Assembly (NCBI GenBank): GCA_002269645.1
Contig: NIVC01003439.1
Location: 1-64,000 of the forward strand
Length of the DNA: 64,000 nt
Direction of reading: 5' to 3'
Source of the DNA: Macrostomum lignano
Lineage: Eukaryota
Shown here: positions 1-64,000 of the stretch, in pieces
Layout of the letters: each line of letters starts with the position of its first letter
How positions within the stretch are numbered: the first letter of the stretch is position 1
Notes under the pieces: model-generated
What the model saw: the letters and a program-made list of their open reading frames with translations, nothing else
The model's database searches: none
Told to the model about the DNA's origin: nothing
Program-made: the position numbers and the translations under genes

Positions 1-1242
1 TGCGTCACGTTGCCGTCCCGAGGCGCAGCATGAACAGCCGCTCAGACCGAAGGACACGGTCGCGATCGTCGGCCTGTCGCCCGAGCTCATCCTCATCGTC
101 CGAGTGCCAGGAATCCGGTCTCCCGGCTCGGTGTAGAAGTTCACCAACACGGAGTTGAACTTCGGGACATCGAACTGGGTATCATGGTAAATGAAGTCAC
201 GAATGTCTTCAATTACCTGATGCCAGTTAGATTTTCCTTCAGCTCAACCCGCTGTAGGTGTACGACGGGCCGATCCAGTAGACGCGGCGCTGCTCACTCG
301 GACGATGCTGAAAGGTTGAGGCAGCAGGTCGGTGATCAGGCGCTCGTAGACTTGGTCCGCGACCTCGCTCTCAGGAACTTGGGCGCATAGATGATGGTGC
401 TGTCGCTGGCGTAGATCGTCTGCTGACAGTCAGTCAAGTCAAGGCTCATCAGGGAAGATGATTTGACTGATGTCAGCGTCCAGTTGCTCGGCAGGGGCTT
501 TGGCAGCGTCGAGGCCTGGTCTGCAGCCGATTGCTGGCGCTCCTCAGACGTCGGCGCTGCCGCTGCCGCACTGAGCTCGCTGGACTCGGCAGTTGGTGGC
601 TCGGTGGTTGCTGCGGCCTCGTTGGATGGCAGGGCGCTTGTCTGGCCTGGCTCGTCGCAGTCGAGAGACATGCGCTGCTCTGCCTCTGCGCCTGCAGCCT
701 CCGGCAGCTGCTCATTCTCTCGCAGGATCTCCTCTGCGTTGCGCAAGAGCTCGCCGGCCGGGGGCTGATCGAGTGGCGGCCGTCCAGACTGCGTCGAGCT
801 CGCATCTGGCCTGCTGGCGGCGGGCTCGCAGTCGATGGCTCAGCTGTCGGCGTCAGTCCAAGAAGCTGGCGACCGTAGGCTTCGTTCGGACGATACCGGT
901 GCTCGAGAGAGGGCCGGCAGTCCATCTTTTTAGCGCTGGCGCGATTCGCAGCCATATGGCGTGATTATTTGGGTGCACTCACACTAAACTAAACTAGACA
1001 ACTACTAATGAGTCAGGAGGCACACAAAGTGCGCTCGCTGAGAGGGGTGGGGCGACTGCAAGATAAGACTAGGGGTGGGGTAGAGATAAAAACAAATGTA
1101 CAGTGGAATGGAAGGCTAACTAAAGTACTTTTAAGAGCTAAGCTAGGCTAGTCTAAACTATTCTATTTCTAATAAGCCTTTCTAGGAAAGGCCTGCAAAA
1201 ACTAGAGAATTCTCCTAAGAGTATCCCTCCACGGAAATCTTT
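1..1242 (-). mobile_element. 5' part of a second copy of the AlkB-carrying LINE (5' UTR plus ORF1 N-terminus and most of the AlkB domain); continues beyond the left window edge
   Basis: 1-~905 is near-identical to 6452-~7362, and ~905-1242 to 8302-8642. ORF1 start MAANRASAKKMDCRPSLEH is at 955. Several single-base indels break the frame (e.g. near 110 and 760). No MITE at the ctc(g/a)agag site. Confidence 0.9.
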
Positions 1243-1879
1243 GTTAAAAACGAGGTGCCGTCGAAACCGGCGCGGGTCAGTTCCGAAGAACTCTGCCGCA
1301 GTTATATTTTGTATTTGATCGAAAGAATTAAAAATATTTACAAGATTTCGATTTGAATATTTAATACGAATATTGAAATAAAAATGTACATATATAAAAC
1401 TATTTTTCAATATTTTGCAGTATTTTGCACGCATTTGGGGATAAAAAAGAGGGGAGGGAAATCCCGCACAAAGAAGGGATCTAATAAAAACAGGACATCT
1501 AAAAAATACGTGCTTGATATTTGAAGGCCTATTGAGAGTAAAAGCAAGACATTTAAGTAAAAAAATAGAGATTAAAATGCAATAGCGCATATTTGAATTT
1601 AGTTGTAAAAATAGAATGAATATAGTAAAGGTGTAAAAAAGCAATTAGTGATATTTGTAGAGCAGTTGGGTAAAAAACACAGTTGGGAAAATTGTAAAAA
1701 GAAACGCGAGGAGACATAGAGATTACCTAATCAGTCCTAATGACTGATCAACCGATCTCTGTCTCAGGCAGCAAGTTTAGTTTTATTAGTTGCGTTTCAG
1801 AGCGTGGTCACTTCCGGTTTGGAAGGCTGGTAGCCAGCCTAACCCTGGGGTGGGATTCCCCTGTTTCTTTCCCGACGCC

Positions 1880-4616
1880 TCATGGCATCCCAGAGGACAT
1901 TGAGGACGGGGTTCGGCCCGGAGCCCGAGGGGCTTCCGGCTCAATGTGGAAGCTGTGGAGCTTGGCTGCCCTCATCTTGAGCAGCCAAGCCACCCCCAGC
2001 TGCTTGACCCTGTCTGCGAGCATCGGCATACCTGCCAGCTTGTGCAGGTATTCAATGCTGATGTAGGATGGCACACCATAGCAGATACGGAGAGCCAGGT
2101 TTTGAATTTTCTGCAATTTGATTTGGTTAGTCGCACAGATTTGGCTCAGGATTGGCGCTCCGTAGGTGAGAGCGCTTTCTCCGTATGCCCTGTACAGCAT
2201 TCTGAGGGTGGTGCTACTCAGCTTAGTCATTTTTGCAATTCTGCACAGTGACATTACAATGGCTCTGCTGGTATCTGCCATGTTGTCCACATGTTTGTTC
2301 AGGCAGAGGCTCTGGTCAAGGAGGACACCCAGGAATTTCACCTCCTGACAGTACGGAACCTCAGTGTCCCCCAGATACAGTTTGGGTCGCAAGTCCATGC
2401 GCCTAGTGGGTTTGTAGTTGAAAGCGATTGCTTTGCTTTTACCGGCATTCAGTCTAATGCCTTGTTTACCGCACCAGTCAAAGACTCGTCTGAGGTAGCT
2501 TTGAAGGGATGTTCGGAGCCCCGCAAAGGTGTCTGCTGAGGCCCAGACGGCCATGTCGTCTGCGAATTGACTGCGTTTGACGCTTGAGATGGTGGGAGTC
2601 GGCATTGAGCTGACGAAGAGGAGGTACAGGAGAGGGCTCAGAATGCCTCCCTGAGGGACGCCAGCCTGGATGGTGTGGGGATCGCTTAGGGCCCCCTCGA
2701 TTCGAACCTGGATCTGTCTGTCTCGCAGGTAGTCAGACAGGATTCGCATGAGCATAGGTGGAAAACCATCGGTGAGCATGCTATGCCTGATCTTGTCGTG
2801 CCAGGTGGAGTCAAAAGCTGCCTCTGCATCCAGGAAGACTGCAGCGGACTTTTTAGCTTTGCACTTTGCTACCATGACATCTTGTGCCAGACGGCAGAGG
2901 TTGTCATACGTGGAGTGAATTTTGCGGTAGGCGCATTGGTCATCTCCTAGGGTCTTATTATCCTCAAGGTGCTTGGTGAGTCTTTTTGCTATAAGCTTCT
3001 CAAACACTTTGCCCAGACATGAGGTCAGGCTGATTGGTCTGTAGGAGTTGGGGTGTTCGGGCGGTTTGTCCGGCTTGGGGATCATTGTCACCACAGCTTT
3101 CTTCCAGGCGCTGGGGAAAATCCCTCGACCGTAGCAGGCGTTGAAGAGGTTAGTGAGTCTCGTGATTGCCACCCCCTCTAAGCCCAGCTTGAGGACGCAG
3201 TTGGGAATCTTGTCCAGCCCGGGTGCTCCATCAGGCCTGAGGTGCTCCAGTTCCCACACTGTGTCTGCCACAGAGAATGCAGCATCAAGTGGGTGGGTCT
3301 CGATGGGTTCGATTCCCTCAGGAACGGGGTAGAATGAGGTGAGCTGTGCCACATCGGCCACCTCACGTTTGAGCTGTTCGCATGTGGAAGGGACTGGGCG
3401 CATCTTTGAGTCCAGAGTCTCGGCTAGAAGGTTAGCCTTCTCCAGATCTGTGTGCGCAGTTGTTTGACCCAGGGTGAGGCTGGGGATGGAGGTTGGCTTA
3501 AATTTGCCCATCAGCTTTTTAGTGTCATGCCAGAAATTCTTCACTTTCTTGTTCTTGCTGTTTTCAACAATACTCTCACAGACTTTGGTGAGCTTTCCAT
3601 TCTGGAAGGAGTTAATTTCTCTCTTTATGCGATTTGCGAGCTGGTTTGCTTGGGTTTTGAAATTTTGATCCCGTGTGCTGAAGAAGAGGCGTCTGAGTCG
3701 TCTGCGCTCTTTGATCAGGTCGAGGATGTACTTGGGTAGGGCGTTTTTGGCACCACAGTCTGGTACTGTGGAGTCAATCACGGTGTGAATGGCCTTTGTG
3801 ATGTGATCCACTTCGGCATTGATTTGGTCAGCATTTGATAACTGAATATTCTGATCTGAGCTCAAAGCTTCACTGATTTTGAGTCTGAACTCGTCCCAGT
3901 TTGTTTTTGAGAAGTTTTTGGGTCTGGGGGACCAGCCCATTTCTTCGACTGAATATTGAGCGTGAGGATTATAGGTAAGTGGTCACTGCCCAGGTCAGGA
4001 CCCACCTCAAAGTCCTGCACAAATGGGAGAAAGTCCTCAGTGGCCAGGGCGAGGTCCAAGACATTCCTAGAAATCAGCCCGTTTTTGGTGGCCAGTCTGG
4101 TGAACTGACCGGCTTGATTGAGAATGGTGGGCGAGGTGGGGCCCTCAGACAGCCAGTCGTGCAGCTGGTAGCCAGCCATGTTGTTGCTGCTGTCACCCCG
4201 AGGAAGCGGTGTCTGGCATTGAGGTCACCCATGAGCACACTGCGCCTACGGGAGAGAAGATTTTTGAGTAGGTTCAGGTTCAGATGATACGGTGCTGGAG
4301 ACCTGTACACCAGAGCAAGATTGAAGTCAGGACCAGAGTTGTCAGACAGGCTCACGGTGCAAGAGATGGCTTCATGGTTGACATTGTCATACTGCAAGCG
4401 CACATTTGTGAGTTTGACGCGAGGAGAGTGGGCAAGGAGAAGCCCGCGTTTGACTTGCGGGGTATCATACCGAATGATGGAGTACCCGGGAATCTGGACA
4501 GTGTGACAACTTTTGAGAATAGTCTCAGAGAAGAGGGCAATGTCTAGCTCCTGACTGACGACCCACTGTGTCAGCTCTCTGATTTTCGGGTTGAATCCCC
4601 TGCAGTTTAAATGCAT
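1880..4616 (-). CDS. LINE ORF2: AP endonuclease plus reverse transcriptase, split over three frames (4616-~4200, ~4200-~3940, 3940-1880)
   Basis: APE motifs LKIMHLNCRG, LFSET, MGDLNARH, LDL, GSDHLPI. RT motifs YRPISLTSCLGKVFE, FLDAEAAFDS, GVPQGGILSPLLY, FADD, KFLGVLLD. Both frameshifts fall in short homopolymers. Confidence 0.92.
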
Positions 4617-4702
4617 AATCTTCAGGGCTGTGGTTTGATTGTTTGAGTCTACAGTTAACGCACTGAAGTTTCAATTCAAGTCTTGAGTTTAGCTGCCTGA
4701 GA

Positions 4703-7700
4703 CTAGGACTCAGTGGTCGCGCCGGCCATGCCCGGCACTTCCTGGAGTGCAGCCCGCACAATGTCCTCAACCATTTTACTGGTTGATTCCACAGTGAGGA
4801 CCTCCCCAGGCGGTCGGGACAGGGCCTGCACAACCACTTGAGTCAGAGAGCGGGTGATCAGGGGCAACAGCATGCTCACCACCGACATAAAGTCACTAAG
4901 CTGCAGCTGCACCGCCTGGCCGGCATCAGCTGACGGAGCAGTCGCATTGACATCAGACTCGGTCTCTGCCGCCGGAGCGCTCCTGGCATCATCGGTCACG
5001 ATGACAAGCGGCCGGATCGCGGCGGGTACCGGCACCGTGCGCCTGCCTCGGCGGATCAGCCAGCCGCTGTCGGAGTCGTCGTCGGCGGCGGCGTCGTCGG
5101 TCTCACTTGACACTGGGGCAGCAGCGGCCGCAGCTTCCGCAGCTCGCGCCGCGGCTTTGGCCTCAGCAGCCGCTCTGGTCGCCTTGTCGTGCTCCGCCTT
5201 GGCGACGGTGCAGGCTCGACTGGTGGTTCGGTGCGAGCCGCCGCAGTTGGCGCAGACCGCTGGGCCCTCGTGCTGGCACTCCTTCCAGGAATGCTGGCCG
5301 CCGCAAATCCGGCAGCGCTGCTGCCCCCGACACTGAGCAGCGCGGTGGCCGAACTCCTGGCAGCGCTGGCATTGCAGAGCGCGGACCGGCTCGTCTGTGC
5401 GGCTGTCCTCGCAGTTGAACTTCAAGAAGTCGGTGCAGATGCCATCGCGGAGGCACTTCTCGTAGGTCATCGCCGACTTTGTGAAGATGCGCACGAACTG
5501 GGTTGCCTTTCCAGTCGCTCTGGCTCGGATTCTGTGGACGCTGACAATGTCCAGCTTGAGCGTGCCGCGCAACAGGGTCGCGAAGTCAGCCTCCGAGAAT
5601 GCGAGGGGCACCTCAGTAGCGACGAAGGTGCGTACCGGCTGCTGCTGCACTCTGTCGGGCCCTGTTCTGTTGTCCAGCGGTCGGGCTCGGGCTGGACGGC
5701 GCTTTACGGGATGCTCGAGCAGCTTCTCCTCGCGCAGCGCGCCGCCCAGGAAGACGTTGTAGTCCCGCTCCGACGCTGGGAACACGAGATAGGCCGGCTG
5801 ATTCGCCATCGGCGCAGTGTTGACGGCTCTAGCTTCGCCGGCAAAGTTGGTCTGCAGCCAGGCAACGAACTGCATCAGCTTGTTGGCCGCGTCCCGGTGC
5901 ACCTCAAAAACGATCGGCGGGATGGCAGCCTGGGGCCTTCTGGGCGGCGCAGGGCGCGCCGCAACCTGCGCGTAGGGCCGCGCTGCCGCAGCCGCCTGCG
6001 CGCTTGTCGCCGAAGCCGCCGCCGCACCGGCCGGCCATGAAGCCGCCGAAGCCGCCGCCGCACCGGACGCCGCGCCGCGACCTCCTCGCCTGCCTCGCTG
6101 GTGGCCGCCACGGCCGCGCCGACCCCGATCGCTTTCGCGGTCTCGCGTCGCCGTCGCCTGCCGCTCCTGGGGCCTGTCGTCGCCCCGGCCGCCCTGGTCG
6201 TCGTCGTGGCCGCCTTGGTCGTCGTCCCGACCGCCTTGGTCGTCGCCGAATGGGCCGCCGTTGAGCGGCTGGCTGTAGGTCGGATCATCCGGCAGAGCTC
6301 GCTTGCGCCGCAGCTCCGGCTTGGTGACACGGAATGTTAGCGAGATGCGGACGCCATTCTGAGAGTGGGCGGCGGGCACCTGGTGCTGCAGGCGTTTCTG
6401 GCAGTTTCCTGCCATCAGAATCAGCGAGCCTGGCAGCGTTGGAAAGCGGTGCGTCACGTTGCCGTCCCGACGGCGCAGCATGAACAGCCGCTCAGCGCCG
6501 AAGGACACGGTCGCGATCGTCGGCCTGTCGCCGAGCTCATCCTCATCGTCCGAGTGCCAGGGAATCCGGTCTCCCGGCTCGGTGTAGAAGTTCACCAACA
6601 CGGAGTTGAACTTCGGGACATCGAACTGGGTATCATGGTAAATGAAGTCACGAATGTCTTCAATTACCTGATGCCAGTTTAGATTTTCCTTCAGCTCAAC
6701 CCCGCTGTAGGTGTACGACGGGCCGATCCAGTAGACGCGGCGCTGCTCACTCGGACGATGCTGAAAGGCTTGAGGCAGCAGGTCGGTGATCAGACGCTCG
6801 TAGACTTGGTCCGCGACCTCGCTCAGGAACTTGGGCGCATAGATGATGGTGCTGTCGCTAGCGTAGATCGTCTGCTGACAGTCAGTCAAGTCAGGCTCAT
6901 CAGGGAAGATGATTTGACTGATGTCAGCGTCCAGTTGCTCGGCAGGGGGCTTTGGCAGCGTCGAGGCCTGGTCTGCAGCCGATTGCTGGCGCTCCTCAGA
7001 CGTCGGCGCTGCCGCTGCCGCACTGAGCTCGCTGGACTCGGCAGTTGGTGGCTCGGTGGTTGCTGCGGCCTCGTTGGATGGCAGGGCGCTTGTCTGGCCT
7101 GGCTCGTCGCAGTCGAGAGACATGCGCTGCTCTGCCTCTGCGCCTGCAGCCTCCGGCAGCTGCTCATTCTCTCGCAGGATCTCCTCTGCGTTGCGCAAGA
7201 GCTCGCCGGCCGGTGGGCTGATCGAGTGGCGGCCTTCCAGACTGCGTCGAGCTCGCATCAGGCCTGCTGGCGGCGGGCTCGCAGTCGATGGCTCAGCTGT
7301 CGGCGTCAGTCCAAGAAGCTGGCGACCGTAGGCTTCGTTCGGACGATACCGGTGCTCAAGAGTAGGGATTCCAATCCCGGGATCCCGGGATCCCGGGATC
7401 CCGGGATTGGGGCCAAAAATCCGGGATTTGAATCCCGGGATTTTTTTGGGAATCGAATCCCGGGATTTTTAATCCCGGGATTGCAAAAGACCGGGATCGG
7501 GATCCCGGGATTTCAAGGCCTTAATCCCGGGATTGGTCCGGGATTAGAACGACCTTTCAATGCCTAAATTAGATAATTTAAAGTCTAAACGTTTATTTGA
7601 ATAATAAAACATTTATTTGTTTTTGCTGTTTCTCAATGAAACGTTAAACATTTGCAAAGCTCCTGTCCTAATTGAGCTAAAAATTGTTAATGTGAACTGT

Positions 7701-8355
7701 AAATTATAGATAATTTTAACTTTTTTTCGTTTTCTACCACGAGACGAGACTGAGGGCCTTTTCATATTGCTTGCTCTGGTTCCAGAACAAGAACCAATTT
7801 GTGAAGTATAACTTTTTGTCTCCATAACTAGAGGGAGATACGTGCTATAAAGTTTTTATTATTGAATGACAGTCGCCAAGAAGAAAGTGAAAAATTGTGC
7901 TAAGTGAGGCTGTTAAGGCAGTCAAATATTAACAGAGTTTAATAGTTATACTGCTGTTTTTCTTGGAATTCCGAACCGATTCTGGTTCTGGAATTGGTAA
8001 TATGAAAAGGCCCTGAGACTCTGAGAGTCGCGAGACCATGACTACTGCACGCGGCACGCCGCACAGTCCGTCTAGCAATTTAGGGATTCCAATCCCGGGA
8101 TCCCGGGATCCCGGGATTGGGGCCAAAAATCCGGGATTTGAATCCCGGGATTTTTTTGGGAATCGAATCCCGGGATTTTTAATCCCGGGATTGCAAAAGC
8201 ACCGGGATTCCGGGATTTTGAATCCCGGGATTTCAACAGCATCGGGATTTCGGGACTATTCAATCCCGGGATTGTAAAATGTCGGGATTTTGGAATCCCT
8301 ACTCAAGAGAGGGCCGGCAGTCCATCTTTTTAGCGCTGGCGCGATTTGCAGCCAT
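4703..8355 (-). CDS. LINE ORF1 (~900 aa): acidic/low-complexity N-terminus, AlkB dioxygenase, RG-rich linker, RRM-like region, three CCHC knuckles; N-terminal ~17 codons (8355-8302) cut off by a MITE
   Basis: The 851-aa ORF 4703-7258 stays open upstream to the insertion. Knuckles CQRCQEFGHRAAQC, CRICGGQHSWKEC and CANCGGSHRTTSRAC. The uninterrupted N-terminus is seen in the other copy at 955. Confidence 0.88.
6325..6745 (-). other. AlkB-family 2OG-Fe(II) dioxygenase domain (ALKBH2/3- or viral-AlkB-like) inside LINE ORF1
   Basis: YTYSG...FNSVLVNFY...IPWHSDDE (HxD, 6548-6556)...IATVSFGAERLF...GSLILM...LQHQVP (distal His 6383-6385)...RISLTFR (RxxxxxR, 6329-6349). All Fe and 2OG ligands are present. 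Confidence 0.93.
7363..8301. mobile_element. Non-autonomous hAT (Ac-like) element / MITE
   Basis: TIRs TAGGGATTCCAA...TTGGAATCCCTA. 8-bp TSD CTCAAGAG at 7355-7362 and 8302-8309. Many CGGGAT/ATCCCG subterminal repeats. Second internal left end at 8081. Empty site in the sister copy near 902. Confidence 0.9.
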
Positions 8356-9123
8356 ATGGCGTGATTATTTGGGTGCACTCACACTAAACTAAACTAGACA
8401 ACTACTAATGAGACAGGAGGCACACAAAGTGCGCTCGCTGAGAGGGGTGGGGCGACTGCAAGATAAGACTAGGGGTGGGGTAGAGATAAAAACAAATGTA
8501 CAGTGGAATGGAAGGCTAACTAAAGTACTTTTAAGAGCTAAGCTAGGCTAGTCTAAACTATTCTATTTCTAATAAGCCTTTCTAGGAAAGGCCTGCAAAA
8601 ACTAGAGAATTCTCCTAAGAGTATCCCTCCACGGAAATCTTTAGTAAAAGGCGAAAGATTTAATCGTGGAATGAAGAGAAACCAGAGCTGAGGATTGTAG
8701 GCGGCATAGCTTAGATTATATAGAAATATTTTCTACAACCTGAATGAAACCTTCGTTTTCGTAAAGCAATTATTAAAAAAACAGCATTGAAGATTTTAAA
8801 GGCAGTGTTTAACAATATCTCCGAACAATTAATGTGACTAATTCAACTTTAAGTTAAATGTTTCACTGGCTCGTAATACAACACACGATTTCCAAATATT
8901 TTTTACAGATTCTTAAGCTAGTTTTATGATTAAGAGGTTTTTGTATTCTAACTTGCATGCTAATTTCCGTGACATTCCATGCTGATTTCCGTGCATGCTA
9001 AATCTCTCTACTGACTTAAGTGGCATTATTTGTGCACGAAAGCCAGTTTTAGTCTAGGCACATAAATATTTTTTCTATGCTGTAAAAAGTGGGAAGGGTA
9101 GGCAGGAAAATTTCGGTGGGTCG

Positions 9124-10060
9124 GCATCATACGCCCGAAAAATCACAACTCCGAAAACATTTCCCATCATAAACCCGAAATATCACAAGCCCGATATATC
9201 ATAACTCCGAAAAACAAAATAGCAACGCCCATCATAAACCCGAAATATCAATAACTCCGAAAGTTCTAGCAATGTCCATCACTATTTTGGTTTTCGGAGT
9301 TATGGTAATTCGGGTTTATGATATTTCGGGTTTGTGATATTTCGGGTTTGTGATATTTCTGGTTTGTGACATTTCGGGTTTGTGATATTTTGGGTTCGTG
9401 ATATTTCTGGTTTGTGACATTTCGGGTTTGTGATATTTCGAGTTTGTGATATTTCTGGTTTGTGATATTTCGGGCTTGTGATATTTCTGGTTTGTGACAT
9501 TTCGGGTTTGTGATATTTCGGGTTTGTGATATTTCGGGTTTGTGATATTTCGGGTTTGTGACATTTCGGGTTTGTGATATTTCGGGTTTGTGACATTTCG
9601 GGTTTGTGATATTTCTGGTTTGTGACACTCGGGTTTGTGATATTTCGGGTTTGTGATATTTCGGGTTTGTGATATTTCGGGTTTGTGATATTTCGGGTTT
9701 GTGATATATCGGGTTTATGACATTTCGGGTTTGTGATATTTCGGGTTTGTGACATTTCGGGTTTGTGATATTTCTGGTTTGTGACATTTCGGGTTTGTGA
9801 TATTTCGGGTTTGTGATATTTCGGGTTTGTGATATTTCGGGTTTGTGATATTTCGGGTTTGTGATATTTCGGGTTTGTGATATATCGGGTTTGTGATATT
9901 TCGGGTTTGTGACATTTCGGGTTTGTGATATTTCGGGTTTGTGATATTTCGGGTTTGTGATATTTCTGGTTTGTGACATTTCGGGTTTGTGATATTTCGG
10001 ATTTGTGATATTTCGGGTTTGTGATATTTCGGGTTTGTGATATTTCGGGTTTGTGATGTC
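9124..10060. repeat. Foldback-like element built from a 16-bp unit (TTTCGGGTTTGTGATA); short left arm is inverted relative to the expanded right arm
   Basis: Left arm CCCGAAATATCACAA-type units (9130-9262), ~40-bp centre flanked by ATAACTCCGAAA / TTTCGGAGTTAT, right arm of ~45 tandem units. Confidence 0.65.
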
Positions 10061-10669
10061 CCCCAGTACCTAGTTTTATTTAAAGCCAGCCAGATTCTAC
10101 AATATATTTGACAAAACATTGCTTAGGTGAACTACAGTGTGCAGTGAGGTGACTGCCGAGTTTTCAGGAACCGCCTGTCAGCAAGACAGGCTAACGTTGG
10201 GCGCCCCCACCCAGTTAATAATTAGGAGTTATTACGCAATACTTTAGTGGTGTTTGAACAGTGTCATGGAATTACATGGTGTATGCCAATACCCTATAAT
10301 GACATATCTTAGCTATACGTGTATAATATAGGCCATACTTAACTATTGTTCCAGCATAGATTGGCTCAATCGCTTTCTTATATCAATCCAGCTCTTGCCT
10401 CGTTAACTGGTTCCGATTGTCATCATTACAATCAATCTATTGTCAACAATGGTCAGAGAAAACTTATTAGTCGCCTAACTTATTAAAATTAATTCTTGTA
10501 GTTTCAAGATCTTACGCTTGAGCTGTTGAATTTTAGAAATGTTAATGATTTCTCAAATTATTAGAAATTGTTACTAAGGCGAGTAAGGAGTAGAACAGGT
10601 TGATAAATTCGACTTGGTTGCGCTAAGGGTTGTCTCAGTTCAGCTAATGACGAATCTCTGAGGAAGCCA

Positions 10670-10741
10670 AGACAGACAGAATTGCAGAGAGACAGAATTG
10701 CAGACAGTCAGACAGAATTGCAGGCAGACAGACAGAATTGC

Positions 10742-10774
<33 letters not shown>

Positions 10775-11755
10775 GTCAGACAGTCAGACAGAATTGCAGA
10801 CAGACAGACAGAATTGCAGACAGACAGAGAATTACAGACAGACAGAATTGCAGACAGAGAATTGCATACAGACAAAATTGCAGACAGACAGACAGAATTT
10901 CAGACAGACAGAATCGCAGACAGAAGCAGACAGGCGGCACAGAAGCAGACAGGCGGCACAGAAGCAGACAGGAGGCACACAAGCAGACAGGCGGCACAGA
11001 AGCAGACAGGAGGCACAGAAGCAGACAGGAGGCACACAAGCAGACAGGCGGCACAGAAGCAGACAGGAGGCACACAAGCAGACAGGAGGCACACAAGCAG
11101 ACAGGAGGCACACAAGCAGACAGGCGGCACAGAAGCAGACAGGAGGCACACAAGCAGACAGGAGGCACACAAGCAGACAGGCGGCACAGAAGCAGACAGG
11201 CGGCACAGAAGCAGACAGGCGGCACAGAAGCAGACAGGAGGCACAGAAGCAGACAGGAGGCACAGAAGCAGACAGGCGGCACAGAAGCAGACAGGAGGCA
11301 CACAAGCAGACAGGCGGCACAGAAGCAGACAGGAGGCACACAAGCAGACAGGAGGCACACAAGCAGACAGGCGGCACAGAAGCAGACAGGCGGCACAGAA
11401 GCAGACAGGCGGCACAGAAGCAGACAGGAGGCACAGAAGCAGACAGGAGGCACAGAAGCAGACAGGCGGCACAGAAGCAGACAGGAGGCACACAAGCAGA
11501 CAGGCGGCACAGAAGCAGACAGGAGGCACACAAGCAGACAGGAGGCACACAAGCAGACAGGCGGCACAGAAGCAGACAGGCGGCACAGAAGCAGACAGGA
11601 GGCACAGAAGCAGACAGGAGGCACAGAAGCAGACAGGCGGCACAGAAGCAGACAGGAGGCACACAAGCAGACAGGCGGCACAGAAGCAGACAGGAGGCAC
11701 ACAAGCAGACAGGAGGCACAGAAGCAGACAGGCGGCACACAAGCAGACAGGCGGC
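10670..11755. repeat. (CAGA)n-derived repeat grading into a 19-bp minisatellite AGAAGCAGACAGGCGGCAC
   Basis: Direct inspection; all six long ORFs here are repeat artefacts. Confidence 0.95.
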
Positions 11756-12281
11756 AGGACTGCACCGCAGCGCAGGGGAAATCCAAGCCGCAATCCGCTC
11801 ACGCACGGCAAAGCTGATTCGGCTTCAGCAGAGGTAGTCCGTTTCCATCCAGCTATCAAAGCCAGGCACAAATGAAGCTCGTTGGTGCATAATGAGCTGA
11901 GCTCGGCTCAAAGCAGGCGGCCAATTCCCATGGGGGATTTTTCTCCCCAAAATACGCTCGTACATATTTAGCATGCAGGACCTATGGGATAATTCTATTC
12001 CGGTCTTCGCCCGCGCCTTCCCCACTTGATTTGGCCCCTTCTCCCCTCTCTAAAAGCCAAATATTGCGCAGGAGGAAGCTTAAGCGGGGCGGGGCGGAGG
12101 GGAGGGCCGGAGGCAAAATATAGGTCTTTGTTCCCCCCCGAAAATCCCTCGCGCCCAACCCGATCCTTGCAAACCCTCCGCCGCCACAGCTTGCCAATTT
12201 TCCCTTTCGATCCCGTTTGGCCCTCGTTTACTCCTCAACTATTTTTAATCATTTGGCCGCTTCGCTGTTTCACTGGGTATG

Positions 12282-12972
12282 TACAGCATCTGACACAGAT
12301 GGACATTTACAGCATCTGACACAGATGGACATTTACAGCATCTGACACAGATGGACATTTATAGCATCTGACACAGATAGACATTTATAGCATCTGACAC
12401 AGATGGACATTTACAGCATCTGACACAGATGGACATTTATAGCATCTGACACAGATGGACATTTACAGCATCTGACACAGATGGACATTTACAGCATCTG
12501 ACACAGATGGACATTTACAGCATCTGACACAGATGGACACTTACAGCATCTGACACAGATGGACACTTACAGCATCTGACACAGATGGACATTTACAGCA
12601 TCTGACACAGATGGACACTTACAGCATCTGACACAGATGGACATTTACAGCATCTGACACAGATGGACACTTACAGCATCTGACACAGATGGACACTTAC
12701 AGCATCTGACACAGATGGACATTTACAGCATCTGACACAGATGGACACTTACAGCATCTGACACAGATGGACACTTACAGCATCTGACACAGATGGACAC
12801 TTACAGCATCTGACACAGATTGACACTTACAGCATCTGACACAGATGGACATTTATAGCATCTGACACAGATGGACACTTACAGCATCTGACACAGATAT
12901 ACACTTACAGCATCTGACACAGATAGACACTTATAGCATCTGACACAGATGGCAACATCTGACACAGATTAG
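12282..12972. repeat. 26-bp minisatellite ACAGCATCTGACACAGATGGACATTT
   Basis: About 26 tandem units. Confidence 0.95.
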
Positions 12973-13336
12973 CACCACGATTTTATTATTTTTTTTAATA
13001 TCAAATATCACCTATCTAATATTTTTTCGCTTAATTTCTTTTCTTCCTGCTATGTAGTCCCTGTTATATGGGTGCGTATGAGTCAATGGAGGAGCTTGGA
13101 CTGTCTCATGTCTGCGAGATGAAGCATAGAGGTTATTAAAAGTATATTGAGGTCATGTCAGCATATTGGTTTTCCCAAGAGCTGAATTCGATGCTTCATA
13201 GGGATGGGAAATTTAAACTGTTGGCTACAAATAGAATTACTATTTATTAATTCTCAAATCAAATATTCCTACCTGGTCCATGAGTTTTGGCGGAATGTCT
13301 CCAGTTTCTTGATTGCCCCTGCCAGATCTCAACATA

Positions 13337-15205
13337 GGCACCCCTGTCGCCTATCTAGCACCCCTGTCGCCTATCTAGTACCCCTGTCGCCTATCTAGCA
13401 CCCCTGTCGCCTATCTAGCACTCCTGTCGCCTATCTAGCACTCCTGTCGCCTATCTAGCACCCCTGTCGCCAATCTAGCACCCCTGTCGCCTATCTAGCA
13501 CACCTGTCGCCTATCTAGCACACCTGTCGCCTATCTAGCACTCCTGTCGCCTATCTAGCACCCCTGTCGCCTATCTAGCACCCCTGTCGCCTATCTAGCA
13601 CCCCTGTCAGCTATCTAGCACCCCCTGTCGCCTATCTAGCACCCCTGTCGCCTATCTAGCACACCTGTCGCCTATCTAGCAATCCTGTCGCCTATCTAGC
13701 ACTCCTGTCGCCTATCTAGCACCCCTGTCGCCTATCTAGCACACCTGTCGCCTATCTAGCACTCCTGTCGCCTATCTAGCACCCCTGTCGCCAATCTAGC
13801 ACCCCTGTCGCCTATCTAGCACACCTGTCGCCTATCTAGCACACCTGTCGCCTATCTAGCACTCCTGTCGCCTATCTAGCACCCCTGTCGCCTATCTAGC
13901 ACCCCTGTCGCCTATCTAGCACCCCTGTCAGCTATCTAGCACCCCCTGTCGCCTATCTAGCACCCCTGTCGCCTATCTAGCACCCCTGTCGCCTATCTAG
14001 CACTCCTGTCGCCTATCTAGCACTCCTGTCGCCTATCTAGCACCCCTGTCGCCAATCTAGCACCCCTGTCGCCTATCTAGCACACCTGTCGCCTATCTAG
14101 CACACCTGTCGCCTATCTAGCACTCCTGTCGCCTATCTAGCACCCCTGTCGCCTATCTAGCACCCCTGTCGCCTATCTAGCACCCCTGTCAGCTATCTAG
14201 CACCCCCTGTCGCCTATCTAGCACCCCTGTCGCCTATCTAGCACACCTGTCGCCTATCTAGCAATCCTGTCGCCTATCTAGCACTCCTGTCGCCTATCTA
14301 GCACCCCTGTCGCCTATCTAGCACACCTGTCGCCTATCTAGCACTCCTGTCGCCTATCTAGCACCCCTGTCGCCAATCTAGCACCCCTGTCGCCTATCTA
14401 GCACACCTGTCGCCTATCTAGCACACCTGTCGCCTATCTAGCACTCCTGTCGCCTATCTAGCACCCCTGTCGCCTATCTAGCACCCCTGTCGCCTATCTA
14501 GCACCCCTGTCAGCTATCTAGCACCCCCTGTCGCCTATCTAGCACCCCTGTCGCCTATCTAGCACACCTGTCGCCTATCTAGCAATCCTGTCGCCTATCT
14601 AGCACTCCTGTCGCCTATCTAGCACCCCTGTCGCCTATCTAGCACCCCTGTCAGCTATCTAGCACCCCCTGTCGCCTATCTAGCACCCCTGTCGCCTATC
14701 TAGCACCCCTGTCACCTATCTAGCACCCTTGTCACCTATCTAGCACCCTTGTCACCTATCTAGCACCCTTGTCACCTATCTAGCACCCTTGTCACCTATC
14801 TAGCACCCTTGTCACCTATCTAGCACCCTTGTCACCTATCTAGCACCCCTGTCACCTATCTAGCACCCCTGGCGACGTTTTCAATCCAGCTGGGTCTAAC
14901 GTCAGATTTAGAGCGCTACTGTCACCCCATCTAGCGCAACTGTCACCCCATCTAGCACCCCTGTCAGTTATCTAGCACCCTTGTCACCTATCTAGCACCC
15001 CTGGCGACGTTTTCAATCCAGCTGGGTTTAACGTCAGATTTAGAGCGCTACTGTCACCCCATCTAGCGCTACTGTCACCCCATCTAGCGCAACTGTCACC
15101 CCATCTAGTGCTACAGTCACCCCATCTAGCGCTACTGTCACCCCATCTAGTGCTGCAGTCACCCCATCTAGCGCTACTGTCACCCCATCTAGCGCTACTG
15201 TCACC
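13337..15205. repeat. 20-bp minisatellite CTATCTAGCACCCCTGTCGC with higher-order structure, followed by a related 21-bp array
   Basis: Tandem units; diagnostic variants recur 582 bp apart. Confidence 0.95.
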
Positions 15206-15959
15206 CCTTCCAATGACAATGTCATCCCTAAGGCTACTAACTGTGATCTGAGCTCACCCAGCAGTCGCACATGAAAATGGCAAGAAACTTTATAAAACCG
15301 GACTGCCCACATACTACTTAGCGGAGCGGAATCCACTCGAGGAAAAATATAATATTGACTGCCTTCCCCCAGCTGTATGTGTCTGTGCCCCCTGTATGCG
15401 CCCGAATTTCTCGATGGGCTCTGCTGTGCATGCAAGGCTGGCTTAGTGGGGAAGGCGGGCTAAGCGGGATGGGGAGTAGGCTCTGTAGTGGGGGAGTTTC
15501 AGTATACCTAACCTACCCCACTCCTCCCCTCTCCCCCCGAGGGGATTACGCGACTGCATTCCCCAAATCCCAATTTCCCCAAAAGCTGCGGAGGCGAGCG
15601 CTGAGTCATCTCTTGCAGTGCGGGGAGCGGCTGTATAGAACGAACGGTTCGGGAGAAAAATCGAGGAGATTGACGGGAGATTTCGGATTATTATAGACTT
15701 TGACTGCATCGACTAAAATAAGTATAGACTCTAAAAGATTCTCAAAGCCCTCCAAATCCCAAGTTTTACATACACCACATACCATTGCTTATAATATATG
15801 AAACATTTCTCGATAAATTTCGCCCCTTTCGCCGCCCCTGCGGTTTTGCGCAGGGAGATCCGGTGGTGCCGGCGTCCGCAGCGCGGTTCCCCTCCGGAGA
15901 GTCCAGGAGGTGGATGGTCGCTCACCCGGTAGCCCTTCTGTAGCGGACGAGCTGGCAAA

Positions 15960-16160
15960 GATTCTCGAGCCTGAAAAGTGAGCCTGTCCTGAGTAAAGGC
16001 AGGGCATTCACAGATGAAGTGCTCCGCATTCTCAACACCATTGAGAGGCAGAAAGGGCATTCCTCACTGCGGATTTCCCCTGGAGGTAACGATGCCAGAC
16101 AAAACAGGCATGACCCGAGAGGGCCATGGTCACCGCCCTGATGTCCCTGCAGGGCCCTCC
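15960..16160 (-). pseudogene. Decayed C-terminal fragment of a non-LTR retrotransposon ORF2 (CCHC zinc-binding tail)
   Basis: Across frameshifts: RAVTMALSGH...EECPFC-LNGVENAEHFICECPAF, matching the SGH...CxxC...ExxxHxxxxCP tail of LINE ORF2s. Confidence 0.6.
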
Positions 16161-17289
16161 ATGAGGAAATATTTGAATTAACCTTTACTCAATGGAATGC
16201 ACATACAGCATTTCTAGTTAGTCAGTTTAAAGACTGTCAGAAGGACAAGCCGTATAACATTAGTATTGGTTTATGCAGTAGGCCCACCAAAGCAGAGAGA
16301 GAGGGGGAGAGAGAGAGCGCGAAAGAAGGATGGAATATACTAGAAAACTAAAAATGAAGCAAGGCCAGGGCGAGAGAGAGAGGCCGCGGGACAGCTAAAG
16401 AGAGGGAGGATTAGGGACAGGCAGAGAAGAGCAGGGTTAGGAACTGCAGCAGCAGCGGGTGTACATTTAGCATAGTGCAGTGTACACCATGGGGTAGAGT
16501 TTGGCACAGGCTGCAGGGCAGAGGCATGCAGTGCGGAATTACGGTGGCCCTGTTGGGCCGAACTGAGCGAAAAGGAGAGACAGGCTGTGAACCTCCTCTG
16601 CCCCCCACCGGATCAATACTTAGTAAGGTATGCAGCATATGCAGGAGCAGGACTCGGGCAGACCCTCCCACCCCCGCCCCGCTCTCCATGGCCAACTCTT
16701 TACTACTTCCAACTATACATTAGCCTAGCTTATATAACCGCGGCTTTAAAAAGCAGAAAATTCCGCAAAAAAAGAAGCTTGAATTGAAACACTATACAGC
16801 CTTAATAATAGTCGATGGCCTGTGCAACTATAGGACGTACAGAGATTGTCAGTCATTTACATTTCCTTCTATACTTCAAGGCACCATGCAGCATAGCTGG
16901 GCTACTATAATTTTCATAAATTTTTTTAGCTTACTTTAGTATAGGCGCTGGGCAACTGCTAAACTTTGCTAAGCAAACGAACAATTTATTTAATGAGCTG
17001 CATGGGGTCGTGAAGCAAAACTGCATGAGTTAGTTACTACGCTTAGTTGTTGTTGCTATTAAAGTAATATCTGACCAAGGAAGGCCTGCTATGAGGAAGG
17101 AGATTATCTATAGAGATTAGAGAAATATTATGTAAGGGGACTAAGGAGAGAATTTCCTGATAGTCGAGTTTTCTGGTCTTGTACTTTTCCTTCGGTCTGG
17201 GTGGGCGCAAAGACGACACTTAAGCATTAAAGGGAAGGGTAAAGAGTGGAGAGAGTGTAGAGAGAATGGAGGCAAAGGGTGCGGAGGGT

Positions 17290-17865
17290 AGAGAGGGTAG
17301 GGAGGGTAGAGAGGGGGCAGGGCGGGTAAAGAGGGCAGGGGGAGCCTGAGGGAGGGTAGAGAGGCCAGGGAGGGTAGAGAGGGCAGGGAGGGTAGAGAGG
17401 CCAGGGAGGGTAGAGAGGGCAGGGAGGGTAGAGAGGCCAGAGAGGGTAGAGAGGGCAGGGAGGGTAGAGAGGGGGCAGGGCGGGTAAAGAGGGCAGGGGG
17501 AGCCTGAGGGAGGGTAGAGAGGCCAGGGAGGGTAGAGAGGGCAGGGAGGGTAGAGAGGCCAGAGAGGGTAGAGAGGCCAGGGAGGGTAGAGAGGCCAGAG
17601 AGGGTAGAGAGGGCAGGGAGGGTAGAGAGGCCAGAGAGGGTAGAGAGGCCAGGGAGGGTAGAGAGGCCAGAGAGGGTAGAGAGGCCAGGGAGGGTAGAGA
17701 GGCCAGAGAGGGTAGAGAGGCCAGGGAGGGTAGAGAGGCCAGGGAGGGTAGAGAGGCCAGAGAGGGTAGAGAGGGCAGGGAGGGTAGAGAGGCCAGAGAG
17801 GGTAGAGAGGGCAGGGAGGGTAGAGAGGCCAGAGAGGGTAGAGAGGGCAGGGAGGGTAGAGATGG
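17290..17865. repeat. 18-bp purine-rich minisatellite (GAGGGTAGAGAGGCCAGG)
   Basis: Direct inspection. Confidence 0.93.
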
Positions 17866-18639
17866 TAGGCAGTAGGTAATTTAGCAGAGGATCGAACAAT
17901 AGTATAAATGAAATAGTTAGACTCATTTTCAAATTGTACAAATTGCACAAGTTATGACGCCTAATAAAGCTCTCTGAGTCAAAGAAAGAAAAGGCGACTC
18001 AAACTAAAAAATAATTAAAGAGATTTTAATGATAAAGGAGCCATCCCATCTTATCCAATATATACTCGTACGCGGGATGAAATTGCATGACAGCTATTTA
18101 CATCAGCTTAATAAAATAGCTTATTGTGACGTATAATAAGGCGGACTCAATGACTGCGTGCTTTTGGCCTTCTATCTATGCGAGTATGAAGTATAATATT
18201 ACATTTATTAAGCCTCTCGAAAACGACGCGCCCACGACACGAGAAAGTGAAGAGTATTCTTCATCAGTCAGTTCCTGCAGTTTACCCTCGTATAGGTGTG
18301 ATAATTTAATATCGTGCAGCTTACTATTATAGTCCTGCTCAAAGCTCCGCCTTCTTTGTACGAGCGTACATAGTTTTTAAATATACAGAGAAGCTCTATT
18401 TTCGATTTAACTATTTTATTTAAGCTTATCTGACTTGCTATAATGTTATGTACAAAATATTTACATTTTTATTATTATACGTTTGTATTGCCCAGGTTTA
18501 AGGCAGGTATGACTTGTTGTTGGCTATTGTTTCTATCATTCTATGAGCATGTCAACTAAAATGAATTCACAAAAATATTTGTTTGCTACCACAATTAGTT
18601 GGTAAATATGATTGGATGAGCAAGAAGGCAGAGAGATAG

Positions 18640-19588
18640 GAAGGCAGAGATGGGAGAGAGATGAGAAGGCGGAGATGGGAGAGATGGGAAGGTGAAGATG
18701 AGGGAGAGATGGGATGGCGGAGATGGGAGAGATGGGAAGGTGAAGATGAGGGAGAGATGGAAAGGCGGAGATGGGAGAGATGGGAAGGCGGAGATGGGAG
18801 AGAGATGAGAAGGCGGAGATGGGAGAGATGGGAAGGTGAAGATGAGGGAGAGATGGGATGGCGGAGATGGGAGAGATGGGAAGGTGAAGATGAGGGAGAG
18901 ATGGAAAGGCGGAGATGGGAGAGATGGGAAGACGGAGATGGGAGAGATGGGAAGGCGGAGATGGGAGAGAGATGGGAAGACGGAGATGGGAGAGATGGGA
19001 AGGCGGAGATGGGAGAGATGGGAAGGTGAAGATGAGGGAGAGATGGGAAGGCGGAGATGGGAGAGAGATGGGAAGGCGGTTAGGCGGAGATGGGAGAGAG
19101 ATGGGAAGGCGGTTAGGCGGAGATGGGAGAGAGATGGGAAGGCGGTTAGGCGGAGATGGGAAGGCGGTTAGGCGGAGATGGGAAGGCGGTTAGGCGGAGA
19201 TGGGAAGGCGGTTAGGCGGAGATGGGAGAGAGATAGGAAGGCGGAGATGAGAGAGAGATGGAAAGGCGGAGATGGGTAAGAGATGGGAAGGCGGAGATGA
19301 GAGAAATGGAAAGGCGGAGATGGGAGAGAGATAGGAAGGCGGAGATGAGAGAGAGATGGAAAGGCGGAGATGGGAAAGAGATGGGAAGGCGGAGATGAGA
19401 GAAATGGAAAGGCGGAGATGGGAGAGAGATAGGAAGGCGGAGATGAGAGAGAGATGGAAAGGCGGAGATGGGAAAGAGATGGGAAGGCGGAGATGAGAGA
19501 GATGGAAGGTGAAGATAAGAAAGAGATGGGAAGGCGGAGATGAGAGAGATGGAAGGTGAAGATAAGAAAGAGATGGGAAGGCGGAGAT

Positions 19589-19650
<62 letters not shown>
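18640..19650. repeat. Purine-rich composite minisatellite (GGCGGAGATGGGAGAGATGGGAA) ending in (GA)n
   Basis: Direct inspection. Confidence 0.93.
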
Positions 19651-19654
<4 letters not shown>

Positions 19655-20149
19655 AAGAGTGAGAGAGGAGGGCACCTCCAATATCAGGCGCTGACACGAT
19701 GAAAAAAGGGCTGATAAGTCAATAAATTTATTGTTGCCGATATTTCGAGTAGGTTTACTGTTCGTCCGGTCACGGCAGAATGCGAGTAAAATTTATTTAG
19801 CGCGAATTGCCGTCAAGGCGATAACGCCAGGGAGGAAAAATCGATAAAGGGGGAGTGCACAAGAGAATAAAAGAGTACGCAAGGCGTAAAATTAAAACGA
19901 GTCAGAGACTCTGAGAAATGCAGAGGGTGGCTAAAACATTAGAAGCGGGCCGGGCCTAAACAACCTTTTAGTGTAAGATAACAACTGAAAAAATAAAAGG
20001 CATGAAAATAAGTAGGCAAGGTAAATAAAAAGTTTGAATTTGAATAAAAGGCTGCGAAAAAATTCGTCAAGAGGTATATAGAGTTCGGAGGCTTCTCGCC
20101 TTGGTGTAGGTGGGCAGCACCGGGGTCTCGCAGTGCCGTGTCATCCTGT

Positions 20150-20480
20150 CCTTCACCCTATGGCAGCCAGGGCTCGAAGGTCGCACAGTGCGGCAGGATC
20201 AGCGGACGCCGCTCGTTAGCTCTGGGCCCTGTGCCCTTCCGTGTCCAGATGCCGGTGAAGGCGAAGTCCGCCAGACTGTGGCCACCGATGGTGGAGTGTC
20301 GCGGGCGTGCCGAATGTCGCCGAAGTGCGCCAGCATGCGACCGCGGATGCTGTTGGGGGTCTCGCCGACGTAGACGGTCTCGCGGTCGCACCAGCGGCAG
20401 AACACGGCATTGACGGCGTTCGTGGCGTTAAAGTCGATTCTTTGGCTGATGAATATCTGGACGGTGGTGGCTGCCGAACT
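20150..20480 (-). pseudogene. Penelope-like element GIY-YIG endonuclease remnant
   Basis: NAVNAVFCRWCDRETVYVGETPNSIRGRMLAHFGDIR, then after a frameshift GHSLADFAFTGI...ERR.LI...TFEP. This fits the CxxC-containing PLE GIY-YIG pattern. Confidence 0.7.
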
Positions 20481-20504
20481 GGGACTGCAGACAGTGTTGA
20501 ATTG

Positions 20505-20827
20505 CACAATTCACAGTGCTATTTAGAGTCTCAGGGACTGATTCACAATTCAAGTGCTATTTAGAGTTGAAGTGACTGATTCACAATTCACAGTGCTATT
20601 TAGAGTTGAAGTGACTGATTCACAATTCACAGTGCTATTTAGAGTTGAAGTGACTGATTCACAATTCACAGTGCTATTTAGAGTTGAAGTGACTGATTCA
20701 CAATTCACAGTGCTATTTAGAGTTGAAGTGACTGATTCACAATTCACAGTGCTATTTAGAGTCTCAGGGACTGATTCACAATTCACAGTGCTATTTAGAG
20801 TCTCAGAGACTGATTCACAATTCACAG
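20505..20827. repeat. 39-bp minisatellite, left part (TTCACAGTGCTATTTAGAGTTGAAGTGACTGATTCACAA)
   Basis: The same array resumes at 29331 after the LTR element. Confidence 0.95.
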
Positions 20828-21663
20828 TGTCATGAATGTGTTATGACAATGTGCTCTTTGCTTAGTTGCTGCACCGGGCCAGTGGGCCGTCCTCTCCCCC
20901 TCCCCCCTCCTTAGATATTTTCTGACTCACTCACCTGCACTTCTGCGCGTGCGTACCCCTCCCCTCCCTGCCTAGACCTTTTCTGTTGAGTCAACCCCCC
21001 ATGCTCTGCGTGCGACCCCCCCCCCCTGTGCGACCCCGCCCCATTATTTTGTTAGCTTTGCTGCCCCGCCCCTGTTTGTGATTGGCTGCCAGTCCCAGTC
21101 TGCCGTGCTGCGCCCCGGCGATTGGCTGGTACAGCTCATGCGTTGCCTTGGCTGATGTCTAAGCCCCCTTTTCTGCCTTTATCCCGCGCCCTCGACCCCC
21201 AGTTTGCTGCCTATTTATTCGGCCCCCTTGAGACCCCATTCTCGTCGTCTTCGTGGCTCCTCGGCGATTGTGCCAGCGTTGGTTGCTGAATTGCTATTCC
21301 TCGCAGAATTGCTAGACAAATATATAAGTAAAGAATATCGAGATCACCACTGCTCTGACGGCGCTGTTTCTTGTACGACTGAAATCGCGGCTGGTAAGCC
21401 TTCCAATTTGTACGTCATTTGGGTCTGCATCTGTACTAGGCACCTTAGAGGGATTAAGTGCGTCGTACGCCGGTCCCACCCCAAGCAGCTCTGCGTCGTA
21501 CGCGAGTCTGTAGGCTGTCGTGCGTCGTACGCTCGAGCAGCCTAGTCCCGACGGACACCGCGTCGTACGCGTGTCAGTGGAGGACCGCAGCCAGGGTCAG
21601 TACACGAACCCGGGTCTGGGAAAGGGGCACGAAAGGACCGAGCCCTTGAGCCCCATCATCACA
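20828..21663 (+). repeat. 5' LTR
   Basis: TGTCATGAAT...CATCATCACA; TATATAA at 21321; candidate splice donor CTG|GTAAGC at 21393/21394. Confidence 0.96.
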
Positions 21664-21666
21664 AAT

Positions 21667-21684
21667 TGGCATCCTTGGTGGGAC
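21667..21684 (+). promoter_or_regulatory. Putative primer-binding site (TGGCATCCTTGGTGGGAC); cognate tRNA not identified
   Basis: Starts with TGG 3 nt after the 5' LTR. Confidence 0.6.
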
Positions 21685-21771
21685 CCTGCGCTGTGGAGGA
21701 CTAAGCAAGGAAGAAAGCTCGAGGCGCGGAATATTGTGAGAAATTAAGGTTAGAAACTGTGACGCCGTGGT

Positions 21772-22851
21772 ATGGATGCTGGAGGTGCTGCTGGAGGTGC
21801 TGCTGGAGGTGCGGCTGGAGGTGCGGCTGGAGGTGCGGCTGGAGGTGCGGCTGGAGGTGCTGCTGGAGGTGCTGCTGGAGCCTTTGGTGTTAATGATCTG
21901 GTCGCCGCCTTGACTGCCCAGATTCAGCAGAACATGCAGCAAGCGGGTGCCTTCAGGATTCAGAGGCCGGTGAAGTATGCTCCAGGAATGAATTTCGTGA
22001 AGTGGTTGAGGCTCTTCGTAGCTTATTGCGATGCCATGCAGATTCCGATGCAGAATCGGCGCGCTCAGTTGCTCAGCAATCTAGACTTCAGCACATTCCA
22101 AGTTGTCGACAACATGAACCTTGATGACGACCTGCAGTTCGAAGAATTTACCCAGGCCTTGAGGGATAGGTTCACTATGCACCGTACCGTCGTCGACTAC
22201 CGCACAGAACTGAGCAATAGAGAGCAGAGCGAGAAGGAGTCGGTAGAAGATTTCTCTGAAGCTGTGATTGAGTTGGTCGCAAACGCCTTTCCTGATGCGC
22301 CTGCCGATGTGCGCGATGATCTTGCGAAAGAGCGATTTATGCGAGGCGTCCGTGCGGGGGTGGCTGTGCGGGAGCGATTGTACATGAGCCAGCCGGAGAC
22401 CTTAGCAGACGCGATGCGTCTAGTGCATCAGCTGGAAGCGGCGGTTAGGGCAAGTCACGGTCCACCAGGTCAGGGATCAAAAAGAGCTACCGTCTGTGCT
22501 GTCACAGCTGAGACTAGAAATGAGGCTTCCGAAAGCAGTGAGGTCGAGATGCTTCGAATACAGCTTGCGGCCATGGAGATGCGAATGAAAGAGATGGAGG
22601 AGCGGAGGTCTGGAGAAGCGGAAGAGCCGACCCCGGCGAGTCGGAAGGCTGTGCAGTGTTTTTCGTGTCGAGAGTGGGGCCATATCTCATCAAAGTGTCC
22701 CAAGAAAACCAGCCAGACAAGTGGAAACGGGAAATCGCCAGTACGATGTCACAAGTGCAACGGTGAAGGCCACCTATCCTTCAAGTGTCCGAAGTCGGGA
22801 AACGGGCCGAGGGGACCGACCGGGGAGAGTCGGGACCCTGCCAGGAAGTGA
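21772..22851 (+). CDS. gag: Gag (359 aa) with N-terminal (GGAA)n repeat and two CCHC knuckles
   Basis: CFSCREWGHISSKC and CHKCNGEGHLSFKC; retrotransposon capsid-like core (WLRLFVAYC...LxQxEKESVEDF). Confidence 0.93.
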   Translation: MDAGGAAGGAAGGAAGGAAGGAAGGAAGGAAGGAAGAFGVNDLVAALTAQIQQNMQQAGAFRIQRPVKYAPGMNFVKWLRLFVAYCDAMQIPMQNRRAQLLSNLDFSTFQVVDNMNLDDDLQFEEFTQALRDRFTMHRTVVDYRTELSNREQSEKESVEDFSEAVIELVANAFPDAPADVRDDLAKERFMRGVRAGVAVRERLYMSQPETLADAMRLVHQLEAAVRASHGPPGQGSKRATVCAVTAETRNEASESSEVEMLRIQLAAMEMRMKEMEERRSGEAEEPTPASRKAVQCFSCREWGHISSKCPKKTSQTSGNGKSPVRCHKCNGEGHLSFKCPKSGNGPRGPTGESRDPARK

Positions 22852-25800
22852 AGTCTCCCAGGGGCGAGGAACCGGTGTTGCTCACTAACTCTGTAAATAA
22901 ATCCAAGTGCGTCTCTGGTGATGGGAATTCAAAGAGCAACCTGGTTCATGAGGCGTGTTCGTCGGTATCAACGGAGCCTCTGACAGTTTTTATTTCCGGT
23001 GCGGTTTCCGGCAAGCCAGTGGCTCTGCTGTTAGACAGTGGTGCGAGTGTGTCCGTGCTGAGCTGTGATGTTTTCCTGAGGCTGCCGCAAGAGGTGAGGG
23101 AGAGACTGACTGCAATGGACGGTTCCCTTTCAACGGCCAATGGAGGTGCGATGAGGATGAGAGGCTGCATTGTGCTGGACGTGGAGATTGGCGGCGAGCG
23201 GTGGTCAGCGAATTTCTTCGTAGTGGACGGATTACGTTATGATGTCATTCTCGGGTCCGAATTTTTCAAACAGCATCGTTGCGTCATCAACTATTCAGAG
23301 TTTGTCTTTCGAGTGGGCGATGTTAGAGTTCCGATACGGCAGAAAGGCGAGCTGCCCGTGGTGTGTCGAATCAAAGCCGAGACAACGGTATTTCTGGAAC
23401 CGGCGCAAGAAGTGGTCATGCCAGCCAGGGTAGAGAAAAAGGGCGCAAGAAACTGCGGATCGGTCGGCATAACGGAAGAAAAGCCGGTGAAGGCCGCTGA
23501 GAAGGATTTGGCGCTGGCTCGAGCTCTGGTAGCGCCCGGCGTGGATGGACGGCTGCCGATGAGATTGCTGAATACGTCCAGTTGTAGGAAGAGGGTCAAG
23601 AAAGGAGAGACGATTGGCTGGTTTATTCCTTTGGAACCGAACGGAGGTATCAACGTGGTGCGCTTGGACGACGACGTAGAGGCCAAGAATGAAGCGGAGG
23701 CATGGGACCCGATCGAAGAATTCCGCGAGTGGGGTTCATGTGGCCTGTCGGAGGAGGAGGAAGCCGACTTCAGGGAGCTGATTTCCCAACATCGGGCTGT
23801 CTTTGCTAAGGACTCCAAGGATCTCGGCTGTACGACGGTGATGAAGCACGAGATCGACACTGGAGATGCCAGGCCTGTGAAAGAAGCGGCGAGGCGGATT
23901 CCCCTGTACCTGCGGCAGGAAGTGGACAAGGAGTTGGATGACTTGCTGGAAGCTGGGAGAATCAGCGAGGTCCAGTCCCCATGGTGCTCTCCAGTGGTGT
24001 GCGTGAAAAAGAAGGACGGTTCACTGAGGTTCTGTTGTGACTACCGGAAACTGAATGAAGTGACCAAGAAGGATGCAGTGCCGTTGCCCAGGACAGATGA
24101 CCTGTTGGAGAGCCTAGGCGGTGCCAAGATTTTTTCGACCATGGACATGCAGTCGGGATACTGGCAGATGGCGGTGGAACCCAGCGACAGACTGAAGACG
24201 GCCTTTGGCGTTTCACACCGGGTACAGCAGTACGCCTGGAACGTTATGCCATTTGGATTGACAAATGCACCGGCTTCATTCAGCCGGCTAATGAATGTGG
24301 TGTTGGGGAAGTTGTGCTGGAAGACGTGTTTGGTGTATCTGGACGACCTGCTAGTGTGGTCACGAACGGTGGAAGAGCACCTGGAACGGTTGCAAACGGT
24401 TTTTCGACGGTTGCGAGCAGCGAACATCAAACTGAAGCCGAAGAAGTGCGCATTCCTGCTGAAGTCAGTGACCTTCCTGGGACACGTAGTGTCAGCTGAT
24501 GGGATCGCCACGAGTCCAGAAAAGATTGCCGAAATTCGTGACTGGCCAACTCCGAAGAATGTGAAGGAAGTAAGGTCATTCCTGGGACTGTGCGGGTATT
24601 ACCGGCAATTCATCGCAGATTTTTCCCGCATTGCTGAGCCGATGCTGCGACGGACCCGACATGATTGCCCGTGGAGCTGGGATGAGGAGTGTCAAGCCGC
24701 ATTCGAGGCCCTGAAGGAAAGGTTGCAGGGATCTGAGGTCATGGCGTTTCCAAACTTTGCGGAGGACGCTGGAGAATTCGTTTTAGACACAGACGGTAGC
24801 ACAAAAGAAGGAATTGGCGCTGTGCTTTCGCAGGTGCAGAAAGATGGGAGTGAGAAGGTAATAGCTTACGGAAGCAGGACGTTGTCGCGAGAAGAACGGA
24901 ATTACTGCACGACACGAGTCGAGTTGCTGGCCGTGGTGTTTTTCGTACAGAAGTTTCGTTATTACCTGATGGGGCGAGAGTTTCTAGTGCGCACCGATCA
25001 CAGCAGCTTGAAGTGGCTGCATTCGCTGCGGGACGTAGAAGGACAACTGGCCAGATGGCTGGAACTCTTGGCTCCGTACAGGTATCGCATCGAACATCGT
25101 CCGGGAGTGAAACATCAACACGCGGACGCTCTCTCCAGGAAGCCACGTCGGCGCCATCAAGGAAGCGAGAGTTGTCCTGGATGTGCACAAGAGCAGATCG
25201 GCGTGAACGCGTTGGGATTGCAGAAGTGGACCTCGGAGGAGATCAGAGAGAGCCAGAAGATCGACAGCGACATTCGTCAGGCGATGGAGCTGCTGGCTCA
25301 CGGCGACGGAGAGATAACCGAAGAGCATTTGCGGCGCATATCACCGACGGCAAGGAGGATTGTCGAAAGACGTCGTGACCTTGAGGTGTCGGACAGTGAG
25401 GTGTTGCTGTGTCATACGGCCAGTAGACGTCAGCCGCAAGTGGTGTTGCCACGGAATATGCTGAGAGCGGTGCTGGAAGAAGCTCATGGTGGACGGAGTG
25501 GAGGGCACGTTGGGATTTTCAAGACCAAGGAGAAGGTGCGGCAATCGTTTTGGAGGCCGGGACTTGGCCGCGAGGTCGAAGAGCACGTAAAAGCCTGTTT
25601 GGACTGCACCAAGGCCAAAGCTGGCAAGAAACCAATTGCACCGATGGAGCCGATTCCGAGTTCAAGCCCATTCGATATCGTGATGACGGACGTCATCGGG
25701 CCGCTGCCACGGAGCAAGAAAGGAAACTTCTACATCCTCACGGTGCAAGATGCGTTCTCAAAGTGGCCTGACGCTTATGCCATCCGGAACCAGAAGGCGG

Positions 25801-26994
25801 CAACGATCGCAAGGGTGCTATTCGAACGCTGGATTGCAAATCACGGGTGCCCCCGGGTACTTCACTCAGACCAAGGAAGGAACTTTGAGTCGGGGATCAT
25901 CAGGAAGCTGTGCGAGCTGTTGGGTGTGAAGAAGACCAGGACGAGCGCCTACCACCCGAGTGGCAACGGACAGGTGGAACGATTTAATGGGTTCCTGAAG
26001 AACAGTTTGCGCTCGTATCTGGTACAGAAGGGTCAGAACGCCTGGGAGGAGTACCTGCCAAGTGCATTGATGGCTTATCGATCGACGGTCCAGGCGTCCA
26101 CCGGTTACACGCCCTACTACATGCTGCATGGTCAGGAGATGCCACTGGGATTCGAACCAGAGGACCTTAGGCGAAAGACGGACAGCTGTCCCTTGTTTGT
26201 GCAAGAGATCAAGCAGAACCTGCTTCATGCCCATGAACGCATTCGAGAAGGACGCGAGACGGTTCAGCGACGGCAGAAAATGAATTACGATCGGAAGGTG
26301 AAGGGCAAAGCGATTCAGAAGGGCGACTCTGTCTTGCTTGTACTATCCGTGCTTGGAGATGGGAGAGAAAAGCAAGTTTCATATCAACTGGCGCGGCCCA
26401 GTGAAGGTCCTGGAGAAGCTGTCAGATGCGTTGTACCGAGTGCAGGATCCGACACAGCCGCAGAAGACCAAGGTGGTGCACTTCAACAATCTCCGGCCGG
26501 TTCAGGGCCAGACGGAGGCGGCAGACGATCAAGAGACAGGAGAGGAAATTGGGAGGGCCAGTTCGGGAAAAACCAGGCCGCGACGTGGTAATTCCGCTGC
26601 TGGACGAAGCCGAAGGCAGAGAGTGCAACGGGGCGAGACCCAGAGGTGGACCGCAGCGCGAGGGCCGCAGGACCAGGAATCCGAGCAGGAAGATGAAGAG
26701 TTTGAAGATCTTCAGCTGCGGTTTCAAGATCCAAGAGATCACGCTCCACCGGACACCCGAAATCTGGCCGAAGACTGTGAGCCCGGACCTGAGCGTCGAG
26801 AAGCAGACGATGACGAAGAAGAGCACGACGATGAGGCGCGGTACGACGAGGAGCAGGACGAAGAGGATGAGGCAGAGCCGAACGACGCCAACGTACCCGA
26901 GCAGGAAGTGAGGACGGCACAGGAGGAAGCAGGGCGACCAAGACGTCTGCGGCGACCGCCAGATCGGTTTGGGGTCCCGGTGTACCACTACTGA
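22785..26994 (+). CDS. pol: Pol: protease, RT, RNase H, integrase; one frameshift near 26338 separates the integrase C-terminal tail (26338-26994)
   Basis: LLDSGAS, YLDD, RNase H DTDGS, HHCC zinc finger, D-D-E core (HSDQGRNFES, NGQVERFN), tail WRGPVKV...RPRRLRRPPDRFG. No chromodomain fused to the integrase. Confidence 0.95.
22797..22839 (+). promoter_or_regulatory. -1 programmed ribosomal frameshift signal (gag-pol)
   Basis: G GGA AAC heptamer in the gag frame (22797-22803), 6-nt spacer, then hairpin AGGG-GA-CCGAC-loop-GTCGG-GA-CCCT. Pol lies in the -1 frame. Confidence 0.75.
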
Positions 26995-27093
26995 AGAAGG
27001 GTCCGGTGTACGGCGCTTGGATAGCCAAGGGGGAAGGGAGGTACATGTCGTGCGTGTCTCATTGCTCATCGGAGTTAGGCCGGACTGTTACAG

Positions 27094-28080
27094 ATGGCGG
27101 ACCTCTACGAGTGTCTTGGAGTGCAGCTGTGGGCGTCTGCGGCACAGATTCGGAAAGCGTTCTACGGTCGAGCACGCGAACTGCACCCTGACAAGAGCGC
27201 AACAGAGGAGACGCGGAAGAGATTCCAGGAGTGCGAAGAGGCGTACCGAATACTGTCGTGTCCGTTCCTTAGAAAGCTGTACGATATCTTTGGAAATGCT
27301 GTTCGTGACCGGGATGAAATGCTTCGGCTCGCAGAAGGGATGTTAGAGGATGAAGACATGCCCGACGATCTCCGAGAAGAGATAGAAAGACTACAAGAGA
27401 GCGACCGATTAGCTGAGGAGGCGTACGAGAGAGAACAGGCGAGGAGGGATGAGGAGCACGTCAAGATGGAGGCAAGTGAGGAGGCCTCAGACGATGAGCA
27501 GGACGAAGAGATGAACGAGGCGAGTGAGACACTGCCGGAGGAGTACGAGGTCGAGAAGGTCTTAGGAGTACGAGTCACGGAGCGAGGAGCGGAGTATCTG
27601 CTGCAGTGGGCCGGTGTAGAGGAGCTTGAGACGTCATGGGAAGCGGAGGAAGATTGTGCCGGATGTAGAAACCTGATTGAAGAATACCTGCAGAGAGCGT
27701 ACCGGCTTCAGACCAGACCGTGCCGACCAGTGACCGTCGCGGAACTGGAGAACGTAGGACCCAGTCGGAAGAAACTGCACCAGGCAATGCGAAAGGGCGA
27801 CCCGTGGGGCATCTTTGAGGTGCTGCTAGCCCTGAAGGGGAAGTGCGCCACTGCCTCGGTGGATTTCAAGGAATTCGGTCCGGAGTTGATGCTGCAGATC
27901 CTGGGCTACTTGGAGCGAGACGGTCGCAAGTATCCGGGGCACGGAGTTCGTCGGTGGAGTCGCCAAGCGTGTCAAGCTGTCTACATGTCGGTGATGGTGG
28001 TGTTCCCGCTGTTTGACCTGCGACGCCAGGGTTTGGTCCTGGGTGCCCTCCGTAGGCTGTGGGATTCGTGCTCTGACTGA
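27094..28080 (+). CDS. ORF3 (328 aa): DnaJ/Hsp40 J-domain, acidic coiled linker, HP1-like chromodomain, unassigned C-terminal helical domain
   Basis: J-domain DLYECLGV...IRKAFYGRARELHPDK...FQECEEAYRILS...RKLYD (27100-27294; HPD 27184-27192). Chromodomain EEYEVEKVLGVR...EYLLQWAG...TSWEAEEDCAGCRNLIEEY (27538-27696). Uninterrupted ORF upstream of the PPT. Confidence 0.92.
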   Translation: MADLYECLGVQLWASAAQIRKAFYGRARELHPDKSATEETRKRFQECEEAYRILSCPFLRKLYDIFGNAVRDRDEMLRLAEGMLEDEDMPDDLREEIERLQESDRLAEEAYEREQARRDEEHVKMEASEEASDDEQDEEMNEASETLPEEYEVEKVLGVRVTERGAEYLLQWAGVEELETSWEAEEDCAGCRNLIEEYLQRAYRLQTRPCRPVTVAELENVGPSRKKLHQAMRKGDPWGIFEVLLALKGKCATASVDFKEFGPELMLQILGYLERDGRKYPGHGVRRWSRQACQAVYMSVMVVFPLFDLRRQGLVLGALRRLWDSCSD

Positions 28081-28484
28081 GGCTATGTCTTCCTAGGGAC
28101 TTTGGGGCTAGGGACTTTGCAGTGCAGACCCAGGGACAGCGGAGCGGAGGTGGACCGGCCTTAACGGGTGCTGACGGAGCGACACGGCTGTGCAGCAACC
28201 GCAGGACTCGACGACCAGCGCAGAGCGACCAGAGCAACCGGCGACAGTAGCGACAGGGAGACGAGGCACCAGAGCGACGGCCGTACTCGGCGGGATGCAG
28301 GGAAGCAGTGCTAGTATTACTTGTGAGGGTAAATGTTTGACGGTTTCATTTTTTTGTTTTTTGTTCGAACTAGTTGCCATGCGAGTCCAAAATATTTTTC
28401 AAATGCGGTTTGTTCCTCTGTTCAATTTTTTTGTTATAGTAGCATCATTTCAATATTCGACTTTTCGAACTCGAACTTTTGTCT

Positions 28485-28496
28485 AGGGGGAGGGAG
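28485..28496 (+). promoter_or_regulatory. Polypurine tract
   Basis: AGGGGGAGGGAG directly before the 3' LTR. Confidence 0.9.
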
Positions 28497-29330
28497 TGTC
28501 ATGAATGTGTTATGACAATGTGCTCTTTGCTTAGTTGCTGCACCGGGCCAGTGGGCCGTCCTCTCCCCCTCCCCCCTCCTTAGATATTTTCTGACTCACT
28601 CACCTGCACTTCTGCGCGTGCGTACCCCTCCCCTCCCTGCCTAGACCTTTTCTGTTGAGTCAACCCCCCATGCTCTGCGTGCGACCCCCCCCCTGTGCGA
28701 CCCCGCCCCATTATTTTGTTAGCTTTGCTGCCCCGCCCCTGTTTGTGATTGGCTGCCAGTCCCAGTCTGCCGTGCTGCGCCCCGGCGATTGGCTGGTACA
28801 GCTCATGCGTTGCCTTGGCTGATGTCTAAGCCCCCTTTTCTGCCTTTATCCCGCGCCCTCGACCCCCAGTTTGCTGCCTATTTATTCGGCCCCCTTGAGA
28901 CCCCATTCTCGTCGTCTTCGTGGCTCCTCGGCGATTGTGCCAGCGTTGGTTGCTGAATTGCTATTCCTCGCAGAATTGCTAGACAAATATATAAGTAAAG
29001 AATATCGAGATCACCACTGCTCTGACGGCGCTGTTTCTTGTACGACTGAAATCGCGGCTGGTAAGCCTTCCAATTTGTACGTCATTTGGGTCTGCATCTG
29101 TACTAGGCACCTTAGAGGGATTAAGTGCGTCGTACGCCGGTCCCACCCCAAGCAGCTCTGCGTCGTACGCGAGTCTGTAGGCTGTCGTGCGTCGTACGCT
29201 CGAGCAGCCTAGTCCCGACGGACACCGCGTCGTACGCGTGTCAGTGGAGGACCGCAGCCAGGGTCAGTACACGAACCCGGGTCTGGGAAAGGGGCACGAA
29301 AGGACCGAGCCCTTGAGCCCCATCATCACA
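28497..29330 (+). repeat. 3' LTR
   Basis: By eye it matches the 5' LTR except for a C-run (11 vs 9 C). Confidence 0.96.
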
Positions 29331-30245
29331 ACAGTGCTATTTAGAGTTGAAGTGACTGATTCACAATTCACAGTGCTATTTAGAGTTGAAGTGACTGATT
29401 CACAATTCACAGTGCTATTTAGAGTTGAAGTGACTGATTCACAATTCACAGTGCTATTTAGAGTTGAAGTGACTGATTCACAATTCACAGTGCTATTTAG
29501 AGTTGAAGGGACTGATTCACAATTCACAGTGCTATTTAGAGTCTCAGTGACTGATTCACAATTCACAGTGCTATTTAGAGTCTCAGTGACTGATTCACAA
29601 TTCACAGTGCTATTTAGAGTCTCAGGGACTGATTCACAGTTCACAGTGCTATTTAGAGTTGAAGTGACTGATTCACAATTCACAGTGCTATTTAGAGTTG
29701 AAGTGACTGATTCACAATTCACAGTGCTATTTAGAGTTGAAGTGACTGATTCACAATTCACAGGGCTATTTAGAGTTGAAGTGACTCATTCACAATTCAC
29801 AGTGCTATTTAGAGTTGAAGTGACTCATTCACAATTCACAGTGCTATTTAGAGTCTCAAAGACTGATTCACAATTCACAGTGCTATTTAGAGTCTCAGAG
29901 ACTGATTCACAATTCACAGTGCTATTTAGAGTCTCAGAGACTGATTCACAATTCACAGTGCTATTTAGAGTTGAAGTGACTGATTCACAATTCACAGTGC
30001 TATTTAGAGTTGAAGTGACTGATTCACAATTCACAGGGCTATTTAGAGTTGAAGTGACTGATTCACAATTCACAGTGCTATTTAGAGTCGCAGGGACTGA
30101 TTCACAATTCACAGTGCTATTTAGAGTTGAAGTGACTCATTCACAATTCACAGTGCTATTTAGAGTCTCAGGGACTGATTCACAATTCACAGTGCTATTT
30201 AGAGTCTCAGTGACTGATTCACAATTCACAGTGCTATTTAGAGTC
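29331..30245. repeat. 39-bp minisatellite, right part
   Basis: Continuation of the 20505-20827 array. Confidence 0.95.
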
Positions 30246-30989
30246 ACGCAGTAATCAGTGATCTTTGGAGAATTATCAGCAAAAAGGTTAGGATAGGTAA
30301 ACAGGTGTCGATCAACAATCACAAAGCAGGCTAAATAACATGCTCTGATCCCCTGTAGAAGGCGGCGCAGTCGGATGCAGCAGCCTCTTCCCCATTGGGC
30401 GCGCGGGGTGGCGGGACCGGGCGGGGAGCGGGACGAGGGAAGCGGAAGGAACGCAGAGGCGACAGGGGGTTGGGGATATAAAATGAAACAACGGCTTGGG
30501 GGGCAAGGGGCCATGGGGTTGCTGCTGCTTGTGCGGCGGGAATGACACTGAAGAAGCAGAGGAGTGGAGGTGGGCGTGGGGAGGTCGGTGGGGGGGGGGT
30601 GGGGTGGGAGGCCTCCCTCAGCTCTTATAGTGTCGCTGCAATAGCATTGGGAGACTGTAGCCAATAGGATCGAATATTTACTTCATTATATAAATACAAT
30701 ATATTTACTTCCCAGTGGATTTTAATTTACCACACTGATTACTTCGGCGCCAAAATGCTTACTAAAGCGCCATTTTTACGCCACAATCAGGCGCTTAGCC
30801 AGGATTCCCGTCAGGGGAGAGAGCAGAGACACCAATCCATCTCCTTATTATATGACATGCAGAAACGAAAAGCAAAATACAAAAGCAGCAAAAAATTTGT
30901 CCCCTCTCCAAAGGGGGACATGTCCCCGGTGTCCACCCCTTGGCAACGCTCCTGTCCGCAATGCGTACTATAGCCTCACACTCACACTG

Positions 30990-31790
30990 CTTATTATAGC
31001 GCCACAATGCTTACTTTGGCGCCACAATGCTTACTTTGGCGCCACAATGCTTGCTATAGCCCCACACTTACACTGCTTATTATGGCGCCACAATGCTTAC
31101 TTTGGCGCCACAATGCTACTTTGGCGCCACAATGCTACTTTGGCGCCACAATGCTTACTTTGGCGCCACAATGCTTACTTTGGCGCCATAATGCTTGCTA
31201 TAGCCCCACACTCACACTGCTTATTATGGCGCCACAATGCTTACTTTGGCGCCACAATGCTTACTTTGGCGCCACAATGCTTACTTTGGCGCCACAATGC
31301 TTGCTATAGCCCCACACTCACACTGCTTATTATGGCGCCACAATGCTTACTTTGGTGCCACAATGCTTACTTTGGCGCCACAATGCTTGCTATAGCCCCA
31401 TACTCACACTGCTTATTATGGCGCCACGATGCTTAATTTGGTGCAAAATGCTTACCATGGCGTCATTTAGGCGCCACAATGCTTGATTTAGCGCCACAGT
31501 GCTTATTTCAGCGCAACAATGCTTGATTTAGCGCCACAGTGCTTATTTCAGCGCCACAGTGCTTATTTCAGCGCCACAGTGCTTATTTCAGCGCCACAGT
31601 GCTTATTTCAGCGCCACAGTGCTTATTTCAGCGCCACAGTGCTTACTTCAGCGTCACAGTGCTTATTTCAGCGCCACAATGCTTACTTTAGCGCCACAGT
31701 GCTAATTTCAGCGCCACAATGCTTACTTTAGCGCCACAGTGCTTATTTCAGCGCCACAGTGCTTACTTTAGCGCCACAGTGCTTATTTCA
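30990..31790. repeat. 20-bp minisatellites with a GCGCCAC core (TGGCGCCACAATGCTTACTT, then GCGCCACAGTGCTTATTTCA)
   Basis: Direct inspection; one more unit follows the RTE insertion at 33357. Confidence 0.93.
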
Positions 31791-33356
31791 CTGTTGTAAA
31801 ATAACAGTTGTGCTGTTCGCTCGGAAAAGATCAGGCAGGCGGCAAGGCGCTCGGCCCCGACGAAGTCCCGGTCGAAGCGCTGCGGCTCCGTTGTGTGGCC
31901 TCCCAGGTCACAGGCGTCATGAACCGCGTGCTCGCCGGCGCTCCTGCGCCTACCGAGTGGACCGTCGCGCACATCCCGAAGAAGGCAGGGACAACGCGGA
32001 AGGAAGACCACCGCGGGATCTCGCTGATGATCTCGCGAAGCTCTTCAACCGGCTGCTGCTCGATCGTCTGCAGTCGGTGCTGGACCCGTACCTGCAGTAC
32101 GAGCAGAACGGATTCCGGCCGCAATGCGGCACAGTGACACAGATCCTTGCACTCCGCCGTGTCATCGAGGAGGCGCGCATCCGCAAGTCTACGCTGATCA
32201 TTGTCTTCGTTGACTTTCGAAAGGCGTTTGACTCGGTGCTGAGAGCCGCGCTTCCCTTTGTCTTTCGAGCCTACCGGGTACCCCAGCAGCTAATCGACGC
32301 TGTCATGGCGCTGTATTGCGATACTCGAGCTGCTGTGGTGACGGCGGACGGCCTGTCTGACCTGTTCGATACTTCATCAGGAGTTCTGCAGGGCGACACG
32401 CTAGCGCCGTTCCTCTTCGTGCTGCTGCTGGACTGGGTGCTTCGGACCGCACTCCCCACGGCTAATGACGGCTTCCTGCTGCGCAGACGCATCGGTCGCC
32501 GCCACGGCGAAAAGCGCCTAAGCGTGCTTGGCTACGCCGACGACCTCGCCCTCCTGTCCTCGTCTGTTGAAGGCGCCCAGGGCCAGATCGACAGGCTGGT
32601 CGAAGTGGCATCGAGCGTCGGTCTGATCGTCAACACGCTGAAGACCGAGGTGCTGACTGTGCCGGCCGACATCCCAGCGGACCTGACGTGCCGCGGCGCA
32701 GACGGGCAGACGACCAGGCTGCAGGCTCGCACGCTGCCAGCGGTTCACCTACCTCGGCGGTCTGGTGCCCCACGTGGAAGAGGACCTCCGGAGGCGCAGA
32801 GGACTTGCCTGGGTGGCCTTTCGTTCGATCCGAGCCGTCCTCCAGTCCGAAGCGCTGCCCGACCGCCAGAGGGCTCGGCTGTGGCAGGCGGTGGTCAAGA
32901 CCGTCCTGCTGTACAACGCCGAGACGTGGACGCTGACGGCTACGCTAGAGCGGCAGCTGGACTCGGCGCACTCAGAGCTGCTCCGTGCGGCCTTTCGAGC
33001 TGACGAGAGCGTCGGGACCGAGGCCCTGTACGATCGGGCCAAGCTGCAGCGCCCGTCCACCATCCTGCGCCGGCGGCGACTTCAACTGGCGGGTCACGTG
33101 ATCCGGGCCGAGGGCTACTACCCCCAACCTGTTCAGGACGTCCTGCTGCTCACCTTGCAGGGTCCGTTCAGGCGGGGTCAGGCCCGAACCCGTCGATACG
33201 TGGACTGCCTGCTGTGCGACGCTGGGGCGCCCGACACTGCCAACGGAGCGGACTTTATTCGCTCCCAGGCTCTGCGGCGCGCCATCTGACGCGCCCTGCT
33301 CTAACTGTGACTGTGCATGCGGGGCTGCGTATTTTGTTGTTTTGTTGTTGTTGTTG
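31791..33356 (+). mobile_element. 5'-truncated RTE-clade LINE (RT plus C-terminal region, frameshifted, stop at 33289) with (TTG)n tail
   Basis: EQNGFRP...FVDFRKAFDSV...GVLQGDTLAPFLF...YADDLALL; C-terminus LLYNAETWTLT...RRRRLQLAGHVIR...RRGQAR. Flanked by (G)CTTATTTCA direct repeats, a probable TSD inside a minisatellite. Confidence 0.88.
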
Positions 33357-33529
33357 CTTATTTCAGCGCCACAGTGCTTATACTTTAGCCACCAGAATGT
33401 TTACTGTGATATACAATCGCAAAAATAACGAAAATGTAAAACTAACTAATATTTATTGCAAAGACGCGAAGTCTTAGACTGGCTTACTGACTTTTTACTT
33501 ATTTATTATTCTCCTAAGAGTATATAAGA

Positions 33530-34300
33530 CAGCGGAGCCATCTATAAGACATCGGACTCATCTAGAAAAAAGCAGATTCATCTGGATTCATTTACAAGAA
33601 ATTTGATTAATCTATTAACTTGAAGTATAAGACATCTGATTCGTCTATAAGAAATCTGATTCATCTGAAAGACATTTGATTAATCTATAAGACAGTATCC
33701 ATCTATAAAACATTCGATTCATTCAAAAGACACCTGATTCATCTATAAGACATCTGATTCATCTATTAGACATCCGATTTATCTATTAGACATCGAATTC
33801 ATCTATTAGACATTCGATTCATCTATAAGACATCTGATTCATCTATAAGACATCTGCTTCATCTATAAGACATATTGTTCATCGATAAGATATCTGATTC
33901 ATCGATAAGATATCTGATTCATCGATAAGATATCTGATTCATCGATAAGATATCTGATTCATCGATAAGATATCTGATTCATCGATAAGATATCTGATTC
34001 ATCGATAAGATATCTGATTTATCTATTATACATCCGATTTGTCTATTAGACATCCGATTCATCTATAAGACATCTGATTCATCTAAGAGACATCTGATTC
34101 ATCTATAAGAAATATTATTCATCTATAAGACATTTATATTAGAGTCTGAATTAGAAGAGATGTGATTAATCTAAGAGACATCTGAATCATCTGAAAGATA
34201 TCTGATTCATCTATAAGACATCAGATTCATCGATAAGACATATTGTTCATCTATAAGATATCTGATTTATCTATAGGAAATCAGTTACATCTATAAGACG
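33530..34300. repeat. Degenerate 20-bp minisatellite (ATCTATAAGACATCTGATTC)
   Basis: Direct inspection. Confidence 0.9.
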
Positions 34301-34769
34301 GCGCTATAGTCTTTATCCATACAACGTGCAATATAGAATGCTTCATCTTGAACGTTGAGCCTCAAGCAAATAATGCATTTGAACTGTAACTCGCACAGAG
34401 AATGGGCCATATGGGTAACTGTGCGCATACAGAATATATAAAAAAGCAGGGCTTGAGTTCCGTTAAAAGCCCTTGCAATAACCACGACCTATACAGCTAG
34501 CAAAGAATTATAGGAATAGAATATCGAAAATATGGCCCAGTTGTCAGACACAAGATTCGCATGTATTACGAAAAATTCAGTCAGCTATTCGGCTTTAGCA
34601 TATAGCTCGTAGCATTTAGGAGCGATTTTATTTCCGATAAAATACAACTGGCTTGTATAGCGCAGAGTGCATGGCTCATATAGCATGCATAGCCCCCTGC
34701 AAATACATTGTGGTAACGTTGATGACTTATATTATTTTTTGTCGGCTAATACCATGCATCAAGTATAGA

Positions 34770-35600
34770 GCTAATCTAGATTCTGTGGGGCGCCATGCAT
34801 CAAGTGAGCTAATCTGGATTCTGTGGGGCGCCTTGCATCAAGCAGAGCTAATCTGGATTCTGTAGGGCGCCTTGCATCAAGCAGAGCTAATCTGGATTCT
34901 GTAGGGCGCCATGTATCAAGTAGAGCTAATCTGGATTCTGTGGGGCGCCATGCATCAAGTGAGCTAATCTGGATTCTGTAGGGCGCCATGTATCAAGCAA
35001 AGCTAATCTGGATTCTGTAGGGCGCCATGTATCAAGCAGAGCTAATCTGGATTCTGTAGGGCGCCATGTATCAAGCAAAGCTAATCTGGATTCTGTAGGG
35101 CGCCATGTATCAAGCAAAGCTAATCTGGATTCTGTAAGGCGCCATGCATCAAGCAGAGCTAATCTGGATTCTGTAGGGCACCATGTATCAAGCAGAGCTA
35201 ATCTGGATTCTGTAGGGCGCCATGTATCAAACAGAGGCGCTAAGGGAGGGCGCCATGCATCAAGCAGAGGCGCTAAGGGAGGGCGCCATGCATCAAGCAG
35301 AGGCGCTAAGGGAGGGCGCCATGCATCAAGCGGAAGCGCTAAGGGAGGGCGCCATGCATCAAGCAGAGGCGCTTTGGGAGGGCGCCATGCATCAAGCAGA
35401 AGCACTAAGGGAGGGCGCCATGCATCAAGCAGAAGCGCTAAGGGAGGGCGCCATGCATCAAGCAGAGGCGCTAAGGGAGGGCGCCATGCATCAAGCAGAG
35501 GCGCTAAGGGAGGGCGCCATGCATCAAGCAGAGGCGCTAAGGGAGGGCGCCATGCATCAAGCAGAGGCGCTAAGGGAGGGCGCCATGCATCAAGCAGAGG
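34770..35600. repeat. 39-bp array switching to a related 33-bp array, shared core GGCGCCATG(C/T)ATCAAGCA
   Basis: Direct inspection. Confidence 0.93.
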
Positions 35601-36114
35601 CTGCATACAAAAATCGAAGATAAAGATAATCCATGACATTTTGATTCCCTAGAAATCCTTGCACCATGTGCCGACAATATGTAACAGACTTAGTATGAAA
35701 ATTATTGATTTCTGCACTTGAATAAAATCATACCTTTGAAATTTCAGAAACTAATAAAATTATAGTAGAAACAGAGAAACTCCCTATCATGCATAAGAAT
35801 CTCATTTCCGAAACTCCCCATACTGAAGCAACTTCAAAATTTGCTTTGATTTGCCATAAGCATTGTAAATTTTGTGTAGTTTAGAAACTCAAAATAAGGA
35901 CGTCAAAAGTTTGTAAACAAAATTTATGCAAAATCAAATTCTGTAGCAACTTTTTGAGCTAGAAAAAGTCAGTTGCAATGCAGACTGTATTAACAATTAC
36001 TGAAGCGCGGCTTGTGTAATATCCATGTAACTTTGATTGGACACAATGATTCTCTACATTAAAAGACTTCGAGTAATTAACAGTAAGAATTTGATGTATT
36101 AACAATGAGATTTC

Positions 36115-38195
36115 GATGGTGCAGTAGATATACAGATGGTGCAGTAGATATTTATACAGATGGTGCAGTAGATATACAGATGGTGCAGTAGATATTTATA
36201 CAGATGGTGCAGTAGATATACAGATGGTGCAGTAGATATACAGTTGGTGCAGTAGATATACAGATGGTGCAGTAGATATACAGATGGTGCAGTATATATT
36301 TATACAGATGGTGCAGTAGATATACAGATGGTGCAGTAGATATTTATACAGATGGTGCAGTAGATATACAGATGGTGCAGTAGATATACAGATGGTGCAG
36401 TAGATATACAGATGGTGCAGTAGATATACAGATGGTGCAGTAGATATTTATACAGATGGTGCAGTAGATATACAGATGGTGCAGCAGATATGTATACAGA
36501 TGGTGCAGTAGATATTTATACAGATGGTGCAGTAGATATACAGATGGTGCAGTAGATATACAGATGGTGCAGTAGATATTTATACAGATGGTGCAGTAGA
36601 TATACAGATGGTGCAGCAGATATTTATACAGATGGTGCAGTAGATATACAGATGGTGCAATAGATATACAGTTGGTGCAGTAGATATTTATACAGATGGT
36701 GCAGTAGATATACAGATGGTGCAGTAGATACTCGTATTTATACAGATGGAGCAGTAGATATTTATACAGATGGTGCAGCAGATATACAGATGGTGCAATA
36801 GATGTACAGATGGTGCAGTAGATATTTATACAGATGGTGCAGTAGATATACAGATGGTGCAGTAGATATACAGATGGTGCAGTAGATATACAGATGGTGC
36901 AATAGATGTACAGATGGTGCAGTAGATATTTATACAGATGGTGCAGCAGATATACAGATGGTGCAATAGATGTACAGATGGTGCAGTAGATATTTATACA
37001 GATGGTGCAGTAGATATACAGATGGTGCAGTAGATATACAGATGGTGCAGTAGATATACAGATGGTGCAGTAGATGTACAGATGGTGCAGTAGATATACA
37101 GATGGTGCAGTAGATATACAGATGGTGCAGTAGATATACAGATGGTGCAGTAGATATACAGATGGTGCAGTAGATATACAGATGGTGCAGTAGATATACA
37201 GATGGTGCAGTAGATATACAGATGGTGCAGCAGATATTTATACAGATGGTGCAGTAGATATTTATACAGATGGTGCAGTAGATATACAGATGGTGCAGTA
37301 GATGTACAGATGGTGCAGTAGATATTTATACAGATGGTGCAGTAGATATACAGATGGTGCAGTAGATATACAGATGGTGCAGCAGATATTTATACAGATG
37401 GTGCAGTAGATATTTATACAGATGGTGCAGTAGATATACAGATGGTGCAGTAGATATACAGATGGTGCAGTAGATATACAGATGGTGCAGTAGATATACA
37501 GATGGTGCAGTAGATATAAAGATGGTGCAGTAGATATACAGATGGTGCAGTAGATATACAGATGGTGCAGTAGATATACAGATGGTGCAGTAGATATACA
37601 GATGGTGCAGTAGATATACAGATGGTGCAGTAGATATACAGATGGTGCAGTAGATATACAGATGGTGCAGTAGATATACAGATGGTGCAGTAGATATACA
37701 GATGGTGCAGTAGATATACAGATGGTGCAGTAGATATACAGATGGTGCAGTAGATATACAGATGGTGCAGTAGATATACAGATGGTGCAGTAGATATACA
37801 GATGGTGCAGTAGATATACAGATGGTGCAGTAGATATACAGATGGTGCAGTAGATATACAGATGGTGCAGTAGATATACAGATGGTGCAGTAGATATACA
37901 GATGGTGCAGTAGATATACAGATGGTGCAGTAGATATACAGATGGTGCAGTAGATATACAGATGGTGCAGTAGATATACAGATGGTGCAGTAGATATACA
38001 GATGGTGCAGTAGATATACAGATGGTGCAGTAGATATACAGATGGTGCAGTAGATATACAGATGGTGCAGTAGATATACAGATGGTGCAGTAGATATACA
38101 GATGGTGCAGTAGATATACAGATGGTGCAGTAGATATACAGATGGTGCAGTAGATATACAGATGGTGCAGTAGATATACAGATGATGCAGTAGAT
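36115..38195. repeat. 20-bp minisatellite GATGGTGCAGTAGATATACA (heterogeneous left half, near-perfect right half)
   Basis: About 100 units. Confidence 0.96.
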
Positions 38196-38589
38196 AAAAT
38201 AAAGTATAATTGCGCTTCAATTCTTTATGAGTATTCCCGCAAACAGGTGCAGATACGGTAATGCTGTGCGGTACGGGTGCGCGCATTTTGCTACAATTTC
38301 AACGCGCAGTTTGCTTGAAGGCTGCTGCGCCACCTACTCGGTAGGAGAGTATTTTGATTTGGAAAGAGAATTATAGAAGCTGCAGCTGCAGAGAAAAAAA
38401 ACATACATTTTGCTTCATCCTCCAGTATGCCGGAACTGATGTTGGAAATTCAGGATTTGAAATTTCATCGATGATGCATGACTCTTCAAGTGTTCAGAGA
38501 GGCAAGGGAAGAGAGGAAAGTAGATAGAGCTTATGGGAAAGTAAGTATAAGATTGATCCAGTAAGTGGAAAGTACTCGTATAGATACTG

Positions 38590-39290
38590 TGAGTGAAAAG
38601 TAGACCGATGAGTGGAAAGTAGATCCGGTGAGTGGAAAGTAGATCCTGTAAGTGGAAAGTAGATCCTGTAAGTGTAAAGTAGATCCTGTAAGTGTAACGT
38701 AGATCCTGTAAGTGGAAAGTAGATCCGGTGAGTGGAAAGTAGATCCTGTAAGTGGAAAGTAGATCCGGTGAGTGGAAAGTAGATCCTGTAAGTGGAAAGT
38801 AGATCCTGTAAGTGGAAAGTAGATCCTGTGAGTGGAAAGTAGATCCTGTAAGTGGAAAGTAGATCCTGTGAGTGGAAAGTAGATCCAGTAAGTGGAAAGT
38901 AGATCCTGTAAGTGGAAAGTAGATCCGGTGAGTGGAAATTAGATCCTGTAAGTGGAAAGTGATCCTGTAAGTGTAAAGTAGATCCGGTGAGTGGAAAGTA
39001 GATCCTGTAAGTGGAAAGTAGATCCTGTAAGTGGAAAGTAGATCCTGTAAGTGGAAAGTAGATCCTGTGAGTGGAAAGTAGATCCTGTGAGTGGAAAGTA
39101 GATCCTGTAAGTGGAAAGTAGATCCGGTGAGTGGAAAGTAGATCCTGTAAGTGGAAAGTAGATCCTGTAAGTGGAAAGTAGATCCTGTAAGTGGACAGTA
39201 GATCATGTAAGTGGAAAGTAGATCATGTAAGTGGAAAGTAGATCATGTAAGTGGAAAGTAGATCCTGTAAGTGGAAAGTAGATCCTGTGA
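38590..39290. repeat. 20-bp minisatellite AGTGGAAAGTAGATCCTGTA
   Basis: Direct inspection. Confidence 0.95.
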
Positions 39291-40189
39291 GTGGAGAAAT
39301 AGATTCAGATTGTAGGTAAGTTAGATTAAGAGTGTGGAGAAAGTATAATTGAGAGTGTGGAGAAAGTAGATCCGGTGCTGAAAAAGTAGATCGATTGAAG
39401 ATACCAAGGTAGGCCTGTATAGCTTTAGACACGAATTGGATTAATCAGAGGCTGGTAAAATGTAAGCGAAGTGACAAGAGACGATGGACAATATCTTATT
39501 AAGAAACAAATAAACGAAGAAGTTTGAAGCAGTTCTTATAGGTCAGCCCAGCATATGCACAGCAGTTATTTTATAAATATATTTATTTTCTATTCCTCAC
39601 GTTGGCTGTATCCTATATTCCCAACATTATACCCAATTCCATTCCCAACATTACCCTATATCCTATTGTATTACCTAAAGAAAAAGTAAAAAATCAAGCT
39701 CGTCCAAATCCGCTACTGCTATCTTTTCTATCTATCTCTATCTTTTTATCATCCTATCTCTTGCCTCTCCTCTTTTCTCTTATCTCTCATCTCTCATCTC
39801 CTATTCTCTCACCTTTCGACTCCCGGGCCGGCAGCATTAACTAAACCAGAACCGAACTTTTCAGATGCGATAACCGCTGGTGCTCATTCGGTATTTTCGT
39901 ATTTACCATCAATTTTAGGCAACTCACGATTGCGTAATAATCTATGCTATTATTTTTGTTGAGAGATTTTCCGCGAGGACAGCTCAATAAAGATTGCGCA
40001 ATTAACACTTGCTTGTATATAAATATTCCGAAGTGATAATTCCCTTTGAAAAGGTATAGGGCTTATCCGAGTGTGTATTTAAATTTGAGAAATAATATGG
40101 CTCTTGGCTGTGTTATGCAATGTTAGCACAACAATCGCATGTGACGAACAAGGGACCAATATTGAATGCCTTTTTTAGAGTGCACTGGG

Positions 40190-40575
40190 GGCGCCACCGG
40201 CGTGAATAGAGGGCGCCACTTGATGAGAATAGAGGGCGCCACTTGATGAGAATAGAGGGCGCCACTTGATGTGAATAGAGGGCGCCACTTGATGTGAATA
40301 GAGGGCGCCACTTGATGAGAATAGAGGGCGCCACTTTGATGAGAATAGAGGGCGCCACTTGATGTGAATAGAGGGCGCCACTTGATGTGAATAGAGGGCG
40401 CCACTTGATGAGAATAGAGGGCGCCACTTTGATGAGAATAGAGGGCGCCACTTGATGTGAATACAGGCGCCACTTGATGAGAATAGAGGGCGCCACTTTG
40501 ATGAGAATAGAGGGCGCCACTTGATGTGAATACAGGCGCCACTTGATGAGAATAGAAGGCGCCACTTGATGTGAA
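40190..40575. repeat. 23-bp minisatellite AGAGGGCGCCACTTGATGAGAAT
   Basis: Direct inspection. Confidence 0.93.
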
Positions 40576-42416
40576 GAGATGCCCTTGTCCCAGTTGCCAT
40601 GCGCAGCTATATACGAGTAATATAGTTGTCAGTTTTTATCATACTAAGTAAATAAGTAAACAAAAACCGATTGTTCATTTCAATATTACGAATCATCATA
40701 AAATAAATGCCAGGGTTGTGTATTTTTCCACTGACTACATAATACAACGCTATAAATAATGTAATGATGTACATATATTCCCTCGTTCATATATATATAT
40801 GGCATTAACAGACACACAGACACACGCACGGATTCAGACCACGCCCTTAGACAGACAGCTTTGAAGATGATGTAATTGCAGGATCGTTGGCACCAATTCG
40901 TCACATCTCTTCTTCTCCCATCAGTTTCGGCCGGCACGCCAGGCAGTCTCTCGAGTCGAGTAGGTCCGAGCGAGCTCGCTCATTCCCGCATCGGCGGGGA
41001 GCCTCAAACCCAAGCCCTTATCCTATATAGGAACCTTTTGTGTTCATCAATCTTGTCACGCCCGTCTGTCTCTGATCCCTTGGAAGTTATTTTTTTTTAC
41101 TTCCGATGTTGCTAGGGACCCCGCCGTTTGCTATACAGGCTTGACTTTTTCTCTTGGATCGGGTCGCCAGGTGTTTAGAATTCGATTTGATTCGAAACTC
41201 CTTGTCAAAAATAGTCTAGATTCCCTATTAATTTGGATAGATAGAGAAAGATAAAGAATTCAGCTCATGGCTGCAGGCCAAGTACAAAGAAGAGGGGGAG
41301 AGAGAAGAGCGAATAGGAAGGAAAGAGATGTGATGAGAGGAGAGGAGAGGCGAGAGGGGAGTTGAGAGATACAAGGAAAGAAGACAGAGAAAGAGAGGAA
41401 GGGAGTGAGGGGCGAGAGAAGAGGAGAGAAGAAAGAAGAGAGAAGAGAGCTAAGAAGAGAAACATTGAGCGGGCCGGATTGCTATTGGAGTTTTAAAGGA
41501 CCCGAGGTTGTGATAGAGAGCTTTGGGGGCCGGAGTTTGCTGGACCAAATCAACCAGGCGAATAGGAAAAATGGGATAAACATAGATGTTGCGCTCCCTG
41601 AGAAAATAGACACGGGCAAGTTGTTTATAAAAAATAATATAACACACAAAAGACTTCAAAGGAATCAATTTATTACTGAACTGACTAGCCATTGAAGGGA
41701 TTAAATTCGATTTCATTCTGTCGAATGAATGCAATTTTAGCTGATTTATATATTTATATTAGATTATATTATAATAGATCAGTATGCACGGTTAAACGCA
41801 TAAAGTCATGCAGTTTGTATGTACAATGTACAGCAACGCGGAAGTGAACCTTAATTATTAATTATTCATAGCTGCAGACAGGTGAAAGTTGCGAATGTCG
41901 CATAGCTCGTACAATGGCAGAGATTGGTAGCGATTTCTAATGTGTAAATATCGAAGAATAAAAGTTGTAAATATACATTCACACTGGGTGCAGTTGATAT
42001 TAAATTTTGATAGAACTTCTTCATCTGCGCACAGGAATTACAACAGTTACTAAAAATGTCTGAATTGATTGCATTTAACAGGACAAGCCAAAAAAAGTTG
42101 AGAAATGAATACAAATCGATTAATTAATAAGAGGACGCACACATGTTGGAATTAATACTTAATGCATATACCCTATGTATGGATAATCCTGCGCTATTTA
42201 CATACTATATTAAATTTAGACTTGCGATAATAGAGACTCGCCAAAATCAATACAATCAATACTGGCTGAGCAAATACTAACTGCAGAATTACATCAATGC
42301 AAAGATGCATTTCTAGTTTATGTACACAATATCTGCTGCTTTTTAAGGAGGGCAATCCTCCTCACAGGATGGAATGCGGCTTGGGCGAGGGGAAGGCGGC
42401 AGGGGGTAAAGGACTG

Positions 42417-45400
42417 TCACCTGGGCCGGTGCTGTGACCTGGCCTGCGGATGGTGGTGATGATGCAGCTGCTGCTGTTGTTGTTGCTGGGCCAGGCTGAG
42501 GTCCATCGGCCGGACAAAGTCGTCGCTAGCCGGCCGAGTCGAGTCGCAGCCGGAGGTCGCGGCCGCGGCGGCAGCAGCAGCCGCAGCCATCGGCAGGCCG
42601 GCAGCGGCGGCAGCAGAGTGATGGTGATGATGCTGAGCGGCGAGGTGGTGGTGCGCAAACGGATAGGCAGGCGGGTGCTGCGGCAGGAAGGCGTAGGGAT
42701 AATACAGCGAGTAGGCGTGGGCGGGGGTCAGCGGAGGCGGATACGGACTGATGAGGTGTCCGGCAGGGAACTGAGACGCCGCCGCTGCTGCTGCAGCCGC
42801 GGCCGCTGCCGCTTGCTGCTGCTGTTGCAGGTGGTAGCTGGCCTGCTGCTGGCTGTGGTAGACTCTGGCCATTTTGCTGGCGGCTGATGACGGAGGGATG
42901 CAGGAAGGAAGCGCAGCGGAAGAAGCCACGTGAGGCCTTTTCTTTTGTTGTTGCTGCTGCTGCTGCTGCGGCTTCTTGCTGCTGAGTTCGGAGACCTGCT
43001 GGTGCTGAGCTGGCATTGGCGGCAGCGGAGACGGCAGCTGCTTCGTTGCAGGCTTCGATTTGGCCGGCTGCTTTGCTGGCTTCACGGGCTGCTGTTGCTG
43101 CACATGCGGCGGCGGTGGCGGCGGCGGTGGCGGTGGTGGAGGCGGAGGCCGCAGCGACTGTGCTGGCGCCGCAGGAAGCCGCTGGAGTTCCGCTTTGGCC
43201 GCTGGCCAGATTGCCGGGGGCTCCGGCGCGGCCTGCTGCTGGTTCAGGTCGATCAGTAGCGGCTTGTCGTCCTCATCGCTTGCGACCGCGTCGTCGGATG
43301 CCGGGCTGACAGTATCAGTCTCGCCGGCAGTGGTGGTCGCGGGCAGCGACCCAGTCGGTAGGGGGATGTGGTCGCCGTCCTGGGAGCCGCAGGCGCTGCC
43401 CACATCAGCAGCATCAGTTGGCGGCTCGTCCAGACGCAATGCAGATGGCGGACTGGCAACAGGCGGCGGCCGCTGCTGGCACTGCGGAGGCGGCGGCGGG
43501 GGTGGCGGTGGGCGCGGCGACTTTTTGACCGGGTGATCCGGCTTGCGCTTCTTCTTAGGGCTGGCCGGTTGCGACTCCTCCGTGGCGGCCGGCGGAGCGG
43601 CCAGCGGCGATACCGACACGGTGATTGGCTGCTCTGCCGATTCGGGCGCCTCAACTGGCGTTGGCGCGGGTGATGGCGCTGCAGATTCAACTGTCGGCCC
43701 CGCTGGGACATTTGGCTCGGCTTCTTTCGTTAAAGTTTCCGTTACAGGTTGTTCAGTCTGTTGCTGCTGCTGCGGCTTGTTGCTAGGCGCTTCATCATCA
43801 ACTGCAGCCTCCTTTAACAGCGTCAGATTCTCATCCTGCTGCTTAACCAGCTCCTGACTCTCCTCTTCGGTCCCGAAGAATCCCGCAGGCTCAGGCGCCT
43901 CCCTGAACAGGACGTCCAGGCCATTGACACGCACCTGGGTGAGCACGATGCGGCCGAATGCATCTCGTCTAGCCAGCGGCGGCAGCACCGTGGCAACGCC
44001 GATGAGCTCCTGCGGCACCTTGACGGGCGGATCAGGCCTAGTTGGCGGCTGCCTCTTAAACCGGTTTTTGCTGCCCTTGGGCCTGCCGCGCTTCCGTTTC
44101 AGCAGGCTGCTGAATTTGTTCCCACTGCTAGAGGCTGATGCTAGAGTTGCGCAGGTCGCTGTCTTCTGCTGCTGCTCCTGTTGGTGATGCACAGACTGTG
44201 CGGCCAGCCGCTCCGGCAGGAGGCTGGCGGCAGCTTCATCTCCGCGGACGCCGCTGTTCTCAGACGAATCTCTCGGTTTCTCTTCCTCTTCGACACTGTC
44301 GGCGGCTTTGGCTGCAACCTCGGCGTCGCTGTTGTTGTTGACCTCGACTGCGGAGCGAAGCAACTCGGATTTGCGCCGGATTGTGCCGCCGCCGTGGCTG
44401 TCGCGCTTCACCACTAGGGGCGACACCTTCAGCGAGTGGGCTGAGGCGTCCGCGCCGCGCGGCGTAGCGCATCGGGCACGCTCGGGCGACTCGGAGCTGC
44501 TGGCCTCGGGGTCGCTGCCGCTGTCGCCAACGCCGAGACGCTCCTTGCGCAGGAAGCGGCTGACGTGGGTTTGCTGCTGCTGCTGCTGCTTGGGCGTGCT
44601 GCTTACCTCGGAGTCTGGCTCCTCGGCTTCTTCATCATAGTCTTCGTCATCTGCCTCGGAAGCTGGGCCGGCCTCGGACACGTGGGCCAAGCAGCTTTTT
44701 GGTATTGTGAGCAGCAGTTTGGGCCTCTCCTACAACATAAAAGTGCAAAAGGTTGCGGCTATGGAATTATACTGGCCAGCGATTCTCAATTCTCATTATT
44801 CTGCACCGGGGCAGTGAGGGTCTGGTCAAGTGGAAGGCCCAGCCTAGAGAGAATGGTCCATAAGAGCCATAGGAGCTGACAGAATTGAGTGGCAAGCACG
44901 CGGCCTGCGAAATTCCTCTTGAATTTCAATGCCGATCACAGAGCCATCGCTGGGCAGAATAATGAGTAAGGAAGTGGGCATTGTGATGCCATGTGCGGAG
45001 AGGCTTGGACTAAGCCGAGTGGTCACAAAGGCCGCCTTGTGCCTGACTAAATTTATTTATTACGTCACGGAGTAAGCAGCCTTAGACACGAAAACTTTTT
45101 GACTAACTAATGTAGCCAGAGACTCGCACTCACGTTCTGATCGTTGCTAGGCGCAGTTGAAGTTTCTGTCGTTTTACCCGACGTAGAAGCAGCAGACGCG
45201 GCTGATGCTGCTGCAACAGTTTGCTGCTCCTGGTCAACAAGGCTCGGATTCTTTGTTTTGGTGGCAGTTGCCGCTGCCGGCTTAGTCTTAGCAGCCGACG
45301 AAGAAGCCGCAACTGATTGCTTTTGCTGCTTCTCCGCCTCACCCGCTGTTGTCTGCTTTTGCAGCTTGCCAGATTTTGCGGCGGACGGGGCGGCCAGGTT

Positions 45401-48400
45401 TGATGGCTTGTGCAGCTTGCGGGGCCAGCCGGTGGGGAAGACTCTCCTGCCCCGGATGCCCAGCTTGCTGGCCAGGCGCTTGCCAACGCTGCCAACTGGA
45501 GAGGGCTTGGAGGGCAATCTGGTGCTCTTCTGCTTCTGCAGGGCCGCCTTTGACTTCGTCGCTGCTGTCGGCGGCGGAGGCGGAGGTACTGGTGATGGTG
45601 GAGCTTCGGGGCTATCGACACTGTCGCTGCTGCTGTCGCTGCTGCCGCTGCTTTCAGCGCTGCTGTCTTCTGCGCTGCTGCTAGCACTGCTGGCGCTAGT
45701 GCTGGCACTGCTGGAGTCCTGCTGCTTCTGATGCAGCTTCCTGGAATAGTGGAGATGATGCTGCACTAACTTCTTCCAGAAGATCTTCCAGCTAAACTGC
45801 ATCCCAAATGTACCTACCCAAATTAGCACTTGATCCAGATCTGAGTCCCAGATTTCCTAGTTGAATCCCAATTTATCCCAAATCCTCCTAGCTGAATCCC
45901 AATTTATCCCAACATCCTCCTAGCTGAATCCCAATTTATCCCAACATCCTCCTAGCTGAATCCCAATTTATCCCAACATCCTCCTAGCTGAATCCCCATT
46001 TATCCTAACATCCTCCTAGCTGAATCCCCATTTATCCTAACATCCTCCTAGCTGAATCCCCATTTATCCTAACATCCTCCTAGCTGAATCCCCATTTATC
46101 CTAACATCCTCCTAGCTGAATCCCCATTTATCCTAACATCCTCCTAGCTGAATCCCAATTTATCCCAGATCCTTCATATCTGAATCCCAATTTATCCCAG
46201 ATCCTCCTAGCTGAATCCCAATTTATCCCAGATCCTTCATATATGAATTGCCAATTTATCCCAGATCCCTCATATCTGAATCCCAATTTATCCCAGATCC
46301 TCCTAGCTGAATCCAAATTTATCCCAGATCCTCCCCACCCGAGTCCCAACTCAGGACCGGGCTGGGCTCCTTATCTAGATCCTGTATCTAGCTCGAACCC
46401 TAAAACCGTCAGCGCTCACATTTCATTAGCAAGCTCAGCTGGGATAGGGACCGGCTCCTCTCTAAGCAAAGGAACCAAAAGCTCTAATAATTTCCCCATC
46501 CTTGTTATTCTCCCACAGCCAGACTGACTCGCTAATTGAATTCGTGATACTTAGGCTTAGTCGTTTCCCTCGCCTTGCTTTTTTGCCAACTCCTCCTGCA
46601 TTCATTTCTTTTTTCTTTGAGCGTAAAAGCAAAAGCAGAAGCAGAAGCAGAAGAAAAATGGCTGCCCATACATAGAAAAATTGGACGCAGCACAATTCCT
46701 ATCCAATTCTATGCAATCTACATATAATAATAATAGATGAAATGGAGGAATACCAGCCGCCCAAGCCTCAGAGAATACTCTATTCTAAGGCATAGCAAGG
46801 CTTTACAAGCTGTCTCAGTGTTTGCAGGAAATTCAAAGAGGCAAAAGAATTGACGACTTTAAAAGATGTTGTACAGCAGATAAAAAAAGATCTAAAGGCC
46901 TCCCTCCCCATATTTGCGCAAAGTCAGAGAGCTGTCCAAAAAATAGGTGGATTTGGTGAGAGGATTCTAAGAAAGATAAGGGACACGGGATAGGAATTAT
47001 AGGATCTTGGGGTACAGGGAAGGGATAAGGGATGATTTGGCCGACCACCCACTGAGAAGTTGGAGCTTACTGCTTAGATAAGGAATCTGTACTATAACTT
47101 AGCCTTACCTATCTGCCTACCTGCATCTAATTTAATGACTTTTTAAAGCATCTGTATCTGTAGCCGGAGCCGGAGAAAGCATCTGTAGCCGGAGAACAGC
47201 ACTCATTAGCCATGACACAATTCTCATTCAGCTCACCTCTCTTATATGTTATGCGGGTTTGCACGGTTTGGTTGGCTGGCTTGGTTGGTTGGTAACCCGA
47301 GACTTAGGGCCGCCACTCGGCCTCACCCATTGTTAGTTTAGAGTTTCGCTCTCAACCTGGACCCCGCCGATCTAGGGGAGTCGGGGGCCACGAGGGGATG
47401 GATGTCTGGGAGACGGGCATAGGGTGGAAATCGATCTTTAGCAATGCATAATAGAGGACTAAAAATAGGGAAATATATCTCGAGGCGAAATAGGCAACCA
47501 AGTTCCCTTAGCAACTATAAATTCGAAAGAAACAGTGAAACTGTTTAACTATACAATCACCAAATGGGATTCAATTATTCGTTCAATCTGTGTCCCGAGC
47601 TAGCTAGTGACGTCACCAGACTCATACATAGCATGCAATAAACACGTGATATTGAACTATTTATTGTCAAAAAATCTTACTTATTGAACTCTTGAATCAG
47701 TCGTTTGTCCAGAATGTTTTTCTCCGGTTCCCAGGTGCTGTCCCTGTTGAAAAAAATTAAAACAAACAAATATATTAATTTTGGTTATTATTAGCATAGC
47801 AACAGCATTTAAACAGGTATAATAAACATTGTTCACTTACTTGACCGACCAGCCTTTCCATTTTACCAGGTACTCTGTGCGACCCTGCGTAAGCAAAAGA
47901 GAATATAAACATTGATATTGATAATTAATGGAAATTATATTTTTAATAAATCGGTAAATAAACTAGATTTAAAAAGCATTAATGGAGCCATAGCCTAAAG
48001 TAGGAAAGAATCGATGTTCCAGTTAAATTGATAATGAATGATGACTCAAACTTGGTCAGTCAGTTATATAAGTCTACTAGATTATAGAAGGCATGCACGG
48101 AAGGCGGATCGATAGGATCAAGGGAGATTTCCGAAGTGGAGAAGAGAGGCTCGCCTATACAGCATCAGCTGAGAGGTAAATGAGAAGACAGCAGAGAGAG
48201 CCCAATGGCTTGATGAGGTATAAGGCTGTTCTATCAGCTCCCACGAGGACGGGGCGAAGTCTCATTAGATAGCAATATATAGGAAGAACTCGACTGCTTC
48301 TGTGTGGGCACGAATCCCTCATGAGTATATGATTATATATACGGGAGTTATTTATTCTAATGGCATCTAAAATAAATGTACTTCATTCGTGCGACAGAGG

Positions 48401-51029
48401 CTCCTCCCGGGATGTTTCTTTGGGATATTGGATATTAGCCGCTACTCACGAATCTATAGCTGATTTGAAATATCTTGAGAGGTAGTCAGCTGACCCCCCC
48501 CCCTCGTGGTGACGCTTTGCCTCCCATGAAGCCACTATACACAGAGCAGCATTACTATGCTTGTTTTTAAATAGGAAACTGTGCATGCATCATCGAGACT
48601 GTAGAAAATAGAAATAGGGTTAGTCCCAATTTTTCCCCCGATTTCCGTTTCCTTAAAACCGCTTTCTTTGTCAGTTTTCATTTCATTTAATTTTTTCACT
48701 TGTAGAATCCATAAAGCTAAGCCACCCTATTGGGTAGAGTCCTTCCTACTTATACAATATCCAGGGGAGAATGAGTGTTGAAAATCTAACGGTTGGAACG
48801 GAAATTGGGTGAACGAAACAATGGGAGAAGTCAGCCAGTGGGGGATAAGAGAGAGGGAGAAAGAGAGGGAAAAGTGAAGCGATTTAACGTGAACGAGAAA
48901 ACTGAAGTATTATTTCTAAGCAAACAGACAGAAATGAAACAGAACAGGCAGAACCAGTCGAACCACGACAGGTGAAAGTGAGATACGGCATGCGGGGAAC
49001 AAAGCGAAATTTTGGCCAGCCGAGAAGCTGTGTTTAAGGCGTCATCACCCAGGCTAGGGAATCGTGTACTGTGAGCAGCAATTCAATCTAATACATATGA
49101 AAAAAACACAGATATATTGGCCATAGACAGGACTTGCCCAGCTGTTAGGCGTCGAACTTGATTCGGAGAGGAGAGGGGGTGGAATTAGAAAAGGGATATT
49201 ATACATAAGGGTATATGGACTGGGGGCAGAGGGGGCTGGGGCTGGGCCCAGCTGTGGGTGTTCGCGGCCTGGTGAATGATGCAATCTGTCTGCAGCTATC
49301 CCTATGGCTATGCCACACACACAGTTCCGGCTCCTATACACTAAATAGGGTCTGCGGTGGTTCACAGAGGAGGGGAGAGGAGAGACCCAAGGGCAGAAGT
49401 TCGAAACTAAGTTCGGAACTAAATACAATAAAATGAATTTCAATGCGTGCAAGCCAACGTGAAAAGCTCCGGCTGGGTGGCGATGACGTAACCGCACCAC
49501 ACACCAGGGGTATGCGCGCACATCAACACAAAATGGAGGAGGGAGTTTCTACACTCTAAACAGACTGACTATATACGAACCGGACCCATCCATTCACCCC
49601 CACCCTGTGACAATCAGTCCCCGGGCACCGGGCACCTGGCACTTAAAAATTCCTTTCCAATAGACAATTAACAGAACTATACTATATTATATACACTATA
49701 CTATACTAATGAATACTATATATGCGTTGACAAAATATACGAGAAAGTGAAATTCTAGGAACTGAAGGATATTATAGGCGAATGGAGGGTCCATACAGAG
49801 CTTACTCTTTAAGCTGTCCCCACAGCACGGGGACTTCCTTCATTCCCTCTGCAGTTCTCTCCTAAATGTATACTCGAAATCCCAAGCCTACTACAGCTCA
49901 AACTCCCATTGCCTCCCAGCCCGTCTGTCTGTGAGCTGCATTGAGCAGGGGGTGAGCTGAGGCCGAGGGGAGGCTTCGGAACCGAAGTTGAGGAAGGGAA
50001 GGCATGCAATGCACGTTCGGGATCGGGGAGGGGTAGAGATGTACTCTACTCTCTTAGTCCCCTATCCCCCTCCGTCCCCTGTCCGCGCCCCCCTTCAGTC
50101 TTCCCCTTTCCCTTTCATTCGTGTGCGTTTGTGGCAACTGACTGGCAACAACTCAAAAAAGGAACGAGATTTAGACCTGGTCCTGAAGTGAACGAGTGTG
50201 CAGAGTGTATGCCATAAAGCAGACACTATATTAAAAAATACGTGAACACAATAAATAATTATGACGAGATTGGATGCATCGATATCGATTTAAACAAGGA
50301 CTGCTGAGAATTCCGAATTTACCACGCTCCAATCACTTCGCTGCACATCGGAGCTCGGAGGTTCGAACATTGATGAATGATGGAGATAGATAGATAGTCA
50401 TGCGAACAAGGGGACCTAGCGGCTCTAAGTCCCAGAACATGGAGGGACGGACAGTTCTGTCTATAAGGGTGGGCCTGAATAAACAAAATGGAAAGCCGCA
50501 GGGGGTTACATAGGCCTATATAACTAAGCACCAAGCGGAACAAGTTCGGGTCTAGGAGAACAAGGACCCCATACGAATTTCTTTGTTCTTCTGGCCGCTA
50601 TTTGCTGCTCCTGCTAGAACATTCTGCAACATACTTCATCGTTCCTATTCCAGTCTCCCATTACGTGGGGCCCCCTTTCACTAACAGATGCAGGCTTGAA
50701 ACAGACAGGTCGGTAAAATGTATCGGACGTGACAAAGTCCCGCATTAGGAATAGGATCAGATCCTTTCTAAAAAGCAGACTAGAGTAGAGTTTGGATGCC
50801 GACCGAATGCCGATTCTGTACTGTACTGTGTTGCGTAACTTGTTGCAATTTTTCTTCTTTTTTGGATCACATATTAACCTCATATAATAATGAAACGTAA
50901 AACCGATAGACAAAATCAGTGTCAAAAACAAATTAAAGCAGAAAATAATAAAGTATACGCAGTCATAATGAAACTTACTGAACGAACTCGCTTGTCTAGC
51001 AGTCTGTCAGCGCTGTAAACGTCGCTCAT
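42417..51029 (-). CDS. Pc: Polycomb/CBX-like chromodomain protein, ~1025 aa, 5 coding exons: 51029-50979, 47884-47841, 47743-47681, 45740-45134, 44729-42417
   Basis: Exons 1-3 splice (GT-AG, consistent phases) to MSDVYSADRLLDKRVRS|GRTEYLVKWKGWSVK|DSTWEPEKNILDKRLIQEF, a Pc-type chromodomain. Exon 5 has AT-hook KRGRPK (44076-44093), Pc-box-like GRIVLTQVRVNGLDVLFRE (43899-43955) and PMDLS (42495-42509). Total 3078 nt, in frame. Confidence 0.87.
45860..46330. repeat. ~32-bp intronic minisatellite (AATTTATCCCAACATCCTCCTAGCTGAATCCC)
   Basis: Direct inspection; lies in Pc intron 3. Confidence 0.9.
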
Positions 51030-53389
51030 GATGCTGATTGTTATATTCTCTACAGCAGTCGAATCGGAGAAAATAGAACTTGGACAAATTTATTTAGGGT
51101 CGTCTTTTAAGATAAAAATATACGTATACGAATCACCTAATACTAAAATCAAGGAGAATAAAAATGGGGGAAAGGAGGCTTAACTAAACTCTTCGAGGCA
51201 GCAGGCCTAATGCTAAAAGGGGGGCTTGGCGTGCCGTGCCTCTCTCTGCCTACACTGGGCCGGTGTGTGCGGTGTGCTTTGGTGAGACTCTGGCGGGCTG
51301 AATAAAATCAATAGGGCCAGTGAACGCCTATATGAAGGGTAGAACCGGGGAGGGGTGGGTACCGCTTGGGGAGGGGTGAGAAAGTGGGGGTGGGTGGTCC
51401 AACCCTTTATTTCACCGTCAACCCCCCTTCCACTGCCTTTTCCACAAATTTTCGTTGCGGCTCTCCTTCAACCCAAGCCCAATTGGGTCTCAGCGGGCGC
51501 TCCACGGGCCAAAGCGGGGGGCCGGTTCGTCCTTCAAGGCGGTGGAGAATTTTGGTTGGCTGCTCTGCCGTCGTGGCGGTTGGGGCGGGTGGCGCGAGAG
51601 CCTGGCGGGCTCTGAACGCACATTTAGACCCTATGACTTGAAACAAGTTTATTGACGCTATGGCTGGCGCTGTCGGGGCGGGGCGGGGGTAGAAAAATTG
51701 TGGGTGTAGGACGCTAGCGAGATTTTGCCGGAGCAAGCGAATGAGAGAAATGGGGTGGTTGACCCAGGAGAGGGGTAGACAGATAGGAGAGGGTGGCTAT
51801 GCGAGTGAGGGGGGCTTTTGCCCCATTAGTTTGGAGGGACTGGGCCATCCAACCCCCAACCTCGTTGGCCAAAAAGCTGCGGGGCTTGAATTTAGTGAAT
51901 ACAGAAGAGCTTTCCAAAATATTCTTCGTTCCAAAGGCCCCTAGCCCGCTCCGCCCCACCCCACTCCGCCTTCATCCAAACACACGGTCAGCCCTCCCTC
52001 TCTCACCACGCCACCCACATTGCAGCCCTCTTGCAGGCTCCCCTGACAGACCGGGAAGTGAGCGCAGGGCGGGGCGGGGGAGGGAACGCAGGCGGGTTGG
52101 CATGGATATGTGAAAAAAGGAAGGAAGCCAAGTAAAGGAGGGGGCTGCGTGTGAAGGCTTTAGTGTGTTGGGGAGGTGGGTTTGGCAAGCCAACCAAAGT
52201 AAACAGCTGCGGAGCGAGAGAGAAAAGGCTTGTGTAGGAAGGGTAAAACCGGGCTGGATAGAAAAAAGACTGAACGAGGCAAACCGACGAGCCCCTCGCA
52301 GCTAGGAACGAGCTTGCGCGTGTGGCCTGCGCGCGCGAAGGCCACCCGCTCCCCCTCCCCAATCGCCTGCCCCCCTCCCGGGGACGGAGCGGAGTGGGGA
52401 ATTCGGTAAGGGAGACAGGACTCCTTCTCTACCCCTCCCCGCTCTGTCTGTCTACTGCGGAATTTGCGCTTTAGTCGACGGGTCTAAACCTAAACCTAAA
52501 GCAAAGTAAGCAATCGAAGGAAAGGCGTTGGGACAGGAGGACGATTCGAGGGAAAAGGAGGCCTCCCCCGTGTGTGTGATACTGATAAGGCGAGTTGAAT
52601 ATGCGAAAATAGGTTAAAAAGACAGTGGCAACGTGGCGTCGTCAATTTAATGGTGTAGGAAGAATTGCTACAGCATAAAATTAATAGTTTATAAAATATA
52701 GATAATGCATCAGAGTCCTGTGATGCTCAAACAGAGCGATCCAATTGCTTGCAAAGTAACCATATCCGGGAACTGGGGCACATGAGACCCTTAGCCAATT
52801 TTTTTGACTAGCGAAATCTCATGGGGCTGTGCTGGCTTGGCAAAGTTTGCAGTGTGTGCTCAAGGATTCAAGATTGAGCTCTCATTATTGAGCTAAACAA
52901 TTTCTTTTTGTTAATGAAGCCGCCTTGCTTTGAAGAGCATAAAAACCCCTGAACTATACTTAACGAACTGATTTATTGCTGGGGAATGGCGATTTCGTCT
53001 ATTCATTGAAAAGTACGAGCATCTACTTCAAGTAGTGAGGATTTTTGTTACATTGCGGTACCTTAGAAGTGTTAACTAAATATTTAATGAATTGGAGTCG
53101 CTCCGTAATACGTTTCCGCAGGTGTGATGACAATCGTGGCATGTTTTTATCCATTATAATTAGGCTTAGCCAACAATGTTGATAGTGTTAATTGTTATTT
53201 GCGTCATTGCTTTCGAAAAAGTAATATATCATACATCACTGGATCAAACAGAATGCATCAAATAAGTTAATTAGATAATTCGTTATATTCCTGATAGCTC
53301 GTATTCAATATAAATTGTCAGAGGCGTCCATCCTGACAGAAAATGGAACTGTCAGAAGCGATGAGTCAATTTTCAATCCTGACAGAAAT

Positions 53390-53750
53390 TGGAATTGTCA
53401 GAAGTAAGGCATCATACTGACAGACAATGGAAGTGTGTATCAGAAGCGAGGCGTCAGTACTGACAGACAGTGGAAGTGTCAGAAGCGAGGCGTCAGTACT
53501 GACAGACAGTGGAAGTGTCAGAAGCGAGGCGTCAGTACTGACAGACAGTGGAAGTGTCAGAAGCGAGGCGTCAGTACTGACAGACAGTGGAAGTGTCAGA
53601 AGCGAGGCGTCAGTACTGACAGACAGTGGAAGTGTCAGAAGCGAGGCGTCAGTACTGACAGACAGTGGAAGTGTCAGAAGCGAGGCGTCAGTACTGACAG
53701 ACAGTGGAAGTGTCAGAAGCGAGGCGTCAGTACTGACAGACAATGACTGA
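53390..53750. repeat. 39-bp minisatellite GTCAGAAGCGAGGCGTCAGTACTGACAGACAGTGGAAGT
   Basis: Direct inspection. Confidence 0.93.
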
Positions 53751-54194
53751 CTCACTTCTGTCAGTCAGAAGTGAGGCGTCAATCCTGACAGGTATTGGAG
53801 GTGTTAACCTGACAGGTATTAAAAGTGCCCAAAATTCTGCCTGACAATCACATACATATCTTGTCTGTGACGACTCTTTGATCTTGAATAGCAACTGCAT
53901 GCAGCTAAAAATCTAGTCTCATTTATATGCGGATTATATCAGAAGGAAGGAGTGTCAGGCCGTACTAGAATGGACAGGTTTTGAAGTGTGCCATTTGGCA
54001 TTTGGCATGCATGAAAAGATTGAATTTCTCGCATTTATTTCTATATAGCTATTTATATGCCACACAACGAATCGGGCATGAACAATGGGGTGTGCGGCTA
54101 TGATCCACTCGAAGATCCGTATGTCCTGTCGCGTCCTGTCCCGGCCACGTGCAGCAGTGCCCTGTGCCCATACGAGCGTATCCTGCATGCTATG

Positions 54195-55122
54195 TAGTGC
54201 GTCCACAAAGTTCTTAGACACCCTTCCTATCTCTGCATCTGTTCAATCGATTTTTATAAAAATCAACACAAACATGGACCAATGTGTAATGAATTCAGTG
54301 CTAAAGTTTCAGCTTAATGGGGTTGACAGAGCAAAAGCAATCGATCATTTACTGAGGAACCAACGAAATTAGCAATACTATTTTAAACTCAACAAAATAT
54401 AAAAGTTAACGAGCAAACAGTTCAAACTGACAAGTTCCAGAACTTCAAAAACAGATCACCAATCGTGAAAATCATCAGAAGAATCTTCATTCCGTCGAAT
54501 GCACTTGTCATATCGCATCGGCAACTCCTCATCCTCAATCCACGCCGATCACATATCCCCTAGGTGTCGCTCTGATCAGCCCCTCAGCAGCCGCTTACAG
54601 CTCGGGGAAGCTGGCGAACCGCTGGCCTCTTGGACTCATCCTGCGTGCTGAATCTGCTCAGATTGAACTCGTCTCCCAGAGCTGAAATTGCCGCCCTTTG
54701 TTGCAAGCAGACTTCGTATAGGCGATTCTTCTGACTCTGAATCTGAATCTCTGCGCACTCTGCGTTCTTTTTTGCTCTTTAATCTATGGCTAAACCTTCA
54801 CAGCTTGCATTAGTATTAAATCAATTAAGGTATTTATCAATACTCAGCGAAAGCAGTGATATTTTGCTGATTAATTTTCAGACAATGCGCTGCAATGTCA
54901 CCACTGGAGTCCAGATTCGATGCTCTTCAAATATCGTATTGCTAATTTCGTAGGTTCCCCAGTAAATGATCGATTGCTTTTGCTCTGTCAACCCGATTAA
55001 GCTGAAACGTTAGCATTGAATTCATTACATATAGGCCCATACTTGTGTAAATTTTTATAAAAATCTGTTGAACAGATGCAGAGATAGGAGGAGGGTTGTC
55101 TAAGAACTTTTTGGACGTACTA
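54195..55122. mobile_element. Non-autonomous DNA element with ~190-bp imperfect terminal inverted repeats (possibly Tc1/mariner-like)
   Basis: 54195-~54384 (TAGTGCGTCCACAAAGTTCTTAGACA...) is the reverse complement of ~54929-55122; TA at both ends; no transposase motif inside. Confidence 0.75.
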
Positions 55123-55499
55123 AGGTATATATTTTCTAAAATTCATGCATTACATTAATATATATCATATTTATCTCTTCAATATGAAATATGTATATAT
55201 GAAACCTACAAAATTTTCTTCTATAGTGCAGGATGCATGCAGACTTTGAAAGAAAAATCGTAGTGTAGGCCTTCATGGACTGAGTGTTGCAGTCTATCAG
55301 CAATCAATCAATCTGTATTCTTTTTCGATAGCCACACTGTACACTGACTTCTCTTTCCTGCACGTATTTCGACTCTTCAAAGCCCCCAAATTAATTTATC
55401 TATACTATTGGGCCCCAAAATTTTTAGAGCAACTAAACAAACTTTACGGTCTTCACTATCAACAGGAAATTTCACAAACCCCTTTAAGCCCGTTAAGCT

Positions 55500-56025
55500 T
55501 AACCGCCCCCATTAAAGCTTCACAATACCCATTAAAGCTTCACAATACCCATTAAAGCTTCACAATACCCATTAAAGCTTCACGATCCTCATTAGCCTCT
55601 TCATAATCCTATTAAACTATTCACAATCTCACGCTGAAACTTCACAATCCCACACTGAAGCTTCACAATCCTATTAAACTCTTCACAATCCTATTAAACT
55701 CTTCACAATCCTATTAAACTCCTCACAATCCCTATTAAACTCTTCACAATCCTATTAAACTCTTCACAATCCTATTAAACTCCTCACAATCCCTATTAAA
55801 CTCTTCACAATCATATTAAACTCTTCACAATCCTATTAAACTCTTCACAATCCCACATTGAAGCTTCACAATCCCTATTAAACTCTTCACAATCCTATTA
55901 AACTCTTCACAATCCCACACTGAAGCTTCACAATCCCTATTAAACTCTTCACAATCCCACACTGAAGCTTCACAATCCCTATTAAACTCTTCACAATCCC
56001 ACACTGAAGCTTCACAATCCCCATT
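55500..56025. repeat. ~20-bp minisatellite CACAATCCTATTAAACTCTT
   Basis: Direct inspection. Confidence 0.9.
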
Positions 56026-56724
56026 GAAACGTCACATAAATGTTATTTAAAAGGCGGTCAGGCTTCGCAGGTAAAAACACGATGGCCCTCATAATGCATA
56101 TAGCTATGAAGAGAATTTCTCTCCAATATAACATAGCGTGTCCCGCTTTGCATCTCAACGACCTGCACCCATGAAAGAGAGGCGGGCAGGGAGGCACGCG
56201 CAGCCCCCCCCCCCCCCCTGTCTCCTATAGCGAGCAAGCAGGCATGCATGGCGAAGGCGAGACGTGCACACAGCTGTAGCACTTGCAGCACTGCCGGAGT
56301 GAAATGTATGTACACATGCACTGTGGGACAGGGGAGAGGGGAGAGAGAGATAGAGAGACTGGCATGGGAAGCAAGCGAAGGGGCGTGGGAGAAGAGGAGA
56401 AAAGATTACAAGACAAGAAGGCGATCGATGGACAGCTTCTGTATACCCTCTCTGTATATTGAAACTAAGAAAGAAGGCTTGCAAGCATTTTTCCCTAATC
56501 GCGTGATCTTTAATATTGCCATGGGAGAAAAGGGAGAAAACAGTGCTAGCGCTGACTGGCCCCTAGTATTATATATTCTGTTTGTTACAAAGTAAGGATT
56601 ATTTAAGAGTTAGCAAAAATAAAACGGTGCACAGCGGTGCACATGTAACATTGCAGTAATTGAGCACTGTAATACCAGTGAAAAGTGAATATGAATTCGA
56701 TTTTTCCACCGGGGCGTGAGGATC

Positions 56725-57125
56725 AGGATGTTGGGATCGGGGATCAGGGTGTGGTAATCGGGGTGTGGGAATCGGGGTGTGGGAATCGGGGTGTAGGGAT
56801 CAGGGTGTGGGGATGAGGGTGTGGGGATGAGGGTGTGGGGATCAGGATGTGGGGATCAGGGTGTGGGGATCAGGGTGTGGGGATCAGGATGTGGGGATCA
56901 GGGTGTGGTAATCGGGGTGTGGGAATCGGGGTGTGGTAATTAGGGTGTGGTGATCAGGGTATAGGAATCATGATGTAGGGGTGTGGGAATTAAGGTGTGG
57001 GGATCAGGATGTGGGGATTAGGGTTTGGGAATCAGGGTGTGGGAATTAGGGTGTGGGAATCAAGGTGTGGGGATCAGGGTTTGGGGATTAGGGTGTGGTA
57101 ATCGGAGTGTGGGAATCAGTGGTAT
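56725..57125. repeat. 14-bp G-rich repeat (GGGGATCAGGGTGT), G-quadruplex-prone
   Basis: Direct inspection. Confidence 0.9.
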
Positions 57126-57629
57126 GAGAATCAAAAGAGTATTATATTAAAAAATTACGCATCCGTCCATTTTGGATGGGTTAAATAAATATGCGAGCTC
57201 ATTTATAGTTGACCAAATACACAACTGGGGCAGAGCAGTTCGGCGGTAACCGCGTCTGACTCTCAAGCCATGGCCCTTGGTTCGATTCTGCGCGCGGTCC
57301 CGCATTCATTTGGGCTTGTGTGCACGAACATTGGCTACTGCGATGCACACCGACGTATGAAGGCCAAACCCCCAAGGCACAGTGTACATGCCTGACGATT
57401 AGAAAGTCAGGGCTGCTGTACACCCTCAGTGCTGTGCCTGTGTACAGTATTGACGCGCTTGCGTGTGCTCAAGAGTCAGCGGAATGGCCAGAATTGCCTC
57501 AGTGCTGCTTGTGGGACAATGTCACCGAGAGCTCTGCACCAGGGTGCCCACAGCCCTCCTGCGAGTATTATTATCAAGATGAAGAACAGCTCAATGATCG
57601 ACGAATGGCCGATTTTAAGGTCGTTCTGT

Positions 57630-58140
57630 GACGGGTGATTCTGGGAAGTTTGTAGGAAATAGTTGAAGGACGGGTGATTATGGGAAGTTTGTAGGAAATA
57701 GCTGAAGGGCCTGCTGATTCTGGGAAGTTTCTAGGAAATAGTTTAAGGACGGGTGATTCTGGGAAGTTTCTAGGAAATAGTTTGAGGACGGGTGATTATG
57801 GGAAGTTTCTAGGAAATAGTTGAAGGACGGGTGATTATGGGAAGTTTGTAGGAAATAGCTGAAGGGCCTGCTGATTCTGGGAAGTTTCTAGGAAATAGTT
57901 TAAGGACGGGTGATTCTGGGAAGTTTCTAGGAAATAGTTTGAGGACGGGTGATTATGGGAAGTTTCTAGGAAATAGTTGAAGGACGGGTGATTATGGGAA
58001 GTTTCTAGGAAATAGTTTGAGGACGAGTGATTATGGGAAGTTTCTAGGAAATAGTTTAAGGACGGGTGATTATGGGAAGTTAAGTTTCCTAGGAAATAGT
58101 TAAAGGAAAGGACGGGTGATTACGGGAAGTTTCTAGGAAA
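57630..58140. repeat. 39-bp minisatellite (TGGGAAGTTTCTAGGAAATAGTTTAAGGACGGGTGATTC)
   Basis: Direct inspection. Confidence 0.92.
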
Positions 58141-59311
58141 TTGTTTAAGGGTGGAGTCTGGAAAATTTCCTTAAAAATGGTTCTAGGGCTGATTCTATAG
58201 ATTTTTATGACTACCATCAACGAAATAATTTATGTATGAGCGTAGTTCGTATACGAGTCGTATTGGTCAAGTTAAAGCAAATTTCGAGCTCTATCTTTAA
58301 AGCAAATTATTTATAGGAAAGCTTGAATATTGATATACTCGTATCTACAAGCTCAGCTTCAGATTAAATCTGGGTGGCAAACAATCTCTTGCTTGTCCGC
58401 CTTTTATTTTTACCGTATTTAACTATGAAAAATATACACACCTGCAATGGAAATGCACTCAGCAACATAATTTTAGTTTCCACCACGAAACCAGTTCATG
58501 AGGACTGAGAACTGAGAGTGGACCAAAGCTAGAGGGCTTTGTGACGCAAATTGCATCACCCACAGTTGAGACGAAAACCGCGGGCGTGTTGCGAATTGCG
58601 TCATGCACTTGGTGCTGAAGAGCCGGGAAAAGTTGACCACTGGAAACTTTAACGTATTGCTTCTACGAGTATTGTAATCTACGAGTATAGTGATGTTTTC
58701 AAGCTTTGAATTACTATAAAAATATGCCTTTATGGATTTGTTGAAAATCAAATTGCTGTGAAGCGGGCGCCAAATCAGCTGGCAAGGGGCGCCACAGCTG
58801 CTGTGAAAAGGGCGCCAAAATCAGCTGACAAAGGGGCGCCACAGCTGGTGTGAAGGGGCGCCATAGCTGCCATTTCCTCCGTTATACTAATATTAAGGCT
58901 TCTAACTTAATTATAGGGATTGTAGCCTATGAAATTGCCCCTTCAAGTTCCCATTAGGTGGCTGTCACAATCCCGAAAGTGTCCTATCACCATCCACGTA
59001 ATAATGATCTTTAATTAGATCCCATTATCCAAGGTGTTGATCTTATTCTTATGGAGTAAATGTGACTTGAACGATGCGAAGTTTCGAAATTTTGAAATTT
59101 TAACGATGTGATTTATAATGATTCTCGTAAAGAGCTTTGTAGAGGGAGGGTGCAGGCTGGGTTTATTACTATTGGGATTCTTTAGCTTTCAAGACTTCTA
59201 TCAATTGTCAAATCTGAGTAATCTGTAAACATGGAGTCTGCAGACTTATGAAAACCTCCGTAGGTCAGAGAGGCTCCAGGTAGAGATGCCGGCGATTTTG
59301 AATGGTTAGAC

Positions 59312-60156
59312 CATAGGGTTCGGCAAACGTTTTTACCTCAAGGGCCGAATAGAGAACTTAGAGAATGACTGCGGGCTGGAGAAGGCAAGATAGGAGAGGG
59401 AATAGCGAAAAGAGAAGGGATCTAAGAGAAAGGAGAGACGAGAGAATAAAGGAGAAGAAAGGAGGGGAGAGAAGAGGAGAGAGGAGAGAGGAGAGAAAAG
59501 GAGAGAAGAGAGGGGAGAGGAGAAAAGAGATGAGGAGAGAGGAGATGATAGAGAATAGAGAGAAAAGAAAGGAGAGAGATGAAGAGAGGAGGAGAAAAAA
59601 GGAGAGAGAAGAGAGGAGAGAAGAGATGAGGAGAGAGATGATAGAGAAGAGAGGAGAGAAGAGATGAGGAGAGAGGAGATGATAGAGAAGAGAGGAGAGA
59701 AGAGATGAGGAGAGAGATGATAGAAAAGAGAGGAGAGAAGAGATGAGGAGAGAGGAGATGATAGAGAAGAGAGGAGAGAAGAGATGAGGAGAGAGATGAT
59801 AGAAAAGAGAGGAGAGGAGAGAGGAGAGGACAGGAGAGAGAATAGAGGAGATGATAGAAAAAGAGGAGAGAAGAAAGGAGAGAAGAGATGATAGAGAAGA
59901 GAGGAGAGAATAGAGGAGAGAGGAGATGATAGAGAAGAGAGGAGAGAAGAGAGGAGAGGAGAGAGGAGAGAGGAGAGAGGAGATGATAGAGAAGAGAAGA
60001 GAGGAGAGAAGAGAGGAAGAGAGTAGAGAGAAGATTAGAGACAAAAGTGCTGAGAAGAGATATAAACATTGAGCGGGCCGAATGGCTATTGTACGGTTTC
60101 AAAGGACCAGAGGGCCGGATGGAGAGGCTCTGCGGGTCGGAGTTTGCCGACCCCTG
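59312..60156. mobile_element. Non-autonomous hAT (Charlie/Buster-type) element with a GA-rich simple-repeat interior
   Basis: Ends CATAGGGTTCGGCAAAC...GTTTGCCGACCCCTG; 8-bp TSD GGTTAGAC (central TA) at 59304-59311 and 60157-60164. Confidence 0.8.
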
Positions 60157-60436
60157 GGTTAGACTGACGCCAGCTGGCATTCTGAAATTAAACGCAGGAT
60201 ACTGAAAACAAAAACAAAGAAAAGACTGGCTGCTAAAAATAAGAATTCCATTTTTTTCAATCCATTTTCACCTGCCAATCGTTCGATTCAACAACAAGAA
60301 GTATTATTTATTTTTGCCAAACAAATTCACAAAACAGGCTTTAGTTTGTTTTTTCAAACTCTGCTCAACGCACAAAAGCTGGCAAACACACACGGACACG
60401 CGGTTTGGTCAGTGTTGATGATTATTCATTCCAGTT

Positions 60437-61171
60437 TCACTTAGCAGCGCTGGTGCTCTCCCGCATAGAGTGGGAGCGGGACCGCTTCCTCTCCGCCTTG
60501 CGCTCCCTGGCCTCCTTGGCTCGCTGGCCAATCAGCTTGGCGTACTCGGCCGCCTCTTCGCGTTTCTTTGTGGCGCGCCGGCGCTTCAGTGCCACGCGAT
60601 GGCGCTTGCGCTGCAGCACAATTGGCGTCACCAGGCGCTGGATCTTCGGCGCCTTGGTGCGCTCCGGCTTGCCCTCCTTGGTCTTCTTCTTCTGCCGGAT
60701 CACGTACGCCCTGACGTCGTCTTTCTTAGTCAGCTGGAACATCCGCCGGATGTTGGAGGCCCGCTTCGGGCCCAGACGGCGCGGCACGGTGGTGTCAGTG
60801 AGGCCGGGGATCTCGCCGGGGCCTTTGTGCACGATCACCAGGCTGAGCACGGACAGGTTCGAGTCCACGATGCAGCCGCGCACAGACTTGCGCTTCCGTT
60901 CGCCTGTCCGGCGCGGCTTGTAGCAGGAGTGTCCGGCGGACAGCAGCAGGCGGACGCGGCCATTGGTGAGCACGCCCTGCTTCATGGGGAAGCCCTGCTT
61001 GTCGTTGCCGCCGCTGATACGGACAACGTAGCCCTTCCACTCCTCGCCAAGGCTGTCGGCTGGCACCTCGGCCGACATGCGCTTCTCAAAGAATGGCGTC
61101 AGCTTCTTGATGTCGTCAACTTCGAAGCATTTCTGCGACCCGGCGGTCGGGAAACTGACGTTGATCTTCAT
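60437..61171 (-). CDS. RPS6: 40S ribosomal protein S6 (eS6), intronless CDS, 244 aa
   Basis: [14 protein letters not shown]...[25 protein letters not shown]...[12 protein letters not shown]...[14 protein letters not shown]...[10 protein letters not shown]; Ser-rich C-terminus. Confidence 0.98.
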
Positions 61172-61190
61172 TTAGTTGGAATTTGCTGGC

Positions 61191-61215
61191 GGAAAGGCAG
61201 CAGAATTTGAAGAGG
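61191..61215 (-). promoter_or_regulatory. Candidate TCT / 5'-TOP initiator(s) of RPS6
   Basis: CCTTTCC (61191-61197) and CCTCTTC (61209-61215) on the minus strand, 20-44 nt upstream of the ATG; both match YCTYTYY. Confidence 0.5.
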
Positions 61216-61269
61216 ATCTTGTAGTAATAAAAATTTTCCAAACACCGACTCATTCTCAAAAAATCTTCA

Positions 61270-63180
61270 GGGCAGGCTGCCACAATACCCACAACTAATT
61301 CTTCAGAGCGGGCTGCCACAATATCCCACAACTAATTCTTCAGAGCGGGCTGCTATAATACCCCACAACTAATTCTTCAGAGCGGGCTGCCACAATACCC
61401 CACAACTAATTCTTCAGAGCGGGCTGCCACAATACCCCACAACTAATTCTTCAGAGCGGGCTGCCACAATATCCCACAACTAATTCTTCAGAGCGGGCTG
61501 CTATAATACCCCACAACTAATTCTTCAGAGCGGGCTGCCACAATACCCCACAACTAATTCTTCAGAGCGGGCTGCCACAATACCCCACAACTAATTCTTC
61601 AGAGCGGGCTGCCACAATACCCCACAACTAATTCTTCAGAGCGGGCTGCCATAATACCCCACAACTAATTCTTCAGAGCGGGCTGTTATAATACCCCACA
61701 ACTAATTCTTCAGAGCGGGCTGCTATAATATCCCACAACTAATTCTTCAGAGCGGGCTGCCACAATACCCCACAACTAATTCTTCAGAGCGGGCTGCCAC
61801 AATACCCCACAACTAATTCTTCAGTGCGGGCTGCTATAATATCCCACAACTAATTCTTCAGAGCGGGCTGCCACAATACCCCACAACTAATTCTTCAGAG
61901 CGGGCTGCTATAATACCCCACAACTAATTCTTCAGAGCGGGCTGCTATAATATCCCACAACTAATTCTTCAGAGCGGGCTGCTATAATATCCCACAACTA
62001 ATTCTTCAGAGCGGGCTGCTATAATATCCCACAACTAAATCTTCAGAGCGGGCTGCCACAATACCCCACAACTAATTCTTCAGTGCGGGCTGCTATAATA
62101 TCCCACAACTAATTCTTCAGAGCGGGCTGCTATAATATCCCACAACTAATTCTTCAGAGCGGGCTGTTATAATATCCCACAACTAATTCTTCAGAGCGGG
62201 CTGCTATAATATCCCACAACTAATTCTTCAGAGCGGGCTGCCACAATACCCCACAACTAATTCTTCAGAGCGGGCTGCCACAATACCCCACAACTAATTC
62301 TTCAGAGCGGGCTGCCACAATACCCCACAACTAATTCTTCAGAGCGGGCTGCCATAATACCCCACAACTAATTCTTCAGAGCGGGCTGTTATAATACCCC
62401 ACAACTAATTCTTCAGAGCGGGCTGCTATAATATCCCACAACTAATTCTTCAGAGCGGGCTGCCACAATACCCCACAACTAATTCTTCAGAGCGGGCTGC
62501 CACAATACCCCACAACTAATTCTTCAGTGCGGGCTGCTATAATATCCCACAACTAATTCTTCAGAGCGGGCTGCCACAATACCCCACAACTAATTCTTCA
62601 GAGCGGGCTGCTATAATACCCCACAACTAATTCTTCAGAGCGGGCTGCTATAATATCCCACAACTAATTCTTCAGAGCGGGCTGCTATAATATCCCACAA
62701 CTAATTCTTCAGTGCGGGCTGCTATAATATCCCACAACTAATTCTTCAGAGCGGGCTGCCACAATACCCCACAACTAATTCTTCAGAGCGGGCTGTTATA
62801 ATATCCCACAACTAATTCTTCAGAGCGGGCTGCTATAATATCCCACAACTAATTCTTCAGAGCGGGCTGTTATAATATCCCACAACTAATTCTTCAGAGC
62901 GGGCTGCTATAATACCTTACAACTAATTCTTCAGAGCGGGCTGCCACAATACCCCACAACTAACTTCAGAGCGGGCTGCCACCCCACTAATTCTTCAGAG
63001 CGGGCTGCCAGAATACCCCACAACTAACACAACTAATTCTTCAGAGCGGGCTGCCAGAATACCCCACAACTAACACAACTAATTCTTCAGAGCGGGCTGC
63101 CAGAATACCCAAAACTAACACAACTAATTCTTCAGAGCGGGCTGCCACAATATCCCACTAATTCTTCAGAGCGGGTTGGA
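61270..63180. repeat. 37-bp minisatellite TTCTTCAGAGCGGGCTGCCACAATACCCCACAACTAA
   Basis: About 50 units, starting ~100 bp upstream of the RPS6 ATG. Confidence 0.96.
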
Positions 63181-63819
63181 AGACTCCTAGCTATTTAGAG
63201 CGTCACTGCATGCGCTGACAGGTACCTAACCGGAAAATTGCAATGCATCCATAAATTTGCCACAAAATCGCCAATTAACTAAATTTTTTATTTATTATAA
63301 CTGGGCGTGATTGACGGAATTATTAATAAGTTAAGATAAGAAAAGCACAAATAACATTTGCATAACAATATAGGAGAAAATACAATACAGAATACAATAC
63401 ATACGGGTACAGAGTTTTACAAAACTGTTAGTCTATAGATTGAAAAATACGCAAAAATAGTCAGCAAAAATGGGGTTCCATCCGTGCGCTGTGGAAACTT
63501 CCGTAATTAATAGATTTGCAATTATTATCTCCCAGCAGAGGCCACGCCCGCGCAGCAAGAAAGCCTGTATACAGAAATGTAACGCAGCTCTCGGCTGGAT
63601 ACAACATTAAAAAACTGACCAATTTTGGTAGATAGCAAAGCAACAGTTACTAATGCGAACAAATTAATAATTAATTATTAAATAGAAAAATAGCTTAATC
63701 TGCGCGACAATCTTCTGCATCCAGCAAGTGAATAACAAAAGGTTGCTTTGGATTTTTAGACCAAGTGTAAAATATGTATTTATTTTTAGGGCCACACAAG
63801 CATTGATTAGCCAACACAT

Positions 63820-63990
63820 CTACTATAACAATATTCCCCATTAGCCTAATGTCTGACACGCCAATATTCTCCATTAGCCTAAAGTCTAAAACGGCAATAT
63901 TCTCCATTAGCCTAATGTCTAACACGGAAATATTCACCTCTAGCCTAATGCCTAAGAGACACCAATACTCCACATTAGCCTACATTAGTT
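63820..63990. repeat. Short degenerate tandem repeat (ATATTCTCCATTAGCCTAATGTCT)
   Basis: Four to five imperfect units. Confidence 0.7.
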
Positions 63991-64000
63991 CTAAAAATAG

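What the first reader, a model, noticed from the sequence alone, without database searches (positions are those of the whole stretch)
6325..6745. LINE whose ORF1 carries a catalytically complete AlkB dioxygenase
Seen: an AlkB domain with HxD...H iron ligands and RxxxxxR, in frame within ORF1 and upstream of the RRM-like/3xCCHC gag region. It is also present in the neighbouring copy (1-~290), so it belongs to the element. Established: AlkB/ALKBH2/3 enzymes oxidatively demethylate m1A and m3C in single-stranded DNA/RNA; compact AlkB domains occur in replicases of several plant RNA viruses; ORF1p coats LINE RNA in many copies. I am not aware of this in Jockey/I-type ORF1s. Inference: the RNP carries its own RNA/cDNA repair or demethylase activity, removing RT-blocking lesions or host-deposited marks during TPRT.
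Basis: partly seen in the sequence, partly recalled or inferred. Interest (0 to 1): 0.86.

Follow-up and report, generated by a model that had tools for sequence, protein, structure and literature searches.

The report
Flatworm LINE with AlkB demethylase ORF1
A jumping gene (LINE) of the flatworm Macrostomum lignano, like its relatives in other data sets, carries a complete, evolutionarily conserved AlkB-type nucleic-acid demethylase fused to its RNA-binding protein, which suggests that the element repairs or de-marks its own RNA or cDNA, something I could not find described for LINEs.

Summary
Window 6325-6745 on the minus strand encodes residues 172-311 of an intact 851-aa ORF1 (7258..4703). 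This stretch matches Pfam 2OG-FeII_Oxy_2 (E=2e-21) and human ALKBH3 (E=4.5e-24). The Fe(II) and 2-oxoglutarate ligands are all present: H235, D237, H292, R304, R310, N223 and Y225.

ORF1 reads: disordered N-terminus, AlkB, disordered linker, two RRMs, three CCHC knuckles. An APE+RT ORF2 follows. The host is Macrostomum lignano.

That copy is the next unit of a head-to-tail tandem array of 6.45-kb units that are 99% identical.

- The same AlkB-RRM-CCHC ORF1 with an APE+RT ORF2 occurs in diverged relatives. These include other M. lignano subfamilies and contigs from several sequencing runs of unknown organism.
- The ORF2s of these elements are 37-59% identical to each other and only 24-31% identical to the next LINEs.
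- AlkB is the best-conserved part of ORF1 (61-66% identity against 30-41% in the linkers; pN 0.22-0.30 against pS 0.63-0.82).
- Every ligand is invariant.

Catalytic activity and substrate are inferred. The most likely role is removal of m1A/m3C, which block reverse transcriptase, from the element's RNA or cDNA. I found no prior description.

The parts
8314..8649 (-). Start of the 6.45-kb repeated unit, probably the 5' UTR and 5' end of the element. It adjoins position 7367 in the uninterrupted units.
   Evidence: Window 902-1249 matches 8302-8649 at 98.6%. The NIVC assembly joins this stretch directly to the ORF1 region. The array's homology ends at 8649.
7368..8301 (.). 934-bp secondary insertion in the 5' region of this copy. 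It is not part of the LINE. It has terminal direct repeats of about 150 bp rich in ATCCCGGGAT, and a 12-bp target duplication.
   Evidence: Absent from the same locus in assembly GCA_002269645.1. Positions 7356-7367 and 8302-8313 both match 902-913. Internal repeat 7363-7516 against 8081-8236.
4703..7258 (-). ORF1, 851 aa, intact. Order of parts: disordered N-terminus, AlkB, disordered R/G/A-rich linker, RRM, RRM, 3xCCHC, helix, disordered stretch, C-terminal helices.
   Evidence: pLDDT 80-92 in the three folded blocks.
6314..6886 (-). AlkB (ALKBH3/2-like Fe(II)/2OG dioxygenase) domain, aa about 125-315. Ligands: H235/D237 (6556-6548), H292 (6385-6383), R304 (6349-6347), R310 (6331-6329), N223/Y225.
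   Evidence: Pfam E=2e-21. PDB ALKBH3 E=4.5e-24. Foldseek ALKBH3 TM 0.74-0.81, ALKBH2 0.72-0.78, ALKBH5 0.52-0.61. Invariant columns. Motif coordinates.
5927..6313 (-). Disordered linker, aa 316-444, with DDQGG repeats and R/G-rich and A-rich stretches.
   Evidence: pLDDT below 50. This is the least conserved part of ORF1, 30-41% identity between relatives.
5399..5926 (-). Two RRM-like domains, aa 445-524 and 541-620.
   Evidence: Beta-alpha-beta-beta-alpha-beta topology twice, pLDDT 90-97. All top Foldseek matches are tandem-RRM proteins such as Pub1, nucleolin, HuR and U2AF65, E=3e-7 to 2e-5.
5210..5371 (-). Three CCHC zinc knuckles: CX2CX4HX4C, CX2CX3HX4C, CX2CX3HX6C (aa 630-683).
   Evidence: Direct reading of the sequence. 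The Cys and His columns are nearly invariant in 14 relatives. Pfam zf-CCHC is weak, E=0.0075.
1842..4616 (-). ORF2 (APE + RT, no RNase H). In this window it is broken by three frameshifts, near 4197, 3940 and 1920. The same unit in the other assembly is intact at 926 aa.
   Evidence: Pfam Exo_endo_phos and RVT_1. Intact ORF2 at L001:12792-15572. tblastn frame map.
1250..1841 (-). 3' region of the unit, a T-rich, AT-rich probable 3' UTR. The exact 3' end of the LINE was not determined. No poly(A) at the junction with the next unit.
   Evidence: Sequence. Tandem junction.
1..1249 (-). Next unit of the tandem array: 5' region, start of ORF1 and about 75% of the AlkB domain including WHSDDE. It runs off the window. 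The frame is broken by many 1-bp indels.

Best explanation
SHOWN. The locus is one unit of a young tandem array of an APE-type LINE of Macrostomum lignano. Its ORF1 protein is a fusion of an ALKBH3/2-like Fe(II)/2-oxoglutarate dioxygenase domain to a type I LINE ORF1 (two RRMs plus three CCHC knuckles).

The fusion is an ancestral, selectively maintained feature of a distinct LINE lineage. That lineage includes several diverged M. lignano subfamilies and elements in at least nine other sequencing runs.

INFERRED. The domain is an active oxidative demethylase. Because ORF1p binds the element's own RNA in cis, the enzyme is tethered in many copies to the LINE RNP. There it removes N1-methyladenine and N3-methylcytosine from the single-stranded RNA template, and possibly from the exposed single-stranded target DNA or cDNA. 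These are the canonical ALKBH3/AlkB substrates, and they are hard stops for reverse transcriptases. Their removal would let target-primed reverse transcription copy the 6-kb template in full.

This is the same logic as the AlkB domains in plant flexivirus replicases.
For: Domain identity: Pfam E=2e-21. PDB ALKBH3 E=4.5e-24, better than ALKBH2 at 2e-15. AF2 model pLDDT 80-92 with Foldseek TM 0.74-0.81 to ALKBH3-ssDNA complexes, against 0.52-0.61 for the m6A eraser ALKBH5.

Full ligand set: N218, N223, Y225, H235, D237, D238, E239, H292, R304 and R310 are invariant in all 9 full-length retroelement-borne sequences.

Same architecture elsewhere:
- L005 is a complete element, with ORF1 P0163 carrying AlkB and gag, then an APE+RT ORF2.
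- L007 holds P0164 and the start of an ORF2.
- L002 holds an ORF1 with AlkB and 3xCCHC, plus an ORF2 56% identical to this one.
- P0162 and P0165 each occur in 3-4 runs.
- M. lignano subfamilies: P0311, P0167, P0168, P0169, P0166, P0170 and P0173.

Distinct LINE clade: the ORF2s are 37-59% identical to each other and 24-31% identical to the next LINEs.

Selection: AlkB identity 0.61-0.66, linker 0.30-0.41, gag 0.50-0.65. pN 0.22-0.30 against saturated pS 0.63-0.82, so dN/dS is at most about 0.12-0.27.

Retroelement-borne AlkBs are each other's best matches in reciprocal phmmer searches.

Established knowledge:
- AlkB and ALKBH3 demethylate m1A and m3C in single-stranded DNA and RNA.
- Viral AlkB domains repair RNA (abstract of PMC2553587, seen; PMC544882).
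- An orchid Ty3/Gypsy AlkB protein has m6A RNA-demethylase activity in vitro (PMC9289625).
- From my own knowledge, m1A and m3C block RT, which is why AlkB treatment is used in tRNA sequencing.
Against: There is no biochemical or expression evidence, so activity, substrate and cis-action are all inferred.

No single assembled unit has both ORFs intact. Window ORF2 has three frameshifts, and NIVC unit A has a split ORF1. The excess of 1-bp indels over substitutions suggests assembly error.

This particular subfamily was seen only as one tandem array, so recent transposition of it is not shown. Target-site duplications and the 3' end were not defined.

Bootstrap support for one clade of all retroelement AlkBs is weak. 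It was recovered in 16% of replicates, and not at all under another distance and taxon set.

The organisms behind the Logan and ENA contigs are unknown.
Confidence: 0.6

Rival explanations
1. Epitranscriptomic counter-defence. The domain erases a regulatory host mark such as m6A, or regulatory m1A, from LINE RNA. It would change the RNA's stability, translation, nuclear retention or silencing rather than repair damage.
For: m6A levels affect L1 retrotransposition, and ALKBH5 suppresses L1 (abstract of PMC7873242). The only other retrotransposon-borne AlkB with in vitro demethylase activity that I found, in an orchid Ty3/Gypsy element, is an m6A demethylase (PMC9289625).
Against: Sequence and fold are clearly ALKBH3/2-like, not ALKBH5-like (88 and 60 bits to ALKBH3 and ALKBH2; TM 0.74-0.81 against 0.52-0.61 for ALKBH5). 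D238, which aligns with the Asp right after the HxD motif in ALKBH3 and the bacterial AlkBs, is kept. From memory of E. coli AlkB, this residue (D135) is linked to m1A/m3C recognition.
Confidence: 0.17
2. Domesticated or host-serving gene array. The tandem array is a host locus that exploits a LINE-derived AlkB-RRM protein, for example for RNA repair in stem cells, and is no longer a mobile element.
For: This subfamily is seen only as at least 3 head-to-tail units at 99.3-99.7% identity. No assembled unit has both ORFs intact.
Against: ORF2 (APE+RT) is retained next to ORF1 in every unit, and is intact in one. Several diverged subfamilies keep the ORF1+ORF2 pairing, which is expected of active LINEs. 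The disruptions are mostly 1-bp indels that differ between assemblies.
Confidence: 0.08
3. Non-catalytic module. The AlkB fold serves only as an extra single-stranded nucleic-acid-binding or chaperone surface of ORF1p.
For: AlkB proteins bind single-stranded nucleic acids. ORF1p function is mainly RNA binding and chaperoning.
Against: Every Fe(II) and 2OG ligand is invariant over lineages that share only 35-40% identity in the domain. Pseudo-enzymes usually lose such residues.
Confidence: 0.05
4. Local accident. A one-off capture of a host ALKBH exon, or an assembly chimera, confined to this locus.
Against: Two independent assemblies agree. The same fusion occurs in relatives whose ORF2 is only 37-59% identical, and in other M. 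lignano subfamilies.
Confidence: 0.02

Closest known systems
Human ALKBH3 (and ALKBH2), bacterial AlkB
   Same: Double-stranded beta-helix dioxygenase fold. HxD...H iron triad, RxxxxxR and N/Y 2OG ligands, and the Asp after HxD. 33-34% identity and TM 0.74-0.81 to ALKBH3. About 40-49% identity over the core to marine bacterial AlkBs and to M. lignano's own ALKBH3-like genes.
   Different: It is embedded in a transposon ORF1 between disordered linkers. It lacks the insertion that ALKBH3 has after the beta-strand following the SFG...R motif. The donor lineage is not resolved.
Type I LINE ORF1 proteins (RRM + CCHC; Jockey, I, R1, Tad1 and others; Khazina & Weichenrieder classes as summarised in PMC4120745)
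   Same: Tandem RRM folds followed by three CCHC knuckles with Jockey/I-like spacing. ORF1 lies upstream of an APE+RT ORF2.
   Different: It has an N-terminal enzymatic AlkB domain. A term search of the text of a survey of 448 Jockey-superfamily ORF1s found no mention of AlkB, dioxygenase or 2OG. Its ORF2 is only 24-31% identical to the nearest other LINEs retrieved.
AlkB domains in replicase polyproteins of plant RNA viruses (Flexiviridae and others)
   Same: A compact AlkB domain recruited by a selfish RNA-templated replicator. It was shown to repair methyl lesions in RNA (abstract of PMC2553587, seen; PMC544882).
   Different: There it is fused to a viral replicase, not to an RNA-coating protein of a retrotransposon. 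The hosts are plants. I did not compare the sequences directly.
Orchid (Phalaenopsis) Ty3/Gypsy elements with an AlkB ORF (PMC9289625)
   Same: A retrotransposon-encoded AlkB-family demethylase, with activity shown in vitro.
   Different: It is an LTR element, the AlkB is in a separate extra ORF, it is ALKBH5/9B-like (an m6A eraser), and it was acquired recently in one plant genus. Here the element is a LINE, the domain is fused inside ORF1, it is ALKBH3-like, and it has been conserved through deep divergence.
Esterase (SGNH) domain of CR1/L2 ORF1p (PMC3905857)
   Same: Precedent for an accessory enzymatic domain inside a LINE ORF1 protein.
   Different: The enzyme class and presumed substrate (lipids) are unrelated.

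Membership tests
AlkB / ALKBH2-3 subfamily of Fe(II)/2OG dioxygenases | Significant match to the family profile (Pfam PF13532) above the curated cutoff | tested here: met
   77.5 bits against a cutoff of 31.2, E=2e-21. Relatives score 73-109 bits.
AlkB / ALKBH2-3 subfamily of Fe(II)/2OG dioxygenases | HxD...H iron triad and RxxxxxR plus N/Y 2-oxoglutarate ligands | tested here: met
   H235, D237, H292, R304, R310, N223 and Y225 are present and invariant in all full-length retroelement copies.
AlkB / ALKBH2-3 subfamily of Fe(II)/2OG dioxygenases | Double-stranded beta-helix fold closest to ALKBH3/2 rather than ALKBH5 or FTO | tested here: met
   Foldseek gives ALKBH3 TM 0.74-0.81, ALKBH2 0.72-0.78, ALKBH6 about 0.6, ALKBH5 0.52-0.61 and EcAlkB 0.65-0.68. 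FTO does not appear among the 50 matches listed.
AlkB / ALKBH2-3 subfamily of Fe(II)/2OG dioxygenases | Oxidative demethylation of m1A/m3C in single-stranded DNA or RNA | not testable with these tools
   Needs an enzyme assay.
APE-type non-LTR retrotransposon (LINE) | ORF2 with an N-terminal APE endonuclease and an RT | tested here: met
   Exo_endo_phos(_2) and RVT_1. Intact 926-aa ORF2 in the other assembly.
APE-type non-LTR retrotransposon (LINE) | ORF1 RNA-binding protein upstream of ORF2 (type I: RRM + CCHC) | tested here: met
   Tandem RRM fold and 3 CCHC knuckles. There is an 86-bp spacer (4702..4617) between the ORF1 stop codon and the ORF2 start.
APE-type non-LTR retrotransposon (LINE) | Dispersed copies with target-site duplications, 5' truncations and a defined 3' tail | tested here: inconclusive
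   This subfamily was seen only as a tandem array of at least 3 units. No tail at the unit junction. Several diverged subfamilies exist in the M. lignano proteome, but their genomic contexts were not available.
Jockey clade / Jockey-I group | RT groups with Jockey-clade references in a phylogeny | not tested
   No reference LINE library (Repbase, RTclass1) was available. The only named hits are weak. P0155, named 'transposon X-element', covers 40% of the query at 32% identity.
Jockey clade / Jockey-I group | ORF1 with three CCHC knuckles, and an ORF2 of about 900 aa without RNase H | tested here: met
   Gag-region relatives carry Pfam PRE_C2HC (P0172).

The most novel reading that the evidence does not exclude
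An ALKBH3-like demethylase is the ancestral, catalytically active hallmark of a previously unrecognised LINE clade that spans several animal hosts. The same AlkB type has also been recruited by a Penelope-like retroelement (L008). On this reading, self-encoded removal of RT-blocking or regulatory RNA methylation would be a recurrent retroelement strategy, parallel to that of plant RNA viruses. It would also reveal methyl lesions or marks as a natural barrier to retrotransposition.
Probability: 0.4. Interest if true: 0.85.

Novelty: new variant of a known kind. Interest (0 to 1): 0.75.

Why it matters
LINE ORF1 proteins are regarded as RNA-binding chaperones. The only enzymatic accessory domain in a LINE ORF1 that I know of is the esterase of CR1/L2.

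A conserved nucleic-acid demethylase tethered to the LINE RNP would be the first case of a LINE carrying its own RNA or cDNA repair or de-marking activity. It would imply that base methylation (m1A, m3C, or a host mark) limits reverse transcription in vivo.

It also provides a natural, mutable system to test this. M. lignano is transgenic-tractable (PMC5730564).

Finally, it is a second, independent example, after plant viruses and one orchid LTR element, of selfish RNA-templated replicators recruiting AlkB.

Tried and rejected
1. A whole-ORF1 word-indexed homology search returned nothing. Low-complexity A/R/G/Q stretches probably saturated the candidate list. Domain-only and HMMER full scans worked.

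2. I first read the neighbouring copy as an independent insertion with a different 5' flank. I rejected this. The difference comes from a 934-bp secondary insertion, and the copies are units of a tandem array.

3. A bacterial (marine gammaproteobacterial) donor was suggested. I rejected it as a conclusion. The exhaustive search finds metazoan ALKBH3 and M. lignano's own ALKBH3-like paralogues at equal similarity, so the donor is unresolved.

4. An NJ tree gave one retroelement AlkB cluster, but bootstrap and an alternative distance did not support it. I rely instead on reciprocal best-match ranking, the shared architecture and the ORF2 clade.

5. dN/dS: dS is saturated in all informative pairs, so I give only upper bounds and pN against pS.

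6. Literature searches for an AlkB-bearing LINE found none. Papers that mention both AlkB and Repbase concern host ALKBH genes. The M. lignano TE paper does not mention it.

7. Searching papers for the run accessions to identify the organisms found nothing.

9. Contig-end overlap checks for circular or tandem collapse in the Logan contigs were uninformative.
Full report
**Observation.**
The feature lies on the minus strand. ORF1 runs 7258..4703, is 851 aa long and has no stop. Pfam 2OG-FeII_Oxy_2 matches aa 172-310 at E=2.1e-21, 77.5 bits against a cutoff of 31.2. That is exactly window 6745..6325.

Against PDB sequences the best hits are human ALKBH3 (2iuw, 8jnr, 9ncz; E about 5e-24), then ALKBH2 (about 2e-15).
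- NSVLVNFY at 6607-6584
- WHSDDE (H235-x-D237) at 6559-6542
- LQHQVP (H292) at 6391-6374
- RISLTFR (R304, R310) at 6349-6329

By fold and alignment the complete domain is aa about 125-315, window 6886..6314.

**Architecture of ORF1p.**
I ran an AlphaFold2 model using an alignment of nine family members. It gives three confident blocks:
- AlkB, aa 135-314, pLDDT 80-92
- two beta-alpha-beta-beta-alpha-beta domains, aa 445-524 and 541-620

Disordered stretches separate them: aa 1-134, and aa 315-444, which is R/G- and A-rich.

Foldseek places the first block with ALKBH3-ssDNA complexes (TM 0.74-0.81) and ALKBH2 (0.72-0.78). These are well above ALKBH5 (0.52-0.61) and E. coli AlkB (0.65-0.68).

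A separate model of aa 441-720 has mean pLDDT 86. Its 50 best listed matches are almost all tandem-RRM proteins. Three CCHC knuckles follow at 5371-5210.

So ORF1p is a type I LINE ORF1 (RRM + CCHC) with an N-terminal AlkB module.

**ORF2 and host.**
ORF2 starts at 4616, after an 86-bp spacer (4702..4617) following the ORF1 stop codon. It encodes APE + RT. In the window it has three frameshifts.

The AlkB query hit M. lignano protein BOX15_Mlig027759g7 at 100% identity. Its contig, NIVC01002892.1 in GCA_002269645.1 (locus L001), is the same locus. In that assembly the ORF2 of the same unit is intact: 926 aa, with no RNase H.

**The neighbouring copy is a tandem duplicate.**
Window 1-913 matches 6450-7367 at 98%, and window 902-1249 matches 8302-8649. 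The apparent difference in 5' flanks comes from a 934-bp insertion (7368-8301). That insertion has a 12-bp target duplication and is absent from the NIVC assembly.

Extending the NIVC contig (L009) shows at least three head-to-tail units of 6451-6464 bp at 99.3-99.7% identity. The neighbour is therefore not independent evidence that the domain belongs to the element.

In the window the neighbour encodes the same residues, including WHSDDE. It does so through at least 8 frame switches (12 one- or two-base indels against 6 substitutions). The second His and the RxxxxxR motif are off the window.

Across four units from two assemblies, indel events are about as frequent as substitutions, or more so. 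ORF1 is intact only in the window unit, and ORF2 only in NIVC unit A. This pattern looks like long-read assembly error, but real decay cannot be excluded.

**Independent evidence that AlkB is part of the LINE.**
1. An exhaustive HMMER scan with whole ORF1 found proteins that match both the AlkB and the gag regions: P0162, P0163, P0164, P0165 and P0167/P0311.
   - Pfam and local phmmer confirm AlkB plus gag in each.
   - Their contigs show the same gene order. L005 is a complete 9-kb element with ORF1 (843 aa) and an APE+RT ORF2 (948 aa).
   - L007 has ORF1 directly followed by an ORF2.
   - P0162 and P0165 each recur identically in 3-4 runs.
2. The three closest ORF2 relatives are 46-59% identical to this one. 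One of them, L002, has enough upstream sequence to show an ORF1 with the AlkB C-terminal half (HSDDE, QHAVP, RISLTFR) and 3xCCHC.
3. M. lignano itself has further diverged subfamilies. P0311, P0167, P0168 and P0169 are 36-38% identical. P0166 and P0170 are gene models that begin in the last AlkB strand and continue into gag. P0173 is a fragment at 58% identity.
4. ORF2s of AlkB-bearing elements are 37-59% identical to each other and only 24-31% identical to the next LINEs retrieved. ORF1 and ORF2 therefore co-diverged as one lineage.

**Selection.**
In three informative pairs the AlkB domain is the most conserved part of ORF1:

| Region | aa identity |
|---|---|
| AlkB | 0.61-0.66 |
| gag | 0.50-0.65 |
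| linker | 0.30-0.41 |

pN is 0.22-0.30 against a saturated pS of 0.63-0.82, so dN/dS is at most about 0.12-0.27.

Ten residues are invariant in all nine full-length retroelement sequences: N218, N223, Y225, H235, D237, D238, E239, H292, R304 and R310.

**Origin.**
The nearest non-element AlkBs are all about 40-49% identical over the core. They include:
- marine bacterial AlkBs
- metazoan ALKBH3 (emu, Tubulanus, Antedon)
- M. lignano's own ALKBH3-like genes (P0179/P0318, P0268/P0317, P0178)

The element-borne domains are each other's best matches in reciprocal searches, and they cluster in one NJ tree. Bootstrap support is poor. A single ancient capture is the most parsimonious reading, given the shared architecture and the ORF2 clade. 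The donor is unresolved.

**Mechanism (inferred).**
ALKBH3 and AlkB enzymes oxidatively remove m1A and m3C from single-stranded DNA and RNA. Viral AlkB domains do this on RNA (abstract of PMC2553587, seen; PMC544882). From general knowledge, these lesions block reverse transcriptases.

ORF1p coats its own RNA, so a fused AlkB would sit in many copies on the template. It could clear such blocks before or during target-primed reverse transcription.

An m6A-eraser role is the main rival. It has a precedent in the orchid Ty3/Gypsy AlkB (PMC9289625) and in m6A effects on L1 (PMC7873242). It fits less well with the ALKBH3-type sequence and fold.

**Novelty.**
Full-text searches found no LINE with an AlkB domain. 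A term search of the text of a survey of 448 Jockey-superfamily ORF1s found no mention of AlkB, dioxygenase or 2OG. Repbase and Dfam could not be queried, so prior cataloguing cannot be excluded.

I rate it a new variant of a known kind: a LINE with a new, conserved enzymatic ORF1 module.

**Limits.**
- The organisms of the Logan and ENA contigs are unknown.
- The LINE clade was not placed against references.
- Termini and target-site duplications were not defined.
- Activity is untested.

Noticed in passing
L008 (Logan SRR19430222) 2120-5158 and 5266-7398: A 1012-aa protein with a complete AlkB domain (P0313) lies upstream of an ORF with weak RVT_1 and GIY-YIG matches, the domain pair of Penelope-like elements. 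In the BLOSUM62 NJ tree this AlkB sits in the same cluster as the LINE-borne ones. This may be a second retroelement class carrying the same domain.
   Followed up: partly
window 1-8649 and L009 2524-21209: The LINE is arranged as a head-to-tail tandem array of at least 3 units of 6.45 kb at 99.3-99.7% identity. There is no poly(A) or simple-repeat tail at the junctions. The origin is unclear: unequal crossing-over, or end-to-end insertion.
   Followed up: partly
window 7368-8301: A 934-bp insertion in the LINE 5' region. It has terminal direct repeats of about 150 bp made of ATCCCGGGAT-like units, and a 12-bp target duplication. It is absent from the GCA_002269645.1 assembly of the same locus, so it is a polymorphic or recent small element.
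   Followed up: partly
window 21772-28080 (+), with 39-bp repeat blocks at 20434-20967 and 29214-30371: A Ty3/Gypsy-type LTR retrotransposon, with gag carrying PNMA/zf-CCHC and pol carrying PR-RT-RNaseH-INT. It is followed by a 328-aa ORF with DnaJ (E=5e-16) and chromodomain (E=1e-12) matches. This may be an unusual extra ORF of the element.
   Followed up: no
L005 4346-4717; also L006, L015, L016: A conserved 123-124-aa ORF with no Pfam match sits between ORF1 and ORF2 in the AT-rich AlkB-LINE subfamilies (P0163/P0165). The M. lignano element has no such ORF.
   Followed up: no
window 9180-10120, 10680-11880, 13240-15230, 36070-39380, 61140-62900: Long arrays of 16-, 19-, 20-, 37- and 39-bp tandem repeats fill much of the window. 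They create long spurious ORFs in all frames.
   Followed up: no
window 31759-33003 (+) and 42417-44690 (-): Another RVT_1-containing ORF of 414 aa, and a 757-aa ORF with no Pfam match. Neither was examined further.
   Followed up: no
window 1-913 against 6450-7367; units in L009: Differences between the near-identical units are dominated by 1-bp indels (12 indels against 6 substitutions in 920 bp). This suggests residual long-read assembly errors, so frameshifts in this region should not be read as pseudogenisation without read-level checks.
   Followed up: partly

Follow-up and report, generated by a model that had tools for sequence, protein, structure and literature searches.

An LTR retrotransposon with an additional gene

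The window analyzed here, a 64,000-nucleotide stretch of a Macrostomum lignano contig (NIVC01003439.1, assembly GCA_002269645.1), harbors a complete Ty3/gypsy LTR retrotransposon with TG...CA LTR ends, a target duplication, and primer-binding-site-like and polypurine tract (PPT) sequences (Table 1). The genes are arranged in the order gag, pol (PR-RT-RH-IN) and a third open reading frame, ORF3, followed by the PPT and the 3′ LTR. No mismatch and only two indel bases separate the two LTRs; the lack of mismatches indicates a very recent insertion. The initial annotation described ORF3 as an intact frame within the LTRs, between pol and the PPT, and both its coordinates and the absence of stop codons were upheld. 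It also assigned ORF3 to the “env slot”, and that position stands, but ORF3 is not env-like: no env family matched, and the best 19-residue hydropathy of 1.35 leaves ORF3 without the membrane-spanning stretch of errantiviral or other env proteins.

The pol gene of the window copy shifts frame near position 26,340, where all 25 other loci of its family (family A) that span the site align with at least one gap. Chromoviruses carry a chromodomain at the integrase C-terminus. In agreement with the earlier annotation of the integrase, Pfam detected no chromodomain in either pol or the tail of the integrase, be it in family A or in the related families B to E described below, which sets these elements apart from chromoviruses. 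The second PPT-like tract just behind pol is possibly a relic of ORF3 capture or a second plus-strand primer. Most family A copies also contain ~146 extra bases at window positions 28352-28364, which are missing from the window copy and a few others.

Table 1. Features of the ORF3-bearing element in the window, and TatD-like ORF3 loci of related families.
Feature	Coordinates	Strand	Basis
Target-site duplication, 4 bp	left 20824..20827; right 29331-29334	+	flanks of element
5′ LTR, 836 bp, TG...CA	20828..21663	+	LTR comparison
Splice-donor-like site in LTR	21393..21399	+	sequence and one contig of run X13
Primer-binding-site-like stretch, begins TGG	21667..21684	+	sequence pattern
gag, 359 aa, two zinc knuckles	21772..22851	+	open reading frame and Pfam
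pol (protease, reverse transcriptase, RNase H, integrase)	22767..26994	+	open frame 22767-26591, rest in frame 26359-26994
Integrase C-terminal domain	within frame 26359-26994	+	second pol frame of window copy
Second PPT-like purine tract just 3′ of pol	27027..27041	+	between pol and ORF3
Splice-acceptor-like site ending AG directly before ORF3 ATG	27085..27093	+	sequence; 6 of 9 families alike
ORF3, 328 aa, intronless, no stops	27094..28080	+	open reading frame, Pfam
J-domain, residues 3-64; HPD codons 27184-27192	27100..27285	+	Pfam DnaJ
Acidic linker, 18 of 43 residues D/E, psi-K-x-E site	27409..27537	+	composition and motif pattern
HP1/Swi6-type chromodomain, residues 151-201	27544..27696	+	Pfam and solved relatives
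C-terminal helical domain (CTD), five helices, basic loop	27718..28077	+	model; no Pfam or fold match
Polypurine tract	28485..28496	+	directly before 3′ LTR
3′ LTR, 834 bp	28497..29330	+	LTR comparison
39-bp satellite array holding the insertion	29331..30244; other part 20505-20827	.	tandem-repeat detection
TatD-like ORF3 loci, families F and G	L048:1735-3258; L043:1913-2200; L050:1443-1841		

Domain organization of ORF3

The domain assignments made at first sight were borne out by profile searches. Pfam DnaJ matches the N-terminus with an E-value of 4.6e-16, above the curated cut-off, with the HPD motif at residues 31-33. The modeled J-domain overlays solved J-domains with ~1-2 Å rmsd over ~66 residues, and the HPD lies between helices II and III of a J-domain fold, as in class C type J-domain proteins. 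Pfam Chromo matches behind the acidic linker (E 1.4e-12, likewise above the curated cut-off), and the nearest solved relatives of this region are Swi6, CBX5 and CBX1 (E 1.6e-10 to 1.5e-9). HP1 chromodomains form an aromatic cage of three residues. Two of these are kept in ORF3 (Y151 and W172), as had been annotated, and the third is V175, for which reason methyl-lysine affinity of the family A chromodomain may be weak. In an AlphaFold model of the full protein, confidence is good for the J-domain and the CTD but not over the stretch of residues 129-221. The chromodomain falls within this stretch and was present in only two of the six rows of the input alignment. The chromodomain assignment therefore stands on the sequence profiles.

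The C-terminal sequence, previously described as helical and without an assigned family, is modeled with confidence (pLDDT 86); it forms five helices and has a basic loop. No Pfam family matched the C-terminal 126 residues at E-values up to 1, i.e., there is no chromoshadow domain, in line with the all-helical model. No fold relative rose above background in the PDB (two methods) or in BFVD, and Foldseek returned none at E 0.001; the best structural match (Z 7.7, rmsd 2.5, 80 aligned residues) lies in a range where helical bundles give background. The CTD is thus a well-predicted and, by these searches, new protein domain. NCBI and UniRef hold a protein that differs from ORF3 at a single residue, annotated as a hypothetical or J-domain protein of M. 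lignano.

Copies of family A and selection on ORF3

The genome contains at least 137 ORF3 matches, counted from 122 scored candidates of 247; this and the following copy counts are lower bounds. Family A ORF3 occurs on at least 27 contigs and is full-length and stop-free on 17 of the 27, and in each of the 29 family A loci examined, the sequence around ORF3 or to either side of it is that of the element. There is redundancy in the assembly, as 23 family A loci with a readable LTR end correspond to 19 distinct flanks. In some copies ORF3 is lost or broken. The frame is nevertheless under purifying selection. Across the 28 loci other than the window copy, broken ones included, synonymous variants number 30, and those that change an amino acid or introduce a stop number 28 (pN/pS 0.29, p 4e-6); pN/pS falls to 0.105 for variants found in at least three loci. 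The integrase core gives 0.25 and 0.18, respectively (25 loci), so that selection on ORF3 is about as strong as on integrase. The HPD and cage codons carry no amino-acid change in the 28 loci. Decay in most copies or a dN/dS near 1, as expected of a one-off capture, is thus not what the copies reveal. The close matches to the chromodomain found in this genome, 31 in number, all fall within ORF3 of family A and its relative A2, in agreement with the claim that the fusion is no ordinary host gene.

Chimeras of these two families were also observed. Three loci (L030, L035 and L047) join A-type gag-pol to an A2 integrase tail, an A2 ORF3 start and an A-type ORF3 end, and a contig of run X5 has the same A2-to-A junction near position 27913.

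A clade of ORF3-bearing families

Weaker matches of the family A search led to families B to E, then to A2, B2, C2, D2 and F, and finally to G; for B2, D2 and one C2 locus, the ORF3 region alone was examined. In total, a J-domain joined to a CTD occurs in at least 11 families or subfamilies of this genome (A, A2, B, B2, C, C2, D, D2, E, F and G), 10 of which keep the HPD. In families B, C, D and E, an intronless ORF3 follows gypsy pol directly. It has a J-domain with HPD, an acidic linker and a related CTD, and Pfam found no chromodomain in it. Uninterrupted full-length matches number at least 20 for B, 15 for C, 3 for D and 2 for E. When A rows are left out of the profile, the family A CTD still matches it at E 6e-17. 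The fusion of J-domain and chromodomain is therefore element-borne, as originally proposed, but the chromodomain is not its conserved core: only A and A2 have one, and the core consists of J-domain and CTD. Judged from these sequences, there is a broader J-protein platform, within which the fusion to a chromodomain forms a single branch. All three cage positions are aromatic in the A2 chromodomain.

Between families, dN/dS ranges from 0.10 to 0.30 and covers J-domain, CTD and chromodomain: 0.25 for D-D1 and F-F, 0.20-0.22 for D-D2, 0.10 and 0.21 for B-B2, 0.20 and 0.16 for C-C2, and 0.30 for the A-A2 chromodomain. In reading these values, note that dS exceeds 1 in the deeper pairs and that two comparisons of the A and A2 N-termini had reached saturation.

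A CTD profile search of 1.84 billion representative proteins returned 10 matches. They include two M. lignano gene models that join element pieces, two unrelated repeat proteins, and protein P0002, which is 76% identical to family A and has a chromodomain with Leu as third cage residue. Five further proteins from Logan/JGI are ~40-50% identical to B or D; three are full-length with DnaJ, two are partial, and none of the five has a Chromo match. Since the profile recovered P0002 and these five proteins, the ORF3 family extends beyond this genome. No host gene with a CTD was found among the 1.84 billion representatives.

A word-index search with the single ORF3 protein gave two matches and its profile counterpart 603, with a chromodomain in 2 of the 120 listed; longer proteins gave none in this search, which is weak evidence. 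In contig scans for relatives in their DNA context, protein P0127 gave none in metagenomes and viral contigs yielded none either, and the 80 metagenome loci obtained with the profile are plain J-domains, none with CTD or pol. A “decayed chromodomain” considered for protein P0126 was unsupported by Pfam and BLASTP.

These data bear on the idea that ORF3 was taken from the host and is merely carried along as a neutral passenger gene. Its J-domain and chromodomain are host-type domains and some copies have lost or broken the frame, as a passenger might, but low dN/dS throughout contradicts neutrality, the protein database yielded no host gene with the CTD, and the ORF3 start codon is preceded by a conserved splice acceptor (see below). 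We regard this explanation as extremely improbable: ORF3 is element-borne and maintained by purifying selection.

A separate J-domain frame was encountered at L044:3-1172 (minus strand; G000:C575). This multi-copy open frame of up to 1449 aa comprises a J-domain and a cysteine-rich stretch, has further copies on C3488 (twice), C1744 and C1901, and resembles ORF3 in the J-domain alone. A pol-ORF3 fusion was ruled out for it, as there is no match to the CTD; the frame could belong to another mobile element carrying a J-protein.

Expression signals

In A, A2, B, B2, D and D2, the ORF3 start codon is immediately preceded by an AG dinucleotide, which in E lies one base earlier. In C and G, a YAG is found 16 and 7 bases before the ATG, respectively. 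The AG directly before the ATG across families points to an ORF3 message that is spliced or trans-spliced; trans-splicing is reported as common in M. lignano (PMC5730564). The donor-like site in the LTR is a candidate partner. One contig of run X13 departs from the element exactly after position 21393, where it is joined to unrelated sequence, and this site may be the donor for the ORF3 message. The same contig suggests that family A LTRs start chimeric host transcripts. Contigs of four runs from four studies, guessed to be RNA, represent the element in each of its 30 bins and continue through the ORF3 acceptor without a break. A joint between LTR donor and ORF3 acceptor was not found in these contigs, but contigs drop rare forms, so splicing remains compatible with this result.

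Variable modules

In most chromodomain-free families, the linker changes fast except for a retained motif of hydrophobic followed by acidic residues, similar to a phospho-SIM. A strict SIM-like pattern occurs in 3 of 16 linkers against 0.6 expected (P = 0.02), and a relaxed one in 10 of 16 against 1.1 expected, a comparison whose P overstates the case because the pattern was written after inspection and the rows are related. Eight equally acidic integrase tails, used as control, had none. In a complex prediction of host SUMO with a family B linker peptide, the score was 0.48 as compared to 0.39 for the control, which we count neither for nor against an interaction. The linkers of family A and P0002 lack the SIM-like motif, and both carry a psi-K-x-E site that is SUMO-acceptor-like. 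A third module occurs in families F and G, where ORF3 ends in a TatD-like tail (Pfam E 1.4e-4 to 0.02, below the cut-off). All five weak PDB matches of this tail are TatD-family proteins, and one metal-binding His position holds Arg, so that the tail probably lacks a metal-binding His.

In several families, the SIM-like motif also fits an Atg8-binding pattern. This would suit a cytoplasmic protein that draws Hsp70 onto the Hsc70-Hsp90-Hop loading machinery and in this way sabotages piRNA biogenesis, and Drosophila Hsp70 has been described to displace piRNA-biogenesis chaperones and thereby activate transposons (10.1101/423210). The chromodomain and the basic loop would point, however, to the nucleus, and neither GAAnnTTC nor TTCnnGAA was found by pattern search of the family A LTR, unlike the canonical heat-shock elements described for heat-induced LTR families of M. 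lignano (PMC12801592). We consider such sabotage decidedly unlikely.

Families without HPD or without ORF3

From 132 integrase matches, we examined 11 without an ORF3 match in their vicinity. Of these, two belong to family G, three to a family H that has no ORF3, and two to distant elements without ORF3; of the remainder, two are interrupted before the ORF3 slot, by what we judged by eye to be non-LTR element sequence, and two retain only ORF3 remnants. The family G ORF3, read at 2 loci of ~15 integrase matches with near-identical scores, is open over 508 aa and consists of a decayed J-domain without HPD, a CTD and the TatD-like tail, with the SIM-like motif lost. The integrase tree places family H next to G as its sister (93/92) and groups it with G and F (100/97). 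Loss of ORF3 in H is the simplest reading of this tree, which is unrooted and does not resolve at its deep branches. Because H lacks ORF3, the gene is not needed for replication; with one sister family devoid of ORF3 and the other of the HPD, ORF3 is accessory. Integrase and ORF3 trees agree in joining F with G, but the deeper branches of both do not resolve, and we therefore claim no order of module gains. Taken together, ORF3 is an accessory, selected and modular J-protein of one gypsy clade.

Reverse transcriptases and capsids depend on chaperones. ORF3 could thus be a private co-chaperone that brings Hsp70 to Gag, reverse transcriptase or integrase and helps particles to assemble or uncoat or the integration complex to come apart, with the modules serving localization only. 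J-domain and CTD are indeed the oldest shared part, and ORF3 travels with pol, as the joint placement of F and G on both trees illustrates. This role is harder to reconcile with family H, which does without ORF3, with family G, which does without HPD, and with two unrelated chromatin-type modules in the linkers of different families; the cotravel argument does not reach into the poorly resolved deeper branches. We rate it as fairly unlikely. That G keeps an ORF3 without HPD could alternatively mean that ORF3 dampens its own element, as a SILENZIO-like repressor or a decoy for HP1 or SUMO, and limits copy-number damage or superinfection. J-proteins joined to methyl readers can silence in the Arabidopsis case described in PMC8616336. 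Against such dampening, which seems to us unlikely, 10 of 11 families retain the HPD, and the three largest ORF3 families are both recent and rich in copies, with at least 17, 20 and 15 full-length matches free of interruption.

In family H, the ORF3 slot contains a 207-codon open frame without initial ATG (L055:1522-2145), also open in L057, with no Pfam match. A distant gypsy element (L058:21-2888) has an integrase frame with a ~590-residue low-complexity tail that includes a SIM-like motif, VIDLT.

Integration sites

The window copy sits in a 39-bp satellite, and the chromodomain might, as the initial annotation had suggested, steer integration into heterochromatin or satellites, which would be chromovirus-like but in trans. 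We compared tandem repeats at insertion sites of family A with those of chromodomain-free family C. The family A set comprises 30 insertions: 18 distinct 3′ flanks, the window excluded, and 12 distinct 5′ flanks, the latter remaining from 20 after dropping 4 that repeat counted insertions, 1 inside an LTR and 3 duplicates. For family C, 20 flanks yielded 18 distinct ones. Tandem repeats adjoin 8 of the 30 A insertions and 4 of the 18 C insertions (Fisher p = 1), and neither rate clearly exceeds the 15% of the M. lignano genome reported as simple and tandem repeats (PMC5730564; p 0.07 for A and 0.28 for C). The test is small and detects tandem repeats only, not H3K9me domains. Given that A shows no satellite bias relative to chromodomain-free C, these data argue against integration targeting, and we find it very improbable as the function of ORF3.

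A model for ORF3 function

An anti-silencing reading rests on two distinct modules that point at one pathway, the chromodomain as a reader of the H3K9me type and the SIM-like motif: piRNA-guided transcriptional silencing in Drosophila is reported to need SUMO and SetDB1-deposited H3K9me3 (10.1101/533091). We propose, at odds just short of even (roughly 45%) and from sequence features, that ORF3 may be an Hsp70-recruiting counter-silencing adaptor with swappable targeting modules. It would be translated from a spliced RNA in which the LTR donor or a spliced leader is joined to the AG before the ATG, and would act in the nucleus. There, the variable module would dock ORF3 on silenced chromatin, the chromodomain via methylated H3K9 and the SIM-like motif via SUMO-modified silencing factors, with the CTD possibly supplying specificity for DNA, RNA or a host protein. 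The J-domain would then trigger Hsp70, such that the silencing complex is remodeled or released and the element stays transcribed. The incomplete cage in family A, the HPD-less family G, SILENZIO-type pairs that repress, and the contigs of the four runs, none of which links the LTR donor to the ORF3 acceptor, all count against this model.

Relation to known systems

Family A shares with chromoviruses that a gypsy element encodes a chromodomain. Unlike in chromoviruses, this domain lies in a separate ORF behind a J-domain, is confined to 2 of 11 families, and came with no tandem-repeat targeting that we could see. T antigens of polyomaviruses have an N-terminal J-domain with HPD and an acidic, motif-bearing linker, and direct Hsp70 at a nuclear host complex. 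ORF3 has the same start, a J-domain with HPD followed by an acidic linker with motifs, but it belongs to a retroelement, no LxCxE was seen in its linker, there is no helicase, and homology was compared in the J-domain alone. By analogy, ORF3 might be a T-antigen-like counter-defence protein, a J platform that aims Hsp70 at the heterochromatin machinery and whose modules are switched in an arms race, which we hold to be possible though short of probable. Were it so, ORF3 would represent a retrotransposon-encoded anti-silencing adaptor in an animal. VANC of Arabidopsis VANDAL DNA transposons is a transposon anti-silencing factor. It differs in element class and domains from ORF3, yet both are element-encoded accessory proteins, with a role in countering host silencing that in the case of ORF3 is a proposal. 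We know of few transposon-encoded silencing suppressors, and of none from animal LTR elements that uses Hsp70.

The host pairs described in two Arabidopsis reports also unite a reader of a repressive mark, a J-protein and Hsp70 at transposon chromatin: MBD5/6-SILENZIO-HSP70, which represses (PMC8616336), and SUVH1/3-DNAJ1/2, which activates (PMC11694752). As presented there, these are separate, host-encoded polypeptides that read DNA methylation, whereas ORF3 is one parasite-encoded chain. Extra ORFs are known from other LTR elements. Bdelloid Ty3/gypsy ORF3s are reported to encode a DEDDy exonuclease or a GDSL esterase (PMC5408684), and plant Retand elements to carry extra ORFs (PMC11963269). 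These, too, are host-type sense ORFs between pol and the 3′ LTR that are kept by the element, but the cargo described here is a J-domain co-chaperone with a clade-specific CTD and swappable modules. We found no description of a J-domain ORF in an LTR element in the literature searched, to which subscription journals, bioRxiv supplements, Repbase and GyDB did not belong; the main text of a 2025 study of M. lignano LTR elements (PMC12801592) does not contain the terms DnaJ, J domain, Hsp40, chromo or ORF3. The element itself is of a familiar type; as an accessory gene, ORF3 is new in kind and apparently undescribed.

The clade constitutes a natural series in which a scaffold of J-domain and CTD comes with a chromodomain, a SIM-like motif or a TatD-like tail, without HPD, or in which ORF3 is missing altogether. 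As transgenesis and LTR reporter assays are described for M. lignano (PMC5730564, PMC12801592), these tools make heterochromatin dismantling by animal retrotransposons directly testable. A small module of reader and J-domain could also serve as a tool that directs Hsp70 to chromatin.

Other features of the window

On the minus strand at 1880-7258, the window contains a non-LTR retrotransposon whose 851-aa ORF1 has an AlkB-type 2OG-Fe(II) oxygenase domain (Pfam E 2.1e-21) and a zinc knuckle and is followed by endonuclease and reverse transcriptase frames; a second, partial copy of the start of this ORF1 lies at 336-955. An intact, intronless ribosomal protein S6 frame of 244 aa (60437-61171, minus strand; Pfam E 4.7e-52), either a gene or a retrocopy, adjoins a 37-bp satellite array.
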